Of a stretch of 64,000 nt of DNA, positions 1 to 64,000 are shown piece after piece. Under the pieces are notes generated by a model, which made no database searches, was not told the origin of the DNA, and was given only the letters and a program-made list of their open reading frames with translations. The translations under genes and the position numbers were made by a program. Positions within the stretch are counted from its first letter, which is position 1; the number at the start of each line of letters is the position of its first letter. The stretch spans positions 756,321 through 820,320 of the forward strand of contig OZ243930.1 of assembly GCA_965213975.1 (NCBI GenBank), in the 5' to 3' direction. Source of the DNA: Candidatus Spongiisociaceae bacterium (lineage in GTDB: Bacteria; Actinomycetota; Acidimicrobiia; Spongiisociales; Spongiisociaceae).

Positions 1-1084
1 CGGCCAGATTCTCGGCCATCGTCCGACCGGTCACCGTGAGACAATCCCCGTCCACCACGCCGTGGGCTAAGAGCATCCGCAGCACGGCCGGGGTCCCTCC
101 CACCTCGTGCAGGTCCTCCATCACGAAGCGGCCGGAAGGCTTCAAGTCCCCGATGTAGGGGATGCGGGCGCTGGTCCGTTGGAAGTCCTCGAGGTCCAGA
201 TCCACCTCGGCTGAATGGGCCATCGCTAGCAGGTGGAGCACCGCGTTGGTCGAACCGCCCAGCGCCATCGTTATCACCATGGCGTTCTCGAACGCTGTCC
301 GGGTCATGATGTCCCGAGGGCGGATGTCTTCCTCCATGAGACGACGGATGGCGTGACCCGCCTCTCGACACTCGGTCCTCTTGCGGGCGTCGGTAGCGGG
401 AGTAGACGAGCTGTAGGGGAGGCTCATGCCCATCGCCTCGATCGCCGTAGCCATGGTGTTAGCGGTGTACATTCCCCCGCATGCGCCCGCGCCAGGACAG
501 GCGTTACGGACCACATCGAGGCGGTCCTCCTCGCTGAGCCGCCCGGCGATGGTCTCCCCGTAGGACTGGAAGGCCGAAACGATATCGATGGGTTGTCCAG
601 CCCGGTTGCGGCCGGCGCGGATGGTCCCCCCGTAGATCATCAGAGCCGGGCGGTTCATCCGGGCCATGGCCATCACCGCGCCGGGCATGTTCTTGTCGCA
701 TCCCGGTATCGAGATGTTGGCGTCGTACCACTGGGCGCTCATGACCGTCTCGATGGAATCTGCAATAAGGTCGCGCGACTGGAGGGAGAACGACATTCCC
801 TCGGTTCCCATTGACATACCGTCGGAGACACCGATCGTGTTGAATCTCATCCCCACCAAGCCAGCGTCTATGACACCTTCTCGGACCTCGGCGGCGAGGT
901 CGTTCAGGTGCATGTTGCAGCTGTTCCCCTCGTACCACATAGAGGCGATCCCCACCTGTGCCTTCGACATGTCCTCCGCGTCGAGGCCCGCGGCGTAGAG
1001 CATCGCCTGCGAGCCTCCCTGGGCGCGCTCCTGAGTAATTCTTCTGCTGATGCGATTGATGACTGGTTCCATGGGCCGCATCAT
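1..1084 (-). CDS. ilvD: Dihydroxy-acid dehydratase, N-terminal part. The 3-prime end lies beyond the window start.
   Basis: Open on the minus strand from about 1084 to position 1 with no stop, so it is absent from the ORF track. The translation reads [34 protein letters not shown]...[17 protein letters not shown]...[15 protein letters not shown], typical of the IlvD/EDD family including the Cys cluster. Start is either ATG 1084 or ATG 1072. No clear RBS. Confidence 0.85.
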
Positions 1085-1202
1085 AGAAGGAGGAGTGGGT
1101 ACTGCCCCTGACGGTTAGCCTTGCCGCCATGTATCGACGACCCAACCTGGAGCGCTCGGCATCGACGAGAGGGCTTGGTAGACCGGTCTGGTTGAGACCC
1201 TG

Positions 1203-1991
1203 ATGCTGATCGTCAGCGACGTCCACGCCGCCTTCCCCGAGTTGCGCAAGGTTGCGGCATCAGGCGAACCGCTGCTGGTGCTCGGGGACCTCCTCAACTT
1301 CGTGGACTACCGGACCGGTGAAGGGATCGCCTCCAGCCTGTACGGGAAGGACCATGCCGACCGCTTCACTAGGAACCGTAAGGCGGGTAACTGGGCGGCC
1401 AACCGGCGGCTGTGGCGAGAGGCCAACCGGGGGAGAGAGGCGGAGATGGCCCGGTCGGTTGAGGCGGCGGTGCGCCACCAATACCGAATGGCGAGGGAGG
1501 CGATGGCTGGCGCTGAGGCCGTCTACCTAATCCCCGGCAACGTGGACTGGCCGCAGGAGATGGCCGAGGTGCTGGCCGACACTGTCGATCTCGTGGACGG
1601 CGAGGTGGTGGAGATCGAGGGCTACCGGGTGGGGTTTGCCGGGGGAGGCGTCCCGACCCCGGCTGCCGCTAGGGGAGAGATCACCCATCGGGCCATGGCC
1701 GAGAAGCTGGCCGGGCTTGGCCCGGTGGATATTCTCTGCACCCACGTGGCCCCCTCTGTGTCACCGCTGCACCGAGATGTGGTAACCGGACGGCCGGAGA
1801 GGTCCTCGTTGGCGGTGCTTGAGTTTCTCGAGACCAACCAACCCGACTACCACTACTTCGGGGATATCCACCAGCCTCAGGCCCAGGTATGGCGGGTGGG
1901 GAAGACGAAGTGTCGAAACGTGGGCTACTTCCGGGCCACCGCCCGGGCGGTCTACCACGCTCAATCATCACCTCCCCGGTGTAGAGCCTGA
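1203..1991 (+). CDS. Calcineurin-like metallophosphoesterase
   Basis: Motifs LIVSDVH, GNVDWP and GDIHQP. Its stop lies 2 nt before the helicase start, indicating an operon. A start further upstream is possible. Confidence 0.7.
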   Translation: MLIVSDVHAAFPELRKVAASGEPLLVLGDLLNFVDYRTGEGIASSLYGKDHADRFTRNRKAGNWAANRRLWREANRGREAEMARSVEAAVRHQYRMAREAMAGAEAVYLIPGNVDWPQEMAEVLADTVDLVDGEVVEIEGYRVGFAGGGVPTPAAARGEITHRAMAEKLAGLGPVDILCTHVAPSVSPLHRDVVTGRPERSSLAVLEFLETNQPDYHYFGDIHQPQAQVWRVGKTKCRNVGYFRATARAVYHAQSSPPRCRA

Positions 1992-1993
1992 GC

Positions 1994-4588
1994 ATGGCCT
2001 TCCCTGGACCTTCCCGGCTCGGCCGCGGTGCGGTCGTTAACCGGGGCGATGCTGACCCGCTCGGTGCCGAGGAACGGTTCTTGGTCGATGGTGATCTGCT
2101 CTCATCCGACACCCGTATGGCCGAGGTGGTGGACCGGATGCACCGCGCTTGGCAGGACCGTCGTCCGATGCTTGTCGAGTTGGATGTCGAACCCGACGAG
2201 CTTCGTCAGCCGACGGTGGAGGAGCGTCCCCTCTGGACGCTGGGTGCCGATTATTCCCTGTTGAGGGAACGGCTCCACTTTCTGACCTGGGCCAACAACT
2301 GGGACTGTCGGGACGGGACCCCCGTCTGGTGGTGGGGCACCAAGGCGACCGCTCTCGGGGCGGTTCCGGGGGGTGAGGCCGACATTGTCACGGCGAGCGG
2401 GGCCAGTCGATGGGTTGACGGCGGCCCTCGGGGTCTCTTGGATCAGGACGTCGTATCCGCCGAGTCGGTGGAAGCTGGCCCGCGACGCGCCTCCGGTCAC
2501 CAGGTATACGAGCCCGACCTACCCCTGGATCCGGCGCAGCGCGCCGCGATGGAGCACGCCGGTGGCCCGGCTCGGATCATCGCCACTGCTGGGTCGGGCA
2601 AGACCCGTACCCTCCTAGCTCGTATCCGCTACCTCGTGGACCAGGTGGGGGTAGAACCGAGATTGATCACCGCCGTGGCCTACAACCGCCGGGCCGCTGA
2701 CGAGATGAGAGAACGACTCGGTCGCGCGGACCTCCACATCCGCACCATTCATTCCCTTGGTTGGGCCATTATTCGCGAGGCCTTGGGCGACCCGATCCTC
2801 ATGGAGGAGCCGGACGTACGGCGGGAACTGGCCAGGCTGGTACCAACGAGGGGCACCCTGAACAAAGATTTGATTGGTTCCTTTATTGAGGGGTTGTCGG
2901 ACGCGCGACTCGCGCTGGCCGACCCCGATGAAGTGGGTGCCGAGAGGAGCGACCTGCTCGGGTTCTCCCAGGTATTCAGGCGTTACCGATATCGGGCGGC
3001 ACAACGTGACCTAGTTGACCACGACGAACAGGTCTACCGGGCTGCCGAGCTGCTGCTTGCCGATCCCGATCTCCGGGCTCGTTGGCAGGGCCGGTGCCGC
3101 CACCTCCTAGTAGACGAGTTCCAGGATCTCACCCCGGCGTATCTGTTATTACTGCGAATCCTGGCTTCCCCCCGGCTCAACGTCTTCGGGGTCGGCGACG
3201 ATGACCAGACCATCTACGGATACGCCGGGGCCGATCCGAAGTTTCTGGTGGACTTCGACGGGTTCTTCCCCGGCGCGGCCGACTACGCACTGGACACCAA
3301 CTACCGGTCACCGGCCCGGGTGGTACGAGCCGGTGGTCGCCTGGTGGGACACAACCGGGTGAGGGTGGCCAAGAACCTCACCCCCGCGCCCGGCGCGGTC
3401 GATACCCCGGCGGGGTTGAGGGTCCGCCAGCTGCCCGACGCGGAGATCACTAGCGAGACGGTACGACAAGTCCAGAGCTGGCTTGATGCGGGGGTAGCAC
3501 CTAAGGAGATAGCAGTGCTGGCGCGGGTCAACTCCACTCTGCTCCCGGTACTCGTCGGTCTGAGCCACGCCGGGATACCGGTTAGGTCTCGGCTGCATCC
3601 TGGGTTGATGGAGCGTTCGGTGATGCGATCGGCTTTAGCTTGGATTCGGATCGCTCTCGATCCCGTCAGCATGCGGCGATCGGATCTCCTCGAAGCAGTG
3701 CGGCGGCCGTCCCGTGGCCTGAATCAAGTCTCGAGACGCATCCTCGTCTCCCGTCGATACTCTTCCCCGCAGCTGACCAAGTTGGCGGACGGCCTTACTG
3801 AGCGGCAGGCGGAGGCATGGGTCGGTTGGCAGGGCGACTTGGCCGTGGCCGCCCGCCGGGCCGAGACCGGCCAGCCCGGACCGTTGTTGGATTGGATGAT
3901 CAACACCCTGGGCCTCAGCAGGTCCGCCCACCTGCTGGACCGTAACCGCAGCCGCGCGGGCAAACCCGCCCACCGGGACGATCTGGTAGCCCTTCGCCGG
4001 TCTGCATACCTGCTCCACCATCTGCCGACCTTCGAGCAGGAACTCAGAGCGACGATGTCAGCGGGCCGCGGCTCTGTAGGAGGAGTGAGCTTGGCCACCA
4101 TTCACCGGGTCAAGGGTGCCGAATGGGATCGGGTGATCGTCTTCGGGGCGGACCGTGGCTCTATGCCGCATGATCTGGCTACCGACCGCGAGGAGGAACG
4201 GCGAGTTATGTATGTGGCGCTCACCAGAGGGCGGCACCGAGTGACGGTTATGGCCGACGCGGATCGACCGTCACCGTTCCTCGTCGAGATGACAGAAGAT
4301 TCGCAACCTCCCCGACCCCCTGGCGACGCCGAACCCGAGCCTGAATCCCCCGGCTCTGGCGAGAGTGACGACGCGCTGTTTGGCGACCTCAAGGAGTGGC
4401 GTCTGAACCGCTCCAGGAAGCTCGAGTTGCCCGCGTTTATGCTCTTTTCGGACCGAACCCTGCGGGAGATCTCCACACACAAGCCGCGAACTAGCGACGA
4501 TCTGTTGGCAGTAAACGGAGTGGGTCCGGTTAAGTTGGAGCTTTACGGAGAGGAAGTGTTGGAGATCGTCCGTCGGGCCTGTCCCTAG
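1994..4588 (+). CDS. UvrD/Rep-family ATP-dependent DNA helicase with C-terminal HRDC domain (UvrD2-like), carrying a roughly 170-aa N-terminal extension
   Basis: Walker A ATAGSGKTRT, motif II LLVDEFQD, motif III GDDDQTIYGYAGA, motif VI VALTRGRHRV. C-terminal HRDC (LFGDLKEWRLNRSRKLELPAFMLFSDRTLREI...VNGVGPVKLELYGEEVLEIV). The N-terminal roughly 170 aa (WANNWDCRDGTPVWWWGTKA) lie before the canonical LDPAQRAAMEH start of UvrD domain 1A. Confidence 0.85.
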   Translation: MAFPGPSRLGRGAVVNRGDADPLGAEERFLVDGDLLSSDTRMAEVVDRMHRAWQDRRPMLVELDVEPDELRQPTVEERPLWTLGADYSLLRERLHFLTWANNWDCRDGTPVWWWGTKATALGAVPGGEADIVTASGASRWVDGGPRGLLDQDVVSAESVEAGPRRASGHQVYEPDLPLDPAQRAAMEHAGGPARIIATAGSGKTRTLLARIRYLVDQVGVEPRLITAVAYNRRAADEMRERLGRADLHIRTIHSLGWAIIREALGDPILMEEPDVRRELARLVPTRGTLNKDLIGSFIEGLSDARLALADPDEVGAERSDLLGFSQVFRRYRYRAAQRDLVDHDEQVYRAAELLLADPDLRARWQGRCRHLLVDEFQDLTPAYLLLLRILASPRLNVFGVGDDDQTIYGYAGADPKFLVDFDGFFPGAADYALDTNYRSPARVVRAGGRLVGHNRVRVAKNLTPAPGAVDTPAGLRVRQLPDAEITSETVRQVQSWLDAGVAPKEIAVLARVNSTLLPVLVGLSHAGIPVRSRLHPGLMERSVMRSALAWIRIALDPVSMRRSDLLEAVRRPSRGLNQVSRRILVSRRYSSPQLTKLADGLTERQAEAWVGWQGDLAVAARRAETGQPGPLLDWMINTLGLSRSAHLLDRNRSRAGKPAHRDDLVALRRSAYLLHHLPTFEQELRATMSAGRGSVGGVSLATIHRVKGAEWDRVIVFGADRGSMPHDLATDREEERRVMYVALTRGRHRVTVMADADRPSPFLVEMTEDSQPPRPPGDAEPEPESPGSGESDDALFGDLKEWRLNRSRKLELPAFMLFSDRTLREISTHKPRTSDDLLAVNGVGPVKLELYGEEVLEIVRRACP

Positions 4589-4668
4589 GAGGGGCACCAG
4601 TCGCGCCCTCGTCCGGTATAGGGTGGATCACGGATGGCCTTCCTGTAGAGGAGAGATTGAGGTAGAGG

Positions 4669-5103
4669 GTGTCTGAATCGGCATTGTCGGCAATCGAGAT
4701 ACTTGCTACTCCGCGCCGCTGCTTCGAGGTGGTGGCGGATGTGGACTCCTATCCCGAGTGGGCGAGTGGGGTGAGGACGGTGTCCGTGCACGGGAGGGAT
4801 GCGCACGGGAGACCGGAGCGGGTCACGCTGACGGTCGATGCCGTCATCCGGCAGGTGGAGGTGACGGTTCGTTATACCTATGATCCCCCGTACACCATTC
4901 GCTGGACGGGCGAGCCGGGACCCGACATCCTGGAGTTGGACGGTTCATACGAGTTCCGAGCTACGGAACAAGGCACCGAGGTGATCTACATGTTGCGGAT
5001 CTCGCCATCGTTTCAGGTCCCCGGATTCCTGCGCACCTCTGCTGAGAAGCAGCTCATCGGTACCGCGCTACGGGAGCTTCGTCACCGGGTTGAGAACCTC
5101 TAG
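4669..5103 (+). CDS. SRPBCC (polyketide cyclase/dehydrase-like, START fold) family protein
   Basis: 144 aa. GTG start preceded by GGAGAG...GAGG. Sequence pattern of the SRPBCC superfamily (YPEWASGV...). Confidence 0.55.
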   Translation: MSESALSAIEILATPRRCFEVVADVDSYPEWASGVRTVSVHGRDAHGRPERVTLTVDAVIRQVEVTVRYTYDPPYTIRWTGEPGPDILELDGSYEFRATEQGTEVIYMLRISPSFQVPGFLRTSAEKQLIGTALRELRHRVENL

Positions 5104-5140
5104 ATCCCAGCCCGGTGACAAAGGTGGTCTACCCGGCCGC

Positions 5141-5587
5141 CTAGGCAGATTCGATAGCGACAGTCTTGGGGAGCACCTCCGGCTGTTTCCCTACCGTGAC
5201 TTCCAGGATTCCATCCGACAGACGGGCGGACACCGAGTCCCGGTCTGCCGAGTCATCCAGGTTGATGGTCTTGGTGAACTCACCGTCCAGAATCTCCCGA
5301 TGGCGGAAGGTGCTTCCATCCGCCGGGGTGTAGGAGCGGGTGCCCTTCACCGTGAGAACCTTGTCTTCGATAGCGACCTCTAGGTCGGCTAGGGCGTAGC
5401 CCGGTACCGCCATCCGAACTGTGACATCAGCGGAGGACTCCACTACGTCGACGCTGGGTCCGGTCGCCGAGGCTGATACCCGAGACCGGTCTGCCGCCAG
5501 GTGGTCCCATCCGCGGGGAAACCCTCCGAGGAGGGCATCAATCTCGGGGGTGAGCTTGAAGGGTCGGGTTCTTACCAGATGCATCAT
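5141..5587 (-). CDS. Hsp20/alpha-crystallin small heat-shock protein
   Basis: Alpha-crystallin domain (VDVVESSADVTVRMAVPGYALADLEVAIEDKVLTVKGTR...GEFTKTINL). Start trimmed to ATGATG at 5587/5584, which has an AGGAAAGGG RBS. The track ORF extends to 5641. Confidence 0.85.
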   Translation of the reverse strand: MMHLVRTRPFKLTPEIDALLGGFPRGWDHLAADRSRVSASATGPSVDVVESSADVTVRMAVPGYALADLEVAIEDKVLTVKGTRSYTPADGSTFRHREILDGEFTKTINLDDSADRDSVSARLSDGILEVTVGKQPEVLPKTVAIESA

Positions 5588-5789
5588 TTTCCCTTTCCTA
5601 TGGAGGAGGCATTTGATGGTTGTCACTAAATCTAACCCCAATGCACTCAGATTTCTTCCCTACAATTCCTGACATTCATGGCTATTTGGGGATGAGGGGG
5701 GAGTCAGGGCGGGGTTCCGGCGGTTCCTCTCGTGTTTTTCTCTGGTTACGAGCAGAGCGGGGTTGACGAGTTCCCAACACAACTGGGGT

Positions 5790-5806
5790 CCCTACTGGCA
5801 ACTGGC
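5790..5806 (+). repeat. Copy of the conserved intergenic motif CCCTACTGGCAACTGGC, formed by two GGCAACT heptad units
   Basis: Lies 72 nt upstream of the ROK kinase start, in the region divergent from hsp20. Identical 17-mer to the copy at 16516-16532. Confidence 0.6.
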
Positions 5807-5878
5807 CAGCGATCCGGGTAGCGAGCGGAAGCCGTAAGCTAGGTACCCAGTTTCGTTGTCTAATGGAGCAGACGGTCG

Positions 5879-6820
5879 ATGAGCGTTCGGGATGGATTGA
5901 CCATAGGGGTGGATCTTGGGGGGACGAAGATGGCCCTGGCCCAAATCGATGGTCGGGGCAACATCCTCGAGCATGTCACCCTGCCGCGGCCGGCCACGGC
6001 CGCGGAGATGGAGACCCTGCCAGTTGAGGCGAGCCGGAAGCTCATCACCCCGGCGGTCAGGGCTATCGGCGTAGGGGTGGCCGGGCTGGTTGACACCGAT
6101 CGTGGCGTCCTCGTTTGGGGTCCCAACGTAGAAGGGCGCGAGGTCCGCTTCCGGGATATTTTCGAAGAGGAACTGCAGCTTCCGACGGTCGTTGATAACG
6201 ACACCAACGTGGCTGGCCTTGCCGAGGCCAGGGTCGGTGCCGCCCGCGGATATCGCCATGTCTGCATGATCACCTTGGGGACCGGGATCGGCGGGGCTTG
6301 GATCATTGACGGGCGTATCTATCGGGGGCGGGGATTCGCGGGTGAGGTGGGACACATGCCGGTTGATGTCGGCGGCCCTCGCTGCACTTGCGGACAACGC
6401 GGTTGTTGGGAGACGTTTGCCTCGGGGCGGCGGCTTGACCAGATGGCGCGCGACCTGGTGGCATCTCGACCAGGTGGGTTGGTGGCCAAGCTCGCCCGGG
6501 GTGAGTCACCCCGGGGGTGGCACCTCACTCGGGCCGCTACCGAAGGCGATCCTGACGCTCTCGAGAACCTTCAGGAAATGGCTTGGTGGCTGGGGGTGGG
6601 TATAGCTGGGTTGGTGGCGGTCCTCGATCCGGAGATTGTCGTGGTTGGCGGAGGCGTGTCCCATGTGGGTGATCTGTTTCTCGATGCAGCCGCACGGTCG
6701 TTCGGTGCGGCTCTGGAGGGTGCTGACCACCGGGACCCCACTCCCATAGTGTGTGCCGGACTTCAGGAGAACGCCGGAGTCATCGGTGCCGGGCTGGTAG
6801 CGAGGGAGCGACTTCGGTGA
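5879..6820 (+). CDS. ROK-family sugar kinase (glucokinase-like)
   Basis: N-terminal ATPase motif GVDLGGTKM. ROK zinc motif HMPVDVGGPRCTCGQRGCWE. Confidence 0.85.
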   Translation: MSVRDGLTIGVDLGGTKMALAQIDGRGNILEHVTLPRPATAAEMETLPVEASRKLITPAVRAIGVGVAGLVDTDRGVLVWGPNVEGREVRFRDIFEEELQLPTVVDNDTNVAGLAEARVGAARGYRHVCMITLGTGIGGAWIIDGRIYRGRGFAGEVGHMPVDVGGPRCTCGQRGCWETFASGRRLDQMARDLVASRPGGLVAKLARGESPRGWHLTRAATEGDPDALENLQEMAWWLGVGIAGLVAVLDPEIVVVGGGVSHVGDLFLDAAARSFGAALEGADHRDPTPIVCAGLQENAGVIGAGLVARERLR

Positions 6821-7230
6821 ACCACCAAGGCTGGCGACAGGTGCTTTCCGACGAGCGGTTCCGCCTCTTCCTGAGAGAGACAGCTCGGCTGGGTCCCAAT
6901 CTTGCCAAGTTGTTAGCCCGCCTGGCCACCGATCCAAGAGTCTCCTCGCGGGCCAAGTGGTTTGCGGCCGCGGCCGCGGCATACGTCGTGCTCCCCATCG
7001 ATCTGATACCCGACTTCGTCCCTTTAGTAGGCAAGGTAGATGATCTTCTGATAGTTTCGCTGGCGCTTCGCCATGTCATCGAGGAGGCGGGGATGTCGGC
7101 GGTTCTCGAGCACTGGGATGGTCCGGACCGGGTGATCATGGTCATCGCCGACGTGGTCACCGTGGTGTCGGACACCGTCCCTCGTCCCCTTCGCTTGTTG
7201 GTGGGTCGCTATCTGCGGGCCGCCAGCTGA
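6817..7230 (+). CDS. DUF1232 (YkvA-like) membrane protein
   Basis: GTG start overlaps the ROK stop (GTGA). Conserved YVVLPIDLIPDFVPLVGKVDDLLIV motif of DUF1232. Confidence 0.6.
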   Translation: MNHQGWRQVLSDERFRLFLRETARLGPNLAKLLARLATDPRVSSRAKWFAAAAAAYVVLPIDLIPDFVPLVGKVDDLLIVSLALRHVIEEAGMSAVLEHWDGPDRVIMVIADVVTVVSDTVPRPLRLLVGRYLRAAS

Positions 7231-7275
7231 TGCCGACTCTCGGGCCGTCATGTGGGTAAGGACCCGACTGTGGCG

Positions 7276-8205
7276 ATGAGATACGCAGTTCTATTCCCGG
7301 GCCAAGGAAGTCAGGCGGTGGGGATGGGCGCTGACGTCTTCGCCGCTCATCCCGAGCGGCTGGTGGACGTGGCGGACGGGGTTCTCGGTTGGTCCCTGAG
7401 CGATCTGTGCCGGAACGGGCCTATCGAGAAGCTGACCGCAACTCGCTACGCTCAGCCCGCCCTGTTCGCCGTGGCCTACGAGCTGTGGGCTGCGCTGAGG
7501 CACCGGGTCAAGACGCTTCCGGTGGCTGCGGCCGGACACTCGTTAGGCGAGTACACCGCGTTGGCCTCCGCCGGTGCCTTCACCTTCGAGGAAGGTCTTC
7601 GCCTAGTTGATCAGCGGGCGCAGGCCATGGCCGAAGCAGTTGAAAAGGCTGAATCCGGGATGGTGGCGGTCCTGGGTATCAAGGATCAGGCTGCCGAGCG
7701 GATCGCCGCCGATCGCCGGGCTGCTGGGGGTCGTCTTTGGGTGGCCAATCTCAACGCCCCCGGGCAGGTGGTGATGGCCGGGGCCGCCGAGGATGTTGAC
7801 TGGCTCTTGGCCAACGCCCGCACCCTGGGCCTCAGGCGTGCGGTGAGGCTCGAGGTGGCGGGAGCGTTTCACACCCCGATGATGGACTCGGCGCGGGTCC
7901 GTTTCGAGCCCGTACTGAGCCAGGTCGAGATGCGGGCAACTGCCTGGCCCGTCTGGGGAAACGTTACGGCGCGCCCGGTTGAGTCGGTCGACGTCCGCCG
8001 GGTGCTGTCACGCCAGATCACCGCACCGGTCAGGTTCGGGCCGACGCTGAGAGGGATGGCCGACGAAGGCATCAACTCTTTTGTCCATATCGGGCCCGGT
8101 GCGGTCACCGCCGGGTTGGCGAAGAGGGCGGCAAGGGGATGTGTGGTCTATGTGGTGTCCACGCTGGCAGAGGCGGAGACCGTCGCTGCCGCCATCAACG
8201 GTTAG
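7276..8205 (+). CDS. fabD: Malonyl-CoA:ACP transacylase
   Basis: LFPGQGSQ, active-site GHSLGEY, and AFHTPMM. The track ORF begins at 7252. Start is preferred at MRYAVLFPG. Confidence 0.9.
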   Translation: MRYAVLFPGQGSQAVGMGADVFAAHPERLVDVADGVLGWSLSDLCRNGPIEKLTATRYAQPALFAVAYELWAALRHRVKTLPVAAAGHSLGEYTALASAGAFTFEEGLRLVDQRAQAMAEAVEKAESGMVAVLGIKDQAAERIAADRRAAGGRLWVANLNAPGQVVMAGAAEDVDWLLANARTLGLRRAVRLEVAGAFHTPMMDSARVRFEPVLSQVEMRATAWPVWGNVTARPVESVDVRRVLSRQITAPVRFGPTLRGMADEGINSFVHIGPGAVTAGLAKRAARGCVVYVVSTLAEAETVAAAING

Positions 8206-8365
8206 CCCTTGTGTCTCCACCTGAGCGCAGGGGGATGCCCACATCAAGGGTGGCTAGAGTTGCCCCTGCGGGCCTCGGCAGGTCTCCTACCCGTATCGAG
8301 TTGACGAATCCCGCTCGGTGGTAGTTCAGCCACGGTTCGTAAGGAAACGGCGAGGAGAGCGGCGG

Positions 8366-9442
8366 ATGCGGTACGCGGAGATAACCGGCTGGGGTAAGGC
8401 CCTGCCGCCCACCGTCTTGTCCAACGCCGACTTGGAGAAGCTGGTGGACACCAGCGACGACTGGATAACTACCCGCAGCGGTATCAAGGAGCGTCGCATC
8501 TCCCACGTACCGGCCAGTGATCTGGCGGAACTCGCCGCCCGTCGCGCCGTAGCCGCGGCCGGGATCGGGATGGACGACATCGATCTGGTCATCAACGCAA
8601 CTTGTACGCCGGAGTCCATCATTCCCGCCTCCGCCTCCTACGTTCAGGCCAAGCTGGGGGCCAATCGGGCCGGAGCCATGGACTTGAACGCTAATTGTTC
8701 GGGCTTCGTGTACTCCTATGTCACCGCCGATGCCTTGGTCCGGGCCGGGGCGGCGGACACCGTGCTGCTCATCGGCGTGGAGAGGCTCAGCTGGGTTCTT
8801 GACTACACCGACCGGGTTACCTGTATTTTGTTCGGGGATGGGGCAGGTGCGGTGGTTATCCAACCCACTGAGGTACCGGCCGGGGTTCTGGCCTCGGAGT
8901 TAGGAGTTGACGGTAACCGGGCTGATCTCCTGCGGGTGATCGGTGATGGAACGGTGCAGCCGGGTTCCCTAGGTATCCCACCTCGCATCACCATGGAGGG
9001 TGCTGATGTCTTCCGTCTGGCGGTCACCGCCATGTCCGATGCGTCCGAGCGGGTCGTTCGCCAAGCCGGGTGGAAGCTAGATGACATTGACTTGTTAGTG
9101 CCACACCAGGCCAACGAGCGGATCATCGGCGCGACCGCCCGACGGCTCAAGCTTTCACCGGCGCAGGTCTTTCTCAACATTCATGCCTACGGCAACACCA
9201 GCGCGGCCACCATCCCCATCGCGCTCACCGAGGCTATCGAGGTAGGACGGGTTCCTCCCCGGGCGAATCTGGTATTCGCCGCCTTCGGGGGCGGTCTCAC
9301 CTGGGCCGCCGCCGCGGTCCGATTCGGCGAGAGGATAAACCCGGTGGGCGAGGTGGACGACGAGTTCGAGCCTCCCGACCAGTCGGTTTGGGATCTGTTG
9401 TCCGCCAACTTCGAATCGTTCGGCAGGAGCACGCCATCGTGA
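8366..9442 (+). CDS. fabH: 3-oxoacyl-ACP synthase III, with a roughly 35-aa acidic C-terminal tail
   Basis: MRYAEITGWGKALPPTVLSNADLEKLVDTSDDWITTRSGIKERR with active-site Cys (ANCSGF) and the AHQANERI and AYGNTSAA motifs. GGAGAG RBS before ATG 8366. C-terminal extension EVDDEFEPPDQSVWDLLSANFESFGRSTPS. Confidence 0.9.
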   Translation: MRYAEITGWGKALPPTVLSNADLEKLVDTSDDWITTRSGIKERRISHVPASDLAELAARRAVAAAGIGMDDIDLVINATCTPESIIPASASYVQAKLGANRAGAMDLNANCSGFVYSYVTADALVRAGAADTVLLIGVERLSWVLDYTDRVTCILFGDGAGAVVIQPTEVPAGVLASELGVDGNRADLLRVIGDGTVQPGSLGIPPRITMEGADVFRLAVTAMSDASERVVRQAGWKLDDIDLLVPHQANERIIGATARRLKLSPAQVFLNIHAYGNTSAATIPIALTEAIEVGRVPPRANLVFAAFGGGLTWAAAAVRFGERINPVGEVDDEFEPPDQSVWDLLSANFESFGRSTPS

Positions 9443-10173
9443 CCCGGGTGGCGGTGGTGACCGGTGGCTCCAGAGGGATAGGTCGGGCCATCTCCCTCGC
9501 GTTGGCAGAGCGAGGTTGTCAGGTGGTCGTCAACTATCGGTCCAGAACCGAGGAGGCCGACGAGACCGTGGAGATGATCAGGGAGTCCGGGGGGTTGGCC
9601 TTTCCTCTGGGGGCGGATGTGAGCCGCGCCGAGGAAGTTACCCGCTTGTTCTCTGAGGTTGAGGACCGGCTGGGAAGACCGACAGTGCTGGTCAACAACG
9701 CTGGCACCACCGATGACGCCTTGCTGGCTCGTATGGAGGAAGAAACCTGGGATCGCCTGATCCGTATCAACCTTAAGTCCGTGTACCTATGCAGCAAGGC
9801 GGCGCTGAGGGGGATGCTCAGAGCCCGCTGGGGACGGGTGGTCTCGATCGCTTCAGTGGCCGGTCTGGTAGGCAATGCCGGACAAACCAACTATGCCGCT
9901 TCCAAAGCTGGCGTAGTCGCCTTTAGTAAGTCTCTTTCAAGGGAGGTTGGATCCCGCGGGATCACCGTCAACGTGGTCGCTCCCGGCTTCGTCCTCACCG
10001 AGCTCACCTCCCATTTGCCGGAATCCGCCATCGAACGGGTACGCTCTACCACCAGCCTACGTCGACTCGGGAAGCCCGAGGAGATCGCCGCGGCGGTGGC
10101 CTTCTTGGCCTCGCGTGAAGCGTCATATGTAACCGGGCAGGTCTTGGTAGTCGACGGCGGACTTGCCCTCTGA
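9439..10173 (+). CDS. fabG: 3-oxoacyl-ACP reductase (SDR)
   Basis: GTG start overlaps the fabH stop (GTGA). VAVVTGGSRGIG Rossmann motif. Catalytic Y-x3-K (NYAASKAG). NNAG motif. Confidence 0.9.
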   Translation: MTRVAVVTGGSRGIGRAISLALAERGCQVVVNYRSRTEEADETVEMIRESGGLAFPLGADVSRAEEVTRLFSEVEDRLGRPTVLVNNAGTTDDALLARMEEETWDRLIRINLKSVYLCSKAALRGMLRARWGRVVSIASVAGLVGNAGQTNYAASKAGVVAFSKSLSREVGSRGITVNVVAPGFVLTELTSHLPESAIERVRSTTSLRRLGKPEEIAAAVAFLASREASYVTGQVLVVDGGLAL

Positions 10174-10214
10174 GGAAACCCCTCAGGATAAGAGTCACAT
10201 CAAGGAGAGGGAAT

Positions 10215-10457
10215 ATGGATCGGTCGCAGGTTCAGGCCAAGATGCGGGATCTGCTTGTCGACGAGCTTGGGCTCGACGCGGACAAGATCACCGATGAGGC
10301 CACATTCGAGGAAGATCTCGAAGTGGATTCGTTGGGAGTGGTGGAGCTGTTGATGGCTCTTGAAGATGAGTTCGGCGTGCGGATACCTGACGAGGAGGCC
10401 GAGGACATCACCTCGGTAGGTCAGGCGGTCGACATGGTCATTGCCAAGCTGTCGTAG
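10215..10457 (+). CDS. acpP: Acyl carrier protein
   Basis: 80 aa. Phosphopantetheine attachment motif LEVDSLGVVELLMALEDEFG. Confidence 0.92.
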   Translation: MDRSQVQAKMRDLLVDELGLDADKITDEATFEEDLEVDSLGVVELLMALEDEFGVRIPDEEAEDITSVGQAVDMVIAKLS

Positions 10458-10481
10458 CGAGACCGGCGATCAATCCCTGAC

Positions 10482-11738
10482 ATGTTCAGCGCATCTCGGC
10501 GGGTGGTGGTTACCGGAATGGGTGCCATCACCCCCATCGGTCACGCGGTTGAAGAGACCTGGCAAGCTGCTCTAGAGGGCCGGTCCGGTATCGGTCCCAT
10601 AACCCAGTTCGACTGTTCTGGTGTGCAGACCAAATTTGCCGGTGAGGTCAAGGGCTGGGATCCGGAGTCGGTCATCCCGCGGCGCGAGGCTCGACGCCTC
10701 GACCGCTCCGCTCAGATGTTTATTGCCTCGGCCCTTCAGGCTATGAACGAAGCCGGGCTGGACTTTGTGTCCGATGATGCAGACGCTGCCCGAGCTGGGG
10801 TGATTGTCGGGTCTGGGCTGGGGGGGATGTTGTCCTTCGACAACCACATTCGGGTGATGCTCGACCGGGGAGCATCTCGCATAAGCCCTCTGGCAGTGAC
10901 CATGATCATCCCCAACGAGGCCGCCGGGGTGGCTTCGATCCGCTTCAATATGCGGGGGCCGGTCACCTGCGTCGTTACTGCCTGCGCCGCTTCGGCCAAC
11001 GCGATCGGCGACGCTACCGAGATCATCCGTCGTGGTGCCGCGGACGTGATGCTGGCCGGGGGGGCCGAGTCCACCATCTGTGAGTTTGGCATTGGCTCGT
11101 TCAACAGCAGCAAGGCACTGAGCACCCGCAATGACGATCCGGCGGGGGCCTCACGCCCGTTCGATGCCGAACGTGACGGGTTCGTGATGTCAGAAGGCGG
11201 GGTGTGCCTGGTCCTTGAGGAGCGGGAGCGGGCTCTGGCGCGGGGGGCATCGATTCACGCCGAGGTGGTGGGCTACGGCATGACCTCAGACGCCCACCAT
11301 GTCACCCTACCCCAGCCCGGCGGAGACGGGGCGGCCCGAGCGATGACCGCGGCGCTTCAATCCGCGGGTCTGCGACCCGAACAATTGGGTTACATCAACG
11401 CCCATGGGACGTCCACTAGGGCGAACGACGCCACTGAGACGCAGGCAATAAAGCTGGCATTTGGGGAGCAGGTCGCCCGTTCGATCCCGATATCGTCAAC
11501 CAAGTCGATGACCGGCCACCTGATGGGCGGTGCCGGTGCAATCGAGTCGATGTTCTGTATTCAGGCGATCAACCATGGCGTTATCCCGCCCACGATCAAC
11601 TACGCCACGCCGGATCCCGCTTGTGACCTCGACTACGTGCCTAACGAGCCGAGATCGGCCGAGGTGCAATATGCCATGACCAACTCATTCGGCTTCGGCG
11701 GGCACAACGTGGCTCTCATATTTGGCCCGGGAACCTAG
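10482..11738 (+). CDS. fabF: 3-oxoacyl-ACP synthase II
   Basis: VVVTGMGAITPIGH N-terminus. Active-site Cys (VVTACAASANAIGD). His motifs (INAHGTSTRANDATE, MTGHLMGGAG). C-terminal FGFGGHN. Confidence 0.9.
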   Translation: MFSASRRVVVTGMGAITPIGHAVEETWQAALEGRSGIGPITQFDCSGVQTKFAGEVKGWDPESVIPRREARRLDRSAQMFIASALQAMNEAGLDFVSDDADAARAGVIVGSGLGGMLSFDNHIRVMLDRGASRISPLAVTMIIPNEAAGVASIRFNMRGPVTCVVTACAASANAIGDATEIIRRGAADVMLAGGAESTICEFGIGSFNSSKALSTRNDDPAGASRPFDAERDGFVMSEGGVCLVLEERERALARGASIHAEVVGYGMTSDAHHVTLPQPGGDGAARAMTAALQSAGLRPEQLGYINAHGTSTRANDATETQAIKLAFGEQVARSIPISSTKSMTGHLMGGAGAIESMFCIQAINHGVIPPTINYATPDPACDLDYVPNEPRSAEVQYAMTNSFGFGGHNVALIFGPGT

Positions 11739-11763
11739 GGCGAGATACACCCAGCCGGGCGGT

Positions 11764-11961
11764 CTACGAACGGCGTCCGGTCAGGAGAAGGATCAGACAG
11801 CCCGCGCTGACCGAGACCGCGGTACCCAGAAGCACCATCAGCAACGGCGGAACCCTCCCGAGCCATGCCCCCAACCCCAGCGTTACGAGGGCGAGCACGA
11901 AGCTGGTGGTACCACCGAAGACTAGCCCTACCAGGGCCGCGTCTTCGCGAAGCCAGCGCAT
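11764..11961 (-). CDS. Small two-helix membrane protein. Third reading frame of a coupled or frameshifted membrane-protein locus.
   Basis: MRWLREDAALVGLVFGGTTSFVLALVTLGLGAWLGRVPPLLMVLLGTAVSVSAGCLILLLTGRRS. High GC3. The ATG lies 1 nt after the TAG of the upstream frame (TAGAATG). Confidence 0.4.
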   Translation of the reverse strand: MRWLREDAALVGLVFGGTTSFVLALVTLGLGAWLGRVPPLLMVLLGTAVSVSAGCLILLLTGRRS

Positions 11962-11962
11962 T

Positions 11963-12238
11963 CTATCTCGGCGATCGGTCATCATCCTCCGGCGATGAGG
12001 CGATACCACCAGATTCCGCTCGCCACTCCCGCAGGGAAAGATCCACCAAGACCACCACGATGCCGACACCTATTGCCGCCACTAGGGAGGTGGCGAAGGT
12101 AACGGTTACCACGGTCGGATAACCGCAGGCACCGGCTTGGCAGGATACGCGCGCCACCGTCCAGCCGATAAACCCGCCTATCAGGGCGGCTAGACCCACT
12201 GGCAGGGCGAAGGTGAGGCGCAGACGGGCTGACTTCAA
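11963..12238 (-). CDS. Small two-helix membrane protein. Second reading frame of the same locus.
   Basis: The TTG start overlaps the TGA of the upstream ORF (TTGA) and is preceded by GGGAGAC. Hydrophobic segments LTFALPVGLAALIGGFIGW and TVVTVTFATSLVAAIGVGIVVVLV. The upstream 147 aa of the track ORF are low complexity and overlap frame A. Confidence 0.4.
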   Translation of the reverse strand: MKSARLRLTFALPVGLAALIGGFIGWTVARVSCQAGACGYPTVVTVTFATSLVAAIGVGIVVVLVDLSLREWRAESGGIASSPEDDDRSPR

Positions 12239-13002
12239 TCGGTCTCCCGAAGAGGACGCCCCGAACGGTCGTAGCCAGCACTTTCCATGACCCCTGGCGG
12301 GGCGAGCTCGGGGAGCACCGTAATGGGATCTACCCGCCGGGGCCCCGGCGGTTCGGTGGCGGTTCGTGCCTCGGCGGACCAGGCCAGGTAGGTCAGCCCC
12401 ACGATGAGAGCGAGGAGGGGAGGGACCGACCAGAGGTGGTGGAGACCGGTAACCGCGGCGAGGCCGAGCGCGGGGGTCCCCAGCCGCAAGATCCAGAGAA
12501 CGCCGGGAACGGTGCGGGCATAGGCCCATCCGCCCACCAGGCCGAATCCGGCTAGGGCCCAGCCCGTAGAGGCGATACCTGAGAAACTCGACATTCCTAC
12601 CACTGTCGGAGTCCAGAGCAGTCCGAGGGCTAGTGTCGTGGCCCGGACGGGCACGCGATCCGGCCTGATCTGGCGGAACCAATCATTCTGTCCGGGCATC
12701 CAGGCCAAGGCGATGCCAGCTATCCCGGCGAGGAACGCCACCGCCCAGAGCAGATCGATGGCGGCGAGCAGGGCGATTATCAGCCACTGGAAGGCTACGG
12801 CTACCAGATTGTTGCGCACCCACTTTCCCGGCGACAGAAGCAGCGCCACCACGGTGACGGCGAGCACCACGAACGATCCGAGCGCGACGAGAGCAGAGGC
12901 ATCGGGTTCCCAAGCGGGTGGTATGCCGAACAGGGTCTGGGCGGACCAGCCCAATCCGGCCAGGAGAATCAAACCACCGCACAGCATGATCTTGGCGGGC
13001 AT
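12235..13002 (-). CDS. Polytopic integral membrane protein (about 6 TM helices) of unknown family. First reading frame of the locus.
   Basis: MPAKIMLCGGLILLAGLGW...six or more hydrophobic helices. Divergent from the Nudix gene. Start trimmed from 13569 to ATG 13002 because the upstream 190 aa are low-complexity, Pro/Arg/Gly-rich sequence. Confidence 0.55.
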   Translation of the reverse strand: MPAKIMLCGGLILLAGLGWSAQTLFGIPPAWEPDASALVALGSFVVLAVTVVALLLSPGKWVRNNLVAVAFQWLIIALLAAIDLLWAVAFLAGIAGIALAWMPGQNDWFRQIRPDRVPVRATTLALGLLWTPTVVGMSSFSGIASTGWALAGFGLVGGWAYARTVPGVLWILRLGTPALGLAAVTGLHHLWSVPPLLALIVGLTYLAWSAEARTATEPPGPRRVDPITVLPELAPPGVMESAGYDRSGRPLRETD

Positions 13003-13050
13003 CCGCCTATTGTGGCGCGTAGCGCCCAGATATTGAAGCCGGAACCACCC

Positions 13051-13593
13051 ATGAACCTGATCGATCAACCCCAAAGAGAAGAATGGCCGGACGAAGCCGC
13101 CTATTGCCCGGCATGCGGAGGCGAGCTGGATCGTAAGATGCGTTATGGCCGGATGCGGGGAGTCTGCCCAGCGTGCGGTCGCGTCGAGTTTCGCGCTCCT
13201 CAGCTGGCCGCGGCCGTCGTCGTAACCGATCCCGTAGGCCGGATTCTGTTGGTTCGGCGTGGTCCCGGGTCTACCCAGGCGGGTCGGTGGTCCATCCCGG
13301 CCGGGTACGTCGACTATGGCGAGGAGGTGCGGGCCGCCGCTGCCCGGGAGCTCTTCGAGGAGACCGGTTTGGAAGCCGAGATAGGTCCCCCCGTGTTCGT
13401 GGCTACCAACTTCCACGATCCGGCGAAGGTAAGCGTGTGCATTTGGTTCGAGGGGCGGGTTACGGGAGGGGTTGCTAGCGCCGGGTCGGACGCTTCGGAC
13501 CTCGGCTGGTTCTTCCTGGAGGATCTGCCTTCTCTGGCGTTTGACACCGATCGGGAGTTGGTTGCTCAACTACGAGCCGAGGGCTGCCCGTAA
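13051..13593 (+). CDS. Nudix hydrolase with N-terminal zinc ribbon
   Basis: CPACGGELD...CPACGR zinc ribbon. Nudix box GYVDYGEEVRAAAARELFEETGL. Confidence 0.8.
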   Translation: MNLIDQPQREEWPDEAAYCPACGGELDRKMRYGRMRGVCPACGRVEFRAPQLAAAVVVTDPVGRILLVRRGPGSTQAGRWSIPAGYVDYGEEVRAAAARELFEETGLEAEIGPPVFVATNFHDPAKVSVCIWFEGRVTGGVASAGSDASDLGWFFLEDLPSLAFDTDRELVAQLRAEGCP

Positions 13594-14202
13594 GTCCGCC
13601 GGATCGGGCGGTGGCGCTGACCGACTGACGGTTAGCCCCTGACTAGACCGATGCAGGGTTATCAGCTCGCAATGTTGCGGCTTGCGGTGGTGGAGTCCGG
13701 CCAAGTCCTGTCCGGTCACGTAGAGCAAGGCGGCCTGGATGGGATCCTGATGGGATACCACCACGATCTCTTCGCCCGGATGGCGGTTACCAAGGCGGTT
13801 GATGGCACCGGTCATCCTCCGGGCCAGCTGTCCGAGAGATTCCGAGGAAAACGGCAAATTCTGCGGGTCGTCCAAGTATTGGTGTAACTCACCCGGGAAA
13901 CTCAGGTCGAGATCCTTCCAGGGTGTCCCGGCCCAGCGGCTCAGCAACGCCCACTCCGAGACCTCCGGCAGGACGGTGGGCTCCAGTCCGTGTGGTGCAG
14001 CAATGATCCGGCCGGTCTGTCGAGCACGTTCCAGGGGCGAGCTGTATACGGTCCGAATCGGGCTGCCAGCCAGTTGTCGTGCCGCCCAAGCGGCTTGATC
14101 GCGGCCGTGCCTGCTGAGGGAGAACCCGCCAAGGTCGGCGTAAACCAAGTCGTCGGGATTGTCGACCTCGCCGTGACGGACTAGACGGGTTACGGTTTCC
14201 AT
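13570..14202 (-). CDS. Histidine phosphatase (phosphoglycerate-mutase family) protein
   Basis: METVTRLVRHGEV...SRHG (RHG catalytic motif) and SPLERARQT. Start trimmed to ATG 14202, which has a GGGGGCAA RBS. Convergently overlaps the Nudix gene 3-prime end by 24 nt. Confidence 0.75.
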   Translation of the reverse strand: METVTRLVRHGEVDNPDDLVYADLGGFSLSRHGRDQAAWAARQLAGSPIRTVYSSPLERARQTGRIIAAPHGLEPTVLPEVSEWALLSRWAGTPWKDLDLSFPGELHQYLDDPQNLPFSSESLGQLARRMTGAINRLGNRHPGEEIVVVSHQDPIQAALLYVTGQDLAGLHHRKPQHCELITLHRSSQGLTVSRSAPPPDPADLRAALGS

Positions 14203-14373
14203 TTGCCCCCATGGTATAGGCACCCGTCGGAAATGAGAGCGGTGCAGCAAAATGGGAGGGGAGGGGGGCCATCCACACCTCCAAGACCTCCTAAGAGCTG
14301 GCGACGGCGACCCATGGCAAGGGCGACCGGTAACTGAACAGCGCGGGCATGGGGTCTCGAAGATGACCCATAC

Positions 14374-14401
14374 GGCAACTGGCAACTGGCAACTGGCAAC
14401 C
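14374..14401 (+). repeat. Tandem heptanucleotide array (GGCAACT)x3 plus GGCAACC
   Basis: ggcaactggcaactggcaactggcaacc, in the divergent region between the histidine-phosphatase gene and the DUF3040 gene. Confidence 0.7.
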
Positions 14402-14498
14402 GGCTCACTGAGATGCGATGCGCCGGTTTAGGCCAGCGTCCGATTTCCGGCGCGTATACTGACGACGAGTAGCGGACACTGATTCGGAGCACGATTCG

Positions 14499-14831
14499 AT
14501 GCCCCTGAACGAGCGTGAGCAGCAGATCCTTGATGAGATCGAGCGCCAGTTCGAAGCCGAAGACCCAGAGTTCACCAAACGAACGTCTTCGTTGAACCGC
14601 ATACCACAGTGGTATGTACGCGTAGCTGTCGTGGGAGTTGTCATCGGGGCGGTCATGCTCCTGGCAACCTTCTCGTTCAACACCGTGTTGGCAGTTTTGG
14701 GGTTTGTCGTCTTAGTGCTGTCCACCGCCACGCTGATACGGATTCTGCGGCTGACGACCAAGGTTCCCGGCCAGCCATTGCGAGATTTTCTGCCGAGCGG
14801 TCGAAGTAGTCAGTGGCCTTTCGGGCGCTGA
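14499..14831 (+). CDS. DUF3040 family membrane protein
   Basis: MPLNEREQQILDEIERQFEAEDPEF followed by two hydrophobic helices. This is the typical actinobacterial DUF3040 architecture. Confidence 0.7.
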   Translation: MPLNEREQQILDEIERQFEAEDPEFTKRTSSLNRIPQWYVRVAVVGVVIGAVMLLATFSFNTVLAVLGFVVLVLSTATLIRILRLTTKVPGQPLRDFLPSGRSSQWPFGR

Positions 14832-14982
14832 CGACCCATCCGCGGTTAGGCTCTACTCATCTCGTGGCGGAGGTGTCCACCTGAAGGCAGCTGGGGTCGC
14901 AGCGTGCCTATAGACGACGCGAACGACAAGATTCAGAAATCCGGCCGTCAAACAGACTTTCCGGGGATCTAGGGGAGAAAAA

Positions 14983-15465
14983 TTGCATAGCTTCAATTCT
15001 GCCGAGGCATCAAAACTGACCGGTGCTACCCAGTCGCAACTCAGGTATTGGGACAAGCAGCGACTTGTCCAGCCGTCAATCCAGAGCACAGGGGGTCGTC
15101 CCGGCAAGCAACGAAAATATGCATTTCGTGATCTAGTAATCCTCAGAGTAATCGTTACCCTCAAAGACAACGGCATGTCACTCCAGCGAATAGGTCGAGC
15201 CTGGAAATATCTGCGCCGAAAGGGGGTTGATCCGGTCGAAGTGCGGTTGGTTACCGACGGTGCCTCAATATACGCCGACGAGGACGGACAGCTGGCAGAC
15301 CTCTTGGCGGAAGGGCAGATGGCATTCTTCGCCGAACTGGGTAAGTTGACCCGGCGGGTCGAAGAGGACAAGAGTCTCTTCGAGTTGAACCGGGAGCAGT
15401 TCCTAGGCCACCTTGACAAGAGCCGAGAATCGGTTCGGCTCGAGAGGGAAGCGGTCGGCACCTGA
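14983..15465 (+). CDS. MerR-family transcriptional regulator (HspR-like N-terminal HTH)
   Basis: N-terminal HTH FNSAEASKLTGATQSQLRYWDKQRLVQP. An AT-rich stretch with the palindrome AATTGcatagcttCAATT lies immediately upstream. Confidence 0.65.
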   Translation: MHSFNSAEASKLTGATQSQLRYWDKQRLVQPSIQSTGGRPGKQRKYAFRDLVILRVIVTLKDNGMSLQRIGRAWKYLRRKGVDPVEVRLVTDGASIYADEDGQLADLLAEGQMAFFAELGKLTRRVEEDKSLFELNREQFLGHLDKSRESVRLEREAVGT

Positions 15466-15478
15466 CCTCGCCCGCTTG

Positions 15479-15718
15479 ATGGGTGGGGTTTTTCTTCGAG
15501 TGGTGGTTCGTCACCCTCGACTCGCGTTAGAGGCCGCTCGCCTGGTTGTCGCAGTCTCGCCTCCGGGTTGGTTTAGGAAGGCACCCTTCCTTCCCCGTCC
15601 GGACCCGGAGTATCGGCGATGGCGGGTCATGACCGCCTATGGCCAGACGGACGCCGCCATGTCGGTAGAAGAGGCCAAAGAGTTTCTTGAATGGCGGAGG
15701 AGTCTGCGGCGGCGGTAG
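15479..15718 (+). CDS. Hypothetical small protein
   Basis: In-frame ORF after the MerR-family gene. No recognisable domain. Could be spurious. Confidence 0.25.
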   Translation: MGGVFLRVVVRHPRLALEAARLVVAVSPPGWFRKAPFLPRPDPEYRRWRVMTAYGQTDAAMSVEEAKEFLEWRRSLRRR

Positions 15719-15759
15719 TGGGCCGGGATCGGCAGCCTGCCCGGTGGGGCCTGTCTAAC

Positions 15760-16332
15760 TCAGTCGGGTTCGTTGCCCGGTTTCCACTTGATCGAGCACC
15801 CGAGAGACGGTTGTTGGGGGTTGGCCACGGGTCGGTCGGCGAGGACCGAATCGAGAGCCGCTCGTAGGTCGTTTCCGGTGACTGGTGTCCCGGATCCGGG
15901 ACGTGATGAATCGAACTGGCCGCGATAGGCCAGGGTCCGATCCGGGCCGAACAAGAAGAAGTCCGGGGTGCAGGCGGCGGTGTAGCTCTTGGCTACATCT
16001 TGGCTCTCGTCGAATAGAACCGGGAACCGATAGCCCCGCTGACGGGCGATTTCGCCGAGACGATCCGGTGCATCATCTGGGTACGTTTCGGCATCGTTGG
16101 CGCTGATTCCCACTATTCCCACATCGGCATCCTGATAATCCTCCGAGAAGCGGGCCAGCCCCTCCTGGATATGCACGACATAAGGGCAGTGGTTGCAAAG
16201 GAAGATCACCACCAGCGCCTTGCGATCGGCGAAGCTGCCGAGGGTTACTTGATCGCCGCTCACCGTATCGACCAAATCAAAGTGGGGAGCAGTAGTCCCT
16301 AGCGGCAACATGGATGAGCTAGCGGCAGGCAT
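15760..16332 (-). CDS. Thioredoxin-fold (redoxin/AhpC-TSA-like) thiol-disulfide oxidoreductase
   Basis: CxxC-type motif FLCNHCPYV within a thioredoxin-like fold pattern. Alternative start at MLPLGTT (16311). Confidence 0.65.
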   Translation of the reverse strand: MPAASSSMLPLGTTAPHFDLVDTVSGDQVTLGSFADRKALVVIFLCNHCPYVVHIQEGLARFSEDYQDADVGIVGISANDAETYPDDAPDRLGEIARQRGYRFPVLFDESQDVAKSYTAACTPDFFLFGPDRTLAYRGQFDSSRPGSGTPVTGNDLRAALDSVLADRPVANPQQPSLGCSIKWKPGNEPD

Positions 16333-16515
16333 TGATCAACCTCTTGGTAGTGGACCCTAGGCAGGCTACCAGGCACCTAGGCATAACGGCCTAGATACAA
16401 CGGCATGGCCGCGCTGGACCCCGCTAGCGGAGGAAGGAGCCGAAGAACACCCCTTAGCTACCGCCCACCCAGCACTGAACAGGGCGGGCGGGGGATTTCC
16501 GGGTCGATCCGAGGC

Positions 16516-16532
16516 CCCTACTGGCAACTGGC
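16516..16532 (+). repeat. Second copy of CCCTACTGGCAACTGGC
   Basis: Immediately abuts the stop of the HNH gene (minus strand), about 185 nt upstream of the thioredoxin-like gene. Confidence 0.6.
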
Positions 16533-17072
16533 TCAGGCCGACTGGGCTACCAGATAGGGTGCCCAATGGGGTTCCCGAGTCTTGCTCAAAGCCGCGTACA
16601 GCCATCCCTGATAGCTCGGTGTGGTCGGGGTCCTGGTTAGTTTGAGTCCCGCCTGGTCGGGTAACCGGCTTCCCTTCCTCATGTTGCAGCGTCGGCAGCA
16701 GGCCACCACGTTCTCCCAGGTGTGTGGTCCGCCCTGGGCTCGGGGGACAACATGGTCAAGGCTCTCGGCTGGGCCACGACAGTATTGGCAATGGTGGTTG
16801 TCTCGGGCGAATACCGCGGCCCGGGTAAGGGGAACGCGACGGTGGTAGGGGACCTTGACGTAGTTGCGCAGTCGAACCACCGAGGGGACCACGAATTGGC
16901 TATCAGCGCTTCTCCACATGTTCTCGGCCGCGGCGATTGTGTCCGCTTTGGCGCGCAACACCAACACCATGGCGCGTCGTGCACTCACGATTGACAGTGG
17001 CTCGTAGGTTGCGTTGAGAACCAAGGCTCGTTCAGGCACCAATCCCTCTCCTGCCCCCGGTAACCCTACCAA
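16533..17072 (-). CDS. HNH endonuclease (actinobacterial conserved family)
   Basis: LVLNATYEPLSIVS N-terminus. HNH motif DHVVPRAQGGPHTWENVVACCRRCNMRKG. Cys pair CQYC. Confidence 0.8.
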   Translation of the reverse strand: MVGLPGAGEGLVPERALVLNATYEPLSIVSARRAMVLVLRAKADTIAAAENMWRSADSQFVVPSVVRLRNYVKVPYHRRVPLTRAAVFARDNHHCQYCRGPAESLDHVVPRAQGGPHTWENVVACCRRCNMRKGSRLPDQAGLKLTRTPTTPSYQGWLYAALSKTREPHWAPYLVAQSA

Positions 17073-17109
17073 GGAGGTGTCTGTAAGGAACCTCTTGCGC
17101 CAGTGCTCT

Positions 17110-17532
17110 CTAGCTCATTTGGCTGCGGCAGGAGGCACACCTACCCACGATCTCAAGAAAGTGGCTTTCTGGCAAGAACCCTTCCTCGGTGGTAGCCGCT
17201 GTCACCAGTGAATTGATGACTTCCTCGGTTTGTTCGGATAACTCGATATCGTCGACATTCCCGCACGCCTGGCAGACCAAGTGATGATGATGGCCCACGA
17301 GCCATTCAGCCAGCTCGTAACGGACATCTCCGCCGGTGCCATGGTGAGGGACTGCGATACCCAATCCGGTGAAGGTGGCCAGTGATCGGTAGACCGTCGA
17401 CTGCGGCACCTTTCCGTCCATGTCATCGCAGAGCTCCCGCGCCGAGCGGGGACCGTCCGCATTGTGGAGTGCCCGAACCAGGGCGCGCCGTGCCTTGGTG
17501 TAGTTGGCTTCGGACTCGCTGAGGCGCAGCAT
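17110..17532 (-). CDS. Fur-family metalloregulator (Zur/FurB-like)
   Basis: HHHHLVCQACG and the C-terminal CASC zinc site. Winged-helix region VYRSLATF. The track ORF extends to 17589. Start is uncertain. Confidence 0.8.
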   Translation of the reverse strand: MLRLSESEANYTKARRALVRALHNADGPRSARELCDDMDGKVPQSTVYRSLATFTGLGIAVPHHGTGGDVRYELAEWLVGHHHHLVCQACGNVDDIELSEQTEEVINSLVTAATTEEGFLPESHFLEIVGRCASCRSQMS

Positions 17533-17703
17533 CACCTGTTGCTCAATCTGAGAGACAGATGTAACGCTTCGTGAGATTGTACGGGGCACTGTCGGAGACC
17601 TTACGGGAGGGTGCCGGAGGTCGGTTAGAGGACCAATCGGCTCATAATCCTACCGTGTCCGGCGTATTCCGGGCTCATTCTCGACCCTGAAGCGAGGTCT
17701 TGG

Positions 17704-17749
17704 GTGTCATTTTGTGTAGACCATGTTATAGTCAGTGTCAGAAAGTGGT
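17704..17749 (+). promoter_or_regulatory. Putative MraZ operator. Five direct GTKKN repeats spaced at 10-11 bp in the AT-rich mraZ leader.
   Basis: gGTGTCattttGTGTAgaccatGTTATagtcaGTGTCagaaaGTGGTAgagt. A TAGAGT -10-like hexamer follows. Located 50-100 nt upstream of mraZ. Confidence 0.4.
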
Positions 17750-17800
17750 AGAGTTTCGTCTCTAAGCCGGGCAGCGACAAGGACCGCAGCGAGCATATCA

Positions 17801-18253
17801 ATGGCAGACCGGGTTCAGGAGTTTCTCGGCGAACTACCAAGGAAGGTAGATCGCAAGGGTCGGGTGGTGTTGCCTGCAGAGTACCGGGAGCAACTGGAAG
17901 GCGACTTCTATGTGACCCGGGGCCGGGACAGGTGCCTGTACGTGTTTCCGAGGGAAGAATGGAACAAGCGCAAAATAGCCTTGGGCGAGATAGACGAATC
18001 GAATCCAGCGGGGCGTGCGGTCGTGCGAACCTTCTTTTCCGGAGCCACCCGTCCGGAGTTGGATTCTGCCGGGCGCATCCCACTCTCGGCACCGTTGCGG
18101 GAGTACGCCCGCCTCAACGCGGACGTGGTGTTCGTCGGTGCCGGACAGTACGCCGAGATCTGGGCGGCGGAGGCTTGGGCTCAATACCAGCCTCGGGCCA
18201 TGGCCGCCTACTCAGGAATAGAGGAAGGGGAACAGAGTAAGCCGATCAATTGA
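17801..18253 (+). CDS. mraZ: Division/cell-wall cluster transcriptional regulator MraZ
   Basis: MADRVQEFLGELPRKVDRKGRVVLPAEYR...second DSAGRIPLSAPLREYA repeat (tandem MraZ/SpoVT-AbrB domains). First gene of the dcw cluster. The track ORF begins at 17735. Confidence 0.9.
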   Translation: MADRVQEFLGELPRKVDRKGRVVLPAEYREQLEGDFYVTRGRDRCLYVFPREEWNKRKIALGEIDESNPAGRAVVRTFFSGATRPELDSAGRIPLSAPLREYARLNADVVFVGAGQYAEIWAAEAWAQYQPRAMAAYSGIEEGEQSKPIN

Positions 18254-18304
18254 CGGCAATATTGCAGGCAGAAGCCTGCCCATTGCCAGCCCTCCGAACT
18301 CCCG

Positions 18305-19300
18305 ATGGATTGTCCCTACTCCGCCCGCAGTCTATTCGGCAGAGGAAGCATCGGAGGGCTGGCAATGGGTCAGGACGAGGAGATGAACCGCACCCATGCG
18401 GACGCATTTCACACGCCCGTGATGCTGGAGGAGGTCGTGGCCTTGTTCACCCCTATCAGCCATGGAGTAATCGTTGACACCACGTTCGGCGGCGGAGGCC
18501 ATACCGCGGCCCTCCTTGAGCATCTGGATTCGGACATAACCGTCCTCGGCATCGACCGTGACCCGCAGGCGATCCGGACCGAACGTCCCCATCCGCGCCT
18601 TCGCTTGATTAACCGCAACTATCAGGAGCTAGATCGGATCATGGCCCAAGAGGGGATAGAGGAGCTAGCCGGAGTCTTGTTCGATCTAGGCGTTTCCAGC
18701 CATCAGCTGGACGAGCGACAGCGGGGTTTTTCCTACCGCAACGACGGGCCACTCGATATGCGCATGGGGCCTGATGCCGACCAAACCGCCGACGATCTGG
18801 TGAACCGAACCACCCGTAAGGACCTGGCCAGAATTATCCGGGTCTTTGGCGAAGAGAGGTTTGCGGATCGCATCGCCCGAGCCATAGTCGAGAGCCGTCC
18901 TATTACTGGAACCTCACGGCTGGCAGACGTGGTGCGCGGTGCCATCCCGGCGGCTACTCGTCGGACCGGGCCCCATCCGGCTCGTCGGACCTTCCAGGCT
19001 CTCCGAATCGCGGTGAACGCTGAGTTGGAGGGATTGTCTCGAGGATTGAACCTCGGTCTTCAGGCACTAAGGCCGGGCGGTCGTTGCGTAACCATCGCTT
19101 ACCACTCTCTCGAGGATCGCATCATCAAGCGACGCATTCGGCGGGGCGAAGGGCGGCACCCGGGCCCGGTACTTCCCGTGCCTCCCACCGTCGATCTCAA
19201 GTCGTTGACCAGAAAACCGCTCCGTCCCACTCCCGAAGAGGTGAGCCGCAACCCCCGAGCCCGAAGCGCACGTCTCCGCGCGGTGGAGAAGCTCGCATGA
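18305..19300 (+). CDS. rsmH: 16S rRNA (cytosine1402-N4)-methyltransferase
   Basis: HTPVMLEEV, SAM-binding DTTFGGGGH, YHSLEDRIIK. Start could be the internal ATG 18365. Confidence 0.9.
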   Translation: MDCPYSARSLFGRGSIGGLAMGQDEEMNRTHADAFHTPVMLEEVVALFTPISHGVIVDTTFGGGGHTAALLEHLDSDITVLGIDRDPQAIRTERPHPRLRLINRNYQELDRIMAQEGIEELAGVLFDLGVSSHQLDERQRGFSYRNDGPLDMRMGPDADQTADDLVNRTTRKDLARIIRVFGEERFADRIARAIVESRPITGTSRLADVVRGAIPAATRRTGPHPARRTFQALRIAVNAELEGLSRGLNLGLQALRPGGRCVTIAYHSLEDRIIKRRIRRGEGRHPGPVLPVPPTVDLKSLTRKPLRPTPEEVSRNPRARSARLRAVEKLA

Positions 19301-19692
19301 GTGCTCGCCCCCAACCGATCACCGAGTCACCGGCGTCACTGCCAGCGCGGGCACCTTTGCGAGTGGTCAGGGGCCGCTCGGCTTGGTGGAGCCCACTGCC
19401 GCTGGTCCTCTATACGACCTTGGCGGTGGGGGCGTTTCTGGCCCTCATCTACTTGAGAACCGCGGTTGACGAGGTGGTCTACGACATAACCATCATCTCG
19501 AATCAGATCGATCAGGAACTCGAACGAAGGGAGCGTCTGGCGGACGAAGTCCGCGCCCTGCAGTCGCCTTGGAACGTCGTACCGGTCGCCGAGGAGATGC
19601 TAGGTATGGTGCTGCCCGCTGAGGTGACCCCGCTGCGGGCCTCACGTGTGGTATCGGATGACCCGCTCCAGTCGCCACGATCATCCGGTTGA
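19297..19692 (+). CDS. ftsL: Cell division protein FtsL (single-pass membrane, coiled coil)
   Basis: ATG overlaps the rsmH stop (ATGA). One TM helix LPLVLYTTLAVGAFLALIYL followed by a coiled-coil region. Position between rsmH and ftsI. Confidence 0.75.
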   Translation: MSARPQPITESPASLPARAPLRVVRGRSAWWSPLPLVLYTTLAVGAFLALIYLRTAVDEVVYDITIISNQIDQELERRERLADEVRALQSPWNVVPVAEEMLGMVLPAEVTPLRASRVVSDDPLQSPRSSG

Positions 19693-19701
19693 GCCAAACA
19701 G

Positions 19702-21453
19702 ATGGGTCCCTCTAGAGCGACGCGATCTAGGCGTCAACCCACCGACTTCCGCCTGCTTTCTATCGGGTTGATACTGGTAGCTTGTTGGGCGTTCGTTGCC
19801 TACCAGCTCTATCAGGTTCAGGTGGTCGACGCGGCTGTCTATCGTGAGGCGGCCGATCGTCAACTCTTCCAGGTTGAGGAAACCTCGGCGGTGCGCGGAA
19901 CTATCTATGACCGTCAGTATCGGGAACTGGCGATCACGTTGCCCTCTCGCAGCATCTACGCCGACCCCGGCCAGATCCAAGACAAGGCTGGCACGGCCCT
20001 AGTGCTGAGCGAGTTACTGGACCTTGACTTTGGGACTCTCCTCCGCAAGCTGGATTCTTCGACCCGGTTTGTTTTCATCGCTCGTCAGGTTGACGCCGAT
20101 GTCGTCACCGCGGTCGAAGCGCAGAACTTGCCAGGCATTCACTCACTCCGCGAGCCAAAACGCAAGTATCCCTATGGGCCGTTAGCTGCTCATGTGGTCG
20201 GCTTCGTGAACATTGACTCTGAGGGTATTGAAGGTATCGAAGCCGAGTATGACGACCTGCTTACCGGACTTCCCGGCCAGATCACGGCCGAGAGGGCCGC
20301 GATGGGCCAACTGATCCCTCAGGGACGCACCGAGATCGAACCGGCCGTGGCTGGCAGCGACATCGTGCTCTCGATCGATCGGGAAATCCAGTTCATGGCC
20401 TACCGCGAGTGCTCTGAGGCTCTGATCCTTTACGAGGCTCGGGCCTGCACGATGGTGGCCATGGATCCGAACACCTTCGAGGTCTTGGCGATGGTGTCGG
20501 CACCGGCATTCGATCCGTCCAATCGTACGGAGGAGGACATCAGGTCGGGGCGTCTGATCAACATCGCCACTAGGTCCGTTTACGAACCCGGTTCCACCCA
20601 GAAGGCGGTTACCATTGCCGCTGCTCTGGACTCTGGAACAGTCTCGTGGGATACCCAATACTTGGTCGAGGACCGGTACGAAGTTGTGGACGGTGCCTGT
20701 GACTCAGGCGGTGACCTCTTCGGCTGTTATCAGGACTTCAGTCCTCATGAGCCTATCGTCATGACCGTGAAGGATTGCATCCGAGTGTCGTCGAACGTCT
20801 GTGCCGTTAAGGTCGGAGAAGATCTGGGCCGAGGTCGGTTAAGCGACTACCTGGACGCCTTCGGCTACGGTCAGGTCACGGGCGTTGATTACCCCGGAGA
20901 GGCCAGCGGTTCAGTCAACCTGGCCAGGGGTTGCCCTACCTGTCCCGCCTCCGCGGCCATTGGCTACTCATTGTCGGTTTCCACGTTGCAGATGGCATCC
21001 GTGTACAGCACCATTGCCAACGGAGGGGTTCGTATGGAGCCCCGACTGCTCTTGGGTTGGGCCAGCGGTGAAGGCCTTCAGCGCGTCGAGCCCTCACCAG
21101 GGACGCAGATCATCTCCGAGGACACCGCCCGAACGGTTCGACTCATGTTGAAATCGGTGGTGGAGGACGGCACTGGTGCCAATGCCGCCGTGGCGGGCTA
21201 CAGCGTGGCCGGGAAGACCGGTACCGCTCGTCGCTTTGACCATAACCTAGGCGTCTACACCGATGACTATGTGGCCAGTTTCGCGGGTATGGCCCCCGCG
21301 GACGATCCTCGCTTAGTCATAGCGGTGGTGATCGACTCGCCCCGGGTGGGCTCGGTGGTCGCCCAGCGAACCGGCGGGGCAGTGGCTGCTCCGGTATTTG
21401 CGTCGGTGATGGAGGGTTCCCTGCACCAAATGGGTGTCAGCCCCGATGGCTGA
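19702..21453 (+). CDS. ftsI: Peptidoglycan D,D-transpeptidase FtsI (class B PBP)
   Basis: N-terminal TM anchor. Transpeptidase motifs STQK, SSN and KTGTA. Confidence 0.9.
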   Translation: MGPSRATRSRRQPTDFRLLSIGLILVACWAFVAYQLYQVQVVDAAVYREAADRQLFQVEETSAVRGTIYDRQYRELAITLPSRSIYADPGQIQDKAGTALVLSELLDLDFGTLLRKLDSSTRFVFIARQVDADVVTAVEAQNLPGIHSLREPKRKYPYGPLAAHVVGFVNIDSEGIEGIEAEYDDLLTGLPGQITAERAAMGQLIPQGRTEIEPAVAGSDIVLSIDREIQFMAYRECSEALILYEARACTMVAMDPNTFEVLAMVSAPAFDPSNRTEEDIRSGRLINIATRSVYEPGSTQKAVTIAAALDSGTVSWDTQYLVEDRYEVVDGACDSGGDLFGCYQDFSPHEPIVMTVKDCIRVSSNVCAVKVGEDLGRGRLSDYLDAFGYGQVTGVDYPGEASGSVNLARGCPTCPASAAIGYSLSVSTLQMASVYSTIANGGVRMEPRLLLGWASGEGLQRVEPSPGTQIISEDTARTVRLMLKSVVEDGTGANAAVAGYSVAGKTGTARRFDHNLGVYTDDYVASFAGMAPADDPRLVIAVVIDSPRVGSVVAQRTGGAVAAPVFASVMEGSLHQMGVSPDG

Positions 21454-22915
21454 GAATCGGGTCACCCTTGCCGAGGTGGCGGCACGGCTTGACGGCGGGC
21501 TTCGTGGAGACGGATCTCTACCGCTGAGAGACGTGACCCACGACAGCCGCCGCGCCGGAGAGGGGTTCCTGTTCGTAGCGATGCGGGGGCGCTTCCACGA
21601 CGGGCACCGGTATGTGAATGATGCGGCAAGCCAGGGCGCAGTGGCTGCGCTGGTGCAGGATTGGGTTCCTTCCGCTCCGATTCCGCAGATCCGGGTTCCC
21701 GACACTCGGCGGGTCATCGGACTGGCCGCCTCACTGGTGCATCACGCTCCTTCCCAACGCCTCAACATCATTGGGGTAACCGGGACCAACGGAAAGACAA
21801 CGGTCACCGCCATGCTGGAGGCGATTGCCGAAGCTGCGGGCCTTTCGTTTGCGAAGATAGGCACGCTAGGAACCACACTGTCGGAGAGCGGCGATGAAAG
21901 CATGGCGCTTACCCACACCACCCCGGAAGGAACCGACCTGCAGCGGGTGTTGCGACAGATGGTCGAGCGGAAGGTATCGATGGTGGCTATGGAGGTGTCC
22001 TCCCATGGGTTGGCTCTCCACCGAGTGGAGGGAACTGCCTTCTCAGTTGCCGCATTCACCAACTTGTCGCAGGATCATCTCGACTTTCACCGAACGATGG
22101 AGGAATACTTCGAAGCTAAGTCTCGCCTGTTTGACGGTAGGGCATCTACCCATGTCATCGACGTCACCGGCCGGTTCGGTCGTCGCTTGGCCGAGCGCCG
22201 GACGAGGCCAGTGGTGACGGTAGGTGTGGGTCCGGAACACGATGTATCGATCCTCGCTCCGCGGGCAAGCTTGTCCGAAGGTCGGTTCGGGTGTCGGATC
22301 GGTGCCGATAGCGCCGAGCTGCGGGTTCGGCCCGGGGGAACACACAACGTACACAACGCCGCCCTGGCCGCCGCCTCAGCCCACCACTTGGGGATCGGTC
22401 TGGAGACGATCCGGCGGGGCCTAAGTTCCCTTCGAGGGGTACGCGGACGGCTGGAACCAGTAGATGAGGGTCAACCCTTCCAGGTACTGATCGATTATGC
22501 CCATAGCCCGGAAGCAGTGGATTTTGTGGTTCGAGCCGCCCGGTCTCATAGCCGAGGCCGCGTCATCGCCGTCATCGGAGGTGCTGGAGATCGAGACCCG
22601 AGCAAGCGCCCGCTCCTCGGTGCTGCGGCCGCTCTCGCCGATGTCGTCGTCGTCACGTCGGACAATCCGCGGAGCGAGGACCCGGCCGCGCTGGTCGAGG
22701 AGGTAGCCGCCGGTGCCCAGGCTGGTGACGCTCGGGTGATCTGCGAGGTCGATAGGGAGACTGCTATTCACATCGCTTTGGACTATGGATCGGTGGGGGA
22801 TGTGGTTCTTATCCTCGGCAAAGGTCACGAGACCTATCAAGACTTCGGGGATCGGGTCATCGCCTTCGATGATCGGGAGGTGGCCTCGGCTTACCTGGCG
22901 GAGCGCTGGCGGTGA
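21434..22915 (+). CDS. murE: UDP-N-acetylmuramoyl-L-alanyl-D-glutamate--2,6-diaminopimelate ligase
   Basis: GVTGTNGKTTVT P-loop. MurE-type IDYAHSPEA. DAP-recognition DNPR motif (TSDNPRSED). Alternative ATG start at 21446. Confidence 0.9.
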   Translation: MSAPMAENRVTLAEVAARLDGGLRGDGSLPLRDVTHDSRRAGEGFLFVAMRGRFHDGHRYVNDAASQGAVAALVQDWVPSAPIPQIRVPDTRRVIGLAASLVHHAPSQRLNIIGVTGTNGKTTVTAMLEAIAEAAGLSFAKIGTLGTTLSESGDESMALTHTTPEGTDLQRVLRQMVERKVSMVAMEVSSHGLALHRVEGTAFSVAAFTNLSQDHLDFHRTMEEYFEAKSRLFDGRASTHVIDVTGRFGRRLAERRTRPVVTVGVGPEHDVSILAPRASLSEGRFGCRIGADSAELRVRPGGTHNVHNAALAAASAHHLGIGLETIRRGLSSLRGVRGRLEPVDEGQPFQVLIDYAHSPEAVDFVVRAARSHSRGRVIAVIGGAGDRDPSKRPLLGAAAALADVVVVTSDNPRSEDPAALVEEVAAGAQAGDARVICEVDRETAIHIALDYGSVGDVVLILGKGHETYQDFGDRVIAFDDREVASAYLAERWR

Positions 22916-22955
22916 CCGGCCTGGACAGTCTAGGAGAGACGGAGCCGGGTGACGT

Positions 22956-24008
22956 ATGATCGCCATGCTTACCGCCGCCACCGTTGCCTTCGCGGTCGCC
23001 CTGTTCGGTACCGCCTACGCCATTCGTCTGTTCCGGGCCTGGAACATCGGGCAGTTCATCCAGCAGGAACTCCAAGGACACATGCACAAGACCGGTACTC
23101 CCACGATGGGAGGGATCGTCATCATCGCCGCCATCCTGGCCGGTTACGGTGCTTCCCACTTCCGCTTCCATCTGACCGATCACGGAATTGCTATTGAGCG
23201 GACGGGTTACGATATGGCCGGTCTCCTCGCCATAGGCGCGATTGTGGGCATGGGCTTGGTGGGCTTTATCGATGACTACCAGTCGCTGTCCCGGTTCCGG
23301 AACAAGGGCCTCGGTATCTCGGCCAAGCTGGGGGGACAGCTGGCGGTGGCAGCCCTATTCACCTGGGGACTGGTCTCGCTGGGAGGCTCTACAGCCATAG
23401 CCTTTGCCCGGCCTACCTCTCTGGATCTTGGTGCCGGATTCTTCGCCGTGTGGGTGCTACTGATGATCACCGGCTTCGCCAACGCGGTGAACTTCACCGA
23501 CGGACTTGACGGTCTGGCCTCCGGATCGGTGGCCCAAGTCGCCGGTGCCTACATGCTCATCGCCTTCTGGATCTTCCGCTATCCGCATATCTACGAGGTT
23601 GAAGGGGGTTTGGGGGTGGCTTCGGTGGCAGCCGCCATCCTGGGAGCCTCGCTGGGATTCCTGTGGTGGAACGCCTGTCCGGCTCGCATCATCATGGGCG
23701 ATGTCGGATCGCAAGCCCTAGGAGGGGGCATAACGGCGTTGGCCCTGCTGACCAGTACCCACCTCCTGCTGTTGATCATCGGCGGGCTCTTTGTCCTCGA
23801 AGCGCTCTCGGTGGTGATCCAGGTGGTCGGGTTCCGCTGGTTCGGCGGAAGGCGGGTCTTCCGCATGGCACCCATTCATCACCACTTCGAGATGAAACAG
23901 TGGCCGGAGACCACCATCATCGTGCGCTTCTGGATTCTTGCCGCCATCGGGGTGGCGCTGGGTCTGGGGATCTTCTACGCCGACTTCCTGGCCTGGAGTG
24001 GCTCATGA
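22956..24008 (+). CDS. mraY: Phospho-N-acetylmuramoyl-pentapeptide transferase
   Basis: 10-TM protein with HKTGTPTMGG and VNFTDGLDGLA motifs. Confidence 0.92.
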   Translation: MIAMLTAATVAFAVALFGTAYAIRLFRAWNIGQFIQQELQGHMHKTGTPTMGGIVIIAAILAGYGASHFRFHLTDHGIAIERTGYDMAGLLAIGAIVGMGLVGFIDDYQSLSRFRNKGLGISAKLGGQLAVAALFTWGLVSLGGSTAIAFARPTSLDLGAGFFAVWVLLMITGFANAVNFTDGLDGLASGSVAQVAGAYMLIAFWIFRYPHIYEVEGGLGVASVAAAILGASLGFLWWNACPARIIMGDVGSQALGGGITALALLTSTHLLLLIIGGLFVLEALSVVIQVVGFRWFGGRRVFRMAPIHHHFEMKQWPETTIIVRFWILAAIGVALGLGIFYADFLAWSGS

Positions 24009-25327
24009 GCGTGCTCGTCCTGGGTGCGGGCATGTCAGGATCGGCGGCTTGTCGTCTGTTGGCCCATCACGGCGTCCCCCATGCGGTCTATGACCGGCGA
24101 GAGGATGCGGGGGAGACGTTGGGGGACCGATCGCCTCTCTTGAGCGGACGGTGGGATCCGCGCTACCTCGACGGGATTTCCTTGGTCGTAACTAGCCCCG
24201 GTTTCAAACCCCATCTGACCCCGCTGTCGGACGTTCGGCGAGCGGGTATTCCCATCTGGAGCGAGGTGGAACTGGGTGGGCGTTTCATGAGACGACCCAT
24301 GGTGGCCATAACCGGTACTAACGGGAAGTCCACGGTATGTAGACAAACCGCCGCCATGCTGAAGGCATCTGGAGTCGACGCCGTGGCGGCGGGCAACGTG
24401 GGGTTTCCGTTAAGCGATGTGGCTTTGGCCGACCACGCGGTGGTGGTCCTGGAGATTTCCAGCTTCCAGCTTCACTACACCTACACGCTGGCCCCTGAGG
24501 TATCCGTCTTTCTGAATCTGGCGGACGATCACCTCGATTGGCATCGATCCATGGCGGCCTACCGGTCGGACAAGGATCGGATCTCGCGCGGGCTCACCGA
24601 CGAACACCTCCTTGTGTTCGACTCAGATGACCGGGTGGCCACGGCTCATGCGGCACAATCGCCCGGCCAGGCGATCCCGGTCACCGGGGTGGCACCAATT
24701 CGAGACGGGTCCTTCGGCCTGACCTCTACCGGCTTGCTGCTTCCCTCCGGGTTCGTCCCCATGGACCAAGTCCCGGATCTTGATCCCTCGTTCCGGGTGA
24801 ACCTCACGGCGGCGGCGATCTCGTCGGTGGCGTTGGGTGGGGACCCAGAGGCATCAGCTGAGGTGGTAGCGCGGTTTCGGCACCACTTTCATCGCCGGAC
24901 GGTGGTAGGCGAGTCCGGAGGGGTGACCTGGGTTGATGACTCGAAGGCCACCAACCCGCATGCCGCGATGGCCGCGATTCGCTCCTATCGGTCCGTTGTG
25001 TTGATCGCCGGAGGGGTCAGGAAGGGCCTTGACATGACACCACTCCTGCGAGCACCGAACATTCGACACATGGTGGCGATGGGGGAGTGCGGTCCTGATC
25101 TGTTGGACAGGGCCGGCGGCCTTTCGGCTGATTATGCCGCCTCGATGGAGGAAGCGGTCCGCTTGGCCGGAACCCGCGCTCAGCCAGGCGATACGGTATT
25201 GTTATCACCTGGTACCACTGGATTTGATATGTTCACATGTTACGAGGATAGGGGCAACACCTTCATCCGGCATGTGGCGGAATACGTTGGCGAGGACGAA
25301 CGCGAGCTGGGAGGGCTGGCTCGGTGA
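24005..25327 (+). CDS. murD: UDP-N-acetylmuramoylalanine--D-glutamate ligase
   Basis: ATG overlaps the mraY stop (ATGA). ITGTNGKST P-loop. MurD-type DDSKATNPHAA. Confidence 0.9.
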   Translation: MSVLVLGAGMSGSAACRLLAHHGVPHAVYDRREDAGETLGDRSPLLSGRWDPRYLDGISLVVTSPGFKPHLTPLSDVRRAGIPIWSEVELGGRFMRRPMVAITGTNGKSTVCRQTAAMLKASGVDAVAAGNVGFPLSDVALADHAVVVLEISSFQLHYTYTLAPEVSVFLNLADDHLDWHRSMAAYRSDKDRISRGLTDEHLLVFDSDDRVATAHAAQSPGQAIPVTGVAPIRDGSFGLTSTGLLLPSGFVPMDQVPDLDPSFRVNLTAAAISSVALGGDPEASAEVVARFRHHFHRRTVVGESGGVTWVDDSKATNPHAAMAAIRSYRSVVLIAGGVRKGLDMTPLLRAPNIRHMVAMGECGPDLLDRAGGLSADYAASMEEAVRLAGTRAQPGDTVLLSPGTTGFDMFTCYEDRGNTFIRHVAEYVGEDERELGGLAR

Positions 25328-26502
25328 CCGACAAGTCGACCACCCGTCTGTCCACTTGGTCTCGGCAACGGGACGCGTTGGCGATGTCTCGATCTAGGTC
25401 GGTGGTCCTCCTTCTGGTCCTAGCTGGGGTTCTGGTTGTAATCGGGCTCGGTGCCACCCTGTCGGCTTCCTCTGCGTCCGGGATCATGCAAGAAGCAGAT
25501 CGTCTGGCGGTCTTCAAGAGGCAAATCCGTTGGGTGGTGGTTGGGATACTGCTGTTGGTGATCACGATTCGGGTTCCGTACGACAGATACCGAAGGGTCG
25601 CCCCCTACCTTCTGGCCGGTTCCTTCCTTGGGCTGTTGGCCACCCTCGTCTCGGGCGTCAGGGCGGGCGGGGCGACTAGGTGGCTGGAGTTGGGGGCGAT
25701 TACCGTACAGGTTTCAGAGTTCTCCAAGCTGGCGGTGATCCTGTATCTGGCGGCGGTACTGGCCCGGCGAGCCGATGTCCTCGGGCAACCGGCTCAATGG
25801 TTCGGACCGTTGCTCTTCTCGGTGGGCGGAACGTGCGCGTTGATCATCCTCCAGCCTGACCTGGGCACCACGATCATCGTCGCCGGGGTAGCGGGCACGA
25901 TGGTGATCGCATCCGGAATACCTCTCCGTTACATCGTCGGGCTGGGTGCAGGTGCCTTGGCTGCCGTCGCCTACGCCACTTTCTCATTGCAATACCGGCG
26001 CGAGCGGTTCATGTGTTTCCTGGATCCCTTGTCCGACCCTACTGATACCTGCTTTCAGGTGGTGCAGAGCCTCATTGCGCTGGGCAGCGGCCATTGGTTC
26101 GGGGTTGGCCTAGGTGCTTCGCGTTCGCGATGGGCTTACCTTCCCAACCCGCATACTGACTTCATCTTCACCATCGTGGGCGAGGAGACCGGCTTCTTGG
26201 GTGCTGCTGCCCTTCTCCTCACCTTGCTAGGTCTCGCCTTGGTGGGTATGTGGGTGGCCTACTGCACCACCGACCTGTATGCGCGGCTGGTGGCGGTGGG
26301 CATAACGGGCTGGCTCGGACTGCAGTCGTTGGTAAACGTCGGAGGGGCCGTAGGAGCAATCCCGATCACCGGCTTGGTGCTTCCGTTGGTGTCGGTTGGC
26401 GGAAGCGCCATGTTGTCCACCATGGTTGCGATTGGGGTGCTCATCAACATCGCTCGTAACGCTCCGAGAGAGGCCGTGGCGTTGGCCGGGACGGGTAGTT
26501 GA
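25324..26502 (+). CDS. ftsW: Peptidoglycan glycosyltransferase FtsW (SEDS family)
   Basis: SEDS polytopic membrane protein located within the dcw cluster. Confidence 0.88.
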   Translation: MTDKSTTRLSTWSRQRDALAMSRSRSVVLLLVLAGVLVVIGLGATLSASSASGIMQEADRLAVFKRQIRWVVVGILLLVITIRVPYDRYRRVAPYLLAGSFLGLLATLVSGVRAGGATRWLELGAITVQVSEFSKLAVILYLAAVLARRADVLGQPAQWFGPLLFSVGGTCALIILQPDLGTTIIVAGVAGTMVIASGIPLRYIVGLGAGALAAVAYATFSLQYRRERFMCFLDPLSDPTDTCFQVVQSLIALGSGHWFGVGLGASRSRWAYLPNPHTDFIFTIVGEETGFLGAAALLLTLLGLALVGMWVAYCTTDLYARLVAVGITGWLGLQSLVNVGGAVGAIPITGLVLPLVSVGGSAMLSTMVAIGVLINIARNAPREAVALAGTGS

Positions 26503-27587
26503 GCTTCGCCATCGCGGCCGCTGGCACCGGCGGGCATGTATTCCCTGGTCTGGCGGTGGCTGAGGCCCTAGTGCGGCGGGGCGTACCGCCGGAGCGGGTT
26601 CTCTTCGTCGGTGGTTACCGAATGGAATCCGATCTAGTGCCTGAGCAGGGCTTCCCGCTGCTGCAGGTAGAGCTGATGGGTCTATCACGTGGTCGGGCGG
26701 CGCTTCGGAACCTGCGGATCCCCGCCGTGGTGGGACGCGCCGCTAAGACGGTGGGTGAGGAGCTTTCTCGCCGGGGGGTGCGGAAGGTTCTCTGCATGGG
26801 AAGCTATGTAACCGTTCCGACGGCAATTGCCGCCCGCCGACTCGGGATACCCATCTATCTCCACGAGCAGAACGCCGAGGCCGGGCTAGCCAATCGGTTC
26901 ACTAACCGGTGGGCTGAACGTTGCTTTCTCACCTACCCGGCCACCGCCCGGATTGCGGGAGAAATCGTGGGCTATCCCCTCCGGGTAGCGCTGGCCTACC
27001 TTGACAAGGAGGTGGCCAGGGACGAGGCCTTGGCCAGGTACGGGCTGGTGGACGGCCCGGCCACGGTGGGGGTGATGGGCGGCAGCCTCGGATCACCCGC
27101 TATCAACGATGCCACCTCGGACTGGGCCTCGAGGTGGTCGGGACCGCCGCTGCAGATTGTTCACCTGGCGGGTGCCGACCGGGTAACGGGGGTCTCCATC
27201 GCTAGGGATGCCCCGGGCGTCACCCGACGGGTCCTGGGTTTCGAGCACCGGATGGATCTGTTCTACGCCATATCGGATCTCGTCGTGGCCCGATCGGGGG
27301 GAGGCCAGATGGAGGCCGCGGTCACGGGAACCCCCATCATCCTGGTCCCCGGCCGCTTTGCTGGAGGTCACCAGAGAGCCAATGCCGAGGCCATGGCCGA
27401 CGCCGGTGCCGCCATTCTGGTGGATGAGGCCCAGATTGACACCCTGGGCGAGGTATTGACCGGCCTGCTGGAGGATGAAGAGGGACGAGTCTCGCTCAGC
27501 CGGGCGGCCCGCCAGCTTGCTCACCCCAAGGCGGCCGACACCATTGCGGCCATGATGTTGGATGGTTCGGATGTCGCTACCGGTTGA
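26499..27587 (+). CDS. murG: UDP-GlcNAc:undecaprenyl-PP-MurNAc-pentapeptide GlcNAc transferase
   Basis: N-terminal AAGTGGHVFPGLAVAEAL and the C-terminal GT28 domain. Confidence 0.9.
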   Translation: MSFAIAAAGTGGHVFPGLAVAEALVRRGVPPERVLFVGGYRMESDLVPEQGFPLLQVELMGLSRGRAALRNLRIPAVVGRAAKTVGEELSRRGVRKVLCMGSYVTVPTAIAARRLGIPIYLHEQNAEAGLANRFTNRWAERCFLTYPATARIAGEIVGYPLRVALAYLDKEVARDEALARYGLVDGPATVGVMGGSLGSPAINDATSDWASRWSGPPLQIVHLAGADRVTGVSIARDAPGVTRRVLGFEHRMDLFYAISDLVVARSGGGQMEAAVTGTPIILVPGRFAGGHQRANAEAMADAGAAILVDEAQIDTLGEVLTGLLEDEEGRVSLSRAARQLAHPKAADTIAAMMLDGSDVATG

Positions 27588-28935
27588 TCCTGCTCGCGTG
27601 CATCTCGTGGGAGCGGGAGGGGCAGGGATGGGTCCGCTCGCCAAGCTGCTTGCTCGGATGGGTCATGTGGTTTCGGGATCCGACCTGGTAGCGAGCTCGA
27701 GCCTGGACAGCCTGGGCCGCGACAACGTGGAGACCTGGGTGGGGAGTCGACCATCCCGCATGGAGGAGTGTGCCCTAGTGGTTGCATCCGCCGCGGTACC
27801 TCGGTCCGATCCGGAGCTGGGCGCGGCCCGGTCGGCGGGCGTCGTTACCTGGGATCGTGCGCGGCTGTTGGGTGCCATCACGGCTGCTATCCCGACTCTT
27901 GGTTTTACGGGTACCCATGGTAAGACCACCTCTACCGCACTGGCCGTATCGGCGACCCACGGTCTCGGTCTCGACCCTTCCTATCTGGTCGGCGGTGACC
28001 TAGTCGGGCACGAGGACAATGCCCACCTTGGAACCGATGACTTGTTGCTTCTTGAAGCTGACGAGGCCTACGGCACGTTCGGCCATCTGGCCTTGGCTGG
28101 TCTGGTGGTCACGAACGTCGACATTGATCATCTCGACCATTATGGAACCCCCGAACGCCTCGAAGAGGCCTTCGTCCAGGTGGTGGAGCGGGTGGAGGGG
28201 CCGGTGGTGGTTGGCCTGGATGATCCCGGGGGGGCCAGGCTGGCCGCCCGTACCGGGAAACCCGGCTATGGCATCCATCCGGAAGCCGTTTGGCGGATAG
28301 AGGAGCTCACCCCGGCGGTTGATTTAGTGAGGTTCCGTCTGTCCGGACGTTTCGCTCCAGCCGAGGTGACGATCGGACGGCCCGGCTTACACAACGCACA
28401 GAATGCGACCGGTGTTCTTGCCCTACTGGCGGAAATGGGTCATGACATAGCCGGGGCCATTGACGCTCTCGCCCGTTTCAAGGGTGTACACCGCCGCTTA
28501 GAGCATCGATCAACCGTACGCGGGGTCGCCGTCATCGACAGCTATGCGCACCTCCCGGCGGAGATAGCGGCGGATATCGATGCTCTGAGACCGATGGATA
28601 GGAATAGGTTGTGGGTGGTGTTCCAGCCGCATCTGTACTCGAGAACGCTCGCCTTAGCCGGGGAGTTCGGTGCTGCTCTGGCCAAGGCGGACCGGGTGGT
28701 GGTTACCGACATCTACGGGGCACGCGAGTCGGCGATCGCGGGTGTCACCGGTCGCCTTGTAGCCGATGCCGTAGATGGCTCGGGGGTGGACAGCAGTTAT
28801 GTCCCCGGCCTTGACGAAGCTGAGCGCCTCGTCTCGTCTCAGGCGGAGGAGGGGGATGTGGTACTCATCCTGGGCGCGGGCGATATCTCCACGCTTCCCG
28901 GACGCCTGATCCGAAGCCTGTCAGCCCCACTATGA
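27562..28935 (+). CDS. murC: UDP-N-acetylmuramate--L-alanine ligase
   Basis: VHLVGAGGAGM Rossmann motif. GTHGKTTST P-loop. IDSYAHLP. Confidence 0.9.
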   Translation: MVRMSLPVDPARVHLVGAGGAGMGPLAKLLARMGHVVSGSDLVASSSLDSLGRDNVETWVGSRPSRMEECALVVASAAVPRSDPELGAARSAGVVTWDRARLLGAITAAIPTLGFTGTHGKTTSTALAVSATHGLGLDPSYLVGGDLVGHEDNAHLGTDDLLLLEADEAYGTFGHLALAGLVVTNVDIDHLDHYGTPERLEEAFVQVVERVEGPVVVGLDDPGGARLAARTGKPGYGIHPEAVWRIEELTPAVDLVRFRLSGRFAPAEVTIGRPGLHNAQNATGVLALLAEMGHDIAGAIDALARFKGVHRRLEHRSTVRGVAVIDSYAHLPAEIAADIDALRPMDRNRLWVVFQPHLYSRTLALAGEFGAALAKADRVVVTDIYGARESAIAGVTGRLVADAVDGSGVDSSYVPGLDEAERLVSSQAEEGDVVLILGAGDISTLPGRLIRSLSAPL

Positions 28936-29873
28936 CGACCTGGGCAGAACTCATGGCTGAGGGATCAGTACGCAGTCAGGTAAATCTGGCCCCGATGACC
29001 ACCTACAAGCTGGGCGGCGCGGCGCGATGGTTTCTTGAGGCAACCTCAACCGACACCCTCCGGACAGTGTCTCGGGCCGCCCTTGATCGTGGCCTGGAGA
29101 TCGCGGTGATCGGGCGCGGTAGCAACCTCCTGGTGGCTGATTCTGGCTTTCGGGGACTGGCCATCCGGCTAGGGGCCGCTTTCAAGGCCGTCGAGATCTG
29201 TTCTGCCGAAGGGACGGTGAGCGCGGGTGCGGCGGTAGGCCTCCCGGTACTGGCCCGCCGAGTGGCGGAAGGGGGTTGGTCGGGTCTGGAGTTCTACGTG
29301 GGAATACCAGGAACCGTCGGTGGAGCGGTTCGTATGAACGCCGGGTTCTACGGGGTGGAGACCGTCGACGTGATACGTTCAGCTTCGATCCTCGACCTCC
29401 GGTCGGGCCGTACCGACCATCGGCGGGTGGACCAACTGGGTCTTGCTTATCGTCGCAGCGGGCTGGGGCCTGACGACGTGGTGTTGGCAGCCGAGTTCGG
29501 TCTGAACAAGGGTGACCGGGACCGTATCCTTGCCCTAATGAGGGAGGCGATCCGTTGGCGGCGGGACTATCAGCCCGGCGGGACGCTCAATGCCGGGAGT
29601 GTGTTTCGTAATCCTCCCCAGGACAGCGCTGGTCGTATAATCGACTCGTTGGGCTTGAAGGGATTGCGGCGGGGAGGGGCACACATTTCTACCAAGCATG
29701 CCAACTTCTTCGTGGTTGACGCCGGTGCCACCGCCCAGGATGTACTTACTCTGGTAACCGATGTTCACAAGTTGGTGAAGCGTGCCACCGGGATCGTCCT
29801 GACTCCCGAGATGCGGTTCCTCGGATTTGACCCCGAGGAAGTGGCACCCCTTACCGGAGGCGAGAACTCTTGA
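28932..29873 (+). CDS. murB: UDP-N-acetylenolpyruvoylglucosamine reductase
   Basis: FAD-binding domain with GRGSNLLV. MurB C-terminal domain. Sits between murC and ftsQ. Confidence 0.88.
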   Translation: MTTWAELMAEGSVRSQVNLAPMTTYKLGGAARWFLEATSTDTLRTVSRAALDRGLEIAVIGRGSNLLVADSGFRGLAIRLGAAFKAVEICSAEGTVSAGAAVGLPVLARRVAEGGWSGLEFYVGIPGTVGGAVRMNAGFYGVETVDVIRSASILDLRSGRTDHRRVDQLGLAYRRSGLGPDDVVLAAEFGLNKGDRDRILALMREAIRWRRDYQPGGTLNAGSVFRNPPQDSAGRIIDSLGLKGLRRGGAHISTKHANFFVVDAGATAQDVLTLVTDVHKLVKRATGIVLTPEMRFLGFDPEEVAPLTGGENS

Positions 29874-30625
29874 CCGCCTCGACCTCTGATGAGCAACGCC
29901 GATCGGTCAGAGATAGAAGGGCGCGGAGGTCAGCACAGGTCGTGTTTGTGGCGTCCGTAGTGGGCGGACTGGTTTGGGTGGCTTCATTCTTCGGGGTAGA
30001 ACGGATCGACATAACCGGTGCCAGCCTGGTGCCGGTCGAGCAAATCGTCGCGGAGAGCGGTCTGGTTGTCGGGAGACCCCTCATCACCATCCGCCCCCCG
30101 GCCATAGAGGAAAAACTGACTGGACATCCACGGATCGCCGCCGCCTCGGTGAAGCTGGTCTTCCCCGATCGCGTAAAGGTGACCGTACGGGAGCGGGTCG
30201 ATGCCGCAGTCATTGAGCTTGCCGACAATTGGGCAGTGGTGGCCTACGACGCAGTGGTGGTCGATTACGCCGCCGCTCCTGACGACTCCCTTCCCCTAAT
30301 GAGGATTCCATTAGTGGACCCGGGCCTGGGACAGGCTATAGGTCAACCTGCCGTCTTAGGAGCGTTAGAGTTCTTGGCTGCGCTTCCTGAGGAATTCACC
30401 TTGGATGTGGTGATTTCAGAACGAGACCATCAGCTCTGGGCCTGGGTTGGGAACCGAGCGGCCAAGCTCGGGCCTCCGACGGACCTCGAAAGAAAGGCGC
30501 TGTCTCTGGTGGCGCTGCTCTCATCCAATACTGAGGATGGCCTGATTGACGTCACCGCACCGAACCGGCCCGCGATCAGGCCGTGGGTTACGACTGATCC
30601 AGACGTCGAAGACCTCAAACTATAA
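29870..30625 (+). CDS. ftsQ: Cell division protein FtsQ/DivIB (POTRA domain)
   Basis: N-terminal TM segment, POTRA-like VERIDITGASLVPVEQI, and position upstream of ftsZ. Confidence 0.8.
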   Translation: MTASTSDEQRRSVRDRRARRSAQVVFVASVVGGLVWVASFFGVERIDITGASLVPVEQIVAESGLVVGRPLITIRPPAIEEKLTGHPRIAAASVKLVFPDRVKVTVRERVDAAVIELADNWAVVAYDAVVVDYAAAPDDSLPLMRIPLVDPGLGQAIGQPAVLGALEFLAALPEEFTLDVVISERDHQLWAWVGNRAAKLGPPTDLERKALSLVALLSSNTEDGLIDVTAPNRPAIRPWVTTDPDVEDLKL

Positions 30626-30729
30626 CGTTGAGGATAAACGTGAAGTATAACTAGTAATTTAAGGTATGGGTTCAGGTAACCTATAGCGGTCAGGTTCGAG
30701 TCGGTCTCCGCGATTGGCAGAGTGGAAGG
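30626..30729 (+). promoter_or_regulatory. AT-rich ftsQ-ftsZ intergenic region, likely carrying ftsZ promoter(s)
   Basis: GC content drops sharply here (tataacgttgaggataaacgtgaagtataactagtaatttaaggtatg). TTGAGG, an 18-nt spacer, then TAGTAA resembles a sigma-70/SigA -35/-10 pair. Confidence 0.4.
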
Positions 30730-30741
30730 ATGATTGACCAT

Positions 30742-31809
30742 ATGACGATTTCCAACGAAACCAGTCTCCGCGGGTACGTCGCGGTTATCCGGGTGGTGGG
30801 AGTTGGCGGTGGCGGAATGAACGCCATCAACCGCATGATCCGCACCGGGATAGCCGGGGTGGATTTCATCGCCATCAATACCGATGCGCAGGCGCTCTTG
30901 ATGTCAGAGGCCGACGTCAAGTTGAATATCGGGGCCGAGATCACCAAGGGACTTGGTGCCGGTGCCGACCCGTCAGTAGGTAAAGCCGCCGCCGAGGACG
31001 ACCGCGACGATCTGGAAGACGTCCTGGCCGGATCAGATCTGGTGTTTGTGACCGCGGGGGAAGGTGGCGGCACTGGCACCGGAGCGGCACCGGTCGTGGC
31101 AGCATGTGCGCGCAAGCTGGGTGCCCTCACGGTAGGCGTGGTGACTCGCCCGTTCGGATTCGAGGGGCATCGGAGATCCAAGGTGGCCGAAGAGGGCATA
31201 GCCGATCTGAGGGAACAGGTTGATGCCATGATCGTCATCCCGAACGACAACCTCTTGGCAGAAGCCGATCGTTCGACCACGATGGGCGAGGCGTTCGCCA
31301 TGGCAGATCAGGTATTGACCGACGGAGTAAACGGTATTACCCAGATCATCACTAATCCGGGATTGATCAACGTCGACTTCGCCGATGTAAAAGCGATTCT
31401 CTCCGATTCCGGGACGGCAGTCATGGGCGTCGGCCAGGCTTCCGGCGAGAGCCGGGCCCTGCAGGCGGCTCAGCAGGCGATGGCTAGCCCGCTACTGGAG
31501 ACCTCCATGGAAGGGGCGAGAGGAGTACTGCTCTCGATCACCGGCCCTCCGGATATGACGTTGACGGAGGTAAGCGAGGCCGCCGCCGCGGTTCAGGAAG
31601 GGGCCGACTCAGATGCACAGATCATCTTTGGTGCCTCCCAGGACGACGCGATGGGACAAGAGTTCCGGCTCACCATCATCGCCGCCGGGGTCAGATCACG
31701 TCAATCCGGAGCGGGGGCACGGAATACCGCCAGCCGAGCCGGTGCCTCAGGTAGGGCTCAGCAGGCCTACGACGATCCGTTAGAGATTCCAGACTGGCTG
31801 CAGGAGTAG
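30742..31809 (+). CDS. ftsZ: Cell division GTPase FtsZ
   Basis: Tubulin signature GGGTGTG. Near-identical block structure to actinobacterial FtsZ (IRVVGVGGGGMNAINRM, NTDAQAL, VTRPFGFEG). Alternative start at 30730. Confidence 0.95.
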   Translation: MTISNETSLRGYVAVIRVVGVGGGGMNAINRMIRTGIAGVDFIAINTDAQALLMSEADVKLNIGAEITKGLGAGADPSVGKAAAEDDRDDLEDVLAGSDLVFVTAGEGGGTGTGAAPVVAACARKLGALTVGVVTRPFGFEGHRRSKVAEEGIADLREQVDAMIVIPNDNLLAEADRSTTMGEAFAMADQVLTDGVNGITQIITNPGLINVDFADVKAILSDSGTAVMGVGQASGESRALQAAQQAMASPLLETSMEGARGVLLSITGPPDMTLTEVSEAAAAVQEGADSDAQIIFGASQDDAMGQEFRLTIIAAGVRSRQSGAGARNTASRAGASGRAQQAYDDPLEIPDWLQE

Positions 31810-31821
31810 CTGAACGACCTA

Positions 31822-32463
31822 ATGCTGGACATGCTTTTGCTGCCGCCGGGGTTTCGTGGCGCGGCCTTTACAACTGCCGCAGCCGGTGATGTCCGCTCAG
31901 GAAATCGGGGAGAGGTCGCAGACTTGCTGGGTATCACCGAGGCGTGGTCCATGCCATCCCGCCAGGTTCATGGATCGACGGTGATAGCCGTTAGCTCGGC
32001 CGGTCCGGCCGGAGAGGGTGACGCGTTGGCCACGGAGACCACCGGGTTGCCTATAGCCGTCACGACCGCCGACTGCGCGAGCGTGGTGCTGGAGACCGAC
32101 GCCGCGGTGGCGGTTGCGCATGCCGGATGGAGGGGTGTGGTAGCGGGGGTGGTGAGGGCCGCGGCTCGGGCCGTGGAGAGCCTCGGATCGTCACCCGGAC
32201 CGGTACGGCGCGCGGCCAGCGGTCCGTCCATAGGCCCTTGTTGCTTCGAGGTAGGTGCCGACGTGGCCGCATTATTCAACCACCGCCATGTCAAGTCCAT
32301 CGGCGGTAGGACCACGGTAGATCTGTCGGGTGCCGTCAGGGATCAAGTGCCGGATGCCGAGTGGTGGTCGGCACCTGTTTGCACCCGATGCGACGAGGGG
32401 TATTTCTCGTTCCGCGCCAACCGGACCACGGCTCGCATGGCCGCCATCGGATGGCTTCCGTGA
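31822..32463 (+). CDS. pgeF: YfiH/PgeF family (DUF152) laccase-domain protein
   Basis: LLPPGFRGAAFTT N-terminus. His/Cys metal motifs (VAHAGWRG, GPCCFEVG). Conserved position after ftsZ. Confidence 0.75.
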   Translation: MLDMLLLPPGFRGAAFTTAAAGDVRSGNRGEVADLLGITEAWSMPSRQVHGSTVIAVSSAGPAGEGDALATETTGLPIAVTTADCASVVLETDAAVAVAHAGWRGVVAGVVRAAARAVESLGSSPGPVRRAASGPSIGPCCFEVGADVAALFNHRHVKSIGGRTTVDLSGAVRDQVPDAEWWSAPVCTRCDEGYFSFRANRTTARMAAIGWLP

Positions 32464-33125
32464 CCGTTGCCGACCGTCTCAGGATGGTGACGGAGCGGGT
32501 ACGGGATGCAGCCCGTCGCTCGGGTAGGGACCCGGCGTTGATCAAAGTCGTCGCCATCGGGAAGGGACAACCTGCCGCCGCGATCGAAGAGGCGCTTGAG
32601 TGCGGACATCGTGTCTTCGGGGAGAACCGGGCCCAGGAACTCGTTACCAAGGTCGACCTCCTCCCCGCCGACGTGGAGTGGCACTTCGTCGGAGCGCTCC
32701 AGACCAACAAGGCCCGGTTGGTGCGTCCCCGGGTCTCTCTTCTTCATTCCATGGACCGAGACCGCCTGGCCAGGGTATGGCGGAAGGGGTTGCGGGCGGG
32801 ACCTTCGACCCTGATGCAGGTCAACATCGGGCGAGAGCCTCAGAAGTCCGGAGTCTCTCCTGAACTCGTGCTGGATACCTTTGAGCGGTGGGAAGCAGAT
32901 GGACTCTCCCTCGCCGGGTTGATGGCGATACCTCCCCAGGGTTCCGTACCGGAGGATTCTCGGCCCTTCTTTGCGCGAATGCGGAAGCTGAGGGATGAGA
33001 TCTCTGCCCGAGTAGGGCGTCCTTTGGCGCTTAGTATGGGCATGACGGACGATTTTGAGGTTGCTGTCGAGGAAGGATCAACGATCGTGCGAGTCGGACG
33101 GGCTATCTTTGGCCCAAGGAACTGA
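32451..33125 (+). CDS. YggS/YlmE family pyridoxal-phosphate homeostasis protein
   Basis: Overlaps the pgeF 3-prime end. FGENRAQEL and HFVGALQTNKAR motifs of the alanine-racemase-like PLP barrel. Confidence 0.85.
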   Translation: MASVTVADRLRMVTERVRDAARRSGRDPALIKVVAIGKGQPAAAIEEALECGHRVFGENRAQELVTKVDLLPADVEWHFVGALQTNKARLVRPRVSLLHSMDRDRLARVWRKGLRAGPSTLMQVNIGREPQKSGVSPELVLDTFERWEADGLSLAGLMAIPPQGSVPEDSRPFFARMRKLRDEISARVGRPLALSMGMTDDFEVAVEEGSTIVRVGRAIFGPRN

Positions 33126-33132
33126 TACGGAA

Positions 33133-33681
33133 ATGAGCACCATGAACAGAATTCTCACCTGGATGGGTCTCGTGGACGAGGGCGAGCCTGATCGGGAAAT
33201 GGGCTACGGCACCGGCACGCCGGATCGCAGGCCGTCACCGCGAGGGAATTTCCAGATTGTGGATGACCAGGTTGCGGTACAGGAGGGTAGAAACCCGAGG
33301 GTGGCTGAACCGGTCCCGCCCTACGTTCGACCAGCGGTAGTGCCGGTGAGCGGGGACTCCGGGGTGATACTCCGCCGCCAGGATCAGACCATCCAGCCAG
33401 CCGGTTACACCGAGATTCTGGAAGCGCGGACCTTCGACGATGTTCGCCGGGTGGCGGATACCCTCAGAGAGCAGGTCCCGGTGGTGGTGGTTCTCAAGAA
33501 CCTTGACCCGCCTGGCGTTCGGCGCTTGGTGGACTTTCTGTGCGGTCTGGTCTACGCGGTGGATGGAACTCTCCAGAAGTCGGCGGCGGGTGTGCTGCTG
33601 GTTCGACCGTCCGGGGTCTCGGTAGCACGCCAGGAGTTGCGCCGACTGGCCTCGCTCGGACTGTACGACTTCGACGCCTGA
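33133..33681 (+). CDS. sepF: Cell division protein SepF
   Basis: C-terminal DUF552 core (VVVVLKNLDPPGVRRLVDFLCGLVYAVDGTLQKSAAGVLLV). Conserved position after yggS. Confidence 0.85.
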   Translation: MSTMNRILTWMGLVDEGEPDREMGYGTGTPDRRPSPRGNFQIVDDQVAVQEGRNPRVAEPVPPYVRPAVVPVSGDSGVILRRQDQTIQPAGYTEILEARTFDDVRRVADTLREQVPVVVVLKNLDPPGVRRLVDFLCGLVYAVDGTLQKSAAGVLLVRPSGVSVARQELRRLASLGLYDFDA

Positions 33682-33688
33682 GCCTACG

Positions 33689-33943
33689 TTGGTTCGACTC
33701 GTATGCAATCTGGCCCAGCTATACATGGTGGCTGTTATAGCCCGGTCCATCCTCAGTTGGTTGGAGGTGCCGGGTGAGCATCCGGTGGGCCGTGCGGTGG
33801 CGTCGCTGTCGAGGATCGTGGACCCGCCCCTTCGCCCACTGCGCAAGAGATTACCGCCTATCCCTATCGGCGGGGTGAGCCTTGATCTCTCGCCGATTGT
33901 CATGGTTGCGGCGATCGTGATCGTTACCGGGTTTATCTGCTAG
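33689..33943 (+). CDS. YggT/YlmG family membrane protein
   Basis: 84 aa, two TM helices. Position between sepF and divIVA. Confidence 0.75.
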   Translation: MVRLVCNLAQLYMVAVIARSILSWLEVPGEHPVGRAVASLSRIVDPPLRPLRKRLPPIPIGGVSLDLSPIVMVAAIVIVTGFIC

Positions 33944-34327
33944 GTGGTGCAGGTGCGGGTGACGGCGGATGAGGTTCGGGAGATCAAGTTCTCGGTGGCC
34001 CTGCGCGGCTACGCGCCTGACGAAGTGGATAGCTTCCTTGACGTGGTAGTCGACACCCTTTCCGAGTACGAGGCTTACCGAAGCAGGTCCCGGAAGAGGC
34101 TCGGCGAGTTGGAGTCGACCATCAACCGGATCGTGACCGGGCAATCGGCCGACGATCGCGGCGACGCCGACGAGACAGTGGTGGGCGTTCGCAGCATGGT
34201 TGAGGAAGCCGCGCGAGTGTCGGAGCAGATGGTCGAGCAGGCGCTTGAAGTGGGGGAGCACCTCCTCGAAGAACTCCGGAAGCTGCTAGCTGAGGCCGAC
34301 AAACCTGGTCAGATGCCCCGAGATTGA
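33944..34327 (+). CDS. DivIVA-domain protein (short, 127 aa)
   Basis: N-terminal DivIVA motif TADEVREIKFSVALRGYAPDEVDSFLD followed by a coiled coil. Much shorter than Wag31-type DivIVA. Confidence 0.75.
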   Translation: MVQVRVTADEVREIKFSVALRGYAPDEVDSFLDVVVDTLSEYEAYRSRSRKRLGELESTINRIVTGQSADDRGDADETVVGVRSMVEEAARVSEQMVEQALEVGEHLLEELRKLLAEADKPGQMPRD

Positions 34328-34376
34328 CCCAAGGTCTTGGTGGCCGGGCAACTGGTTGCTTAAGCCACTGGCCCAG

Positions 34377-36200
34377 CTACTCGCCGTCCTTGGCTTTACC
34401 GAGGGCTCGACGGGCTTGATCATCCCTCCAAGAATGAGGTGCCGGAGGGAGCACGAATCCTTCTTCACCGTTGAGGAGGAGGAGCAGGTCGGCGGTGTGT
34501 TCAGCTCCGGCGGCATTAGGTTGAACCCAATACCCGTCCGGATCCTGGTGAACCAGGAATGCCTGCTCTGACTCGGCCTCAAAACGGTCCTTGTCGATGA
34601 ACAGGCGGGGTTTGATCACGGCGGGATCCCCGACCTCAGGGCAGAACACCATGCAGTTGCCACACTCGTTACACAGCTCGGTGAGGACCAGATATTGCTG
34701 AAGGCCGGTAGCGTCGAGTTCATCGGGGGTGGGTATACGGAAGAAGGCGTCGTTGGGGCATACCGTCACGCAGAAGTTGCAGGCAACACATCCCCACATC
34801 TTCAGCTCGTTATCGACCGACCGGGGCAGTTTGGAATTGCCTGCCAAGGTGTATTTTCGGTTGGTGAGAGGATTGTGGAGGGTGGCAACATAGGCGGCCA
34901 CCGGCCCTACTCCGCCAGCCAGTCCCGCTTTGTGGTCTTGCCACCCCGCCAGGGATACCGACCCGGCCTGCTTCATGGCATTCCAGAGTCCCTTGACCAT
35001 CGGAGCAAGGCGGCCGTAACCGCCGGGCTTGAGAAGATCCGAGCAGATGGTGATCGGGGCGAGCCCGAGCGCGGCCGCCTCCGGCAGGTTCTCCTTGGTT
35101 ATCCCCGCTGAGAAGGAAACCTGTACCGGACCGTCCTGCCCCCCGACTCTCAGCATGCCGGGTAAGGCATCGTGCAGCTCCCCGAGCAGGGTGGTGGATA
35201 CCACATGCAGCGGCGGCCCCGACAGGTACATGGTTTCGTCTGGCATGAAACCCTTGGTGTTCTCCACGACCAGGGTGTTGGTCAGCTTGATACCGAATCG
35301 CCGGCCGTGCTCGACGGCGAACCGGTTCAGCTCACCGATCAGGTCCAGCGCTCTCGGAAACTGCAGGTCGTTGTCGAAGTCCTCCCGGCGTAGCACCGTT
35401 TGCCGATAACCGAGGGTGTCGCCAACGATCTGTCCCACCCGCTCAAACCCCAGCAGGGTGGGGTTTAGCTTCACGATCACATCCAATCCGTGTCGGGTGA
35501 TGAGATGCTTGGTGATCGCTTCGATCTCGTCCGGGGGGCACCCGTGAAAGGTCGAGAGGGTTACGGTGTCGGCGATCCGGGTGGGGAAGTCCATGTCCTG
35601 GAAGGGTTCGAAGCCGCCTACGATCTGGGGTCGGAGCCGTTCTATCTCGTCGCTCGCGTCCATCATCGAGTCGATGAACCAAGCTACCTGGTCTGTGGAG
35701 ATCCCGGCTAGGTCGTAGCCAACCGATAGGTCGAAAATGTATGGCCCGGTGTCCTCACCCAGGTGCGGAGTCACCTCATCCCACCGCCGCAACATCTCAA
35801 CGATCATCGACGCCTTTACGTACTCCTCAAGGGATTGAGGGATCTTTAGTTCCTGGCTCCATTCGATGTTGTACCCGATGGTCTCCATGTCGATGCAGGG
35901 CCGGTTTATCTCCAGTTCATCGAGCACCTGGACCGTCTTGAGCTCGATCAGGCGAGACCCGGCCAGCCAGGACAGCACGATGTTCTGGGCCATCTGGCTG
36001 TGCGGGCCGGCGGCGGGGCCCACCGGAGTGGCGGCTCGCCGCCCTAGGAAGTCGATGGAAATGTCGGGTCCCTTGGAGATGTTGAGAAAGCGGGCCGTCG
36101 GCAGGTCGAAGATTCGGTTCCTTGTGGTCCACTCGTGCTCAATACGCGCCAGCAGATCGGCCAGCCCGAATGGGGTAAGCGGTACGTGGTCGCCGTTCAC
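34377..36200 (-). CDS. DHOD/DPD-like TIM-barrel oxidoreductase with two C-terminal 4Fe-4S ferredoxin motifs (PreA/YgfK-like)
   Basis: DHOD-family signatures GRRAATPVGPAAGP and ELKTV...EINRP...GYN. C-terminal CVACNFCVTVCP and CNECGNCMVFCP. Start trimmed to GTG 36200, which has an AAAGGAAA RBS, lying just after the SsnA-like stop. The track ORF runs to 36413. Confidence 0.65.
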   Translation of the reverse strand: MNGDHVPLTPFGLADLLARIEHEWTTRNRIFDLPTARFLNISKGPDISIDFLGRRAATPVGPAAGPHSQMAQNIVLSWLAGSRLIELKTVQVLDELEINRPCIDMETIGYNIEWSQELKIPQSLEEYVKASMIVEMLRRWDEVTPHLGEDTGPYIFDLSVGYDLAGISTDQVAWFIDSMMDASDEIERLRPQIVGGFEPFQDMDFPTRIADTVTLSTFHGCPPDEIEAITKHLITRHGLDVIVKLNPTLLGFERVGQIVGDTLGYRQTVLRREDFDNDLQFPRALDLIGELNRFAVEHGRRFGIKLTNTLVVENTKGFMPDETMYLSGPPLHVVSTTLLGELHDALPGMLRVGGQDGPVQVSFSAGITKENLPEAAALGLAPITICSDLLKPGGYGRLAPMVKGLWNAMKQAGSVSLAGWQDHKAGLAGGVGPVAAYVATLHNPLTNRKYTLAGNSKLPRSVDNELKMWGCVACNFCVTVCPNDAFFRIPTPDELDATGLQQYLVLTELCNECGNCMVFCPEVGDPAVIKPRLFIDKDRFEAESEQAFLVHQDPDGYWVQPNAAGAEHTADLLLLLNGEEGFVLPPAPHSWRDDQARRALGKAKDGE

Positions 36201-36243
36201 CGGTTTCCTTTCGACTCGGGCCAGATGGGTGGCGGGTTTGGTT

Positions 36244-37308
36244 TCATAGCCGGGCGTGCAGTCGGGCGGCCTGTTCCCTTGCCTTCGCCCGGATCTCGTT
36301 CGGATCCACCCTGGTTGGTTGACCGTTCTCGAAGACGGTTTCGCCGCCCACGTCAATGCGGAGCGGTCGGACCCCCGGAGTAAACGCCAGGTGCCATGGA
36401 TCCATCGGTTCATAGCTCCAGATGACTCGGTCTTCTCGGCACTCGGGCATGAGATCCCAGCCGTTCTCCAGCCAGGACCAGACGGTATCGGGGCCAGCGG
36501 TGATGTCGACCGACCGGTGGAGGGCGTACGCCAGGCGAAAGGTCTCGATCATGTTGGCACCGATACCGTCGGTGCCCAACACCACGGGGTTGTCGAAACG
36601 AGCCGGGTTGGCGTAGCCCACCGAGTTATTCAGGTTCGAGTGGGGTTGGTGCAGGACGGTACCGCGAAGCCCATGGTGGTCGGGCAGGTAGACGCAGTGG
36701 GCTAGGAGCCAGGCATCCGACGTCAACCCGGCCAGCTTGGTTTGGCAGTCTTTGTCCTCGGGCCCCTCGGCGACATGGACATGGACACCTACGTCAAGGT
36801 CCTCCGCCAGGCTGGCGGCTTCTTCCAGCGTGGATCGCTCACAGGTGAAGGCGGCGTGGATGCCCACCATGCCCTTTCCCCCTTCGCTGAGGAAGCGGCG
36901 ATTCTCCTCGAGCCCGCGTCTGGCCCCGTCAATACCGTGGCGGTCGGTGATTCCGTAGCTGGGGCGAACCCGAACTCCCACCGCCTGGCAGGCTTCCCGG
37001 ATTAAGGAGAGGGACCCCTCGATCGCGTTCGGGGACTCATGGTGGTCGACTATCCCGGTAGTACCCGACTCGAGCGCCTCCAACGCCCCCAGCATCGCCG
37101 ACCAACGGATCATTTCGGCGTCTAGAGCCAGGTCGAGACGCCACCAGATTTGTTCGAGTATCCCCAGAAAGCTGGTCGGCGTCCGCGGCGGGGCGGGCAT
37201 ACCGCGCGCCAGGGTCGAGTAGAGATGGTGGTGGCCGCACACCATCCCGGGGGTGGAGTTCATGCTTCGGGCCGGTGATGGACCGTCATGGGAAGATGGT
37301 TGCGCCAC
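36244..37308 (-). CDS. SsnA-like amidohydrolase (chlorohydrolase/aminohydrolase family), N-terminally short
   Basis: Long collinear similarity to E. coli SsnA: PGMVCGHHHLYSTLARGM...IWWRLDLALD...GTTGIVDHHESP. The GTG start overlaps the xdhD-like 3-prime end by 49 nt. Only about 20 aa precede the HxH motif, versus about 57 aa in SsnA. Confidence 0.75.
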   Translation of the reverse strand: MAQPSSHDGPSPARSMNSTPGMVCGHHHLYSTLARGMPAPPRTPTSFLGILEQIWWRLDLALDAEMIRWSAMLGALEALESGTTGIVDHHESPNAIEGSLSLIREACQAVGVRVRPSYGITDRHGIDGARRGLEENRRFLSEGGKGMVGIHAAFTCERSTLEEAASLAEDLDVGVHVHVAEGPEDKDCQTKLAGLTSDAWLLAHCVYLPDHHGLRGTVLHQPHSNLNNSVGYANPARFDNPVVLGTDGIGANMIETFRLAYALHRSVDITAGPDTVWSWLENGWDLMPECREDRVIWSYEPMDPWHLAFTPGVRPLRIDVGGETVFENGQPTRVDPNEIRAKAREQAARLHARL

Positions 37309-39842
37309 TCCCCGTCGAGGTCATGCATGGCGGCAGCCACTGCTCCGGCGGTGGGAACCAAGCCGATCTCACCGACGCCCTTGATGCCGTACGGTGCCAA
37401 GGGCTGGGGGACCTCGACGAGGATCACCTCTATCTTGGGCATGTCCTTGGGCCGGATTATGCCAAGACTACGGAGGGTCATGTTGGTCGGCCTACCTTCA
37501 TGGTCGGCGGGGAACTCCTCGGTGAGTGCGTAGCCCAGACCCATGTGGACCGATCCCTCGATCTGGCCTTCGCACAGGTTCGGGTTGATGGCCCGCCCGA
37601 CATCGTGGGCTGCCACCACCTCCTCGATTTGGCCGGAGGCACGATCGATGATCACTAGCTGAGCGGCGTAGCCGAACGCCGAGTGGATTACCGGGTTATC
37701 TAGGCCTTCGCTAAGAGAGTTGGTCCAGTCGACCCGATACTCACCGTAGTAGTCGACCTCGGGAAGGCGACCACCCGCATCCGCAGCTTGACAAGCCGAT
37801 TTCACCGCTCCCGCCCCCATGAGGGTGCCCCGAGATCCGGTGGTTTGTCCGGCACCGAGTTCCCGGCTGGTGTCGACTACGACCCTTATCTTGGCGGGGT
37901 CGATGCCCAGTTCTTCGGCGGCGACCTGCTGGGCGACGGTGTGGATTCCCTGGCCCATCTCGGTCCAGCAGTGCCGTACCTCCACTGTTCCGTCCCTCCC
38001 GAACCGGACCACCGCACCGGCGATCTCTTTGAACCCGTTGCCGAGCCCGCTGTTCTTCAGGCCCAGCCCGACGCCTACCGCCTTGCCGGCGGCACGAGCG
38101 GCGTCGTAGTGGGGCTTGACCGCCTCCAGCGCCTGGAGTGCCCCCCGGCATCCATCATCCATAATCTGGCCTGGCCCCCACACCACGCCGGGTTCCACCA
38201 CGTTGCGGCGTCGCATTTCCCATCCGGATATCCCCACCGCATGGGCTAGGCGATCAAGTACCCCTTCCATTGCGAATTGAGCCTGGTTGGCCCCGAATCC
38301 GCGGAAGGCACCGCATACCGGGTTGTTGGTGCGGGCCGCCACGGCCTCGACGTCGATATTGGGAACGACGTAGGGACCGGACGCGTGGCCAGCAGCCCGT
38401 TCCAGCACCTTCATTCCCACCGAGGCGTAGGGGCCAGAGTCGCCCAGCATGCGTGCCTTGAGGGCGGTCAGCTTGCCGTTGTTGTCGCAGCCAGCCCAAA
38501 GGTCGATCCGGATCGGGTGACGTTTGGCGTGGATGCGCAGCGACTCCTCCCTGGAAAGGGTGCACTTCACAGGGCGGCCGAGGAGATGGGCTGCCAGCGC
38601 GGTTTGGGCCTGGTTGGCCATGTCCTCCTTGCCCCCGAAGGCCCCTCCGTTGGAAACCAGCTCCACGGTGATAAGAGAGGGGTCGAGGTCAAGGACCGCC
38701 GCCATCTGGTCACGGTCATCCCAAACACCTTGGCCCCCCGAATAGACCATCAACCGACCGTTCCCGGCGGGAACTGCCAACGTGGATTCCGGTTCCAGGA
38801 AGGCATGTTCGACGCGCTGGGTCACGAATCGCTCATGTACCTGGTGAGCAGATGTTTGATAGGCCGACTCGAAGTCGCCGCGGGCGTACTCCGACGTGGA
38901 GAGGATGTTGCCGCTCAACCCCCACACGGCATCATCTTCTGCCGCGACCGCCTCGGCCGGATCGGTAAAGGGGGTTAGGACGACGTATTCCACATCGATG
39001 GCCTCAGCTGCGGCCCGAGCCGTCATTCGATCCTCGGCCACCACCATGGCCAAGACATCGCCGTAGTAGGAGGTACGTCCACCCTCGGGGATGAACACGG
39101 GCCAATCCTTGTGGATGAGGCCCACCCGCAGGCTGCCGGGGACGTCGGACGCAGTGAGCACCGCTGACACGCCCGGCATGGAAAGGGCCCGGTCGGTGTC
39201 GATGCGGATGATGTCGGCTCGAGCATGGTCGGTCAGTCGCAAAGCTCCGTGGAGCATGCCCGCAATACGGATGTCATCCACATAGTTGCGGTCGCCGAGC
39301 GCCAAGTCGGTGCTCTCATACTTGATGCCGGACTTGCCGACTCCCGAAGCCTGCTCGAGGAGCGGGGTTTCTCCTTTGGCCAGGACGTCGATGGCGTCGA
39401 AGATCTTGGTGTATCCGGTGCACCGGCAGAGGTGAGCTCCTAGCCGACCGGCCGTTACCTTGCGGGTGAGGCCAGACCCCTTCTGATCGATCAGCGCCTT
39501 GGCCCTAACCAGGATCCCGGGGGTGCAGAACCCGCACTGGAGCGCTCCGGTAGCGGCGAACGCGGAGGCGAGCCGGTTTCGTTCCCCCGGCTCGAAACCC
39601 TCGAGGGTCACTACCTCCTTGCCGCGCACCTTCTCAAGGGCAAGGACGCAAGCCACGAAGGCCCGACCGTTGACTAGGACTGTGCAACAGCCACACTGTC
39701 CGGAAGGAGAGCAACCGTCCTTTACCGAGGTGATATCGAGTTCTTCTCGAAGGGCGGCGAGCAGGTGAGGGTGATCGGCGCTCACGGCTACGGGCTCACC
39801 GTTGAGGGTGAACCCGACGGTGCGCTCTGCTAGCAGGGTCAT
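37260..39842 (-). CDS. Molybdopterin-dependent hydroxylase with fused N-terminal 2Fe-2S domains (XdhD/aldehyde-oxidase-like). No FAD domain.
   Basis: N-terminal plant-type and second 2Fe-2S motifs (CSPSGQCGCCTV...QCGFCTPG...CRCTGY). Large MoCo-binding aldehyde oxidase/xanthine dehydrogenase a/b-hammerhead and MPT domains. Confidence 0.85.
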   Translation of the reverse strand: MTLLAERTVGFTLNGEPVAVSADHPHLLAALREELDITSVKDGCSPSGQCGCCTVLVNGRAFVACVLALEKVRGKEVVTLEGFEPGERNRLASAFAATGALQCGFCTPGILVRAKALIDQKGSGLTRKVTAGRLGAHLCRCTGYTKIFDAIDVLAKGETPLLEQASGVGKSGIKYESTDLALGDRNYVDDIRIAGMLHGALRLTDHARADIIRIDTDRALSMPGVSAVLTASDVPGSLRVGLIHKDWPVFIPEGGRTSYYGDVLAMVVAEDRMTARAAAEAIDVEYVVLTPFTDPAEAVAAEDDAVWGLSGNILSTSEYARGDFESAYQTSAHQVHERFVTQRVEHAFLEPESTLAVPAGNGRLMVYSGGQGVWDDRDQMAAVLDLDPSLITVELVSNGGAFGGKEDMANQAQTALAAHLLGRPVKCTLSREESLRIHAKRHPIRIDLWAGCDNNGKLTALKARMLGDSGPYASVGMKVLERAAGHASGPYVVPNIDVEAVAARTNNPVCGAFRGFGANQAQFAMEGVLDRLAHAVGISGWEMRRRNVVEPGVVWGPGQIMDDGCRGALQALEAVKPHYDAARAAGKAVGVGLGLKNSGLGNGFKEIAGAVVRFGRDGTVEVRHCWTEMGQGIHTVAQQVAAEELGIDPAKIRVVVDTSRELGAGQTTGSRGTLMGAGAVKSACQAADAGGRLPEVDYYGEYRVDWTNSLSEGLDNPVIHSAFGYAAQLVIIDRASGQIEEVVAAHDVGRAINPNLCEGQIEGSVHMGLGYALTEEFPADHEGRPTNMTLRSLGIIRPKDMPKIEVILVEVPQPLAPYGIKGVGEIGLVPTAGAVAAAMHDLDGEWRNHLPMTVHHRPEA

Positions 39843-39879
39843 GAGCAGATGTCCTCCCCGCCGGACTAGCCGGCCTTTT

Positions 39880-39935
39880 CCACCAAATTTTACATTTTGT
39901 CAAATCCTAGCAAGTGTGTCCGGCTCGTAGGAGCT
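39880..39935. promoter_or_regulatory. AT-rich divergent control region between the xdhD-like operon and the MTH1187-family gene
   Basis: ccaccaaattttacattttgtcaaatcctagcaag. On the minus strand this reads TTGCTA, 15 nt, TAAAAT (a -35/-10-like pair) and also contains TTGACA. Confidence 0.35.
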
Positions 39936-40016
39936 TGCTCGGCGGCAGTTACGGTGCTGCTCCGCCTCGTATTCGCATCCCTCTAGTCTGGTTGGCCGCG
40001 GAGAAGGCGGAGGTCG

Positions 40017-40247
40017 GTGCGAGCCAACGTAGATTTCACAGTCGAACCATTTGCCGAGGGTAAGCCGGGTCCTCATGTTCAGGCGGCCATTAGGGCACTG
40101 GCTGTCTTGGACCCCGATGTCGGACCTTTCGGCACCACCGTGGAGGGAGACCTTGACGAGACCATGCAGGTCGTCCGGGACGGTGTGGCGGCGGCGGTGT
40201 CGGCGGGTGCCACCCGCGTAGTGGTGAGCATCACGGTCACGCCGTGA
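40017..40247 (+). CDS. MTH1187/YkoF-family (DUF77, thiamine-binding-like) protein, C-terminally short
   Basis: VDFTVEPFAEG...PFGTTVEGDLDETMQVVRDGVAAAVSAGATRVVVSITV matches the MTH1187 family pattern. 76 aa, versus about 100 aa typical for the family. Confidence 0.55.
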   Translation: MRANVDFTVEPFAEGKPGPHVQAAIRALAVLDPDVGPFGTTVEGDLDETMQVVRDGVAAAVSAGATRVVVSITVTP

Positions 40248-40612
40248 GTGCCGAGCATCCGTTGCTGGAGGCGGTGCGGCCCCTAGTAGCGGCGGTTGGA
40301 GCCGAGATCATCGAGCCGGGCGGGGCCGACGATGGCTGTGTTCCGCTGGAATGGGAAGGCCGTGTCGTCGGGGCGGTTCGGCTTCACACCCTTCACGATG
40401 CGTTGGATCACCTAGTGGGGACGGTCGAGGCTGAGCTCGGTGGAAAGTTGGCCGATCTGGGACGAGTACAAAAGCAGGTGGCGGTGCGCTTGCTGGACGA
40501 ACGGGGTGCCTTTCGGCTGCGCAAGTCCATCAATGAGGTCGCTGATCTAATGGGGGTAAGCCGCATCACCATCTACAACTATCTGAACACCATCAGGGAC
40601 GCACAGGCCTGA
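40244..40612 (+). CDS. Small regulatory protein with C-terminal Fis-type HTH
   Basis: Overlaps the previous stop by 4 nt. C-terminal KSINEVADLMGVSRITIYNYLNTI resembles HTH_8 (Fis/NtrC-type). Confidence 0.5.
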   Translation: MSAEHPLLEAVRPLVAAVGAEIIEPGGADDGCVPLEWEGRVVGAVRLHTLHDALDHLVGTVEAELGGKLADLGRVQKQVAVRLLDERGAFRLRKSINEVADLMGVSRITIYNYLNTIRDAQA

Positions 40613-40935
40613 TGACCCCCCGCATCCTCTCCGCCCTCGTGTCGCTGGGCATGGCGCTGGCGGTGCTCTCGTGTGGGGGATCCGATTTACCCGAAGACGC
40701 CACCGGCGAGGAGGTATACGTGCGGATGTGCGCCCGCTGCCACGGTGCCGACCTATCCGGCGGTGCCGGTGTGGCGCTGGCAGGTGAAGGGGCCGAGTCG
40801 GCCGATAAGCCGGAGACATACCTGGTGCAGTCGATCACCTACGGGATCGGGAGGATGCCGTCCTTTCGCGGCACTCTCACCGATGAACAGATCTCGAGGG
40901 TGACACGCTACATAATGGAACAACAGGGTCGCTGA
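40612..40935 (+). CDS. Class I c-type cytochrome lipoprotein
   Basis: The ATG shares one nucleotide with the preceding TGA. Signal peptide with lipobox LAVLSC. Haem-binding CARCH. Distal Met in GRMPSF. Confidence 0.7.
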   Translation: MTPRILSALVSLGMALAVLSCGGSDLPEDATGEEVYVRMCARCHGADLSGGAGVALAGEGAESADKPETYLVQSITYGIGRMPSFRGTLTDEQISRVTRYIMEQQGR

Positions 40936-40950
40936 GTGGCGAAGTGGCGT

Positions 40951-42990
40951 TCACTGCCCAATCGGTCGGATAGCCGCTACCGCATCCGGGTTCTCCAGAC
41001 TGGTTAGATCACCCGCTTCTTCGCCGAGAGCCCGGGCTCGAACCACCCGCCGCATTATCTTCGCCGAACGGGTGCGAGGGAGATCGGTGACCAACTCAAC
41101 GACCGCAGGCCGGAACGCCTTGCCCAGATGGTCCATGATCGAGGCAGCAATCTCGGCGACGATATCGCCCTGGCGTCGTGGTTCGGCGGTCGGCACCGCA
41201 AAGACCGCGATCGACTCCCCCTTCATCGGATCCGGTATGCCGATGGCGGCGGCCATTACTACGTCGGGGTGAGCTACCACCGCTGATTCGATCTCCGCGG
41301 GACCGATCCGCTTACCGGCCACGTTCAGTGTGTCATCGGAGCGTCCGTGAAGGTACCAGAAGCCATCCTCGTCAACAGAAGCCCAGTCGCCATGGACCCA
41401 GATGTCAGGCCAACGGTTCCAGTAAGTGGCAAGGTAGCGATCATCGTCGCCCCAGAACCCGCGGGTGATACCGGGCCACGGCTTGGTACATACCAACTCG
41501 CCCACCTCGCCTCGGATGGGCAAACCATCCCCTCCGTAGACATCTATCGCCATTCCCAGGGCCGGTCCTCCCAAGGAAGTAGGTTTGATGCCTTGGAGCA
41601 TGTTGACCGACAGCAGGCAGGCACCGATCTCGGTCCCGCCGGAGATATTGATGATTGGGATGCGCTCTGCCCCCACATCCCGGAAGAGCCACCACCAAGG
41701 GTCGGGATTCCAAGGCTCCCCGGTTGAGCCGATCGCCCGCAGCCGCGAGAGGTCGGCGGTGCGGGCCGGTGCCGAACCGTGGGCCTGAAGGGCACGAATA
41801 AGGGTGGGGGAGATGCCCAGCACGGTGATCCCGAGGGATTCCACCAGCTGCCAAGTCCTACCCGGTGTCGGATAGTTGGGTACCCCGTCGAAGCATCCGA
41901 TAGAAGCTCCGTTCCCCAGCCCGGCTACCACCATCCATGGGCCCATGATCCAGCCCATGTCCGTCATCCACATCACCCGATCCTCCGGTCTGATCTCGAA
42001 GGAGAACGCCCCTTCGGTGACCAGCTTCACGGCGAGACCCCCGTGGACGTGGACTACTCCCTTGGGCTTCCCGGTTGTGCCGGAGGTGTAGGCGAGGAGC
42101 ACCGGATCCTCGCTCTCGGTCGGGATCGCGGGCTGGCGAGGGGCGGCCTCCAGAGCTTCGTCCCAGAACCGGTCTCGTTCGTCGTTCCAGGGAAGGTCCG
42201 TCGGCAGGTCTGTCCTGCCGAGGTTGGTGACTACCAGCGTCGTCGGGCTGAGTTGGGCCATCGTGAGGGCCCGATCGGCGGTCTCCTTCATGGCGACGGT
42301 CTTGCCTCGGCGGTGATAACCGTCTGCGGTCACCATCACTGCCGGTCGACAGGCATCCAAGCGGGAGGCCACCGCCTCGGCACCGAAGCCGGAGAAGATC
42401 GGTACGTAGATCGCCCCGATCCGGGCCGCCGCCAGCATGGCCACCACGGCGTCGGCGGTCATAGGCAGGTAGACGGCCACCGTGTCTCCCTTCGATGCCC
42501 CGGCCGCACGTAGCGCTCCGGCGGCTCGTTCCACTCGCTCCAGGAGTTCGCCGTAGCTGAGGCGATGTTGGGTGCCCTCTTCGTTCTCTGCCACCAACGC
42601 GGTCCGGTCGGGTTCCGTCGCCGCCCAGCGATCCACGCATACCTCGGATAGGTTGATGCGTCCCCCGCTAAACCACTCCGGGTGCTGCATTCCTTTTCTG
42701 GTATCCAGGATCGTCCGATACGGTTCGTAAAATGGGATACCCAGGTAGCTGACCGCGGCGGCCCAGAACCACTCAAGGTCATCGATAGAGCGGCGAACCA
42801 GATCCGCATAGGATCCGATTGAGTGTTGCCGCATGAACTCCAGGGTGCGGGACCGGGCTAATTCCTCCGGGGAGGCCGTCCACACGATGCCTTGGCTGGT
42901 CAACTGCGCTCTCCGTCCGCCATGGGTACTGTCCGGGTAGCTTATTGACAAATGCCCAATGTTGCGGAGCTTCTCGCTGGTAGCCTTCAC
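40951..42990 (-). CDS. Acetoacetyl-CoA synthetase-like acyl-CoA ligase (AMP-forming)
   Basis: AMP-binding YTSGTTGKPKG. AacS/ACS-like N-terminus (EFMRQH...YADLVRRSIDDLEWFW). C-terminal lysine motif SAKIMRR. The true start is probably downstream of 42990. Confidence 0.8.
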   Translation of the reverse strand: MKATSEKLRNIGHLSISYPDSTHGGRRAQLTSQGIVWTASPEELARSRTLEFMRQHSIGSYADLVRRSIDDLEWFWAAAVSYLGIPFYEPYRTILDTRKGMQHPEWFSGGRINLSEVCVDRWAATEPDRTALVAENEEGTQHRLSYGELLERVERAAGALRAAGASKGDTVAVYLPMTADAVVAMLAAARIGAIYVPIFSGFGAEAVASRLDACRPAVMVTADGYHRRGKTVAMKETADRALTMAQLSPTTLVVTNLGRTDLPTDLPWNDERDRFWDEALEAAPRQPAIPTESEDPVLLAYTSGTTGKPKGVVHVHGGLAVKLVTEGAFSFEIRPEDRVMWMTDMGWIMGPWMVVAGLGNGASIGCFDGVPNYPTPGRTWQLVESLGITVLGISPTLIRALQAHGSAPARTADLSRLRAIGSTGEPWNPDPWWWLFRDVGAERIPIINISGGTEIGACLLSVNMLQGIKPTSLGGPALGMAIDVYGGDGLPIRGEVGELVCTKPWPGITRGFWGDDDRYLATYWNRWPDIWVHGDWASVDEDGFWYLHGRSDDTLNVAGKRIGPAEIESAVVAHPDVVMAAAIGIPDPMKGESIAVFAVPTAEPRRQGDIVAEIAASIMDHLGKAFRPAVVELVTDLPRTRSAKIMRRVVRARALGEEAGDLTSLENPDAVAAIRPIGQ

Positions 42991-42992
42991 CC

Positions 42993-44129
42993 ATGAACGA
43001 TGAACGCATGAGCGAACCGCAGAAGGCCCACCCGCCGACTTGGGTGCCCCGCCTCATCCTTATGGTTGCGGCGGGATTCCTGGCCACTTACCTGGTGTTT
43101 TGGTCGGTTATCCAACTCAGAAGCTTCCTGACGTTGCTGCTTCTGGCCTTGTTCGCCTACTTCGCCTTAGAGCCTGCCGTGGCCTTCCTCGCCAAGCGAG
43201 GGGTCAGGCGAGGCCTCGCCACCGGTCTCGTCTTTCTGGCAGCTCTCCTAGCGGTAGTCCTGTTTGTCGGGGTAACTTTGCCTCCGTTGGTCAGCGAGGT
43301 GGCGGCATTGATGGCCGCTCTTCCCGACTGGCTGGAAAACCTCACCGTTACTCTGCAAGACAGCTTCGGCGTCGATCTCAACCTGTCCAACCTTTCCGAG
43401 GGCGCCATAGACATCGAGGACGCCCTCGAGACCTACGCCGACTCCCTGGCCAGCGGACTCTTGGGGGTGGTGGGAGTGGGAGCACGCGTCGTCGGGGTGG
43501 TGCTACAGAGCTTCACCCTCGCCATGTTTACCTTCTACCTCTTGGCGGACGGCCCCCGATTCCGTCGGCTGGTTCTCTCGGTAGTGAAGCCGGAGAGGCA
43601 GGCCGAGGTGCAGCGAGGTTGGGAGATTGCCATCGCCAAGACCGGCGGCTATGTGTACTCCCGCGGGCTTCTTGCTCTGGTCTCGGCGGTGGCCACCTTT
43701 GTGTTTCTTGAGCTGATCGGCATTCCCTACTCGCTGGCGTTGGCGGTATGGGTAGGGGTGGTTTCCCAGTTCGTGCCCACTGTGGGTACCTACCTGGCCG
43801 GAGTGGTCCCGATCCTGGTGGGGTTGACGATAAGCCCCCTAACCGCGTTAGTCGTGCTGGCAGGCATCCTGGTCTACCAGCAGTTCGAGAATGTGGTGTT
43901 GTCTCCGCGGATTACCGCCCGCACGATGAGTCTCCATCCCGCGGTGGCGTTCGGTTCAGTGATCGTCGGAGGCACACTCTTGGGCCCGGTAGGGGCGTTG
44001 GTAGCCCTCCCCGCGGCGGCCATAATCCAAGCGTTGCTGAGCGTATATGTACCTCGATACGAGGTGGAGGAGCCTCACTCCGAGACAGCCGACGAGGCCG
44101 ATCATGAGGACGACCCGTCGCCCTCATGA
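42993..44129 (+). CDS. AI-2E family transporter (UPF0118/PerM-like)
   Basis: 8-TM architecture and sequence pattern of the AI-2E family. Acidic C-terminal tail. Confidence 0.75.
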   Translation: MNDERMSEPQKAHPPTWVPRLILMVAAGFLATYLVFWSVIQLRSFLTLLLLALFAYFALEPAVAFLAKRGVRRGLATGLVFLAALLAVVLFVGVTLPPLVSEVAALMAALPDWLENLTVTLQDSFGVDLNLSNLSEGAIDIEDALETYADSLASGLLGVVGVGARVVGVVLQSFTLAMFTFYLLADGPRFRRLVLSVVKPERQAEVQRGWEIAIAKTGGYVYSRGLLALVSAVATFVFLELIGIPYSLALAVWVGVVSQFVPTVGTYLAGVVPILVGLTISPLTALVVLAGILVYQQFENVVLSPRITARTMSLHPAVAFGSVIVGGTLLGPVGALVALPAAAIIQALLSVYVPRYEVEEPHSETADEADHEDDPSPS

Positions 44130-44228
44130 CGCTTGGTAGTATCGTTTCCTGAGGGCCGGGAGACTTGGCCCACACCACAACTCTGACCCTGGGCGGTTCT
44201 ATGTCGAAACTCACATCCTGCTGAAGTT

Positions 44229-46262
44229 ATGGTACGGGTAGCCGTCGATATTGGGGGAACCTTCACGGACGCGGTGCTCATCGACGACAACGGCACCACC
44301 CGGACCGCCAAGGCCCTGACCACTCCCTCCCGCCTGCATGAGGGGGTCTTGGCCGCGATCGATCGACTGGGTGTCGACTGGAGGCGATTGGACTCCATAA
44401 CCAACGGGACCACGGCGGGCTTGAATGCGTTTCTGGAACGGCGGGGTGCCGAGGTGGCCTTGGTCACAACCCGAGGCTTCCGCGATGTGTACGAGTTGGG
44501 TCGTGCCAACCGGCCGGACATGTACAACGTGCGCTACCGGCCGCCCACCCCCCTCATCCCGCGACGTTCTATCTTTGAGGTGGACGAGCGAATGGCACCC
44601 GACGGTTCGGTGGTCCGACCGGTTCCGGGCACCTCGGTTCGAGAGCTGGCCCTACGACTGGCTGGTGATTTTCGGGCGGTGGCTATCTGCCTGCTCCACT
44701 CCTACGCCAACCCCACCCATGAGCAGGAAATCGCCGACGTAATCCGCTCCATCGACCCGACGATCTCGATCGTCTGCTCATCCGACATCGCGCCGGAATG
44801 GCGGGAGTATGAGAGAACTAGCACCACGGCCATCGCCGCCTACGTGGCCCCAATCGTTGAGGGTTACCTGAGCGAGATCGAACAAAGAACGGAGGAACGG
44901 GGGATGCGGGGTGCCTTTCGGGTCATGCAGTCCAACGGGGGAGTGATGTCCGCCGCCTCAGCCCGCCGCAAGCCCATCCAAACCCTCTTCTCAGGTCCAG
45001 TCGGCGGCACGATGGCCTGCCTGTCTCTCTCCGCGGACCTAGCCGAGGAGATCTCGGCCGACCGGCTTATCTGTGTGGATATGGGGGGCACGTCGTTCGA
45101 TATGAGCCTGGTAGTGGACGGCCGAGCCGACGTTGAGCTGGAGTCGGAACTTCAGCGCCATCCCGTCCTAGCCCCCTCGGTCGCCATTCACACCATCGGG
45201 GCCGGTGGCGGCAGCGTCGGCCATCTCGCGGGCGGCGGGTTGAGAGTCGGCCCACGATCGGCCGGGGCCTCGCCTGGACCTGCCTGCTATGGAGCGGGTG
45301 GGACCGAGCCGACGATTACCGATGCCAATCTCTTCCTGGGAAGGCTGCCCAGCACTACCCGCCTCGCCGGTGGAATGACCATTGACCGTGCTGCTGCGGA
45401 GGGCGCCCTTCTCTCGGTGGCTGAGCGGGTGGGTCTTGACGTAGGCGAGCTGGCGAGCGGGATGATCGCGGTGGCCGACTCGACCATGGCCAACGCCATA
45501 CGAGAGATTACGGTCATGCGAGGAATCGATCCGCGGGACTTCGTCCTGGTGGCGTTCGGTGGTGCCGGGCCGCTCCACGCTGTCTCGTTGGCAGAGGAGT
45601 TGGACTTGGGTGCCGTTGTGGTTCCGGTGAATCCCGGTGTCCTCTCCGCCTACGGCATGCTTTCGACGGATACCCGCCATGACGCCGTCCAGAGTTTCTA
45701 CGTGCGCGTGTCGGATCTGACCGAGGAAGCACTTGAAGCGGCCCTCGCCGAGCTTGAGGAGCGGGCGCGGCTCATGGTGAAGGAAGACGGGTTCGACGAC
45801 CAGGCAATATCGCTGGAGCCCTCCGCCGATCTCCGCTACTCGGGGCAGGAATACACGGTAACCCTTCCTCTCGATACCACCCGGGGCTTGGCGAGCCTCA
45901 TAGCCCAGGTTTCCGATCAGTTCGCTGAGGCCCACGAAGTCCGCTACGGGCACAGCAATCCCGGCGAGGCAGTTGAGTTCGTCAACCTCCGCATGGCAGC
46001 CTTCGGGGCGATGACCAAACCCCGGCCCGCGCCGCTGCCCACCGGAGCAATGCCGAAGTTCGTGGACCAAGAACGCACGATGTTCACTAATGGATGGCGG
46101 GACACCCCGGTCTACCATCGTTCTACGCTTCCCCCCGGTGGCGAGTTGGCCGGACCGTCAATCGTCTTGGAGGATGCATGTACGACCCTGATCCCACCCG
46201 GTTGGTCGGCGACAGTATCCCGCCACGGGCATCTCCTGATCACCCGGCGTGATCAGATATGA
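44229..46262 (+). CDS. hyuA: Hydantoinase A / N-methylhydantoinase A / 5-oxoprolinase subunit (HyuA family)
   Basis: N-terminal VAVDIGGTFTDAVLIDD actin-like ATPase motif. Full-length Hydantoinase_A architecture of 677 aa. Confidence 0.85.
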   Translation: MVRVAVDIGGTFTDAVLIDDNGTTRTAKALTTPSRLHEGVLAAIDRLGVDWRRLDSITNGTTAGLNAFLERRGAEVALVTTRGFRDVYELGRANRPDMYNVRYRPPTPLIPRRSIFEVDERMAPDGSVVRPVPGTSVRELALRLAGDFRAVAICLLHSYANPTHEQEIADVIRSIDPTISIVCSSDIAPEWREYERTSTTAIAAYVAPIVEGYLSEIEQRTEERGMRGAFRVMQSNGGVMSAASARRKPIQTLFSGPVGGTMACLSLSADLAEEISADRLICVDMGGTSFDMSLVVDGRADVELESELQRHPVLAPSVAIHTIGAGGGSVGHLAGGGLRVGPRSAGASPGPACYGAGGTEPTITDANLFLGRLPSTTRLAGGMTIDRAAAEGALLSVAERVGLDVGELASGMIAVADSTMANAIREITVMRGIDPRDFVLVAFGGAGPLHAVSLAEELDLGAVVVPVNPGVLSAYGMLSTDTRHDAVQSFYVRVSDLTEEALEAALAELEERARLMVKEDGFDDQAISLEPSADLRYSGQEYTVTLPLDTTRGLASLIAQVSDQFAEAHEVRYGHSNPGEAVEFVNLRMAAFGAMTKPRPAPLPTGAMPKFVDQERTMFTNGWRDTPVYHRSTLPPGGELAGPSIVLEDACTTLIPPGWSATVSRHGHLLITRRDQI

Positions 46263-46353
46263 GCAATGGCTCTCCGTCCGAGGGTGGTGTTATAGGTTTC
46301 TCTCTCGTGGCGGGTAGGTGCCAGCCCCGAGGCGAGCAATAAAGCGAGGTGCA

Positions 46354-47094
46354 ATGAGGATTCAAGTCATCAATCCCATGGGAGTGGATGTATACAACCC
46401 GATGGTGGAGGAAGCCATCGCTGGCGCGGTGGCCCCGGACACCAAGGTTGAAGTCAGGTCGCTAGTCGGAACTGGCGTACCCGCCACCGCCTTCCTGCCT
46501 GCTCATTCTCTGTTCATGAACCAGCTGCTGACCCAAGTGGAGACGGCCGAGCGTGACGGCTTTGATGCGGTGGTCATCGCTTGTGCGGCCGACCCGGGCG
46601 TCGAGGATGCCAAGGATCTGGTCAGTATCCCGGTGACCGGACCCATGGAGGCGGCCGTGGCGGCTGGCCGAGCCTTCGGGCGAATGGCGGTGGTCTGTCC
46701 GAGGATCGAGAGCGGGGAGGGCGAGAACCTGCCCCAAAATGCCAACTGGGTGCGCCGCTTGGTTCACCGTTACGGCGGTGCCTCCATGTTCGCCGGTGTC
46801 ATTGCTGCGCCCAGCGGACACCCTCCCGCCGACGAGGTGGCCAGATTGCTCGATGAGGATCCGGCCGGGTTGCGGGCGGCGGTTCGGGCCGAGATGGCCG
46901 AATCGGCGCGCACTACCGCTATGGAAGCCGCCCAGCGCGCCTTCGACGAGCTCGATGCCGAAGCGATCTTCTTCTCCTGCACTCTCTGGTCCGGGCTGCT
47001 GGGACCCATCGGCGAACGCGTGCCAGCCCGCGTACTTGACCCGATGATCACCCCGATTCTCTATGCAGAGTTTCTGGCTCGGGCCACCGGATGA
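46354..47094 (+). CDS. Asp/Glu/hydantoin racemase family protein
   Basis: MRIQVINPMG...DAVVIACAADPGV and SCT thiol motifs of the Asp/Glu/hydantoin racemase family. AAAGCGAGG RBS. Confidence 0.7.
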   Translation: MRIQVINPMGVDVYNPMVEEAIAGAVAPDTKVEVRSLVGTGVPATAFLPAHSLFMNQLLTQVETAERDGFDAVVIACAADPGVEDAKDLVSIPVTGPMEAAVAAGRAFGRMAVVCPRIESGEGENLPQNANWVRRLVHRYGGASMFAGVIAAPSGHPPADEVARLLDEDPAGLRAAVRAEMAESARTTAMEAAQRAFDELDAEAIFFSCTLWSGLLGPIGERVPARVLDPMITPILYAEFLARATG

Positions 47095-47169
47095 CGGTTC
47101 CTTCATTGCCGGTCTGGTTGTACACCGGGCCGGTCTCTGCACAATAAATCCTGACGAAAAGGAGCGAAA

Positions 47170-48852
47170 ATGATCAAATACAGAATGGCCACCTGGCTGC
47201 GGCTCATCGCAGTGTTGGCCGTTGCCGCCCTTGTGGTTACCGCATGTGGCTCAGACGATGATGCGGAGAGCCCTACGACAACTGCGGCCGAACAGCAGAC
47301 CACCACCACGGCGGCGATGGAGGTTGAAGAACCTCCCGCCGAAGAGCCCATGGAGCCCACGGTTCTCACCATCGGCGTGCCGGGAGATATCGAGACCCTC
47401 GATCCGTGCTGCGCAAACTTCATTCGCAGTCATGAGGCACTACTCATGGTGTACGACGTTCCGGTTATCCATCCCATCGTCGAGCAAAACGGTGCCTTGG
47501 TGGGTGATGCCGACAACCTGAGCCCTCGCTACTTCGAGTCATGGGAAGCGCATGACGACGGCCTTACCTACACCATCAAGGTTCGGGAGGGAATGACCTT
47601 CGATGACGGAACCCCGATCAACGCCGAGACTGTGCGTTTCATGATCGATCGTAACCTCAACACGCCTGGGGGCGGGGCCTGGCTCCTCACCAACATCGCC
47701 TTTGTCACCAAGCCGCCGACCGTGATCGACGAGTACACCCTGGAGCTGGTATCGGATCAGCCCAGCCCGATGGTCATGCAATCGTTCTACATGTCGAGTT
47801 CGGCGGCGGTTGATCCCCAGGTGGTGGAAGCTAATGCCACCGAGGATGATCCGTGGGCGACCGAGTACATGTCTCGCAACGCCGACAACCCCAGTGGCCC
47901 GTACCGTCTGTTGAGCCGGACTCCGGACCAAGAAGTGGTGTTTGAGGCACGCGATAACTACTGGGGCGGCAAGCCAGCATACGATCGGATCGTGTGGAAG
48001 GTGATCCCCTCACCGGCCGAGCGGGTACAGCTACTCCAGACCGGCGACATTGATCTGGCGGTGGGTCTCGGCACGGAAGAATTCAACGCGCTGGACGGCT
48101 CCGCCGGGGTCAAGGTAGTGAGGGCACCCTCCAAGAACATGGCCTACGTGGGGATGAACAACAGCATCGCGCCCTTCGATGACGTCACGGTTCGTCAGGC
48201 GGTCTCCTACGGCATCGACTACGACGACATTCTCGAGAACGTCTACAAGGGAGATGCGCGTCGCCTCTACGGAGCTATCCCCAACGGTTCCGCCGTCTCC
48301 TTGGGTGATCAGGTCGGCTACACCCGTGACCTTGCCACAGCAGAGGAGATGCTGGATTCGAGCGGTTACGACGGAAGTTCGGTGACCCTGACCATCGATG
48401 CGGCCCGGGCCGAGCATCAGCTGATCGCGGTTCGCGTCCAAGCTGCCCTGCGAGAGATCGGCATGGCGGTCGAAATCGAATCCCTCCCGTCGGCAGTATT
48501 CGCCGAGCGGAAGGTGGCTAAAGAGCTACAGATGTTCGTCGATGAGCTGTTGGCTTGGATCGACGACCCCAACTACCAGCTTTCGCTGACCTTAGAGTCC
48601 GGTGTCTTCGGCAACTACGCGGACTACTCGAATGCCCGAGTTGACGAGATCATTCGGGATGGCTGGGCCGAACAGGACGCTGATGCCCGCCGCGCCATCT
48701 TCGAAGAGGCCCAGAGGCTGATTTCCGAGGATGCGCCGTGGGTGTTCCTCGCTCAGCCGGACTTCAAGTTTGCCATGCGCGAGGATGTCGAGGGGTTCGT
48801 GCTCTATCCCAACGCCATCCCTCGCTTCGCCGACCTCTCGCCGGCGAGCTGA
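47170..48852 (+). CDS. ABC transporter substrate-binding lipoprotein, family 5 (Dpp/Opp/Nik-like)
   Basis: Lipoprotein signal with VVTACGSDDD. 560-aa SBP located upstream of the DppBCDF-like genes. AAAAGGAG RBS. Confidence 0.8.
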   Translation: MIKYRMATWLRLIAVLAVAALVVTACGSDDDAESPTTTAAEQQTTTTAAMEVEEPPAEEPMEPTVLTIGVPGDIETLDPCCANFIRSHEALLMVYDVPVIHPIVEQNGALVGDADNLSPRYFESWEAHDDGLTYTIKVREGMTFDDGTPINAETVRFMIDRNLNTPGGGAWLLTNIAFVTKPPTVIDEYTLELVSDQPSPMVMQSFYMSSSAAVDPQVVEANATEDDPWATEYMSRNADNPSGPYRLLSRTPDQEVVFEARDNYWGGKPAYDRIVWKVIPSPAERVQLLQTGDIDLAVGLGTEEFNALDGSAGVKVVRAPSKNMAYVGMNNSIAPFDDVTVRQAVSYGIDYDDILENVYKGDARRLYGAIPNGSAVSLGDQVGYTRDLATAEEMLDSSGYDGSSVTLTIDAARAEHQLIAVRVQAALREIGMAVEIESLPSAVFAERKVAKELQMFVDELLAWIDDPNYQLSLTLESGVFGNYADYSNARVDEIIRDGWAEQDADARRAIFEEAQRLISEDAPWVFLAQPDFKFAMREDVEGFVLYPNAIPRFADLSPAS

Positions 48853-48901
48853 TCTGGAGAGGAGCAAGACCAGGTTGTAAAGGAACCGACGAGGGAAGGA
48901 C

Positions 48902-49909
48902 ATGCACCTAGCCGCCTACGTGCTTCGCCGGATGGCCTACATGCTGGTGGCGCTATTCGGTGTGTCGCTGGTCGCCTTCGTCGTTACCAGGGTGTTGCCC
49001 GGCAACCCCGCGTACATGATCGTGGGGGTCCAGGCCGACGAGTCCACCGTTGCCGCGGTGATCGAACGACTCGGCCTGGATCTCCCGATTCACGAACAGT
49101 ACGTCAGCTACCTCCGCCAACTCCTGTCGGGGGATCTAGGAGATAGCTGGCGTACCAGAAACCCGGTGCTCACCGATCTGGGTGCCCGTTGGCCAGCCAC
49201 CATAGAGTTGGGGAGTGTCGCTTTGGTGCTGGCGTTGGCTTGGTCGATACCCTTTGGGATAATCTCCGCCCTGCGCCGCAAATCCTTCTCGGATAGGGCC
49301 GCCAACGTGGTCTCCGGCCTCGGCGTTTCCATACCGGAGTTTTGGCTGGGTCTGCTCTTGTTGTTGGTGTTCTTCGCCACCCTTGAATGGGCACCGGCAC
49401 CCATCGGTCGCACTCTGGGAGATGTACCCACCCACACCACCGGGATATACACGCTCGACGCCATCCTCGCCCGCGAATGGGGTGCACTGCGTTCCGCGGC
49501 GGCGCAGCTTATCCTCCCCGCGGCGACGCTTGCCTTGGTAGTCGGGGCCCCTCTGCTCCGGGTCACTAGGGGCTTCATGCGTGAGACGATGGAATCGGCT
49601 CATATACGCTCTGCCCGGGCTCTGGGGGTTCCGGAGCGGAGAGTGGTGCTGCGCCACGCGCTACCCAACGTGCTCCTTCCCGTATCCACGATGGTGGCCA
49701 TCATGTATGGCTACCTGCTCGGCGGGACCGTGTTGGTGGAGGTGGTGTTCGCCTGGCCTGGCATCGGTAAGTATGCGATCGACTCAATCAACGCCTCCGA
49801 CTTCGCTCCGGTCCTAGCCGCAGTGCTCCTCAGCGCCTTGTCCTACCTGGTTGTCTACCTGGTGATGGATCTCCTCCATTTCGTGATCGACCCGAGGACT
49901 AGGACATGA
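48902..49909 (+). CDS. ABC transporter permease (DppB/OppB-like)
   Basis: YVLRRMAYMLVALFGVSLVAFVVTRVLPGNP N-terminus typical of DppB. Confidence 0.85.
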   Translation: MHLAAYVLRRMAYMLVALFGVSLVAFVVTRVLPGNPAYMIVGVQADESTVAAVIERLGLDLPIHEQYVSYLRQLLSGDLGDSWRTRNPVLTDLGARWPATIELGSVALVLALAWSIPFGIISALRRKSFSDRAANVVSGLGVSIPEFWLGLLLLLVFFATLEWAPAPIGRTLGDVPTHTTGIYTLDAILAREWGALRSAAAQLILPAATLALVVGAPLLRVTRGFMRETMESAHIRSARALGVPERRVVLRHALPNVLLPVSTMVAIMYGYLLGGTVLVEVVFAWPGIGKYAIDSINASDFAPVLAAVLLSALSYLVVYLVMDLLHFVIDPRTRT

Positions 49910-50751
49910 CGACGACTCAGCGCGAGGGAAGGCCGGGCCGTCGGTTGAGGACGTCCGCCTCGTTCCGAGCAGCTATCACGAGCCCGGCGGTGATAGTGCT
50001 TGGCTTCATCGCGCTGGCTTCGATCTTCGGTCCGTTCTTGATTCGGGATCCCTTGGAAATAGGGGTGGGGGACACCCTTGCTGCACCCACGGGTGAGTTC
50101 TGGTTCGGGACGGATCAGTTCGGAAGAGATATCTTTGCCCGAGTTGTGCACGCGGTGCGACTCGACTTGGTGGTCGGCTTGGTAGCCGCGGCCCTAGCCG
50201 TGGTGGTAGGAATGCCGCTGGGTGCCCTCGGCGCATACCGGGGAGGCGTCTTCGACGCCTTGCTTCTCCGGATATCCGAGTCCTTCCAAGCCTTCCCCAC
50301 CCTATTGTTGGCCCTCGGGATCGTGGCGGCGGTGGGTCGCAGCATCCCGATCCTGGTAATGGTCATAGGGATTGTCAACATCCCCGTCTACCTTCGACTC
50401 ACCAGGAGCGCCGTCAAGCCGCTGGTCGAGTCGGACTTCGTGCTGGCAGCCCGGTGCGCAGGTAAGAGCCAGGCCTCAATTCTCCGCCGTCACATAATTC
50501 CCAACGTGGCTGAGGTGGTCTTCGCCCAGTTCTCTGTGAACGTGGCATGGGCCATCCAAATCCTGGCTGCCTTGAGTTTCGTCGGCTTGGGCGTCCAGTT
50601 GCCCACGCCGGAGTTGGGGGCAATGGTGCGCGACGGGGCCGATTACACCGTCTACGGTCAGTGGTGGGTCTCGCTGTTCCCTGGGTTGGTAATACTGGGT
50701 ATCGTCCTTACCCTCAACCAGATCTCCGATCAGATCAGGCACCTTCGATGA
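49906..50751 (+). CDS. ABC transporter permease (DppC/OppC-like)
   Basis: Overlaps the upstream gene by 4 nt. BPD-transporter permease with six TM helices. Confidence 0.85.
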   Translation: MTTTQREGRPGRRLRTSASFRAAITSPAVIVLGFIALASIFGPFLIRDPLEIGVGDTLAAPTGEFWFGTDQFGRDIFARVVHAVRLDLVVGLVAAALAVVVGMPLGALGAYRGGVFDALLLRISESFQAFPTLLLALGIVAAVGRSIPILVMVIGIVNIPVYLRLTRSAVKPLVESDFVLAARCAGKSQASILRRHIIPNVAEVVFAQFSVNVAWAIQILAALSFVGLGVQLPTPELGAMVRDGADYTVYGQWWVSLFPGLVILGIVLTLNQISDQIRHLR

Positions 50752-51737
50752 CGGATGCCCCCGACTCCGCGGGTCAGTATTCCCCACCTGATCTCGTCGA
50801 TATCAAGAACCTTGTCGTCGGGTTCCGTCTGGATGCAAAGCGGAGAACGCTGCCGCTTCAGGGCGTTAACCTCACGATCCCCCAGAACAGCCGAATGGCC
50901 TTGGTAGGGGAGTCGGGATCGGGCAAGAGCCTCACCGCGGCGGCCATGATCGGGATGTTGCCCGCCGCGGCCGAGGTCATCGACGGCGAGATTCGCTTCC
51001 GGGGAGAGAACCTCATCGGGGCCTCCCCAAAGAGGCTTCGTGACCTGCGCGGGCGGCAGATCGCCATCATGTTCCAGAACCCCAGGGCGTCGCTCAACCC
51101 GGTTCTCACCGTCGGGGGACAGATCGCCGAGCTGATCAGGACCCATTCGGGGATCGGGCGGAGAGAAAGCCGAGAACGAGCCATCGACCTCCTAGACCAG
51201 ATGGGGGTACCCGACGCCCGTCGCCGGGCCAGCGACTACGTGCATCAGTACTCGGGTGGGATGGCCCAGCGGGCCGCCCTGGCGATGGCGCTCTCCTGCC
51301 GCCCGGATCTACTCATCGCCGACGAACCTACCACTGGGCTTGATGCCACCCTGCAGCAACAAGTGCTCGAGTTGGTGGTGGAGCAGGTGGGTAATCGGGG
51401 GGCCTCCCTTTTGCTCATAACCCACGACATCGCCGTCGCCCGTCACACCTGCGAGCGAGTGGCCGTGTTATACGCCGGTCGGGTGATGGAAAGCGGACCC
51501 ACCGCCCAGGTGGCGCGGTCGCCAGCCAACCCGTACACCAGAGCCCTGCTCAGGGCCTTTTCCACCGTTGACGAAGGCCGGATGTACGCCATACCGGGCA
51601 CGGTTCCCACGCTCTCCGAGATGCTCGATGAATGTCCGTTCGTCGGCCGTTGCGAAGATGCCATCGATGAATGCCGATCGGCGCTACCCGAGCTGAAACC
51701 GATGGAGGAGCGGGAGGTGGCGTGCATCAGAGCGTGA
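50748..51737 (+). CDS. ABC transporter ATP-binding protein (DppD-like)
   Basis: ATG overlaps the permease stop. Walker A GESGSGKS. Signature YSGGMAQR. Walker B LLIADEPTT. The track ORF begins at 50547. Confidence 0.85.
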   Translation: MTDAPDSAGQYSPPDLVDIKNLVVGFRLDAKRRTLPLQGVNLTIPQNSRMALVGESGSGKSLTAAAMIGMLPAAAEVIDGEIRFRGENLIGASPKRLRDLRGRQIAIMFQNPRASLNPVLTVGGQIAELIRTHSGIGRRESRERAIDLLDQMGVPDARRRASDYVHQYSGGMAQRAALAMALSCRPDLLIADEPTTGLDATLQQQVLELVVEQVGNRGASLLLITHDIAVARHTCERVAVLYAGRVMESGPTAQVARSPANPYTRALLRAFSTVDEGRMYAIPGTVPTLSEMLDECPFVGRCEDAIDECRSALPELKPMEEREVACIRA

Positions 51738-52762
51738 CCGGCACCACTCTCCTGGAAGTTGACGGCCTGGTAAAGGACTACGTCACCCGGGACGCCAAGC
51801 TCCGCAGGCGGATCGTCAGGGCGGTAGACGGGGTCAGCTTCGAGGTCAGGGCTGGCGAGACCTTCGCCATCGTGGGGGAGTCGGGTTCGGGTAAGTCCAC
51901 CGTTGGTCGGGTGGTCCTCAAGCTGACCCCCGCCACCGAGGGGAAGGTACGGCTCCTCGGGGAAGACATCCTTGGCCTCGGTGAGAGGCAGTTCCGGCCG
52001 ATGCGAGGGCACATTCAGATGGTCTTTCAGGACCCTCTGGCGGCCTTCGACCCCAGGTCCACCATCCGCTCCAGCCTGCGCGAGTTCGCCGAGTTTGACA
52101 GCAGCCGGACCCGCCCGCGGATCAACGAGGATATTGACGAAGCGATAAGCAGCGTCGGTCTACCGGCCGATATCGCCGATCGGCGGCCCGCCGAGGTCAG
52201 CGGAGGGCAACTACAACGCCTGAGCGTGGCCCGGTCGCTGCTGGTCTCGCCCCGATTGTTGTTCCTCGATGAACCCACTTCCTCGTTAGATGTATCCATC
52301 CGGGGCCAGATTGTCAACCTGTTGACCTCACTCCAGAAGACCGAGGGCCTCTCCTATCTGCTGGTCGCCCATGACCTGCGGGTGGTTTACGCCATGGCTC
52401 ATCGGGTGGCGGTCATGTACTTGGGCGAGTTTGTGGAAGTGGGAAGTAGACGCCGGATCTTCACCCGGCCCGCCCACCCGTACACTCGAGGGCTCCTCGA
52501 AGCAGCCCAACTTGAGGCACCCCGTCGTACCGGAAGTCCCGTTAGGTTGACGGGAGAGATCTCCGCCGACCACGGATCCTCATCCAAATGTCGCCTCATG
52601 CCGAGATGTCCATTCGCCGAGGCGAGATGTGGTGAGCCGCAGCCTCTGCGGGAAACTGCCAGAGGTCATATGGTGAGGTGCTGGAAGGCAATCGAAGACC
52701 CGTTGAGCATAGGACTACCCGCGCCGACCCACAGGAACAGGAGCGAAGAAGATGACAGTTGA
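51722..52762 (+). CDS. ABC transporter ATP-binding protein (DppF/OppF-like)
   Basis: The GTG overlaps the upstream gene, preceded by a GGGAGGTGG RBS. Walker A GESGSGKS. Signature VSGGQLQR. C-terminal oligopeptide-type extension. Confidence 0.85.
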   Translation: MHQSVTGTTLLEVDGLVKDYVTRDAKLRRRIVRAVDGVSFEVRAGETFAIVGESGSGKSTVGRVVLKLTPATEGKVRLLGEDILGLGERQFRPMRGHIQMVFQDPLAAFDPRSTIRSSLREFAEFDSSRTRPRINEDIDEAISSVGLPADIADRRPAEVSGGQLQRLSVARSLLVSPRLLFLDEPTSSLDVSIRGQIVNLLTSLQKTEGLSYLLVAHDLRVVYAMAHRVAVMYLGEFVEVGSRRRIFTRPAHPYTRGLLEAAQLEAPRRTGSPVRLTGEISADHGSSSKCRLMPRCPFAEARCGEPQPLRETARGHMVRCWKAIEDPLSIGLPAPTHRNRSEEDDS

Positions 52763-54383
52763 TCCGGTTACCACTGAGGTTATTCGCAATGCGTTTATCT
52801 CGATAGCGTCACAGATGAACAACAATCTGGCCCGCTCCGCCTACACCCCCATCATCTACGAAATGAAGGACTGCTCGGTGGGGTTGTTCGACGCTCAAGG
52901 GAACCTCTTGGGTCAGGCACCTGGGCTGCCCATCTTTCTGGGGAGCTTGGAAGCTGCCATCGACGCCACCCTCGAACATCTCGGCGGGCCGGAGACCTGT
53001 CGACCCGGTGACGTTTACGCCGTCAACGACAGCTACATGGTGGGCAGTCACCTCAACGATGTCAACGTGATATCGCCCATCTTTCACGAGGGAAGATTGG
53101 TCGGGTTCGGTGCTACCAAGGCACATTGGTTGGACATCGGTGCCAAGGATCCGGGACAGGCCATGGACTCCACCAGCATCTACCAGGAGGGGTATCGGAT
53201 TGCTCCCGTCCACCTGTACCGGGAAGGAAAACCGGAGACGGGGATGCTCGACTTCCTGACCAGGAACAGCCGGTTGCCCCGTTCGGTATGGGGCGACATG
53301 CATGCCCAGATCGCCGCCTGCCGAACCGGCGAGAAGGGTCTGAGCGAGTTGATCGATCGCTTCGGGCTGGAGACCGTCAACGCCGCCGCGGAAGTCATCT
53401 TCGACCAGTGCGAACGCCTTGATCGCGAGGCCGTGGCTGAGATCCCTGACGGTCGCTACGAGACGGACGGAGAGATGGACAGCTGGGGTCCCGGGGGCGA
53501 CCCGGTGTACGTGAGGGTGGTGGTAACGGTGGACGGCGAGGAGATCAGGGTGGACCTGAGCGGCTCGGCACCGATGACGCCGGGTTGCATGAACTGCGGC
53601 TTCGCCCAGACGGCGGCAGCTGCCAACCTTGCCTTCAAGATGCTGGTCAACTCCGACGTGCCGGTCACCGCGGGAACCTTCCGCAACCTCACGGTTACCG
53701 CGCCGGAAGCCTCCGTCTTCGATGCCCGCGAACCGGCCGCTTGCCAGTACTACTACCCGCACCTCGGGATGATGATCGATCTCTTCATCCGGGCTCTGGC
53801 CCCGGCCGTTCCCGACCGCGTCGTAGCTGGCCAAGCCGCTGATCCGATGAACGTACTCTTCAGCGGCCCCAACCCTCGGACCGGCCAGGACTTTGTGGTA
53901 GGTGAGGCAACCGCGGTCGGTTGGGGGGCTTATCAGGGCGGAGACGGTACCAATGGTCTCATCAACTACGGCGGCGGCGACCTGAAGAACATCCCGATCG
54001 AGGTGTTGGAATCCCGCTACCCGATTCGGGTACACAAGTACGGGGTATGGCCCGACTCGGGAGGTAAGGGTCGCTGGCGAGGGGGTCTGGGCGTGTTGAG
54101 GGAATACGAGGTGTTGGCCGACAACATAACCGTATCCACCTGGTTCGAACGCACCCGAACCCCGGCGTGGGGCTTGTTCGGGGGTGAGGACGGGGCGGCC
54201 ACGGATGTGTCCTTGACCGTGGACGGGCAAAACTTCCCCCTCCTCAAGGCCAACCAGCGTCCCGCGCCCAAGGGGGCCCGCCTCCATGTCGCCACCGGTG
54301 GAGGTGGTGGCTTCGGTAACCCTGACGATCGGGACATGGAAGACATCCGCCAGGATTTGGCCGAGGGATACACCACCAAGTGA
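52752..54383 (+). CDS. hyuB: Hydantoinase B / N-methylhydantoinase B / 5-oxoprolinase subunit (HyuB family)
   Basis: MTVDPVTTEVIRNAFISIASQMNNNLARSAYTPIIYEMKDCSVGLFD is the canonical HyuB N-terminus. Confidence 0.85.
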   Translation: MTVDPVTTEVIRNAFISIASQMNNNLARSAYTPIIYEMKDCSVGLFDAQGNLLGQAPGLPIFLGSLEAAIDATLEHLGGPETCRPGDVYAVNDSYMVGSHLNDVNVISPIFHEGRLVGFGATKAHWLDIGAKDPGQAMDSTSIYQEGYRIAPVHLYREGKPETGMLDFLTRNSRLPRSVWGDMHAQIAACRTGEKGLSELIDRFGLETVNAAAEVIFDQCERLDREAVAEIPDGRYETDGEMDSWGPGGDPVYVRVVVTVDGEEIRVDLSGSAPMTPGCMNCGFAQTAAAANLAFKMLVNSDVPVTAGTFRNLTVTAPEASVFDAREPAACQYYYPHLGMMIDLFIRALAPAVPDRVVAGQAADPMNVLFSGPNPRTGQDFVVGEATAVGWGAYQGGDGTNGLINYGGGDLKNIPIEVLESRYPIRVHKYGVWPDSGGKGRWRGGLGVLREYEVLADNITVSTWFERTRTPAWGLFGGEDGAATDVSLTVDGQNFPLLKANQRPAPKGARLHVATGGGGGFGNPDDRDMEDIRQDLAEGYTTK

Positions 54384-55588
54384 GGTATGCCCGACCCTGG
54401 CGCAGCCCGGCCTTGCGGGTTCGCGGTGCTTCGTGGTTCGACACCGCCACCGGCGACTCCCGGGTGGGGGATCTCTTGGTGGAGGACGGAGTAATCCAGG
54501 AGGACGATCGGCGGGCCGCCACTGACCTTGACGGGCAGGGACTGCATGCCATGTTCGGCCTGTGGGACTGTCACGCCCATGCGGGTGGGCTCATGTACGA
54601 CCTGGATGCTTCCGGGTACTTCGAGGCAGCACCAGATCGCACCATCCGAGCGGGTGAAAACTTTCGTCAAGCAGTAGAGATGGGGGTGACGGGGGTCAGG
54701 TGCGTCGACGAGGCCGACGACCTCGACCTGGCGTGGGCCAGAGCCTACGCCGCCGGGAGTTCCCTCGGGCCGCGAGTGATGGGTGCCGGAAGAGGCATCA
54801 GAACAACAGCCGGGCACGGCACGGCCTTCCCGCGGGTCTATACCCAGCTGGGGGCCGAGTTGGTGGCGGACGGTCCGGACGAGATGGCCCGGGCCGTGCG
54901 GAGGCAGGTGGAGCGCGGTGCCCACTGGATCAAGATCATGCTCACCGGTGGGTTGTACAGCCCTCACGAAGCCGCAGATGAGGGCCAGTTCACCGATACC
55001 GAGCTAGCCACCCTGATGGAGGTGGCCGCCGGGCGCAACATACCCGTGGCCGCTCATTGTGGAGGTTCGGAACCAGCGGTTCGGTTTGCGGAGTTGGGGG
55101 GACGGTCTATCGAACACGGCTATATGCTCGACGAACGAGCCGCGGCAGCGATGGCTCGAAACGGCACCTGGCTGGTGCCCACGGTCGGTGTCACCCACGA
55201 TCAGGAGTTCATCGCGGCCGAAGGTTGGCCGAGCCACGCCGCCGACCGATCCCGCAGCCTCATGCCCCTCCACGCCGAAGCGCTGCACGCCTGTCTTGAT
55301 GCCGGGGTCCGGGTGGCAGTCGGTGCCGACCTCAACCCGATCGGCCCTCGCCTGCATCGTGAGCTGACAATGCTGGAACGGGCCGGGATGGACCGGCAAT
55401 CGGTCCTCCACGCCGCCTCGGTGGGCGGGCGGCACCTCAACGGTCTGGGCGGGTCCTCATCCCCCGATCCCGGAGCCGCGGCCGATCTGATTCTTCTGGA
55501 GGATCACCCAATGCGCAGGCCCGAGACGATGCAGAAGCCGGTCTTGGTGATCACCCATGGTCGAGTTGTCTACTCCCGCCTCTCGTAA
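54380..55588 (+). CDS. Amidohydrolase-superfamily metal-dependent hydrolase
   Basis: HxH motif GLWDCHAHAG plus downstream His/Asp metal ligands of the Amidohydro_1 TIM barrel. Confidence 0.75.
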   Translation: MRYARPWRSPALRVRGASWFDTATGDSRVGDLLVEDGVIQEDDRRAATDLDGQGLHAMFGLWDCHAHAGGLMYDLDASGYFEAAPDRTIRAGENFRQAVEMGVTGVRCVDEADDLDLAWARAYAAGSSLGPRVMGAGRGIRTTAGHGTAFPRVYTQLGAELVADGPDEMARAVRRQVERGAHWIKIMLTGGLYSPHEAADEGQFTDTELATLMEVAAGRNIPVAAHCGGSEPAVRFAELGGRSIEHGYMLDERAAAAMARNGTWLVPTVGVTHDQEFIAAEGWPSHAADRSRSLMPLHAEALHACLDAGVRVAVGADLNPIGPRLHRELTMLERAGMDRQSVLHAASVGGRHLNGLGGSSSPDPGAAADLILLEDHPMRRPETMQKPVLVITHGRVVYSRLS

Positions 55589-55633
55589 CGGGTCCCTCGG
55601 CCGAAACCAGTCGGTAACTACACTGTCCGCTCT

Positions 55634-56782
55634 ATGAGCACCAACATCCAACTCGATCACCAAGCCCGCCGTCGGGCCCTCGAAGCTGTCCTTCACGAGG
55701 AGGGGGTTGACCTGGTCTGGCTCCCGATCGGTGCCGATCTCGAATACCTGACCGGCATCCAGCGTCGGGTTCCGACCTTCGGGGATGTCAACTACGCGCA
55801 CGGATGGGTGGCGGGATGCTTTATCGCTCCCGGGCGCGACCCGGTGTTCATACTCCCGCGCAATTACGTGGAGTTTGACCTGCCAGAAGGGGTACCTGGG
55901 GAGGTAGTAAGCGTCAACGAGACCGACGACGGGAAGGCGATGTTCTCCCGGGTGGCCCGTTCCTTCGCCCGCCCCGAGACCTTGGCGGTGGGTGCCCGAA
56001 CCTGGGCCACTACCACGATAAACCTCCTGGAGGATCTGGCCAGCCCCCGGTTGGTGAACGGCGGCCAGCTTGTCAATCGCCTGCGGAGAATCAAGAGCCC
56101 CGAAGAGCTAGAACTGTTGCGGCAGGCTTGCCGGGTGGCTGATCAGGCCATGGAGGAGACCACCGCCCGGATTACGGTGGGCGTGAGCGAGTTGGATTTG
56201 GCCGAAGAGGTCAACTACCACCTTCTGCGGCTGGGCTCTCGCACCTGGTCGTTCGACACTGCGGTCTGGTCGATGGGTCCCGGCGACGACCGGGATGCCA
56301 ACGTCCGGCTCTCTCGGGCGGAAGTACGGGCGGGTATGGGTTTGTCCTTCGACTTTGGTGCCGTAGTACAGGGCTATTGCTCCGATTTCGGGAGGACTAT
56401 CCGGATCGGGGCACCGGACGCGGATTACCGCCGGGTGTACGAAGTGGTGATGGCGGCCCAGGCGGCGGGGATGCGGGTGGCCAAGCCCGGTGTGCTCGCC
56501 TCAGAGGTCCATAGGGTTACCCGTTCGGTGATAGTGGAAGCTGGTTTTGGCGACTGGTTCCGGCATCGCACCGGCCATTGCATCGGTCTGGACGTCCATG
56601 AGGAGCCCTTCATCTCCCCGGAGGATCACACCCCGCTGGAAGCAGGCATGACCTTCACCATCGAACCATCGGTATTCTGGCCGGGCCGGGTGGGGGTAAG
56701 GGTTGAGGACATAATCCTGTGTACCGAGGAGGGTGGGGTCAAGTTGAACGAGCATCCCACCACCCTCACCATCCGCGAGTAG
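55634..56782 (+). CDS. M24-family metallopeptidase (creatinase/Xaa-Pro peptidase-like)
   Basis: Creatinase-type N-terminal domain plus the M24 pita-bread motif HRTGHCIGLDVHEEP. Confidence 0.85.
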   Translation: MSTNIQLDHQARRRALEAVLHEEGVDLVWLPIGADLEYLTGIQRRVPTFGDVNYAHGWVAGCFIAPGRDPVFILPRNYVEFDLPEGVPGEVVSVNETDDGKAMFSRVARSFARPETLAVGARTWATTTINLLEDLASPRLVNGGQLVNRLRRIKSPEELELLRQACRVADQAMEETTARITVGVSELDLAEEVNYHLLRLGSRTWSFDTAVWSMGPGDDRDANVRLSRAEVRAGMGLSFDFGAVVQGYCSDFGRTIRIGAPDADYRRVYEVVMAAQAAGMRVAKPGVLASEVHRVTRSVIVEAGFGDWFRHRTGHCIGLDVHEEPFISPEDHTPLEAGMTFTIEPSVFWPGRVGVRVEDIILCTEEGGVKLNEHPTTLTIRE

Positions 56783-56866
56783 CGACGACGAACTTCCGTG
56801 TGGGGAGGGCTGATCTACCGTTGCCCGTGAGACGAATCAGCGACAGGCCGGACGAGAGGAGAGATG

Positions 56867-57087
56867 TGGCACAGTTCGACATCGATGCCATGCTGGAGCG
56901 ATTCAGAGACCGTGCCAAGGCAGTCCGCCGACGCCCGATTCCTCCGGTCGCCGGTGAGGGCAGGAAAGCCTTCCTGGAGGCAGCCGAGATGGACTTCACC
57001 GACTACGCCCTCATCGGAGCGGCGTCTTGGTCGTTGGAGGACGGTGAGTTGATCTTGAGGATTCCGGTGAGTGGGTCGGGTTCATGA
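56867..57087 (+). CDS. Hypothetical small protein translationally coupled to the downstream DinB_2 gene
   Basis: GTG preceded by GAGAGGAGAGAT. Its stop overlaps the next ATG (ATGA). No known domain. The track ORF extends to 56719. Confidence 0.3.
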
Positions 57088-57821
57088 CCCTCCAGAGGTG
57101 GATCAGATGGTTGCGGAGCGACGGTACCGGCATGGCGGACGCCGCGGCCGGTCTCGATCTCGACGAGAGGGTCCCGACCTGTCCCGAATGGGATGTCCGC
57201 CAACTCCTGCGGCACACGGGATGGGTTCATCGTTGGGCGAGGAAGATAGTGGGGGAGGCGTTGTCGTCTCCGCCGGATAGGGCGGCGGTGGTTCCCGGGG
57301 GCTGGCCGCCTGATGATGAGCTGCTGGGCTGGTTTGGCGAGGGCCATCACCTCCTAGTGTCGGCATTGGAGGAGGCCTCGGACGATCTGGATTGTTGGAC
57401 GATGATGGAGATACCAGAGGCGCGCTCCTTTTGGGCGCGTCGCCAAGCGCACGAGACCGCCATCCACCGGGCGGACGCCGAATCGGTGGCTGGTGCTATT
57501 ACCCCATTCTCGGCGGATCAGGCCGTCGACGGAATCGATGAGCTGTTGGTCTTCTTCATCACCCGGCCTGGCATAGGACCTCGATCCGCCCGAACCCGCC
57601 ACCTCAGGGTGGTGGCAACCGACACGGAGGACCGATGGACGGTCAGATTCGGGCCGGACAGCTCCTGGGGTAGCGTCGGCGATAACGGAAGGGCGGATTG
57701 CACGGTTTCCGGAACATCTTCGGACCTCTACCCGTACCTTTGGCATCGAGCCCAGCCCCCGGACATCGAGATCAGCGGGGATCGCGAAGTGATGCGATTC
57801 TGGGCGGATGCGTCCTTCTGA
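57084..57821 (+). CDS. DinB_2 / mycothiol-dependent maleylpyruvate-isomerase-like N-terminal domain protein
   Basis: Overall sequence pattern of the TIGR03083/MDMPI_N family (WDVRQLLRHTGW...HETAIHRADAE). The His ligands typical of the family are present. Confidence 0.5.
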   Translation: MTLQRWIRWLRSDGTGMADAAAGLDLDERVPTCPEWDVRQLLRHTGWVHRWARKIVGEALSSPPDRAAVVPGGWPPDDELLGWFGEGHHLLVSALEEASDDLDCWTMMEIPEARSFWARRQAHETAIHRADAESVAGAITPFSADQAVDGIDELLVFFITRPGIGPRSARTRHLRVVATDTEDRWTVRFGPDSSWGSVGDNGRADCTVSGTSSDLYPYLWHRAQPPDIEISGDREVMRFWADASF

Positions 57822-57948
57822 CCAGCCAGATCAGGGCCGGGGTACCCAACCTATCCCCATCGCCTTCGGTGTCCTGCCCGACCATTACCGGATCGAGGGT
57901 GATCCGGAGGGTAGGTTTGCGGTGCGAGCACCATAGCCGGGGAGGAAA

Positions 57949-58743
57949 GTGCAGCAGTATCTGAGTCTTCTGGAGGAGGTCCGGCAAACCGGTACGGTCA
58001 AGGAAGACCGTACCGGTGTCGGTACCTACAGTCTGTTCGGCAGGCAGTTACGTTTCGCCTTGGAGGACGGATTTCCTTTGGTTACTACCAAGAAGATCCA
58101 CCTGCCCTCGGTGATCCATGAGCTGCTTTGGTTCTTACGCGGGGATTCCAACATCGACTACCTCAGATCGCACGGTGTATCGATTTGGGATGAGTGGGCC
58201 CACCCGGATACCGGTGATCTGGGACCGATCTACGGGGTTCAGTGGCGGAGTTGGACCGGCGCGGACGGGCAGACCGTCGATCAGTTGGCCGACGTCGTAG
58301 GGCAAATCCGCAGCAACCCTGACTCCCGTCGCCTAGTCGTATCAGCCTGGAACGTGACCGACCTCCCCGCGATGGCCCTACCGCCATGCCATGTGCTGTT
58401 TCAGTTCTATGTCAGCGGTGGCCGGCTCAGCCTTCAGCTCTACCAGCGAAGCGCGGACATCTTCTTGGGTGTTCCCTTCAACATCGCCTCCTATGCGCTG
58501 CTGGCGTTCATGGTGGCGCAGGTGACCGGTCTTCGTCCCGGAGATTTCATCCACACCTTCGGGGATGTGCATCTATATCGGAACCATGTCAACCAAGCCG
58601 ACCGGCAGCTACAACGGACTCCTCGGCCTTTGCCGCGGCTGCGGCTAGCGCGGCACCGAGACCTGTTCTCGTATCGGTATGAGGACATAGCGGTTGTTGG
58701 GTATGACCCTCATCCTCCGATCAAGGCACCGGTGGCGGTGTGA
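57949..58743 (+). CDS. thyA: Thymidylate synthase
   Basis: Active-site PCH ([13 protein letters not shown]). Motifs RTGVGT, WNV and [19 protein letters not shown] start with a GGGGAGGAAA RBS. Confidence 0.95.
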
Positions 58744-58801
58744 CTCGAGACTACGGCAAGCTCCGCGCGTGCCCGCCTGTCATCTGCAGGGACCCCGGTC
58801 G

Positions 58802-59119
58802 GTGATCGGGTTTCTCAAGGCACTCCGGGGTCTCCTGATCTTGTTGGCCTTGCTGCTAGCGGTTGTCCCTATGGCGATGCTGATCAGCCTGCTGACCGGC
58901 GGCTCCGGGTACGGCCTTTGCCCTTACGGGGTGAGCGACTGCGAATCCACTTTTCTCACCGGACCCACCGTCGCCGCTCGGATCTTCGCGGGCCTGGTGA
59001 TCTTGGCGGCGGGTATCAGGGTCGCGTCGCGTACGATCGACCGGATCGAGCGGCGTCGGCGGAGGTCGGAGTCCTCGACTAGGGACCGGCTGGTCGGCTG
59101 GACTGAGAGACTCCGGTAA
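58802..59119 (+). CDS. Hypothetical small membrane protein
   Basis: Two predicted TM helices (LLILLALLLAVVPMAMLISLL, IFAGLVILAAGI). GTG start. No homology recognised. Confidence 0.3.
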   Translation: MIGFLKALRGLLILLALLLAVVPMAMLISLLTGGSGYGLCPYGVSDCESTFLTGPTVAARIFAGLVILAAGIRVASRTIDRIERRRRRSESSTRDRLVGWTERLR

Positions 59120-59143
59120 GGAGGCCGGTGCCGTCCGGTTGCT

Positions 59144-59629
59144 CTACTGATCCTCGGGGTTCCCGAGATCCTCCATGATCTGGTCGATGGTGTGGCTGAT
59201 CACGTACAGCCCGCGGGCGGTAACCGATACCCCCGACCCTTCCGCGTTCAATGACCCGCTGATCAGCAACCTACGGCCCCGGCGCTCCTCCACGCGACCT
59301 CGCAGGCCCAATCGATCTTCGGTCGACACCGGTTGTTTGTAGCGAAGCTCCAACCGCGCCGTCACGGACAGCACCTGATGGGTGATGATGCCTGCCCACA
59401 CCAGGATCTCGTCAAGCGCGGTGGCGGCAATTCCTCCGTGCAGGTTTCCTACCGTGCCCGCCAGGTCCGAGCGTCCCACGAAATCGGCCAACACCTCGTC
59501 GCCGTCCATCCTGAAGTTGTCGATCTGTAACCCAATAGGATTGGCTCGCCCGCACGCAAAGCAATGGTCTCCAGTGTGTTGCCGCAGAGCGTCGATGATC
59601 GGTGAGATCGACTCGACCGGTTCAACCAA
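59144..59629 (-). CDS. PaaI/4HBT-family hot-dog thioesterase
   Basis: HGG motif (VGNLHGGIAATALDE) of PaaI-type thioesterases. Confidence 0.75.
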   Translation of the reverse strand: MVEPVESISPIIDALRQHTGDHCFACGRANPIGLQIDNFRMDGDEVLADFVGRSDLAGTVGNLHGGIAATALDEILVWAGIITHQVLSVTARLELRYKQPVSTEDRLGLRGRVEERRGRRLLISGSLNAEGSGVSVTARGLYVISHTIDQIMEDLGNPEDQ

Positions 59630-60188
59630 AGCGGATCACGCCGCCTTCGACCGATTTCACGTTCACCACCGACCAAACCGGCCAACCCCGTTCCTCGATT
59701 CGGCGGCGCGCGCCCACCCACGCCTTCTCTATGGCGAAGATGGTCCCCAGCATCTCGCATCCGAGTTCTTCTACGATTTCTCCCAGCGCCAGGGCCGTTC
59801 TGCCCCTCGCCAAGAAGTCGTCAACCACGATCACCCGGGTTCGGGGCTCCAGAACCCGACGGCGGATCTCAATGGTGTACTCGAATCCCTTGGTTGCCGA
59901 GTTCACTTCCCGGCTGACAGCTTCTCGGTCACCGGGGAGTACGTATTTCTTGGCGTAGACCATCGGCACGCTCAGAACGGTGGCGGTGGCGAGGGCGGGG
60001 GCGATCCCCCCGGCTTCGGCGGTCACGATCACCTCGGGCTCCAGCGGAGCGGCGATGGTGGCTATGCGACGGCCGAACTCCTGCATGATTCGGGTGTCGA
60101 TGCGGTGGTTGAGGAAGGTATCGACACCTATGATTTCGCCGTTGACCCTTGATTGCTGCTCAACGTGGCGAACAAGATCCATTGGCAT
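59622..60188 (-). CDS. xpt: Xanthine phosphoribosyltransferase
   Basis: MDLVRHVEQQ...GVDTFLNHRID N-terminus. PRPP-binding VIVVDDFLARGRTA. Confidence 0.85.
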   Translation of the reverse strand: MPMDLVRHVEQQSRVNGEIIGVDTFLNHRIDTRIMQEFGRRIATIAAPLEPEVIVTAEAGGIAPALATATVLSVPMVYAKKYVLPGDREAVSREVNSATKGFEYTIEIRRRVLEPRTRVIVVDDFLARGRTALALGEIVEELGCEMLGTIFAIEKAWVGARRRIEERGWPVWSVVNVKSVEGGVIRFG

Positions 60189-60197
60189 ATCAGTCTA

Positions 60198-60211
60198 GTT
60201 GCCAGTTGGGA
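60198..60211 (-). repeat. Reverse-orientation copy of the motif (CCCAACTGGCAACT on the minus strand)
   Basis: Lies 10-25 nt upstream of the xpt start. A further half-site, TGGCAACT, sits on the minus strand at 60289-60296. Confidence 0.5.
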
Positions 60212-60324
60212 CTGGGGCTGTTGCGAAGTTCATGAGCCCCCTCTACTCGTGGATTCCTGGCGAGGTCGGTGGTCAGTGGACGGCAGCTAGTTGCCAAAGC
60301 AGCCCTGACCACCCGGAGTGCCAC

Positions 60325-61014
60325 TCAATCTGGGTTGGGCGTCTTCGGAAGGTAGGGACACATGTCGGCCAGGTCGCATTCCCAACACCGGGGGTGTCGG
60401 GCATTGCAGACATCTCTTCCGAACTGGATAATCCTCATCGACAGCTGACGCCATTCGTGTTTTGGAACCAGCGCCTTGAGATCCTGTTCAATGCGGGTCG
60501 GGTCCTTCTCTCTGGTGAGGCCGAGCCGGTTGGTGATCCGCCGGACATGGGTGTCCACAGCGATTGCTGGTTGTCCGAAGGCCTCAGCGAGGACCACCGA
60601 TGCCGTCTTTCTTCCCACCCCCTTCAATGTGACCAGCTCGTCGATGTTGGTGGGGACTTCTCCGGCGTAGCGCTCCACGAGGTCCTGGGAGAGGGCAATC
60701 ACCGAGCGGGTCTTCTGCCGGTAGAAGCCGGTAGAGAACAGGACCTCTTCTACCTCTTCAGGATGAGCGACGGCAAGATCGGCCGCGGTCGGCCACCGAT
60801 TGAACAGCTTTGGAGTAACCCGGTTCACGTTGGCGTCGGTGGTCTGGGCCGAAATGACGGTGGAAACCAGCAACTCGAACGGGTCCCTATAGCTAAGGGC
60901 GGTCCTTATAGTCGGGTAACGATTGGCGAGGCGGTTGACTACCCGGCGAGCGAGTCCACGCTCAGCAGGCGCAGGAATAGATCCGTCTGCCCGCTTCTCT
61001 CCTCTGGCCATGGC
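60325..61014 (-). CDS. nth: Endonuclease III (DNA glycosylase/AP lyase)
   Basis: HhH-GPD motif LVTLKGVGRKTASVVL. 4Fe-4S cluster loop CNARHPRCWECDLADMC. Start trimmed to ATG 61014. The track ORF extends to 61173. Confidence 0.88.
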   Translation of the reverse strand, partial: AMARGEKRADGSIPAPAERGLARRVVNRLANRYPTIRTALSYRDPFELLVSTVISAQTTDANVNRVTPKLFNRWPTAADLAVAHPEEVEEVLFSTGFYRQKTRSVIALSQDLVERYAGEVPTNIDELVTLKGVGRKTASVVLAEAFGQPAIAVDTHVRRITNRLGLTREKDPTRIEQDLKALVPKHEWRQLSMRIIQFGRDVCNARHPRCWECDLADMCPYLPKTPNPD

Positions 61015-61108
61015 GTGAGGATAGGCGATGGGGCTGGTTCGGTGGCATCGGCACGACAGCCGCGAGGTCCCGGGCCCAGCGGAAGCAAGTCTTCGCTCCT
61101 GCGTGCGG

Positions 61109-62365
61109 TTATCTAGATGTTCGCCTCGAACGGTTTTCTTTGCGAGGGTTCGTAGGGTGCGACATCCCCACACCGAGGGTCTCGGGGATCAGGAACTGAA
61201 GCGCCATTGCTATGACCACGCCGATTCCCAACAATGACACCGTAACTGAGAGGCCCAGTTCATCGACTAGCCGTCCGGCGAGCGCTAGTCCGGCGATGGC
61301 ACCTAGGACAGAGGTGGCGTGGAGCCATTGGGTGGCGGTGGCCCTGGTTCCGGTGGGGAATAGTTCGGTCCGTTGGGCGGAGGTAACTGACAGAGCCGCC
61401 GAGCTCCCGAAGGCCGAGACAGCCGCGGCCGCCGCCAACCACTCCGGGCTGGTTAACCAGTAGAACCCCAGCCCCCCGGCCAATCCGATTAGCAGGGAGA
61501 GCCAAATGGTGATCCTTCGACCGACAGTGTCCCCTAACCGACCCCCGAGGAAGAACCCGGTACCGCCGATAGTCCCACCAATCAGCATCAATCGCACCGC
61601 CTCGGATGATGTCATGCCCAGACCATGCACCAGACGGTCAAGCGAGAACGTAACCGCTACTGCGGAGAAGGCGGCGAGGAAGATGCTGTAGGAGGCTGCT
61701 GGCCAGAAGTAGCGCGCCTCCGGACCGAATAGCGGATCAAGGATCCCACCCTCGGCACCGTGCCGAAAGATCTGACTTTCCTCAACCTTAACCCTCAACC
61801 ATAGATATAAACCGAGTCCCGGGGCGGCGGCGGCGAACAGCAGTCTCCATCCCTCGTCCATTGCCTGTGCCACAGGCAAGGCAAGCAACGCGGCCCCAGC
61901 ACCTATCGCGACGGCGCTTGAGTAGAGGCTGAGTGCCCAGGCCCGACCGGACCAACGAACCTGTTCTGCCACCAGAACGGCGGAGAGCATGGCTAGGGCA
62001 GCACCGCCCATACGGGCGAGGACCTGGAGGGCGGTATACGCGGTCGGAGAAAACGCCAACGACGTGACGGCGGTGGCCCCCATCAGCAACAGGTATGCGG
62101 TCAGGAACGGCCCTCGTCTGCCCCAGCGGTCCGCAAACACGCCGTAGATCACTGCGACTAGTGATCCGATTCGGGCGATGGCAAACAGGTAGCTCGCCTC
62201 CGACTGTGAGAGCTCGAATGCGGACCTCACAAACGGCAGGGTATTGGTCGCCTGCGTCTGGGCGTACCCCTGAAATAGGCCGACCAGATACATCAGACGG
62301 AGCAGCCGCCAATCTTCCGTTCGGTAACCGGCGGCCGGCCCGAACATGCGGATGAATGCTTTCAA
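61109..62365 (-). CDS. MFS transporter
   Basis: 12-TM pattern. MFS motif GVFADRWGRRGP between TM2 and TM3. Confidence 0.8.
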   Translation of the reverse strand: MKAFIRMFGPAAGYRTEDWRLLRLMYLVGLFQGYAQTQATNTLPFVRSAFELSQSEASYLFAIARIGSLVAVIYGVFADRWGRRGPFLTAYLLLMGATAVTSLAFSPTAYTALQVLARMGGAALAMLSAVLVAEQVRWSGRAWALSLYSSAVAIGAGAALLALPVAQAMDEGWRLLFAAAAPGLGLYLWLRVKVEESQIFRHGAEGGILDPLFGPEARYFWPAASYSIFLAAFSAVAVTFSLDRLVHGLGMTSSEAVRLMLIGGTIGGTGFFLGGRLGDTVGRRITIWLSLLIGLAGGLGFYWLTSPEWLAAAAAVSAFGSSAALSVTSAQRTELFPTGTRATATQWLHATSVLGAIAGLALAGRLVDELGLSVTVSLLGIGVVIAMALQFLIPETLGVGMSHPTNPRKENRSRRTSR

Positions 62366-62898
62366 CGGAGTGACTTCAGATACGCCACCGACGCAACCAG
62401 GCGATGCTCGGGAATCGTGTAGTACTTGCGCAGGGTGGCGTCGGAGTCCGCTGCCAGGCGGTACCCGTGTTTTTCCAGAAAGCGCCGGGCCTTGTAGTTG
62501 GCCGCATAGGTGCCGACCACCATCGTTGAGACGGAGACGGCGGATGCCAAGCCAGCCTCTATGTGTCCCATGATGGTGCCGGCCACACCGGTACGCTGAC
62601 GGTCAGGCAGAACGTAGCCATGTCGGATCAACACCGTGTCGCCGACCTGCTCGCTACCGGCCACCCCCACTAGGGCCGAATCGATGAAGCCTCCCCACCA
62701 GGTCATGCGGCTCGCTTCCCGATCCCAGGCCGCTTCGTCCATCTCCGGGCTCTCCATGGTCTCGGGGCCCAGAAACTCGGCATACCACAACGCAGAAGTG
62801 TTGATTACCTCAAGGGCGGCGGCGCGATCCGAGGGGCGTAGCCGTCGTACCTCTAGGTCGGTGAACCGAGATCTTGAGATGGGGGACGTATTCACCAA
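62362..62898 (-). CDS. GNAT family N-acetyltransferase
   Basis: GNAT motif A-like region (HGYVLPDRQRTGVAGTIM). Overlaps the MFS gene by 4 nt. Confidence 0.7.
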   Translation of the reverse strand: MVNTSPISRSRFTDLEVRRLRPSDRAAALEVINTSALWYAEFLGPETMESPEMDEAAWDREASRMTWWGGFIDSALVGVAGSEQVGDTVLIRHGYVLPDRQRTGVAGTIMGHIEAGLASAVSVSTMVVGTYAANYKARRFLEKHGYRLAADSDATLRKYYTIPEHRLVASVAYLKSLR

Positions 62899-63042
62899 CC
62901 TCTATCCTCTCTTGTCCGCATAGCGGATGGCATCGTGTTTGGGGCGGAGGCTAGCCGTGGCTCTTCGAAATCCGTTCTCCGGCCACCTACTATCGTGATC
63001 GACTAATCCAGAACCGATCCGCAATCCTTCGGAGGGTCCCCA

Positions 63043-64000
63043 ATGACCAAGATTGTCCACATTGTGGGCACCGGCACAATAGGTGAACCACTGATAGGTC
63101 TGATTGCCGACCATCAAGAAGCCTTCGGTATTGACGAGGTGACCTTCCATAAGCGGACGCCCCTCCTGCGTGAGCGGGGCAAGGTCAATGACCTGGTCAG
63201 GCGGGGTGCTCGCCTCACGGTCGACGACGAGCGCCGGGCGGGCTTTGAGGAGCTGGGCCATTCACCGAGACTCGAGACTAGAGAGGCGATTGAGCGGGCG
63301 ACCGTGGTAGTGGATTGCACCCCGGCGGGCAACGAGAACAAAGACAAGTTCTATCGCCATGCGTCCGATGTGAGCGGGTTTCTCGCCCAAGGGTCCGAGT
63401 TTGGGTTCGGAAAGATGTACGCCCGTGGCATAAACGACGAGGCTTTGGACCGTGATGAGGATCGGTTCTTGCACATTGTGTCATGCAACACCCACAACAT
63501 CGCGGTCCTCCTCAAGACGATCGGCTTTGACCAAGACGGGACCAACCACATAACCGAAGGGACCTTCCTGTGCATTCGTCGCGCTAACGACATCAGTCAA
63601 GCGGGTGGGTTCATACCTTCTCCTCAGGTCGGGACTCACTCGAAGGGCCGGTTCGGAACCCATCATGCTCGCGATGCCCATCATCTCTTCCAGACCATCG
63701 GGGAGAATATGAACCTATTTTCTTCCGCGATAAAAGTGAACAGCCAGTATATGCATGCACTTCACTTTGAGATTGTCCTTGATCAGGAGATAACCGTTGA
63801 CGAGGTGGTACAAAAGCTGGCAGATAATCCAAGAGTCGCCATCACCTACAAGAGGTCGGCCGGTGAGATCTTCTCCTTCGGCCGCGATCATGGCTACTAC
63901 GGTCGAATATTGAGCCAAACGGTCGTCCCCATCGAAACCCTGGCGCGGCGCGGGTCGAATCGCCTGGTCGGGTTCTGCTTCACCCCCCAAGACGGGAATC
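63043..64000 (+). CDS. Type II (archaeal-type) glyceraldehyde-3-phosphate dehydrogenase, 5-prime part. Continues past the window end.
   Basis: Open frame from ATG 63043 to the window end, preceded by a GGAGGG RBS. It is not in the ORF track because there is no stop in the window. Motifs IVGTGTIGEP (Rossmann), VVDCTPAG and active-site VSCNTHN are collinear with archaeal GAPDH (VIDCTPEG, VSCNTTG). Confidence 0.7.
   Translation, partial: MTKIVHIVGTGTIGEPLIGLIADHQEAFGIDEVTFHKRTPLLRERGKVNDLVRRGARLTVDDERRAGFEELGHSPRLETREAIERATVVVDCTPAGNENKDKFYRHASDVSGFLAQGSEFGFGKMYARGINDEALDRDEDRFLHIVSCNTHNIAVLLKTIGFDQDGTNHITEGTFLCIRRANDISQAGGFIPSPQVGTHSKGRFGTHHARDAHHLFQTIGENMNLFSSAIKVNSQYMHALHFEIVLDQEITVDEVVQKLADNPRVAITYKRSAGEIFSFGRDHGYYGRILSQTVVPIETLARRGSNRLVGFCFTPQDGN

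Follow-up and report, generated by a model that had tools for sequence, protein, structure and literature searches.

Reductive urate breakdown as the probable role of the gene triad

In the route of bacterial urate breakdown published in 2025, urate is reduced to 2,8-dioxopurine by XdhD or XdhAC, a reduction by YgfK follows, and the ring is opened by SsnA (PMC12507026; bioRxiv 10.1101/2025.04.24.650524). This reductive pathway was described in anaerobes. The enzymes are XdhD-YgfM, YgfK and SsnA in E. coli, and XdhAC (DOPDH), YgfK (DOPOR) and SsnA in C. sporogenes; the same three families are encoded by adjacent genes in the 64-kb stretch of DNA analysed here (the window). A further relative, the fused EF_2570 of the TIGR03311 family, is a member of the E. 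faecalis ygfK/ssnA cluster (PMC2276186).

The triad of the window (XDHac, SsnAs and YgfKs) most likely represents the first steps of this route as they occur in Acidimicrobiia. We give a probability of about 0.6 to the reading that the three genes form the upper module of the reductive urate (2,8-dioxopurine) route, in an Acidimicrobiia-typical form devoid of the NAD(P)H-binding parts. XDHac, as an enzyme of the XdhAC/DOPDH type, would take the oxygen off C6 of urate, yielding 2,8-dioxopurine; YgfKs would then reduce (dearomatise) the pyrimidine ring at a DHOD-like flavin site, which would be fed with electrons via the two [4Fe-4S] clusters of the same protein, and SsnAs would open the reduced ring by hydrolysis. 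The substrates and the reaction direction are predicted from homology at 24-41% identity, and the electron route is a prediction as well. The preliminary description had compared the locus with the E. coli ygfK-ssnA-xdhD system, which is borne out, and the purine that it listed among the substrates is likely. The "oxidation and ring opening" that it proposed probably has the wrong direction, the characterised pathway being reductive, and its remark that the E. coli substrate was still unknown is out of date in view of the two 2025 reports (PMC12507026; bioRxiv 10.1101/2025.04.24.650524).

The proteins encoded by the operon

As described before, the operon consists of three minus-strand genes; the three open reading frames were found at the same coordinates and only small corrections were needed. 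The genes had been called overlapping, which holds for XDHac and SsnAs (ATGA), while SsnAs and YgfKs are separated by a gap of 43 nt. All three proteins score under their NCBIfam cutoffs.

XDHac (37260..39842, minus strand), a molybdenum hydroxylase of 860 aa, carries two 2Fe-2S domains fused at the N-terminus and is devoid of an FAD domain. The Pfam domains Fer2_2, Ald_Xan_dh_C, MoCoBD_1 and MoCoBD_2, the complete set of Cys motifs for two 2Fe-2S clusters and the active-site motifs GGQ / GGKE / FRGFG / GVGEIG could all be found in it, and it is 84% and 73% identical to the orthologues of two related loci, L001 and L002, respectively. The TIGR03311 model (NCBIfam 'selenium-dependent XDH') is matched over positions 3-841 of 848 with 819.6 bits (cutoff 830), against 417 bits for the aldehyde oxidoreductase model. 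Thus the length and the fused 2Fe-2S domains given in the preliminary description stand; however, its assignment as XdhD-like was rejected in favour of the XdhAC / TIGR03311 type, since the identity to E. coli XdhD is 24% and the TIGR03313 score is 200 bits (cutoff 1102). Although XdhD is also a molybdenum hydroxylase whose gene adjoins ygfK and ssnA, it partners the FAD subunit YgfM and has no 2Fe-2S cysteines in the aligned motifs, where XDHac has them. It carries Gln/Gln at the positions of the Glu/Arg of XDHac, which keeps a Glu/Arg/Glu set not retained in XdhD; these are residues that we take to be typical of true xanthine dehydrogenases, with roles known from the bovine and R. capsulatus enzymes. 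The C. sporogenes XdhAC/DOPDH has the size and layout of XDHac (its Mo domains span residues 307-839), and the clostridial Mo enzyme is likewise FAD-less and fused to 2Fe-2S domains. The nearest solved structure, matched over the full length, is the D. gigas aldehyde oxidoreductase (MOP; PDB 1VLB/1SIJ), which has the same architecture of 2x[2Fe-2S] and Mo domains and likewise lacks an FAD domain but differs from XDHac in that the latter has purine-type Glu/Arg residues in the active site.

SsnAs (36244..37263, minus strand) is a 339-aa SsnA-like amidohydrolase which lacks the N-terminal beta-sandwich segment of about 55 residues and is 34% identical to residues 56-438 of E. coli SsnA. The open reading frame extends from 36244 to 37308, and its best matches are SsnA models (NF005540, 238.6 bits; next family, 80 bits), the SsnA cutoffs not being reached; this places the protein with SsnA, as in the earlier description, rather than among guanine or cytosine deaminases. 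The true start is almost certainly the ATG at 37263, which overlaps the TGA of XDHac; the resulting length is shared with the deposited protein P0121 and with 120 homologue clusters (339-345 aa). The HxH motif then begins 10 residues from the N-terminus and not at about 20 as described before, the 49-nt overlap reported with XDHac applies to the open reading frame only, and the protein is indeed N-terminally short. The HxH and HxHxxE motifs, His205 and Asp232 are invariant among the homologues, and the structural model matches amidohydrolase barrels of the TRZ/ATZ and deaminase types.

YgfKs (34377..36200, minus strand) is a short YgfK paralogue in which a DHOD-like TIM barrel, probably binding FMN, is followed by a C-terminal 2x[4Fe-4S] ferredoxin domain. 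The open reading frame (34377-36413) encodes 678 aa, but the real start is the GTG at 36200, with the ribosome-binding site GAAAGGAAA ahead of it, which gives 607 aa, equal to P0001, instead of the 608 counted before. In BLASTP it aligned to residues 5-405 and 898-978 of E. coli YgfK, with 41% identity to the N-domain and the C-terminal ferredoxin, and the central GltD-like NADPH/FAD module is missing; TIGR03315 is matched at positions 5-398 (E = 7e-126). Thus the idea of a DHOD-like Fe-S partner distinct from YgfK, standing in for it, was rejected: the protein is itself a YgfK homologue minus the central module. The barrel and the two 4Fe-4S motifs of the preliminary description were confirmed, the former by the Foldseek comparison that it had proposed, in which the N-terminal ~450 residues of the AlphaFold model matched the FMN barrels of DHODH and DPD (E about 1e-8, probability 1.0). 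Neither the two CxxCxxCxxxCP motifs nor those of the barrel vary. A DHOD-like FMN barrel with C-terminal 2x[4Fe-4S] and no FAD domain is also present in C. difficile UacX / clostridial PydAc and in E. coli PreA, where by the same logic the ferredoxin-like di-cluster domain feeds the flavin barrel and the reductant comes from a separate partner; in the case of UacX, ferredoxin is the proposed partner. However, YgfKs belongs to the YgfK sequence family (TIGR03315) and not to PF01180 DHO_dh, for which no Pfam match was obtained, and no PreT-like partner gene lies near it.

Since SsnAs and YgfKs are both shorter than their E. coli counterparts and score under the family cutoffs, they could be taken for truncated pseudogenes, the remnant of a decayed E. 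coli-like cluster. This is effectively refuted by the conservation data: each short length is kept in more than 100 clusters, the short YgfK occurs in at least 590 species genomes, mostly of Acidimicrobiia, the catalytic and cluster-binding residues do not vary, the frames are intact with coupled starts, and the Pyr_redox module is likewise missing from about one half of the YgfK family's closest 50%-identity representatives.

Related loci, substrate and electron supply

Among 80 related loci, 32 are well covered (flanks of 6 kb or more on each side), and XDHac, SsnAs and a CN-hydrolase are each present in 24 of these 32. The neighbours include guanine deaminase, a conventional FAD-containing XDH, a PnrA/Bmp nucleoside ABC transporter, N-carbamoyl-amidase-like CN-hydrolases, a carbamoylase-type M20 amidase (395.8 bits, cutoff 204) and diaminopropionate ammonia-lyase (337.9 bits, above the NCBIfam cutoff of 276), a set consistent with purine breakdown to diaminopropionate. 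The purine-supplying genes (guanine deaminase, conventional XDH) and the downstream ones (ureido cleavage, diaminopropionate ammonia-lyase) are shared with the 2,8-dioxopurine pathway. In contrast to E. coli and C. sporogenes, YgeW/YqeA/YgeY are replaced in most related loci by CN-hydrolases and the M20 carbamoylase, a HyuA-type hydantoinase, which the second ring opening requires, is found in only 1 of the 80, and YqeB/YqeC are unlinked (within 10 kb in 1/80). The 64-kb window itself contains no downstream pathway genes and no yqeB, yqeC or selD, which leaves the selenium dependence raised before unsupported.

The rarity of HyuA, the absence of downstream genes from the window and of a nearby electron donor, the sub-cutoff scores and a paralogous long YgfK in three loci are points against the urate reading. 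These three loci (L030, L032, L065) carry YgfKs beside XDHac and a long YgfK beside SsnAs; the long form of L032, the one looked at, is an intact 1266-aa ORF, and within one genome the two are separate paralogues of 38% identity. Because both occur together, the jobs of YgfKs and canonical YgfK may differ. The paralogy, the modest identity to characterised enzymes, the scores and the rarity of HyuA would also suit another N-heterocycle (a pyrimidine, nicotinate or another oxopurine, e.g. 8-oxoguanine-derived products), essentially the earlier open-ended proposal. We consider this quite improbable: genes of a pyrimidine or nicotinate pathway did not turn up, and the gene context, together with a common operator motif, links the triad to guanine deaminase, conventional XDH, the nucleoside transporter, carbamoyl amidases and diaminopropionate ammonia-lyase, a product set that the published pathway predicts for the C4-C5-C6 unit of purines. 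The hosts are Acidimicrobiia, in contrast to the gut anaerobes of the known pathway; most of them are presumably aerobes, which was counted against urate.

The operon is unusual in that the parts normally accepting electrons from NAD(P)H are absent from both redox enzymes. In E. coli, FAD is contributed by YgfM and the NADPH/FAD entry by the GltD-like module within YgfK, whereas neither a CoxM/XdhB/YgfM-type FAD subunit nor a GltD-like module could be detected in the window (tblastn E<=1; Pfam survey), in accord with the preliminary description as regards the FAD subunit. No electron-donor gene is encoded near the triad or conserved nearby. As both redox enzymes are devoid of an NAD(P)H/FAD entry module, electrons would have to come in via their exposed Fe-S clusters; the source could be a ferredoxin- or flavodoxin-type carrier whose gene lies elsewhere, or the two enzymes could be in direct contact.

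A closed circuit would go further. XDHac and YgfKs would form a complex: a purine would be hydroxylated (oxidised) at the Mo site, and two electrons would then travel via 2x[2Fe-2S] and 2x[4Fe-4S] until they reach the flavin site, where the same or the next intermediate is reduced. On balance this would amount to hydration and ring activation, independent of any external redox cofactor. A coupling with the conventional XDH of the neighbourhood is also conceivable, the conversion of hypoxanthine + H2O into dihydro-2,8-dioxopurine being redox-neutral as a whole. The missing modules and donor gene, the tight linkage of the genes with partial translational coupling and the Glu/Arg/Glu residues of XDHac speak for it, as does L032, where XDHac is followed directly by YgfKs and SsnAs pairs with the canonical long YgfK. 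However, no XDHac-YgfKs fusions occur among the 150 closest representatives (maximum length 1223 aa), the gene order varies (YgfKs-CN313-XDHac in 14/53 loci), and both characterised homologues are reductive with separate donors; we regard such a circuit as rather unlikely.

The candidate operator and the divergent operon

The palindrome TTKACAAANTGTAAA, a candidate operator, is common to the triad and to the neighbouring pathway genes of the related loci. With up to 2 mismatches it was matched 48 times in 33 sequences, namely the window plus 32 related loci, always directly upstream of pathway genes. The window contains one exact copy, the imperfect palindrome TTGACAAAATGTAAA (39889..39903, minus-strand reading), which is located 47 nt ahead of the ATG of XDHac, within the divergent promoter region, and is conserved amid the otherwise diverged intergenic DNA of L001, L004 and L005.

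The divergent operon, on the plus strand, begins with the gene of a 76-aa protein (40017..40247) resembling PF01910, the MTH1187/YkoF-type ligand-binding fold, which is 62% identical (tblastn) to a PF01910-carrying gene of L001 and is present in 14 of the 32 well-covered loci. Its stop overlaps the start (GTGA) of the next gene, which encodes a 122-aa HTH_22 (PF13309) DNA-binding protein (40244..40612; Pfam E = 1.6e-17). The third gene encodes a mono-haem cytochrome c (40612..40935; Pfam Cytochrome_CBB3), which starts with a lipoprotein signal peptide (lipobox LSCG) and binds its haem at CARCH. It shares a transcript with the regulator genes, occurs in none but the closest relatives (2/32) and is probably not the redox partner of the triad. 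The HTH_22 gene is present in 19/32 well-covered loci, often beside the operator motif, and its product, as the candidate regulator, probably controls the operon from TTGACAAAATGTAAA, possibly with the small PF01910-like protein. Both the candidate regulator and the operator differ from E. coli, where the sigma-54 regulator is YgeV.

Composition of the operon and its molybdenum enzyme

It was not until 2025 that the reductive urate pathway was elucidated, and then in gut anaerobes alone. [quoted passage not shown] Donor variants were noted by the 2025 authors, NADH in E. coli and F420 in Chloroflexota, and according to them the donor of C. difficile XdhD and UacX is presumably ferredoxin. We consider, with a probability of about 0.6, that the minus-strand operon at 34377-39842 encodes the upper module of this pathway, in a variant devoid of the NAD(P)H/FAD entry modules; the substrates and the direction of the reactions would then be those of the known pathway. 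A recognisable, though re-engineered, version of it would be widespread in Acidimicrobiia. Neither an Acidimicrobiia version of the pathway nor a YgfK without the NADPH module was described in the literature searched.

The three-gene arrangement reported in the preliminary description was confirmed, with two gene starts corrected (ATG 37263 for SsnAs, the short SsnA-like amidohydrolase, and GTG 36200 for YgfKs, the short YgfK homologue). Of its interpretation, the kinship with the E. coli locus and the lack of FAD parts could be retained. The XdhD-like label of the molybdenum enzyme, the partner regarded as something other than YgfK and the substrate said to be unknown in E. coli had to be given up, the last because the system of E. 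coli and Clostridium was solved by the two studies of 2025.

The first gene (37260-39842, minus strand) codes for XDHac, the 860-aa molybdenum hydroxylase, with Pfam Fer2_2, a/b-hammerhead and both Mo-cofactor-binding domains. As in the XdhAC type, the 2x[2Fe-2S] and Mo-cofactor domains are carried on one chain without an FAD domain. The top NCBIfam model was TIGR03311, 'selenium-dependent xanthine dehydrogenase', to which residues 11-852 were aligned on model positions 3-841 of 848; the score of 819.6 bits was 11 bits under the curated cutoff of 830.45. The FAD-less aldehyde oxidoreductase of D. gigas was the nearest solved structure and matched over the full length. Every Cys motif for two 2Fe-2S clusters was present, together with the GGQ, GGKE, FRGFG and GVGEIG motifs, which we take to correspond to Gln767, Glu802, Arg880 and Glu1261 from what is known of the bovine and R. 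capsulatus XDH. E. coli XdhD, unlike XDHac, has Gln at both the Glu802 and the Arg880 equivalents of the true XDHs. XDHac reached only 200.6 bits on the XdhD model TIGR03313 (cutoff 1101.9), its identity to E. coli XdhD was 24% by BLASTP and no YgfM was found in the window, so the XdhD-like label was not kept. In E. faecalis, EF_2570, a fused XdhA+XdhC, is located in one cluster with EF_2581 (YgfK) and EF_2582 (SsnA) (PMC2276186), which links the TIGR03311 architecture to the reductive urate pathway.

When E. coli K-12 xdhD (25317-28187 of the K-12 locus, L003) was aligned with XDHac, no Cys was seen in any of the three motifs compared for 2Fe-2S ligands (GFAGSDA, QSGYNDP, SRDAGW). Judged from this alignment, the N-terminal 'Fe-S binding' domain of E. 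coli XdhD may be degenerate.

The short amidohydrolase and the short YgfK

The open reading frame of SsnAs extends upstream to 37308, and the ATG at 37263 forms an ATGA overlap with the stop codon of XDHac, yielding a protein of 339 aa. The same length was found in the matching deposited protein (P0121), and the 120 homologue clusters, with identities of at least 72%, were 339-345 aa long. SsnA models ranked on top for this protein (NF005540, 238.6 bits; TIGR03314, 220.6 bits) and the next amidohydrolase family gave 80 bits, in agreement with the earlier assignment to SsnA among the amidohydrolases; the scores lay under the SsnA cutoffs of 444 and 455 bits. The model alignment began at position 57-58, the N-terminal beta-sandwich segment being missing (339 vs 442 aa in the E. 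coli protein), and identity to residues 56-438 of E. coli SsnA was 34%. The HxH and HxHxxE motifs, His205 and Asp232 were invariant and aligned with E. coli SsnA, and the structural model (pLDDT 71) matched amidohydrolase barrels from the group of TRZ/ATZ enzymes and deaminases. On account of its length, alignment, invariant residues and model, SsnAs was regarded as a conserved SsnA-type enzyme without the N-terminal segment of about 55 residues.

The corrected start of YgfKs follows the ribosome-binding site GAAAGGAAA and gives 607 aa, as in the matching deposited protein P0001. The third protein had been described as a DHOD-like partner distinct from YgfK, but it is itself a YgfK homologue: positions 5-398 of the YgfK model TIGR03315 were matched with E = 7e-126, at 420.9 bits vs the curated cutoff of 835.3, and identity to E. 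coli YgfK was 41% over 5-405 and 41% over 898-978, residues 410-895 being skipped. In the long family members this stretch holds the Fer4_20 + Pyr_redox_2 (GltD-like, NADPH/FAD) module; YgfKs had no Pyr_redox Pfam match, and no counterpart of residues 410-895 of the E. coli protein could be aligned. Two invariant CxxCxxCxxxCP motifs make up a C-terminal 2x[4Fe-4S] ferredoxin domain. The AlphaFold model (pLDDT 68.7) was good in the barrel and poor in the Fe-S domain, and a fold search with it returned only the FMN barrels of DHODH and DPD (E ~1e-8, probability 1.0), in line with the barrel type proposed earlier. The invariant barrel motifs GPAAGP, ELKTV, LSTFHGCPP, VKLNP and KLTNT appear, in our reading, to resemble the flavin- and substrate-binding loops of DHOD/DPD. 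The name 'putative selenate reductase', given by some sources to the homologues of YgfKs, was set aside because E. coli YgfK neither requires selenate nor is stimulated by it.

All three proteins escape the standard family cutoffs and currently carry labels such as '4Fe-4S dicluster protein', 'amidohydrolase' and the selenate reductase name; counts of the pathway from surveys that rely on those families are too low.

The relatives of YgfKs formed more than 120 clusters with 62-84% identity, every one of them 580-612 aa long. The gene is carried by at least 590 species-level genomes, mostly Acidimicrobiia (including Ilumatobacter, Microthrix and 'Ca. Spongiisociaceae' MAGs), a minority being Chloroflexota, Krumholzibacteriia or Latescibacterota. 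Short proteins of this kind could also be read as truncated pseudogenes left by gene decay, which is scarcely credible in view of the conservation of the short forms and of their invariant residues. In the YgfK family as a whole, the 150 nearest representatives at 50% identity included 32 proteins of 560-670 aa, 35 of 671-800 aa and 68 of more than 800 aa; in the 8 representatives checked, Pyr_redox_2 was present in the long form, and the short and middle forms had the di-cluster domain only.

Both forms were found together in three related loci of Acidimicrobiia (L030, L032 and L065), with YgfKs adjoining XDHac and the long YgfK adjoining SsnAs. In L032 (416-11478) XDHac is directly followed by YgfKs and then a YgeX-like gene, and on the divergent side SsnAs is followed by the long YgfK. 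The long YgfK of this locus, the one examined, is an intact 1266-aa ORF with 45% identity to E. coli YgfK and only 38% to YgfKs; the two forms are therefore paralogues. On sequence grounds, they may differ in role.

Gene neighbourhood and a candidate operator

SsnAs adjoins YgfKs and the Mo hydroxylase in the window, and the collinear order XDHac-SsnAs-YgfKs was observed in 25 of 55 related loci. Neighbours were counted in the 32 related loci in which the YgfKs gene is flanked by 6 kb or more on either side. XDHac, SsnAs and CN-hydrolases were each present in 24 of them, HTH_22 proteins in 19, PLP-dependent enzymes in 15, PF01910-like proteins in 14, Bmp/PnrA binding proteins in 13 and a conventional FAD-containing XDH in 10, while YqeB/YqeC and HyuA occurred in one each. 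Unbiased clustering of the neighbouring ORFs added nucleoside ABC permeases with their ATPase and an M20 amidase (17 loci). By NCBIfam the PLP enzyme beside YgfKs in about 10 loci is a diaminopropionate ammonia-lyase (337.9 bits vs cutoff 276) and the M20 protein a hydantoinase/carbamoylase-family amidase (395.8 bits vs cutoff 204); the CN-hydrolases were closest to N-carbamoylputrescine amidase. In the related loci diaminopropionate ammonia-lyase genes are frequent, as are those for carbamoylases and CN-hydrolases, but HyuA was seen in only 1 of 80. None of the downstream pathway genes hyuA, ygeW/uacY, ygeY and ygeX was found in the 64-kb window.

Alignment of the otherwise diverged DNA upstream of XDHac from the window and three related loci (L001, L004, L005) revealed the conserved stretch TTTGACAAAATGTAAA. 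It was found only through this cross-locus comparison, a generic search of the intergenic region for inverted repeats having returned weak pairs only. The corresponding imperfect AT-rich palindrome, TT[G/T]ACA-N3-TGTAAA, occurred at 48 sites in 33 of 84 sequences (1.32 Mb), once in the window and 47 times in 32 related loci (e.g. L005 6088, 6106; L045 16788, 20468). All copies lie just upstream of XDHac, SsnAs, YgfKs, CN-hydrolases, Bmp/PnrA, GuaD or the HTH_22/PF01910 pair. The single copy in the window, TTGACAAAATGTAAA, occupies 39889-39903 and precedes the XDHac start codon by 47 nt. Based on its placement, the palindrome is a candidate operator of an Acidimicrobiia purine-catabolic regulon; shared by these genes, it would place the triad in a single regulon with the genes for purine uptake, purine deamination and ureido cleavage, and a common operator gives a direct handle for defining the regulon and its inducer. 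Such a regulon content speaks against the proposal that the operon acts on some other heterocyclic substrate, which we regard as improbable, and fits the urate pathway.

Divergently from XDHac, the plus strand carries genes for a 76-aa PF01910-like (MTH1187/YkoF-type) protein (40017-40247), a 122-aa HTH_22 protein (40244-40612) and a lipoprotein-anchored mono-haem cytochrome c (40612-40935), the last shared with the closest relatives only. The three genes are translationally coupled. In many loci the PF01910-like and HTH_22 genes accompany the triad; the products of these two may be a two-part sensor and regulator.

Electron supply and the remaining genes of the window

Both redox enzymes of the operon have lost their nicotinamide/FAD entry modules, which raises the question of electron supply. 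As stated in the preliminary description, no FAD subunit was found in the 64-kb window by tblastn at E<=1 and by a Pfam survey; the same searches found no GltD-like module, yqeB, yqeC, selD or mocA there. YqeB/YqeC, markers of the selenium cofactor, were present within 10 kb in only 1 of 80 related loci, and no protein from the window's contig was among the best 120 of 8000 matches of a YqeB search. In the one positive locus, from an Acidimicrobiia genome (L080, 13530-19442), a YgfM-like FAD subunit, an XdhD-like Mo subunit, a YqeB split into two ORFs and YqeC were observed beside a short YgfK. Unbiased clustering of all ORFs neighbouring YgfKs gave no conserved ferredoxin or reductase gene. 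The cytochrome c was rejected as electron partner: its lipoprotein signal peptide means that it is exported, and it was near YgfKs in 2 of the 32 well-covered loci only.

As the chief alternative, which we consider rather unlikely, XDHac and YgfKs might form one self-contained, redox-neutral machine, in which electrons released or required at the Mo site would be exchanged directly with the YgfKs flavin by way of both cluster types, 2Fe-2S and 4Fe-4S. YgfKs would then have a role distinct from that of the canonical YgfK, as suggested by the genomes with both forms. If this were true, ring opening of purines in these largely aerobic Actinomycetota would need neither NAD(P)H nor oxygen nor uricase, and the purine catabolism would be redox-neutral, cofactor-economical and previously undescribed.

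A plus-strand operon at 44229-56782 codes for hydantoinase A, an Asp/Glu/hydantoin racemase, an Opp-type ABC transporter (binding protein, two permeases, two ATPases), hydantoinase B, a 402-aa amidohydrolase and a creatinase/M24 peptidase, and resembles a cluster for hydantoin or creatinine-type utilisation. A part in the missing second ring opening was considered and found no support, since the operon occurs in none of the related loci, not even in L004, the closest relative, and has no operator copy. No riboswitch or other RNA was found in the window by Rfam, and a scan of it for consensus promoters and terminators gave nothing useful. A 444-aa ORF on the minus strand (12235-13569) had a coding-like GC3 of 0.74 and no Pfam match. 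The cell-division and cell-wall cluster (18305-34327, plus strand: rsmH, ftsI, murE, murD, ftsW, murG, murC, murB, ftsQ, ftsZ, a PF02578-family gene, sepF and DivIVA) ends 50 nt from the YgfKs stop codon in convergent orientation. The arrangement of the window therefore differs on the 3' side of YgfKs from that of its closest relatives, L001, L004 and L005, in which PLP-enzyme and CN-hydrolase genes are located there.

Follow-up and report, generated by a model that had tools for sequence, protein, structure and literature searches.

A ten-gene unit in a sponge-associated Acidimicrobiia genome with a probable role in the import and degradation of a peptide-like cyclic amide

A cluster of ten genes was analyzed in a 64,000-nucleotide stretch of contig OZ243930.1 (the window) from a Candidatus Spongiisociaceae bacterium. 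The genes probably constitute one operon whose products import and degrade a peptide-like cyclic amide by a stepwise scheme with prolidase-type cleavage; we assign this reading a probability of about 0.6. We infer both the order of the reactions and the identity of the substrate as laid out below. The first-pass annotation had proposed import, racemization, ATP-dependent ring opening of a cyclic amide, and amide hydrolysis, and this sequence of events is still the best-fitting general reading. The locus represents a lineage-specific reshuffle of a widespread, uncharacterized operon.

The ten genes form a single tight unit on one strand between positions 44229 and 56782 (Table 1). Their content, with hyuA and hyuB held apart by a racemase gene and a five-part importer, agrees in coordinates and Pfam domains with the first-pass annotation. 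Its combination of an importer, an ATP-dependent hydantoinase/oxoprolinase-type enzyme, a racemase, and two amide hydrolases was indeed found tightly packed: five junctions overlap, by 4 bp each at perB/perC, perC/atpD, atpD/atpF, and hyuB/amidohydrolase and by 11 bp at atpF/hyuB, and the other gaps measure 45-91 bp. Terminator-like sites in the region did not exceed the shuffled expectation, and the ten genes are presumably co-transcribed. Such an arrangement lies well outside what chance would produce; this split order recurs in about 18 related, sponge-associated Acidimicrobiia genomes at 65-91% amino acid identity. The term "island" was not retained, as the GC content of 0.62-0.655 matches that of the rest of the window.

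Table 1. Predicted features of the ten-gene unit (positions in the window).
Feature	Position	Strand	Pfam domains and remarks
hyuA, large ATP-binding subunit of a hydantoinase/oxoprolinase-family cyclic-amide hydrolase, 677 aa	44229..46262	+	Hydant_A_N, Hydantoinase_A, Hydant_A_C
Hydantoin/allantoin-racemase-like two-cysteine epimerase	46354..47094 (ORF opens 46318)	+	Asp_Glu_race
Family-5 (Dpp/Opp/opine-type) substrate-binding lipoprotein	47170..48852	+	SBP_bac_5, 269 bits
perB, DppB-like ABC permease	48902..49909	+	BPD_transp_1_N, BPD_transp_1
perC, DppC-like ABC permease	49906..50751	+	BPD_transp_1
atpD, DppD-like ABC ATPase	50748..51737	+	ABC_tran, oligo_HPY; ATG 50748 overlaps perC stop codon
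atpF, DppF-like ABC ATPase	51734..52762	+	ABC_tran, oligo_HPY
hyuB, small hydrolytic subunit of the ATP-dependent cyclic-amide hydrolase, 543 aa	52752..54383	+	Hydantoinase_B, 571 bits, full length
Binuclear-metal amidohydrolase, COG1228 prolidase/carboxypeptidase/ochratoxinase group	54380..55588	+	Amidohydro_1
M24B metallopeptidase, prolidase/YpdF/aminopeptidase-P type	55634..56782	+	Peptidase_M24, Creatinase_N

The importer has the same five parts as E. coli DppABCDF, namely a family-5 binding protein, two permeases, and two oligo_HPY-tailed ATPases. The binding protein carries a signal peptide with the lipobox VVTAC and scored below all NCBIfam equivalog thresholds (e.g. DppA, 98 bits; cutoff 1005). 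In an alignment of about 25% identity, anchored on the conserved DP motif, Trp occupies the position of DppA Asp408, the residue which anchors the alpha-ammonium group of the peptide. Since this anchor is replaced, an ordinary free dipeptide is an improbable ligand. As the first step of the proposed scheme, the importer would take in the compound through a binding protein devoid of the Asp that holds a free peptide N-terminus.

The racemase reading frame opens at 46318. An identical database protein of 246 aa (P0121) begins at 46354, and therefore the latter position is probably the true start. Among solved structures, the enzyme comes closest to the P. horikoshii hydantoin racemase-like protein, to the fungal cyclic-peptide epimerase OpaE, and to allantoin racemase rather than to MurI or Asp racemase. 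The nearest solved relatives use ring substrates (hydantoin, allantoin, a cyclized peptide), and both catalytic Cys motifs, VIACAADPG and FFSCT, are kept. Across related modules, presence of the racemase co-varies with transporter type. In the second step, this enzyme would interconvert stereoisomers at a carbon adjoining a ring carbonyl.

HyuA contains intact phosphate-binding motifs, DIGGTFTD at residue 7 and DMGGT at residue 284, corresponding to the P1/P2 ATP-binding motifs defined for this family (PMC8453981). In their two subunits, domain set, and P1/P2 motifs, HyuA and HyuB resemble the ATP-dependent lactamases CapAB, the caprolactamase of Pseudomonas jessenii, and the valerolactam-induced OplAB of P. 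putida KT2440 (PDB 6yra). They are expected to share the mechanism of these enzymes, in which the lactim is phosphorylated in the A subunit and hydrolyzed in the B subunit (PMC6061476, PMC8453981). In the third step, the lactim form of a secondary ring amide would accordingly be phosphorylated by HyuA with ATP and then hydrolyzed by HyuB. CapAB acts on an omega-lactam, whereas the substrate of the window enzyme is likely peptide-like; scores against the NCBIfam CapA and CapB equivalogs (520 and 269 bits) stayed well under the cutoff of 1000. In the cap locus, the adjacent A and B genes are followed by an aminotransferase gene, and the peptide importer, racemase, and dipeptidases of the window are missing. 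The top PDB match of both subunits is the fused chain 7hk5 of 1288 aa, deposited as N-methylhydantoinase; HyuA matched it about as well as CapA (429 and 416 bits), and HyuB matched it better than CapB (300 vs 218 bits). Other Actinobacteria possess HyuB orthologues that are 65-70% identical.

For the two downstream hydrolases, the highest scores were obtained with Xaa-Pro dipeptidases or carboxypeptidases, and their catalytic sites are intact. For the amidohydrolase, the best NCBIfam match was the Caulobacter-type Xaa-Pro dipeptidase (139 bits; cutoff 500), and the PDB matches include ochratoxinase, Xaa-Pro dipeptidase 2qs8, prolidase 3feq/3n2c, and the Arg carboxypeptidase Cc2672. Its HxH-K-H-H-D site (H65, H67, K185, H226, H246, D317) is invariant across 21 homologues. 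COG1228 relatives studied by the Raushel laboratory (PDB 3mkv, 3n2c) reportedly include N-acyl-proline-cleaving enzymes, and both structures are among its PDB matches. The M24 protein possesses all metal ligands of the D-D-H-E-E site (D240, D251, H315, E344, E358) and matched YpdF (E=2e-52) and prolidases (E=1e-44 to 1e-48) in the PDB far better than creatinase (E=4e-13). Judged by its sequence, it is a prolidase or YpdF-type peptidase and no creatinase; linkage of its gene to the cluster varies among sponge relatives, a point against the proposed scheme. In the fourth step, the amidohydrolase, the M24B peptidase, or both would cut the linear product to amino acids that probably include proline or hydroxyproline.

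These hydrolases also bear on a route of the creatinine type, in which HyuAB would open N-methylhydantoin or a creatinine-like compound and the product would then be processed by the amidohydrolase together with an M24 enzyme resembling creatinase. The window shares with the creatinine-N-methylhydantoin pathway the HyuAB-family enzyme type and an M24 fold with a creatinase/prolidase N-domain; the name of 7hk5 and the automatic JGI label "N-methylhydantoinase B" of close HyuB homologues point the same way, and the literature discusses creatinine use by sponge symbionts. However, the M24 protein with its full metal site scores 181 bits to YpdF and 52 bits to creatinase, and its Creatinase_N domain is common to prolidases and aminopeptidase P and no marker of creatinase. 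For the amidohydrolase, which is of COG1228 prolidase type, NCBIfam yielded no match to cytosine or creatinine deaminase, Pfam domains of creatininase, N-carbamoylsarcosine amidase, and sarcosine oxidase/dehydrogenase were found neither in the scanned window genes nor in related loci, and a peptide-type importer would be unexpected for creatinine. The earlier reading of the M24 enzyme as creatinase-like and the parallel drawn to the creatinine to N-methylhydantoin to sarcosine route were hence abandoned, this route being highly improbable.

Quite unlikely as well is the classical conversion of hydantoins to amino acids, as by hyuA-hyuB-hyuC-hyuE of Pseudomonas sp. NS671, where 5-substituted hydantoins would be racemized, opened with ATP to N-carbamoyl amino acids, and decarbamoylated, here by the amidohydrolase or the M24 enzyme. 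Compared by description, both systems comprise HyuA, HyuB, a hydantoin-racemase-family enzyme (hyuE in NS671), and a downstream amide hydrolase, with the common logic of racemization, ATP-dependent ring opening, and hydrolysis. The close relation of the racemase to hydantoin and allantoin racemases agrees with this route, and NS671 HyuAB is characterized and works with the downstream amidohydrolase HyuC (PMC8453981). Yet HyuC is an N-carbamoyl-amino-acid amidohydrolase, whereas the Pfam scan of the cluster detected no M20-type or nitrilase-type carbamoylase and both hydrolases score as prolidase-type peptidases. The NS671 gene set, with adjacent hyuA and hyuB, includes no ABC importer, and both a Dpp-type importer and the proline-gene neighbours described below would be unexpected for hydantoins. 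Moreover, hydantoins are rare natural substrates.

Gene families of proline/hydroxyproline catabolism were found near four related loci. PutA is present in L030, and in L032, on an Arthrobacter-type plasmid, a second PutA neighbours a less closely related HyuAB homologue (47% identity). L035 holds Pro_racemase and OCD, L043 holds DAO and DHDPS, and in L018 OCD and DHDPS adjoin SBP paralogues. The window contains no such genes, and only some of the related loci carry these adjacent families, which are candidate pathway partners at most. On the basis of these neighbours and the binding protein without the N-terminus-anchoring Asp, a blocked or cyclic proline-containing peptide is the likeliest substrate. 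Most likely, the leading class would be 2,5-diketopiperazines containing proline or hydroxyproline. Opening of such a ring at its sole secondary amide would yield an Xaa-Pro dipeptide, a classic prolidase substrate. According to a speculation by Otzen et al. (PMC6061476), cyclic dipeptide hydrolases may be encoded by many of the genes labelled "oxoprolinase"; against the diketopiperazine reading, an ATP-dependent diketopiperazine hydrolase was not found in a literature search.

After the diketopiperazines, N-blocked lactam peptides (e.g. pyroglutamyl-proline) rank second as candidates. A route of this kind, which we regard as rather unlikely, would start with import of pGlu-Xaa, e.g. pGlu-Pro; either opening of the N-terminal 5-oxoprolyl ring by HyuAB would supply the prolidases with Glu-Pro, or the amidohydrolase would first free 5-oxoproline and HyuAB would then act as a true 5-oxoprolinase. 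The blocked N-terminus fits the binding protein, and the proline-catabolism neighbours and the N-acyl-proline cleavage ascribed to COG1228 relatives are likewise consistent with it. HyuB scores higher to 7hk5, which has the length of mammalian 5-oxoprolinases, than to CapB, but 7hk5 is not deposited as a 5-oxoprolinase and HyuA shows no such difference. The racemase, with its ring-using relatives, is hard to place here, and there is no sequence-defined bacterial HyuAB-type 5-oxoprolinase for comparison (PMC6061476). A housekeeping 5-oxoprolinase is disfavoured because the partnership of HyuAB with a transporter is conserved in related loci.

Another lactam or N-heterocycle is an unlikely substrate; this might be an opine-type lactam of the kind used in the agropinic-acid system of Agrobacterium, an ornithine or lysine lactam derived from fragments of siderophores, or the ring of a sponge alkaloid, with the hydrolases removing an acyl or amino-acid substituent. 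Characterized family members use varied lactams, i.e. caprolactam, valerolactam, and 2-oxoindoleacetate (PMC8453981). Family-5 binding proteins also bind opines, and AgaA and AccA are among the PDB matches of the window protein (E=1e-21 to 1e-23), but the peptide binders GsiB/YliB and DppA score higher. OCD-family genes near L032 and L035, possibly ornithine cyclodeaminases, and the luciferase-like and SnoaL genes of related modules, suggestive of extra chemistry, would suit such a substrate. On the other hand, Agrobacterium plasmid homologues share no more than about 36% identity with HyuB, and oxidase/dehydrogenase genes of opine catabolism were not found in the sponge operon.

The position of the transporter between the two subunit genes had been called unusual. 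The nine more remote orthologous loci examined all have hyuA next to hyuB, with a Dpp-like transporter beside them. Modules of this order with a Dpp-like ABC transporter and M24 and/or Amidohydro_1 genes occur in the cultured Phytohabitans and Amnibacterium, in Gaiellaceae, in soil and other metagenomes, and on a Tara Oceans contig. In a neighbour-joining tree of HyuB, the split-order loci form a monophyletic clade that falls within the adjacent-order loci; the split is thus a single derived rearrangement within the operon in an ancestor of the sponge-associated Acidimicrobiia, confined to this one symbiont clade, and no new architecture. The separation has no evident functional meaning.

Many related modules are accompanied by genes for a luciferase-like oxidoreductase and a SnoaL/DUF4440 protein, and aminotransferase and HpcH/HpaI aldolase genes adjoin two soil versions. 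A simple scheme of ring opening and dipeptidase cleavage offers no role for either pair, which counts against it. In the Phytohabitans kaempferiae module (L031), the aminotransferase and aldolase genes lie upstream, and the luciferase-like and SnoaL-like genes take the place of the amidohydrolase; unlike in the window, hyuA and hyuB overlap and stand before the racemase and transporter genes. Identities to the window proteins amount to 59% for HyuA, 69% for HyuB, 48% for the racemase, 51% for the binding protein, 55-60% for the permeases, 53-57% for the ATPases, and 61% for the M24 peptidase; the two operons consist of like components and most likely share their function.

The ten open reading frames on the forward strand between positions 44229 and 56782 were compared with Pfam, and the domain labels of the first-pass annotation agreed with the matches obtained. 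The probable start of the racemase gene was set to position 46354 by an identical database protein of 246 aa. Overlaps of 4-11 bp were found at five junctions, among them atpF/hyuB and hyuB/amidohydrolase; the non-overlapping junctions showed gaps of 45-91 bp, and a gap of 301 bp follows the M24 gene on its 3' side. In a consensus scan, promoter- and terminator-like sites were not above shuffled expectation, and no Rfam family was matched at 40-60 kb of the window. The first-pass annotation had described these genes as an island; their GC content does not differ from that of the remaining window, which gives no support to this description, and the label "genomic island" was dropped. The flanks are ordinary chromosome with fatty-acid synthesis genes, the dcw cell-division cluster, an acetyl-CoA synthetase gene and thyA. 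The operon is real and conserved and comes from an uncharacterised subfamily within a known kind of enzyme.

Genes of the operon and of a three-gene group upstream of it (positions within the window)
Feature	Position	Strand	Domains and features
hyuA	44229-46262	+	Hydant_A_N, Hydantoinase_A, Hydant_A_C (Pfam)
racemase	ORF 46318-47094	+	Asp_Glu_race (Pfam)
binding protein	47170-48852	+	SBP_bac_5 (Pfam), lipoprotein signal
permease (perB)	48902-49909	+	BPD_transp_1 (Pfam)
permease (perC)	49906-50751	+	BPD_transp_1 (Pfam)
ATPase (atpD)	about 50748-51737	+	ABC_tran, oligo_HPY (Pfam)
ATPase (atpF)	51734-52762	+	ABC_tran, oligo_HPY (Pfam)
hyuB	52752-54383	+	Hydantoinase_B (Pfam)
amidohydrolase	54380-55588	+	Amidohydro_1 (Pfam)
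M24 peptidase	55634-56782	+	Peptidase_M24, Creatinase_N (Pfam)
molybdoenzyme, xanthine-dehydrogenase/aldehyde-oxidase-like	within 34377-39842	-	860 aa, fused [2Fe-2S] domain
amidohydrolase (upstream group)	within 34377-39842	-	354 aa
678-aa protein	within 34377-39842	-	C-terminal 4Fe-4S motifs, no other Pfam match

To our knowledge, substrates are known for only a handful of hydantoinase/oxoprolinase enzymes, and annotations in this family switch almost freely between N-methylhydantoinase and 5-oxoprolinase. HyuA reached 305 bits with Hydant_A_N, 176 bits with Hydantoinase_A and 45 bits with Hydant_A_C, HyuB matched Hydantoinase_B over its full length with 571 bits, and all scores were above the Pfam cutoffs. 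Motif P1 (DxGGTxTD) of HyuA reads DIGGTFTD at residue 7 and motif P2 (DxGGT) reads DMGGT at residue 284; these actin-like phosphate-binding motifs were defined for caprolactamase (PMC8453981). Both proteins belong by sequence to the hydantoinase/oxoprolinase family of ATP-dependent cyclic-amide hydrolases, and ring-opening activity is predicted. The best relatives of solved structure were the caprolactamase CapAB and a fused chain of 1288 aa whose deposited name is N-methylhydantoinase. The caprolactamase equivalogs NF050156 and NF050157 yielded 519.6 bits (CapA) and 268.6 bits (CapB) at an NCBIfam cutoff of 1000, and the acetophenone/acetone carboxylase equivalogs yielded 284 bits (ApcC) and 85 bits (ApcD) at a cutoff of 1500 each; furthermore, a Pfam scan of the cluster revealed no gene for an extra carboxylase subunit. 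By these scores and relatives, HyuA and HyuB appear to form an uncharacterised clade of the ATP-dependent lactamase family.

Other lactams, e.g. opine or ornithine lactams, were considered as substrates. A plasmid collection contained no close HyuB homologue; the best match was 51% identical and that of Agrobacterium about 36%, so a link to agropinic-acid lactamase is unsupported. Such lactams are considered quite unlikely. On Paenarthrobacter and Arthrobacter plasmids (L032 and L033), a HyuB with 47% identity was found together with a divergent racemase, an MFS transporter, a GAF protein and an amidohydrolase, and in L032 also with PutA. This module adjoins a gene pair encoding a hydantoinase-N-domain and a DUF917 protein as well as a PucR regulator. 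On these plasmids, the enzyme set thus goes together with a transporter of another class.

The amidohydrolase carries a binuclear site of the type HxH, carboxylated Lys, His, His, Asp (H65, H67, K185, H226, H246, D317), which is invariant among 21 homologues. According to NCBIfam and PDB neighbours, the protein groups with COG1228 Xaa-Pro dipeptidases, Xaa-Arg carboxypeptidase and ochratoxinase; its score with the Caulobacter-type Xaa-Pro dipeptidase equivalog NF051886 was 138.6 bits at a cutoff of 500. Alignment of the M24 protein to YpdF and a proline dipeptidase revealed all five metal ligands (D240, D251, H315, E344, E358), and a motif scan showed that the HxxGHxxGxxxHE region is kept. YpdF was matched with E=2e-52, prolidases with 155-168 bits and creatinase (PDB 1chm) with E=4e-13. 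NCBIfam equivalog scores were 194 for the PRK09795 aminopeptidase (cutoff 393) and 171 bits for archaeal PepQ (cutoff 630). The protein is classed, at family level only, as an M24B Xaa-Pro peptidase (prolidase, aminopeptidase P or YpdF) of putative specificity, and the amidohydrolase and the M24 protein are both closest to Xaa-Pro-specific enzymes.

The combination of a hydantoinase with an amidohydrolase and a creatinase-like enzyme had initially been compared with the breakdown of creatinine via N-methylhydantoin to sarcosine. A creatinine route requires creatinine deaminase or creatininase, N-carbamoylsarcosine amidase or creatinase, and sarcosine oxidase. Pfam families of creatinine deaminase/creatininase, N-carbamoylsarcosine amidase and sarcosine oxidase/dehydrogenase were absent from the scanned window genes and from nine related loci. 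An identity of the M24 protein as creatinase was ruled out by its full set of metal ligands and by scores of 181 bits for YpdF versus 52 bits for creatinase. The parallel was therefore abandoned, and a creatinine-type route is regarded as highly improbable.

The racemase matched Asp_Glu_race with 77 bits in Pfam. Among proteins of solved structure, allantoin racemase, a hydantoin-racemase-like protein and OpaE, a fungal cyclic-peptide epimerase, come nearest to it, with low identity and partial alignments (E=4e-10 to 1e-6); glutamate racemase was barely detectable as a relative. The first cysteine (VIACAADPG) aligns with the catalytic cysteine of PDB 2eq5 and 3qvj, which is a serine in 3qvk, and the second (FFSCT) aligns with GCT of 2eq5. 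The protein is thus assigned to the hydantoin/allantoin racemase subgroup, with both catalytic cysteine motifs intact; racemisation of 5-substituted hydantoins or allantoin would be a putative activity. Classical 5-substituted hydantoins, as used by Pseudomonas NS671, would be in line with this subgroup. The NS671 hyu cluster harbors beside hyuAB the gene of an N-carbamoyl-L-amino-acid amidohydrolase, HyuC, which is of the M20 type, whereas no Peptidase_M20 or nitrilase-family gene was found in the cluster of the window, which hence provides no HyuC-type partner of hyuAB. Such hydantoins are very unlikely substrates.

Homologues of the racemase were also found in other surroundings. On two Caldilineaceae-type contigs (L041 and L042, 8.6-12.3 kb), a 45% identical homologue is flanked by an MFS transporter gene on one side and an M20 peptidase gene on the other; a Dpp-like ABC system and a gene for an AstE/AspA-like hydrolase are nearby, and hyuAB is absent. 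These contexts suggest that peptide-like catabolism draws on this racemase subfamily more generally. A Tara Oceans contig (L043) carries at 17480-18193, on the opposite strand, a second Asp_Glu_race paralogue beside SnoaL-like and M24 genes. This paralogue adjoins a hyuA-hyuB-racemase-ABC-luciferase-like module, and DAO, DHDPS and Orn/DAP decarboxylase genes are located upstream.

A scan with the binding protein, using one genome per species, yielded 29 loci, all of them from Acidimicrobiia metagenome-assembled genomes and several labeled Candidatus Spongiisocius or Spongiisociaceae. Labels and origin of these loci place the window in a sponge-symbiont lineage; a literature search returned no paper on "Spongiisocius". 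In about 18 of the 29 loci, tblastn matches with identities of 65-91% run in the order of the window, from hyuA through the genes of the racemase, the binding protein, both permeases and both ATPases to hyuB and the amidohydrolase gene; in some of them, M24 follows. Several sponge relatives have no M24 gene downstream, in one an opposite-strand prephenate dehydratase gene splits the amidohydrolase from the M24 gene, and in another a luciferase-like gene stands in place of the amidohydrolase. The flanking genes of the window were beside the cluster in none of the relatives, and other flanks were common to subgroups of them; the operon unit thus occurs in at least three chromosomal contexts. One locus (L015) showed a spurious ORF of 1903 aa at about 13.2-18.9 kb, and tblastn matches ended after the first ATPase. 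The record may contain a masked or N-filled stretch that makes the gene order unreadable there.

HyuB homologues with 65-70% identity were found in other Actinobacteria, including the cultured Amnibacterium flavum and Phytohabitans kaempferiae. The neighbourhoods of nine more distant loci were read; each of them has hyuA next to hyuB, mostly with an overlap, and a Dpp-like five-gene ABC system directly beside the pair. An M24 peptidase gene is present in seven of these loci, a luciferase-like oxidoreductase gene in six, an Amidohydro_1 gene with 47-57% identity to the window's enzyme in five and a racemase gene in two. The Phytohabitans cluster is orthologous gene for gene to that of the window, with identities of 59% for HyuA, 69% for HyuB, 48% for the racemase, 51% for the binding protein, 55-60% for the permeases, 53-57% for the ATPases and 61% for M24. 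In a neighbour-joining tree of HyuB, the sponge clade with split gene order was monophyletic and nested among loci with adjacent order. The tree and the nine loci identify the transporter as a normal partner of this HyuAB clade. Its placement between hyuA and hyuB goes back to one ancestral, lineage-specific permutation of little functional weight. The first-pass annotation had called a transporter between the two subunits unusual; this applies to its position, but not to the transporter itself.

Two types of module could be distinguished. Type A (window, Phytohabitans, Tara Oceans contig) has the racemase, and its transporter is 51-66% identical to that of the window. In type B, the racemase is missing and the Dpp-like transporter is another one, with 25-44% identity, although the HyuAB is as similar to the window's as in type A. 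The racemase thus co-varies with the transporter. These data define a conserved, uncharacterised module of Actinobacteria in which HyuAB is accompanied by prolidase-type hydrolases and a Dpp-like importer and, in some cases, by a ring racemase.

The family-5 binding protein, two permeases and two ATPases with oligo_HPY C-terminal domain constitute an importer of the Dpp/Opp type according to Pfam, and the binding protein reached no NCBIfam equivalog threshold. In an alignment of low identity, for which the conserved DP motif served as anchor, a Trp stands at the position of DppA Asp408, four residues before this motif, in the binding protein of the window and in all close orthologues. We take Asp408 to be the residue holding the free alpha-ammonium group of the dipeptide in the DppA structure; with Trp in its place, free dipeptides would be expected to bind poorly. 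Ligands considered in this connection were N-blocked pyroglutamyl peptides or free 5-oxoproline; as substrates of the operon they appear unlikely, and the gene context of the module points to peptide-like, proline-linked cyclic amides. Other sponge-associated Acidimicrobiales (L018-L028) carry at about 9.5-13.7 kb two tandem paralogues of the binding protein of about 650 aa and 67-73% identity to that of the window; for hyuAB and for the permeases and ATPases of the window, tblastn gave no match at these loci. The paralogues of L018 have dnaK-grpE-dnaJ on one side and, on the other, genes of the opposite strand for OCD/mu-crystallin, a DHDPS-family protein and an epimerase.

Opening of stable lactams is thermodynamically unfavourable, and the ATP coupling of the hydantoinase/oxoprolinase family is usually explained in this way. 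We assume, with a probability of about 0.6, that the operon serves the import, ATP-dependent opening and cleavage of a peptide-like cyclic amide. The recurrent core, in which a peptide-type importer and an ATP-dependent cyclic-amide hydrolase are joined by one or two hydrolases of the dipeptidase type, is the minimum required for the use of such a ring compound. Furthermore, families of proline/hydroxyproline catabolism were found near four related loci, namely PutA in Amnibacterium (L030), Pro_racemase and OCD/mu-crystallin in L035, DAO and DHDPS in L043, and OCD and DHDPS beside the tandem binding-protein paralogues in L018. A second PutA adjoins the more distant HyuAB homologue (47% identity) on the Arthrobacter-type plasmid L032. 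Luciferase-like and SnoaL-like genes in related modules, and aminotransferase and aldolase genes beside two soil versions, are unexplained by the cyclic-amide model.

Diketopiperazines are easily epimerised and are found as mixtures of stereoisomers; this would account for a ring epimerase travelling with the transporter. Cleavage of an Xaa-Pro bond requires a prolidase. In this enzyme family, the lactim tautomer is phosphorylated and an N-H amide is needed (PMC6061476); cyclo(Xaa-Pro), which has only one secondary amide, would hence be opened there and yield Xaa-Pro. Otzen et al. speculated that many "oxoprolinase" genes may encode cyclic dipeptide hydrolases (PMC6061476), and beyond this speculation our literature search found no characterised ATP-dependent diketopiperazine hydrolase and no characterised system linking hydantoinase, prolidase and hydroxyproline. 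It is possible, though rather doubtful, that the operon family represents the first genetically defined ATP-driven opening of Pro/Hyp 2,5-diketopiperazines. The parts of such a pathway would be the importer, the ring epimerase, HyuAB as "diketopiperazinase" and the prolidases, and its users would be sponge symbionts and soil or marine Actinobacteria feeding on collagen- or microbe-derived cyclic dipeptides. If so, genes would have been found for the degradation of a class of natural products and signalling molecules that is both very common and very stable, and sponge symbionts would have a concrete route to host- or microbe-derived cyclic dipeptides. For sponge symbionts and other Actinobacteria, the operon offers a lead, open to testing, to the genes by which cyclic dipeptides or blocked peptides are broken down, and with Phytohabitans kaempferiae and Amnibacterium flavum carriers of the module are in culture.

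Additionally, five ORFs of the window had no Pfam match: 12235-13569 (-), 32361-33125 (+), 33235-33903 (-), 59382-60152 (+) and 60199-61116 (+). Three of them have high third-position GC, and two follow thyA downstream of the operon. The longest-ORF starts of the divergent acetyl-CoA synthetase (-, GTG at 42990) and AI-2E transporter (+, ATG at 42993) genes are only 2 bp apart; at least one real start is therefore probably located further downstream. The three adjacent reverse-strand genes just upstream of the operon may form a separate module for N-heterocycle or purine catabolism.
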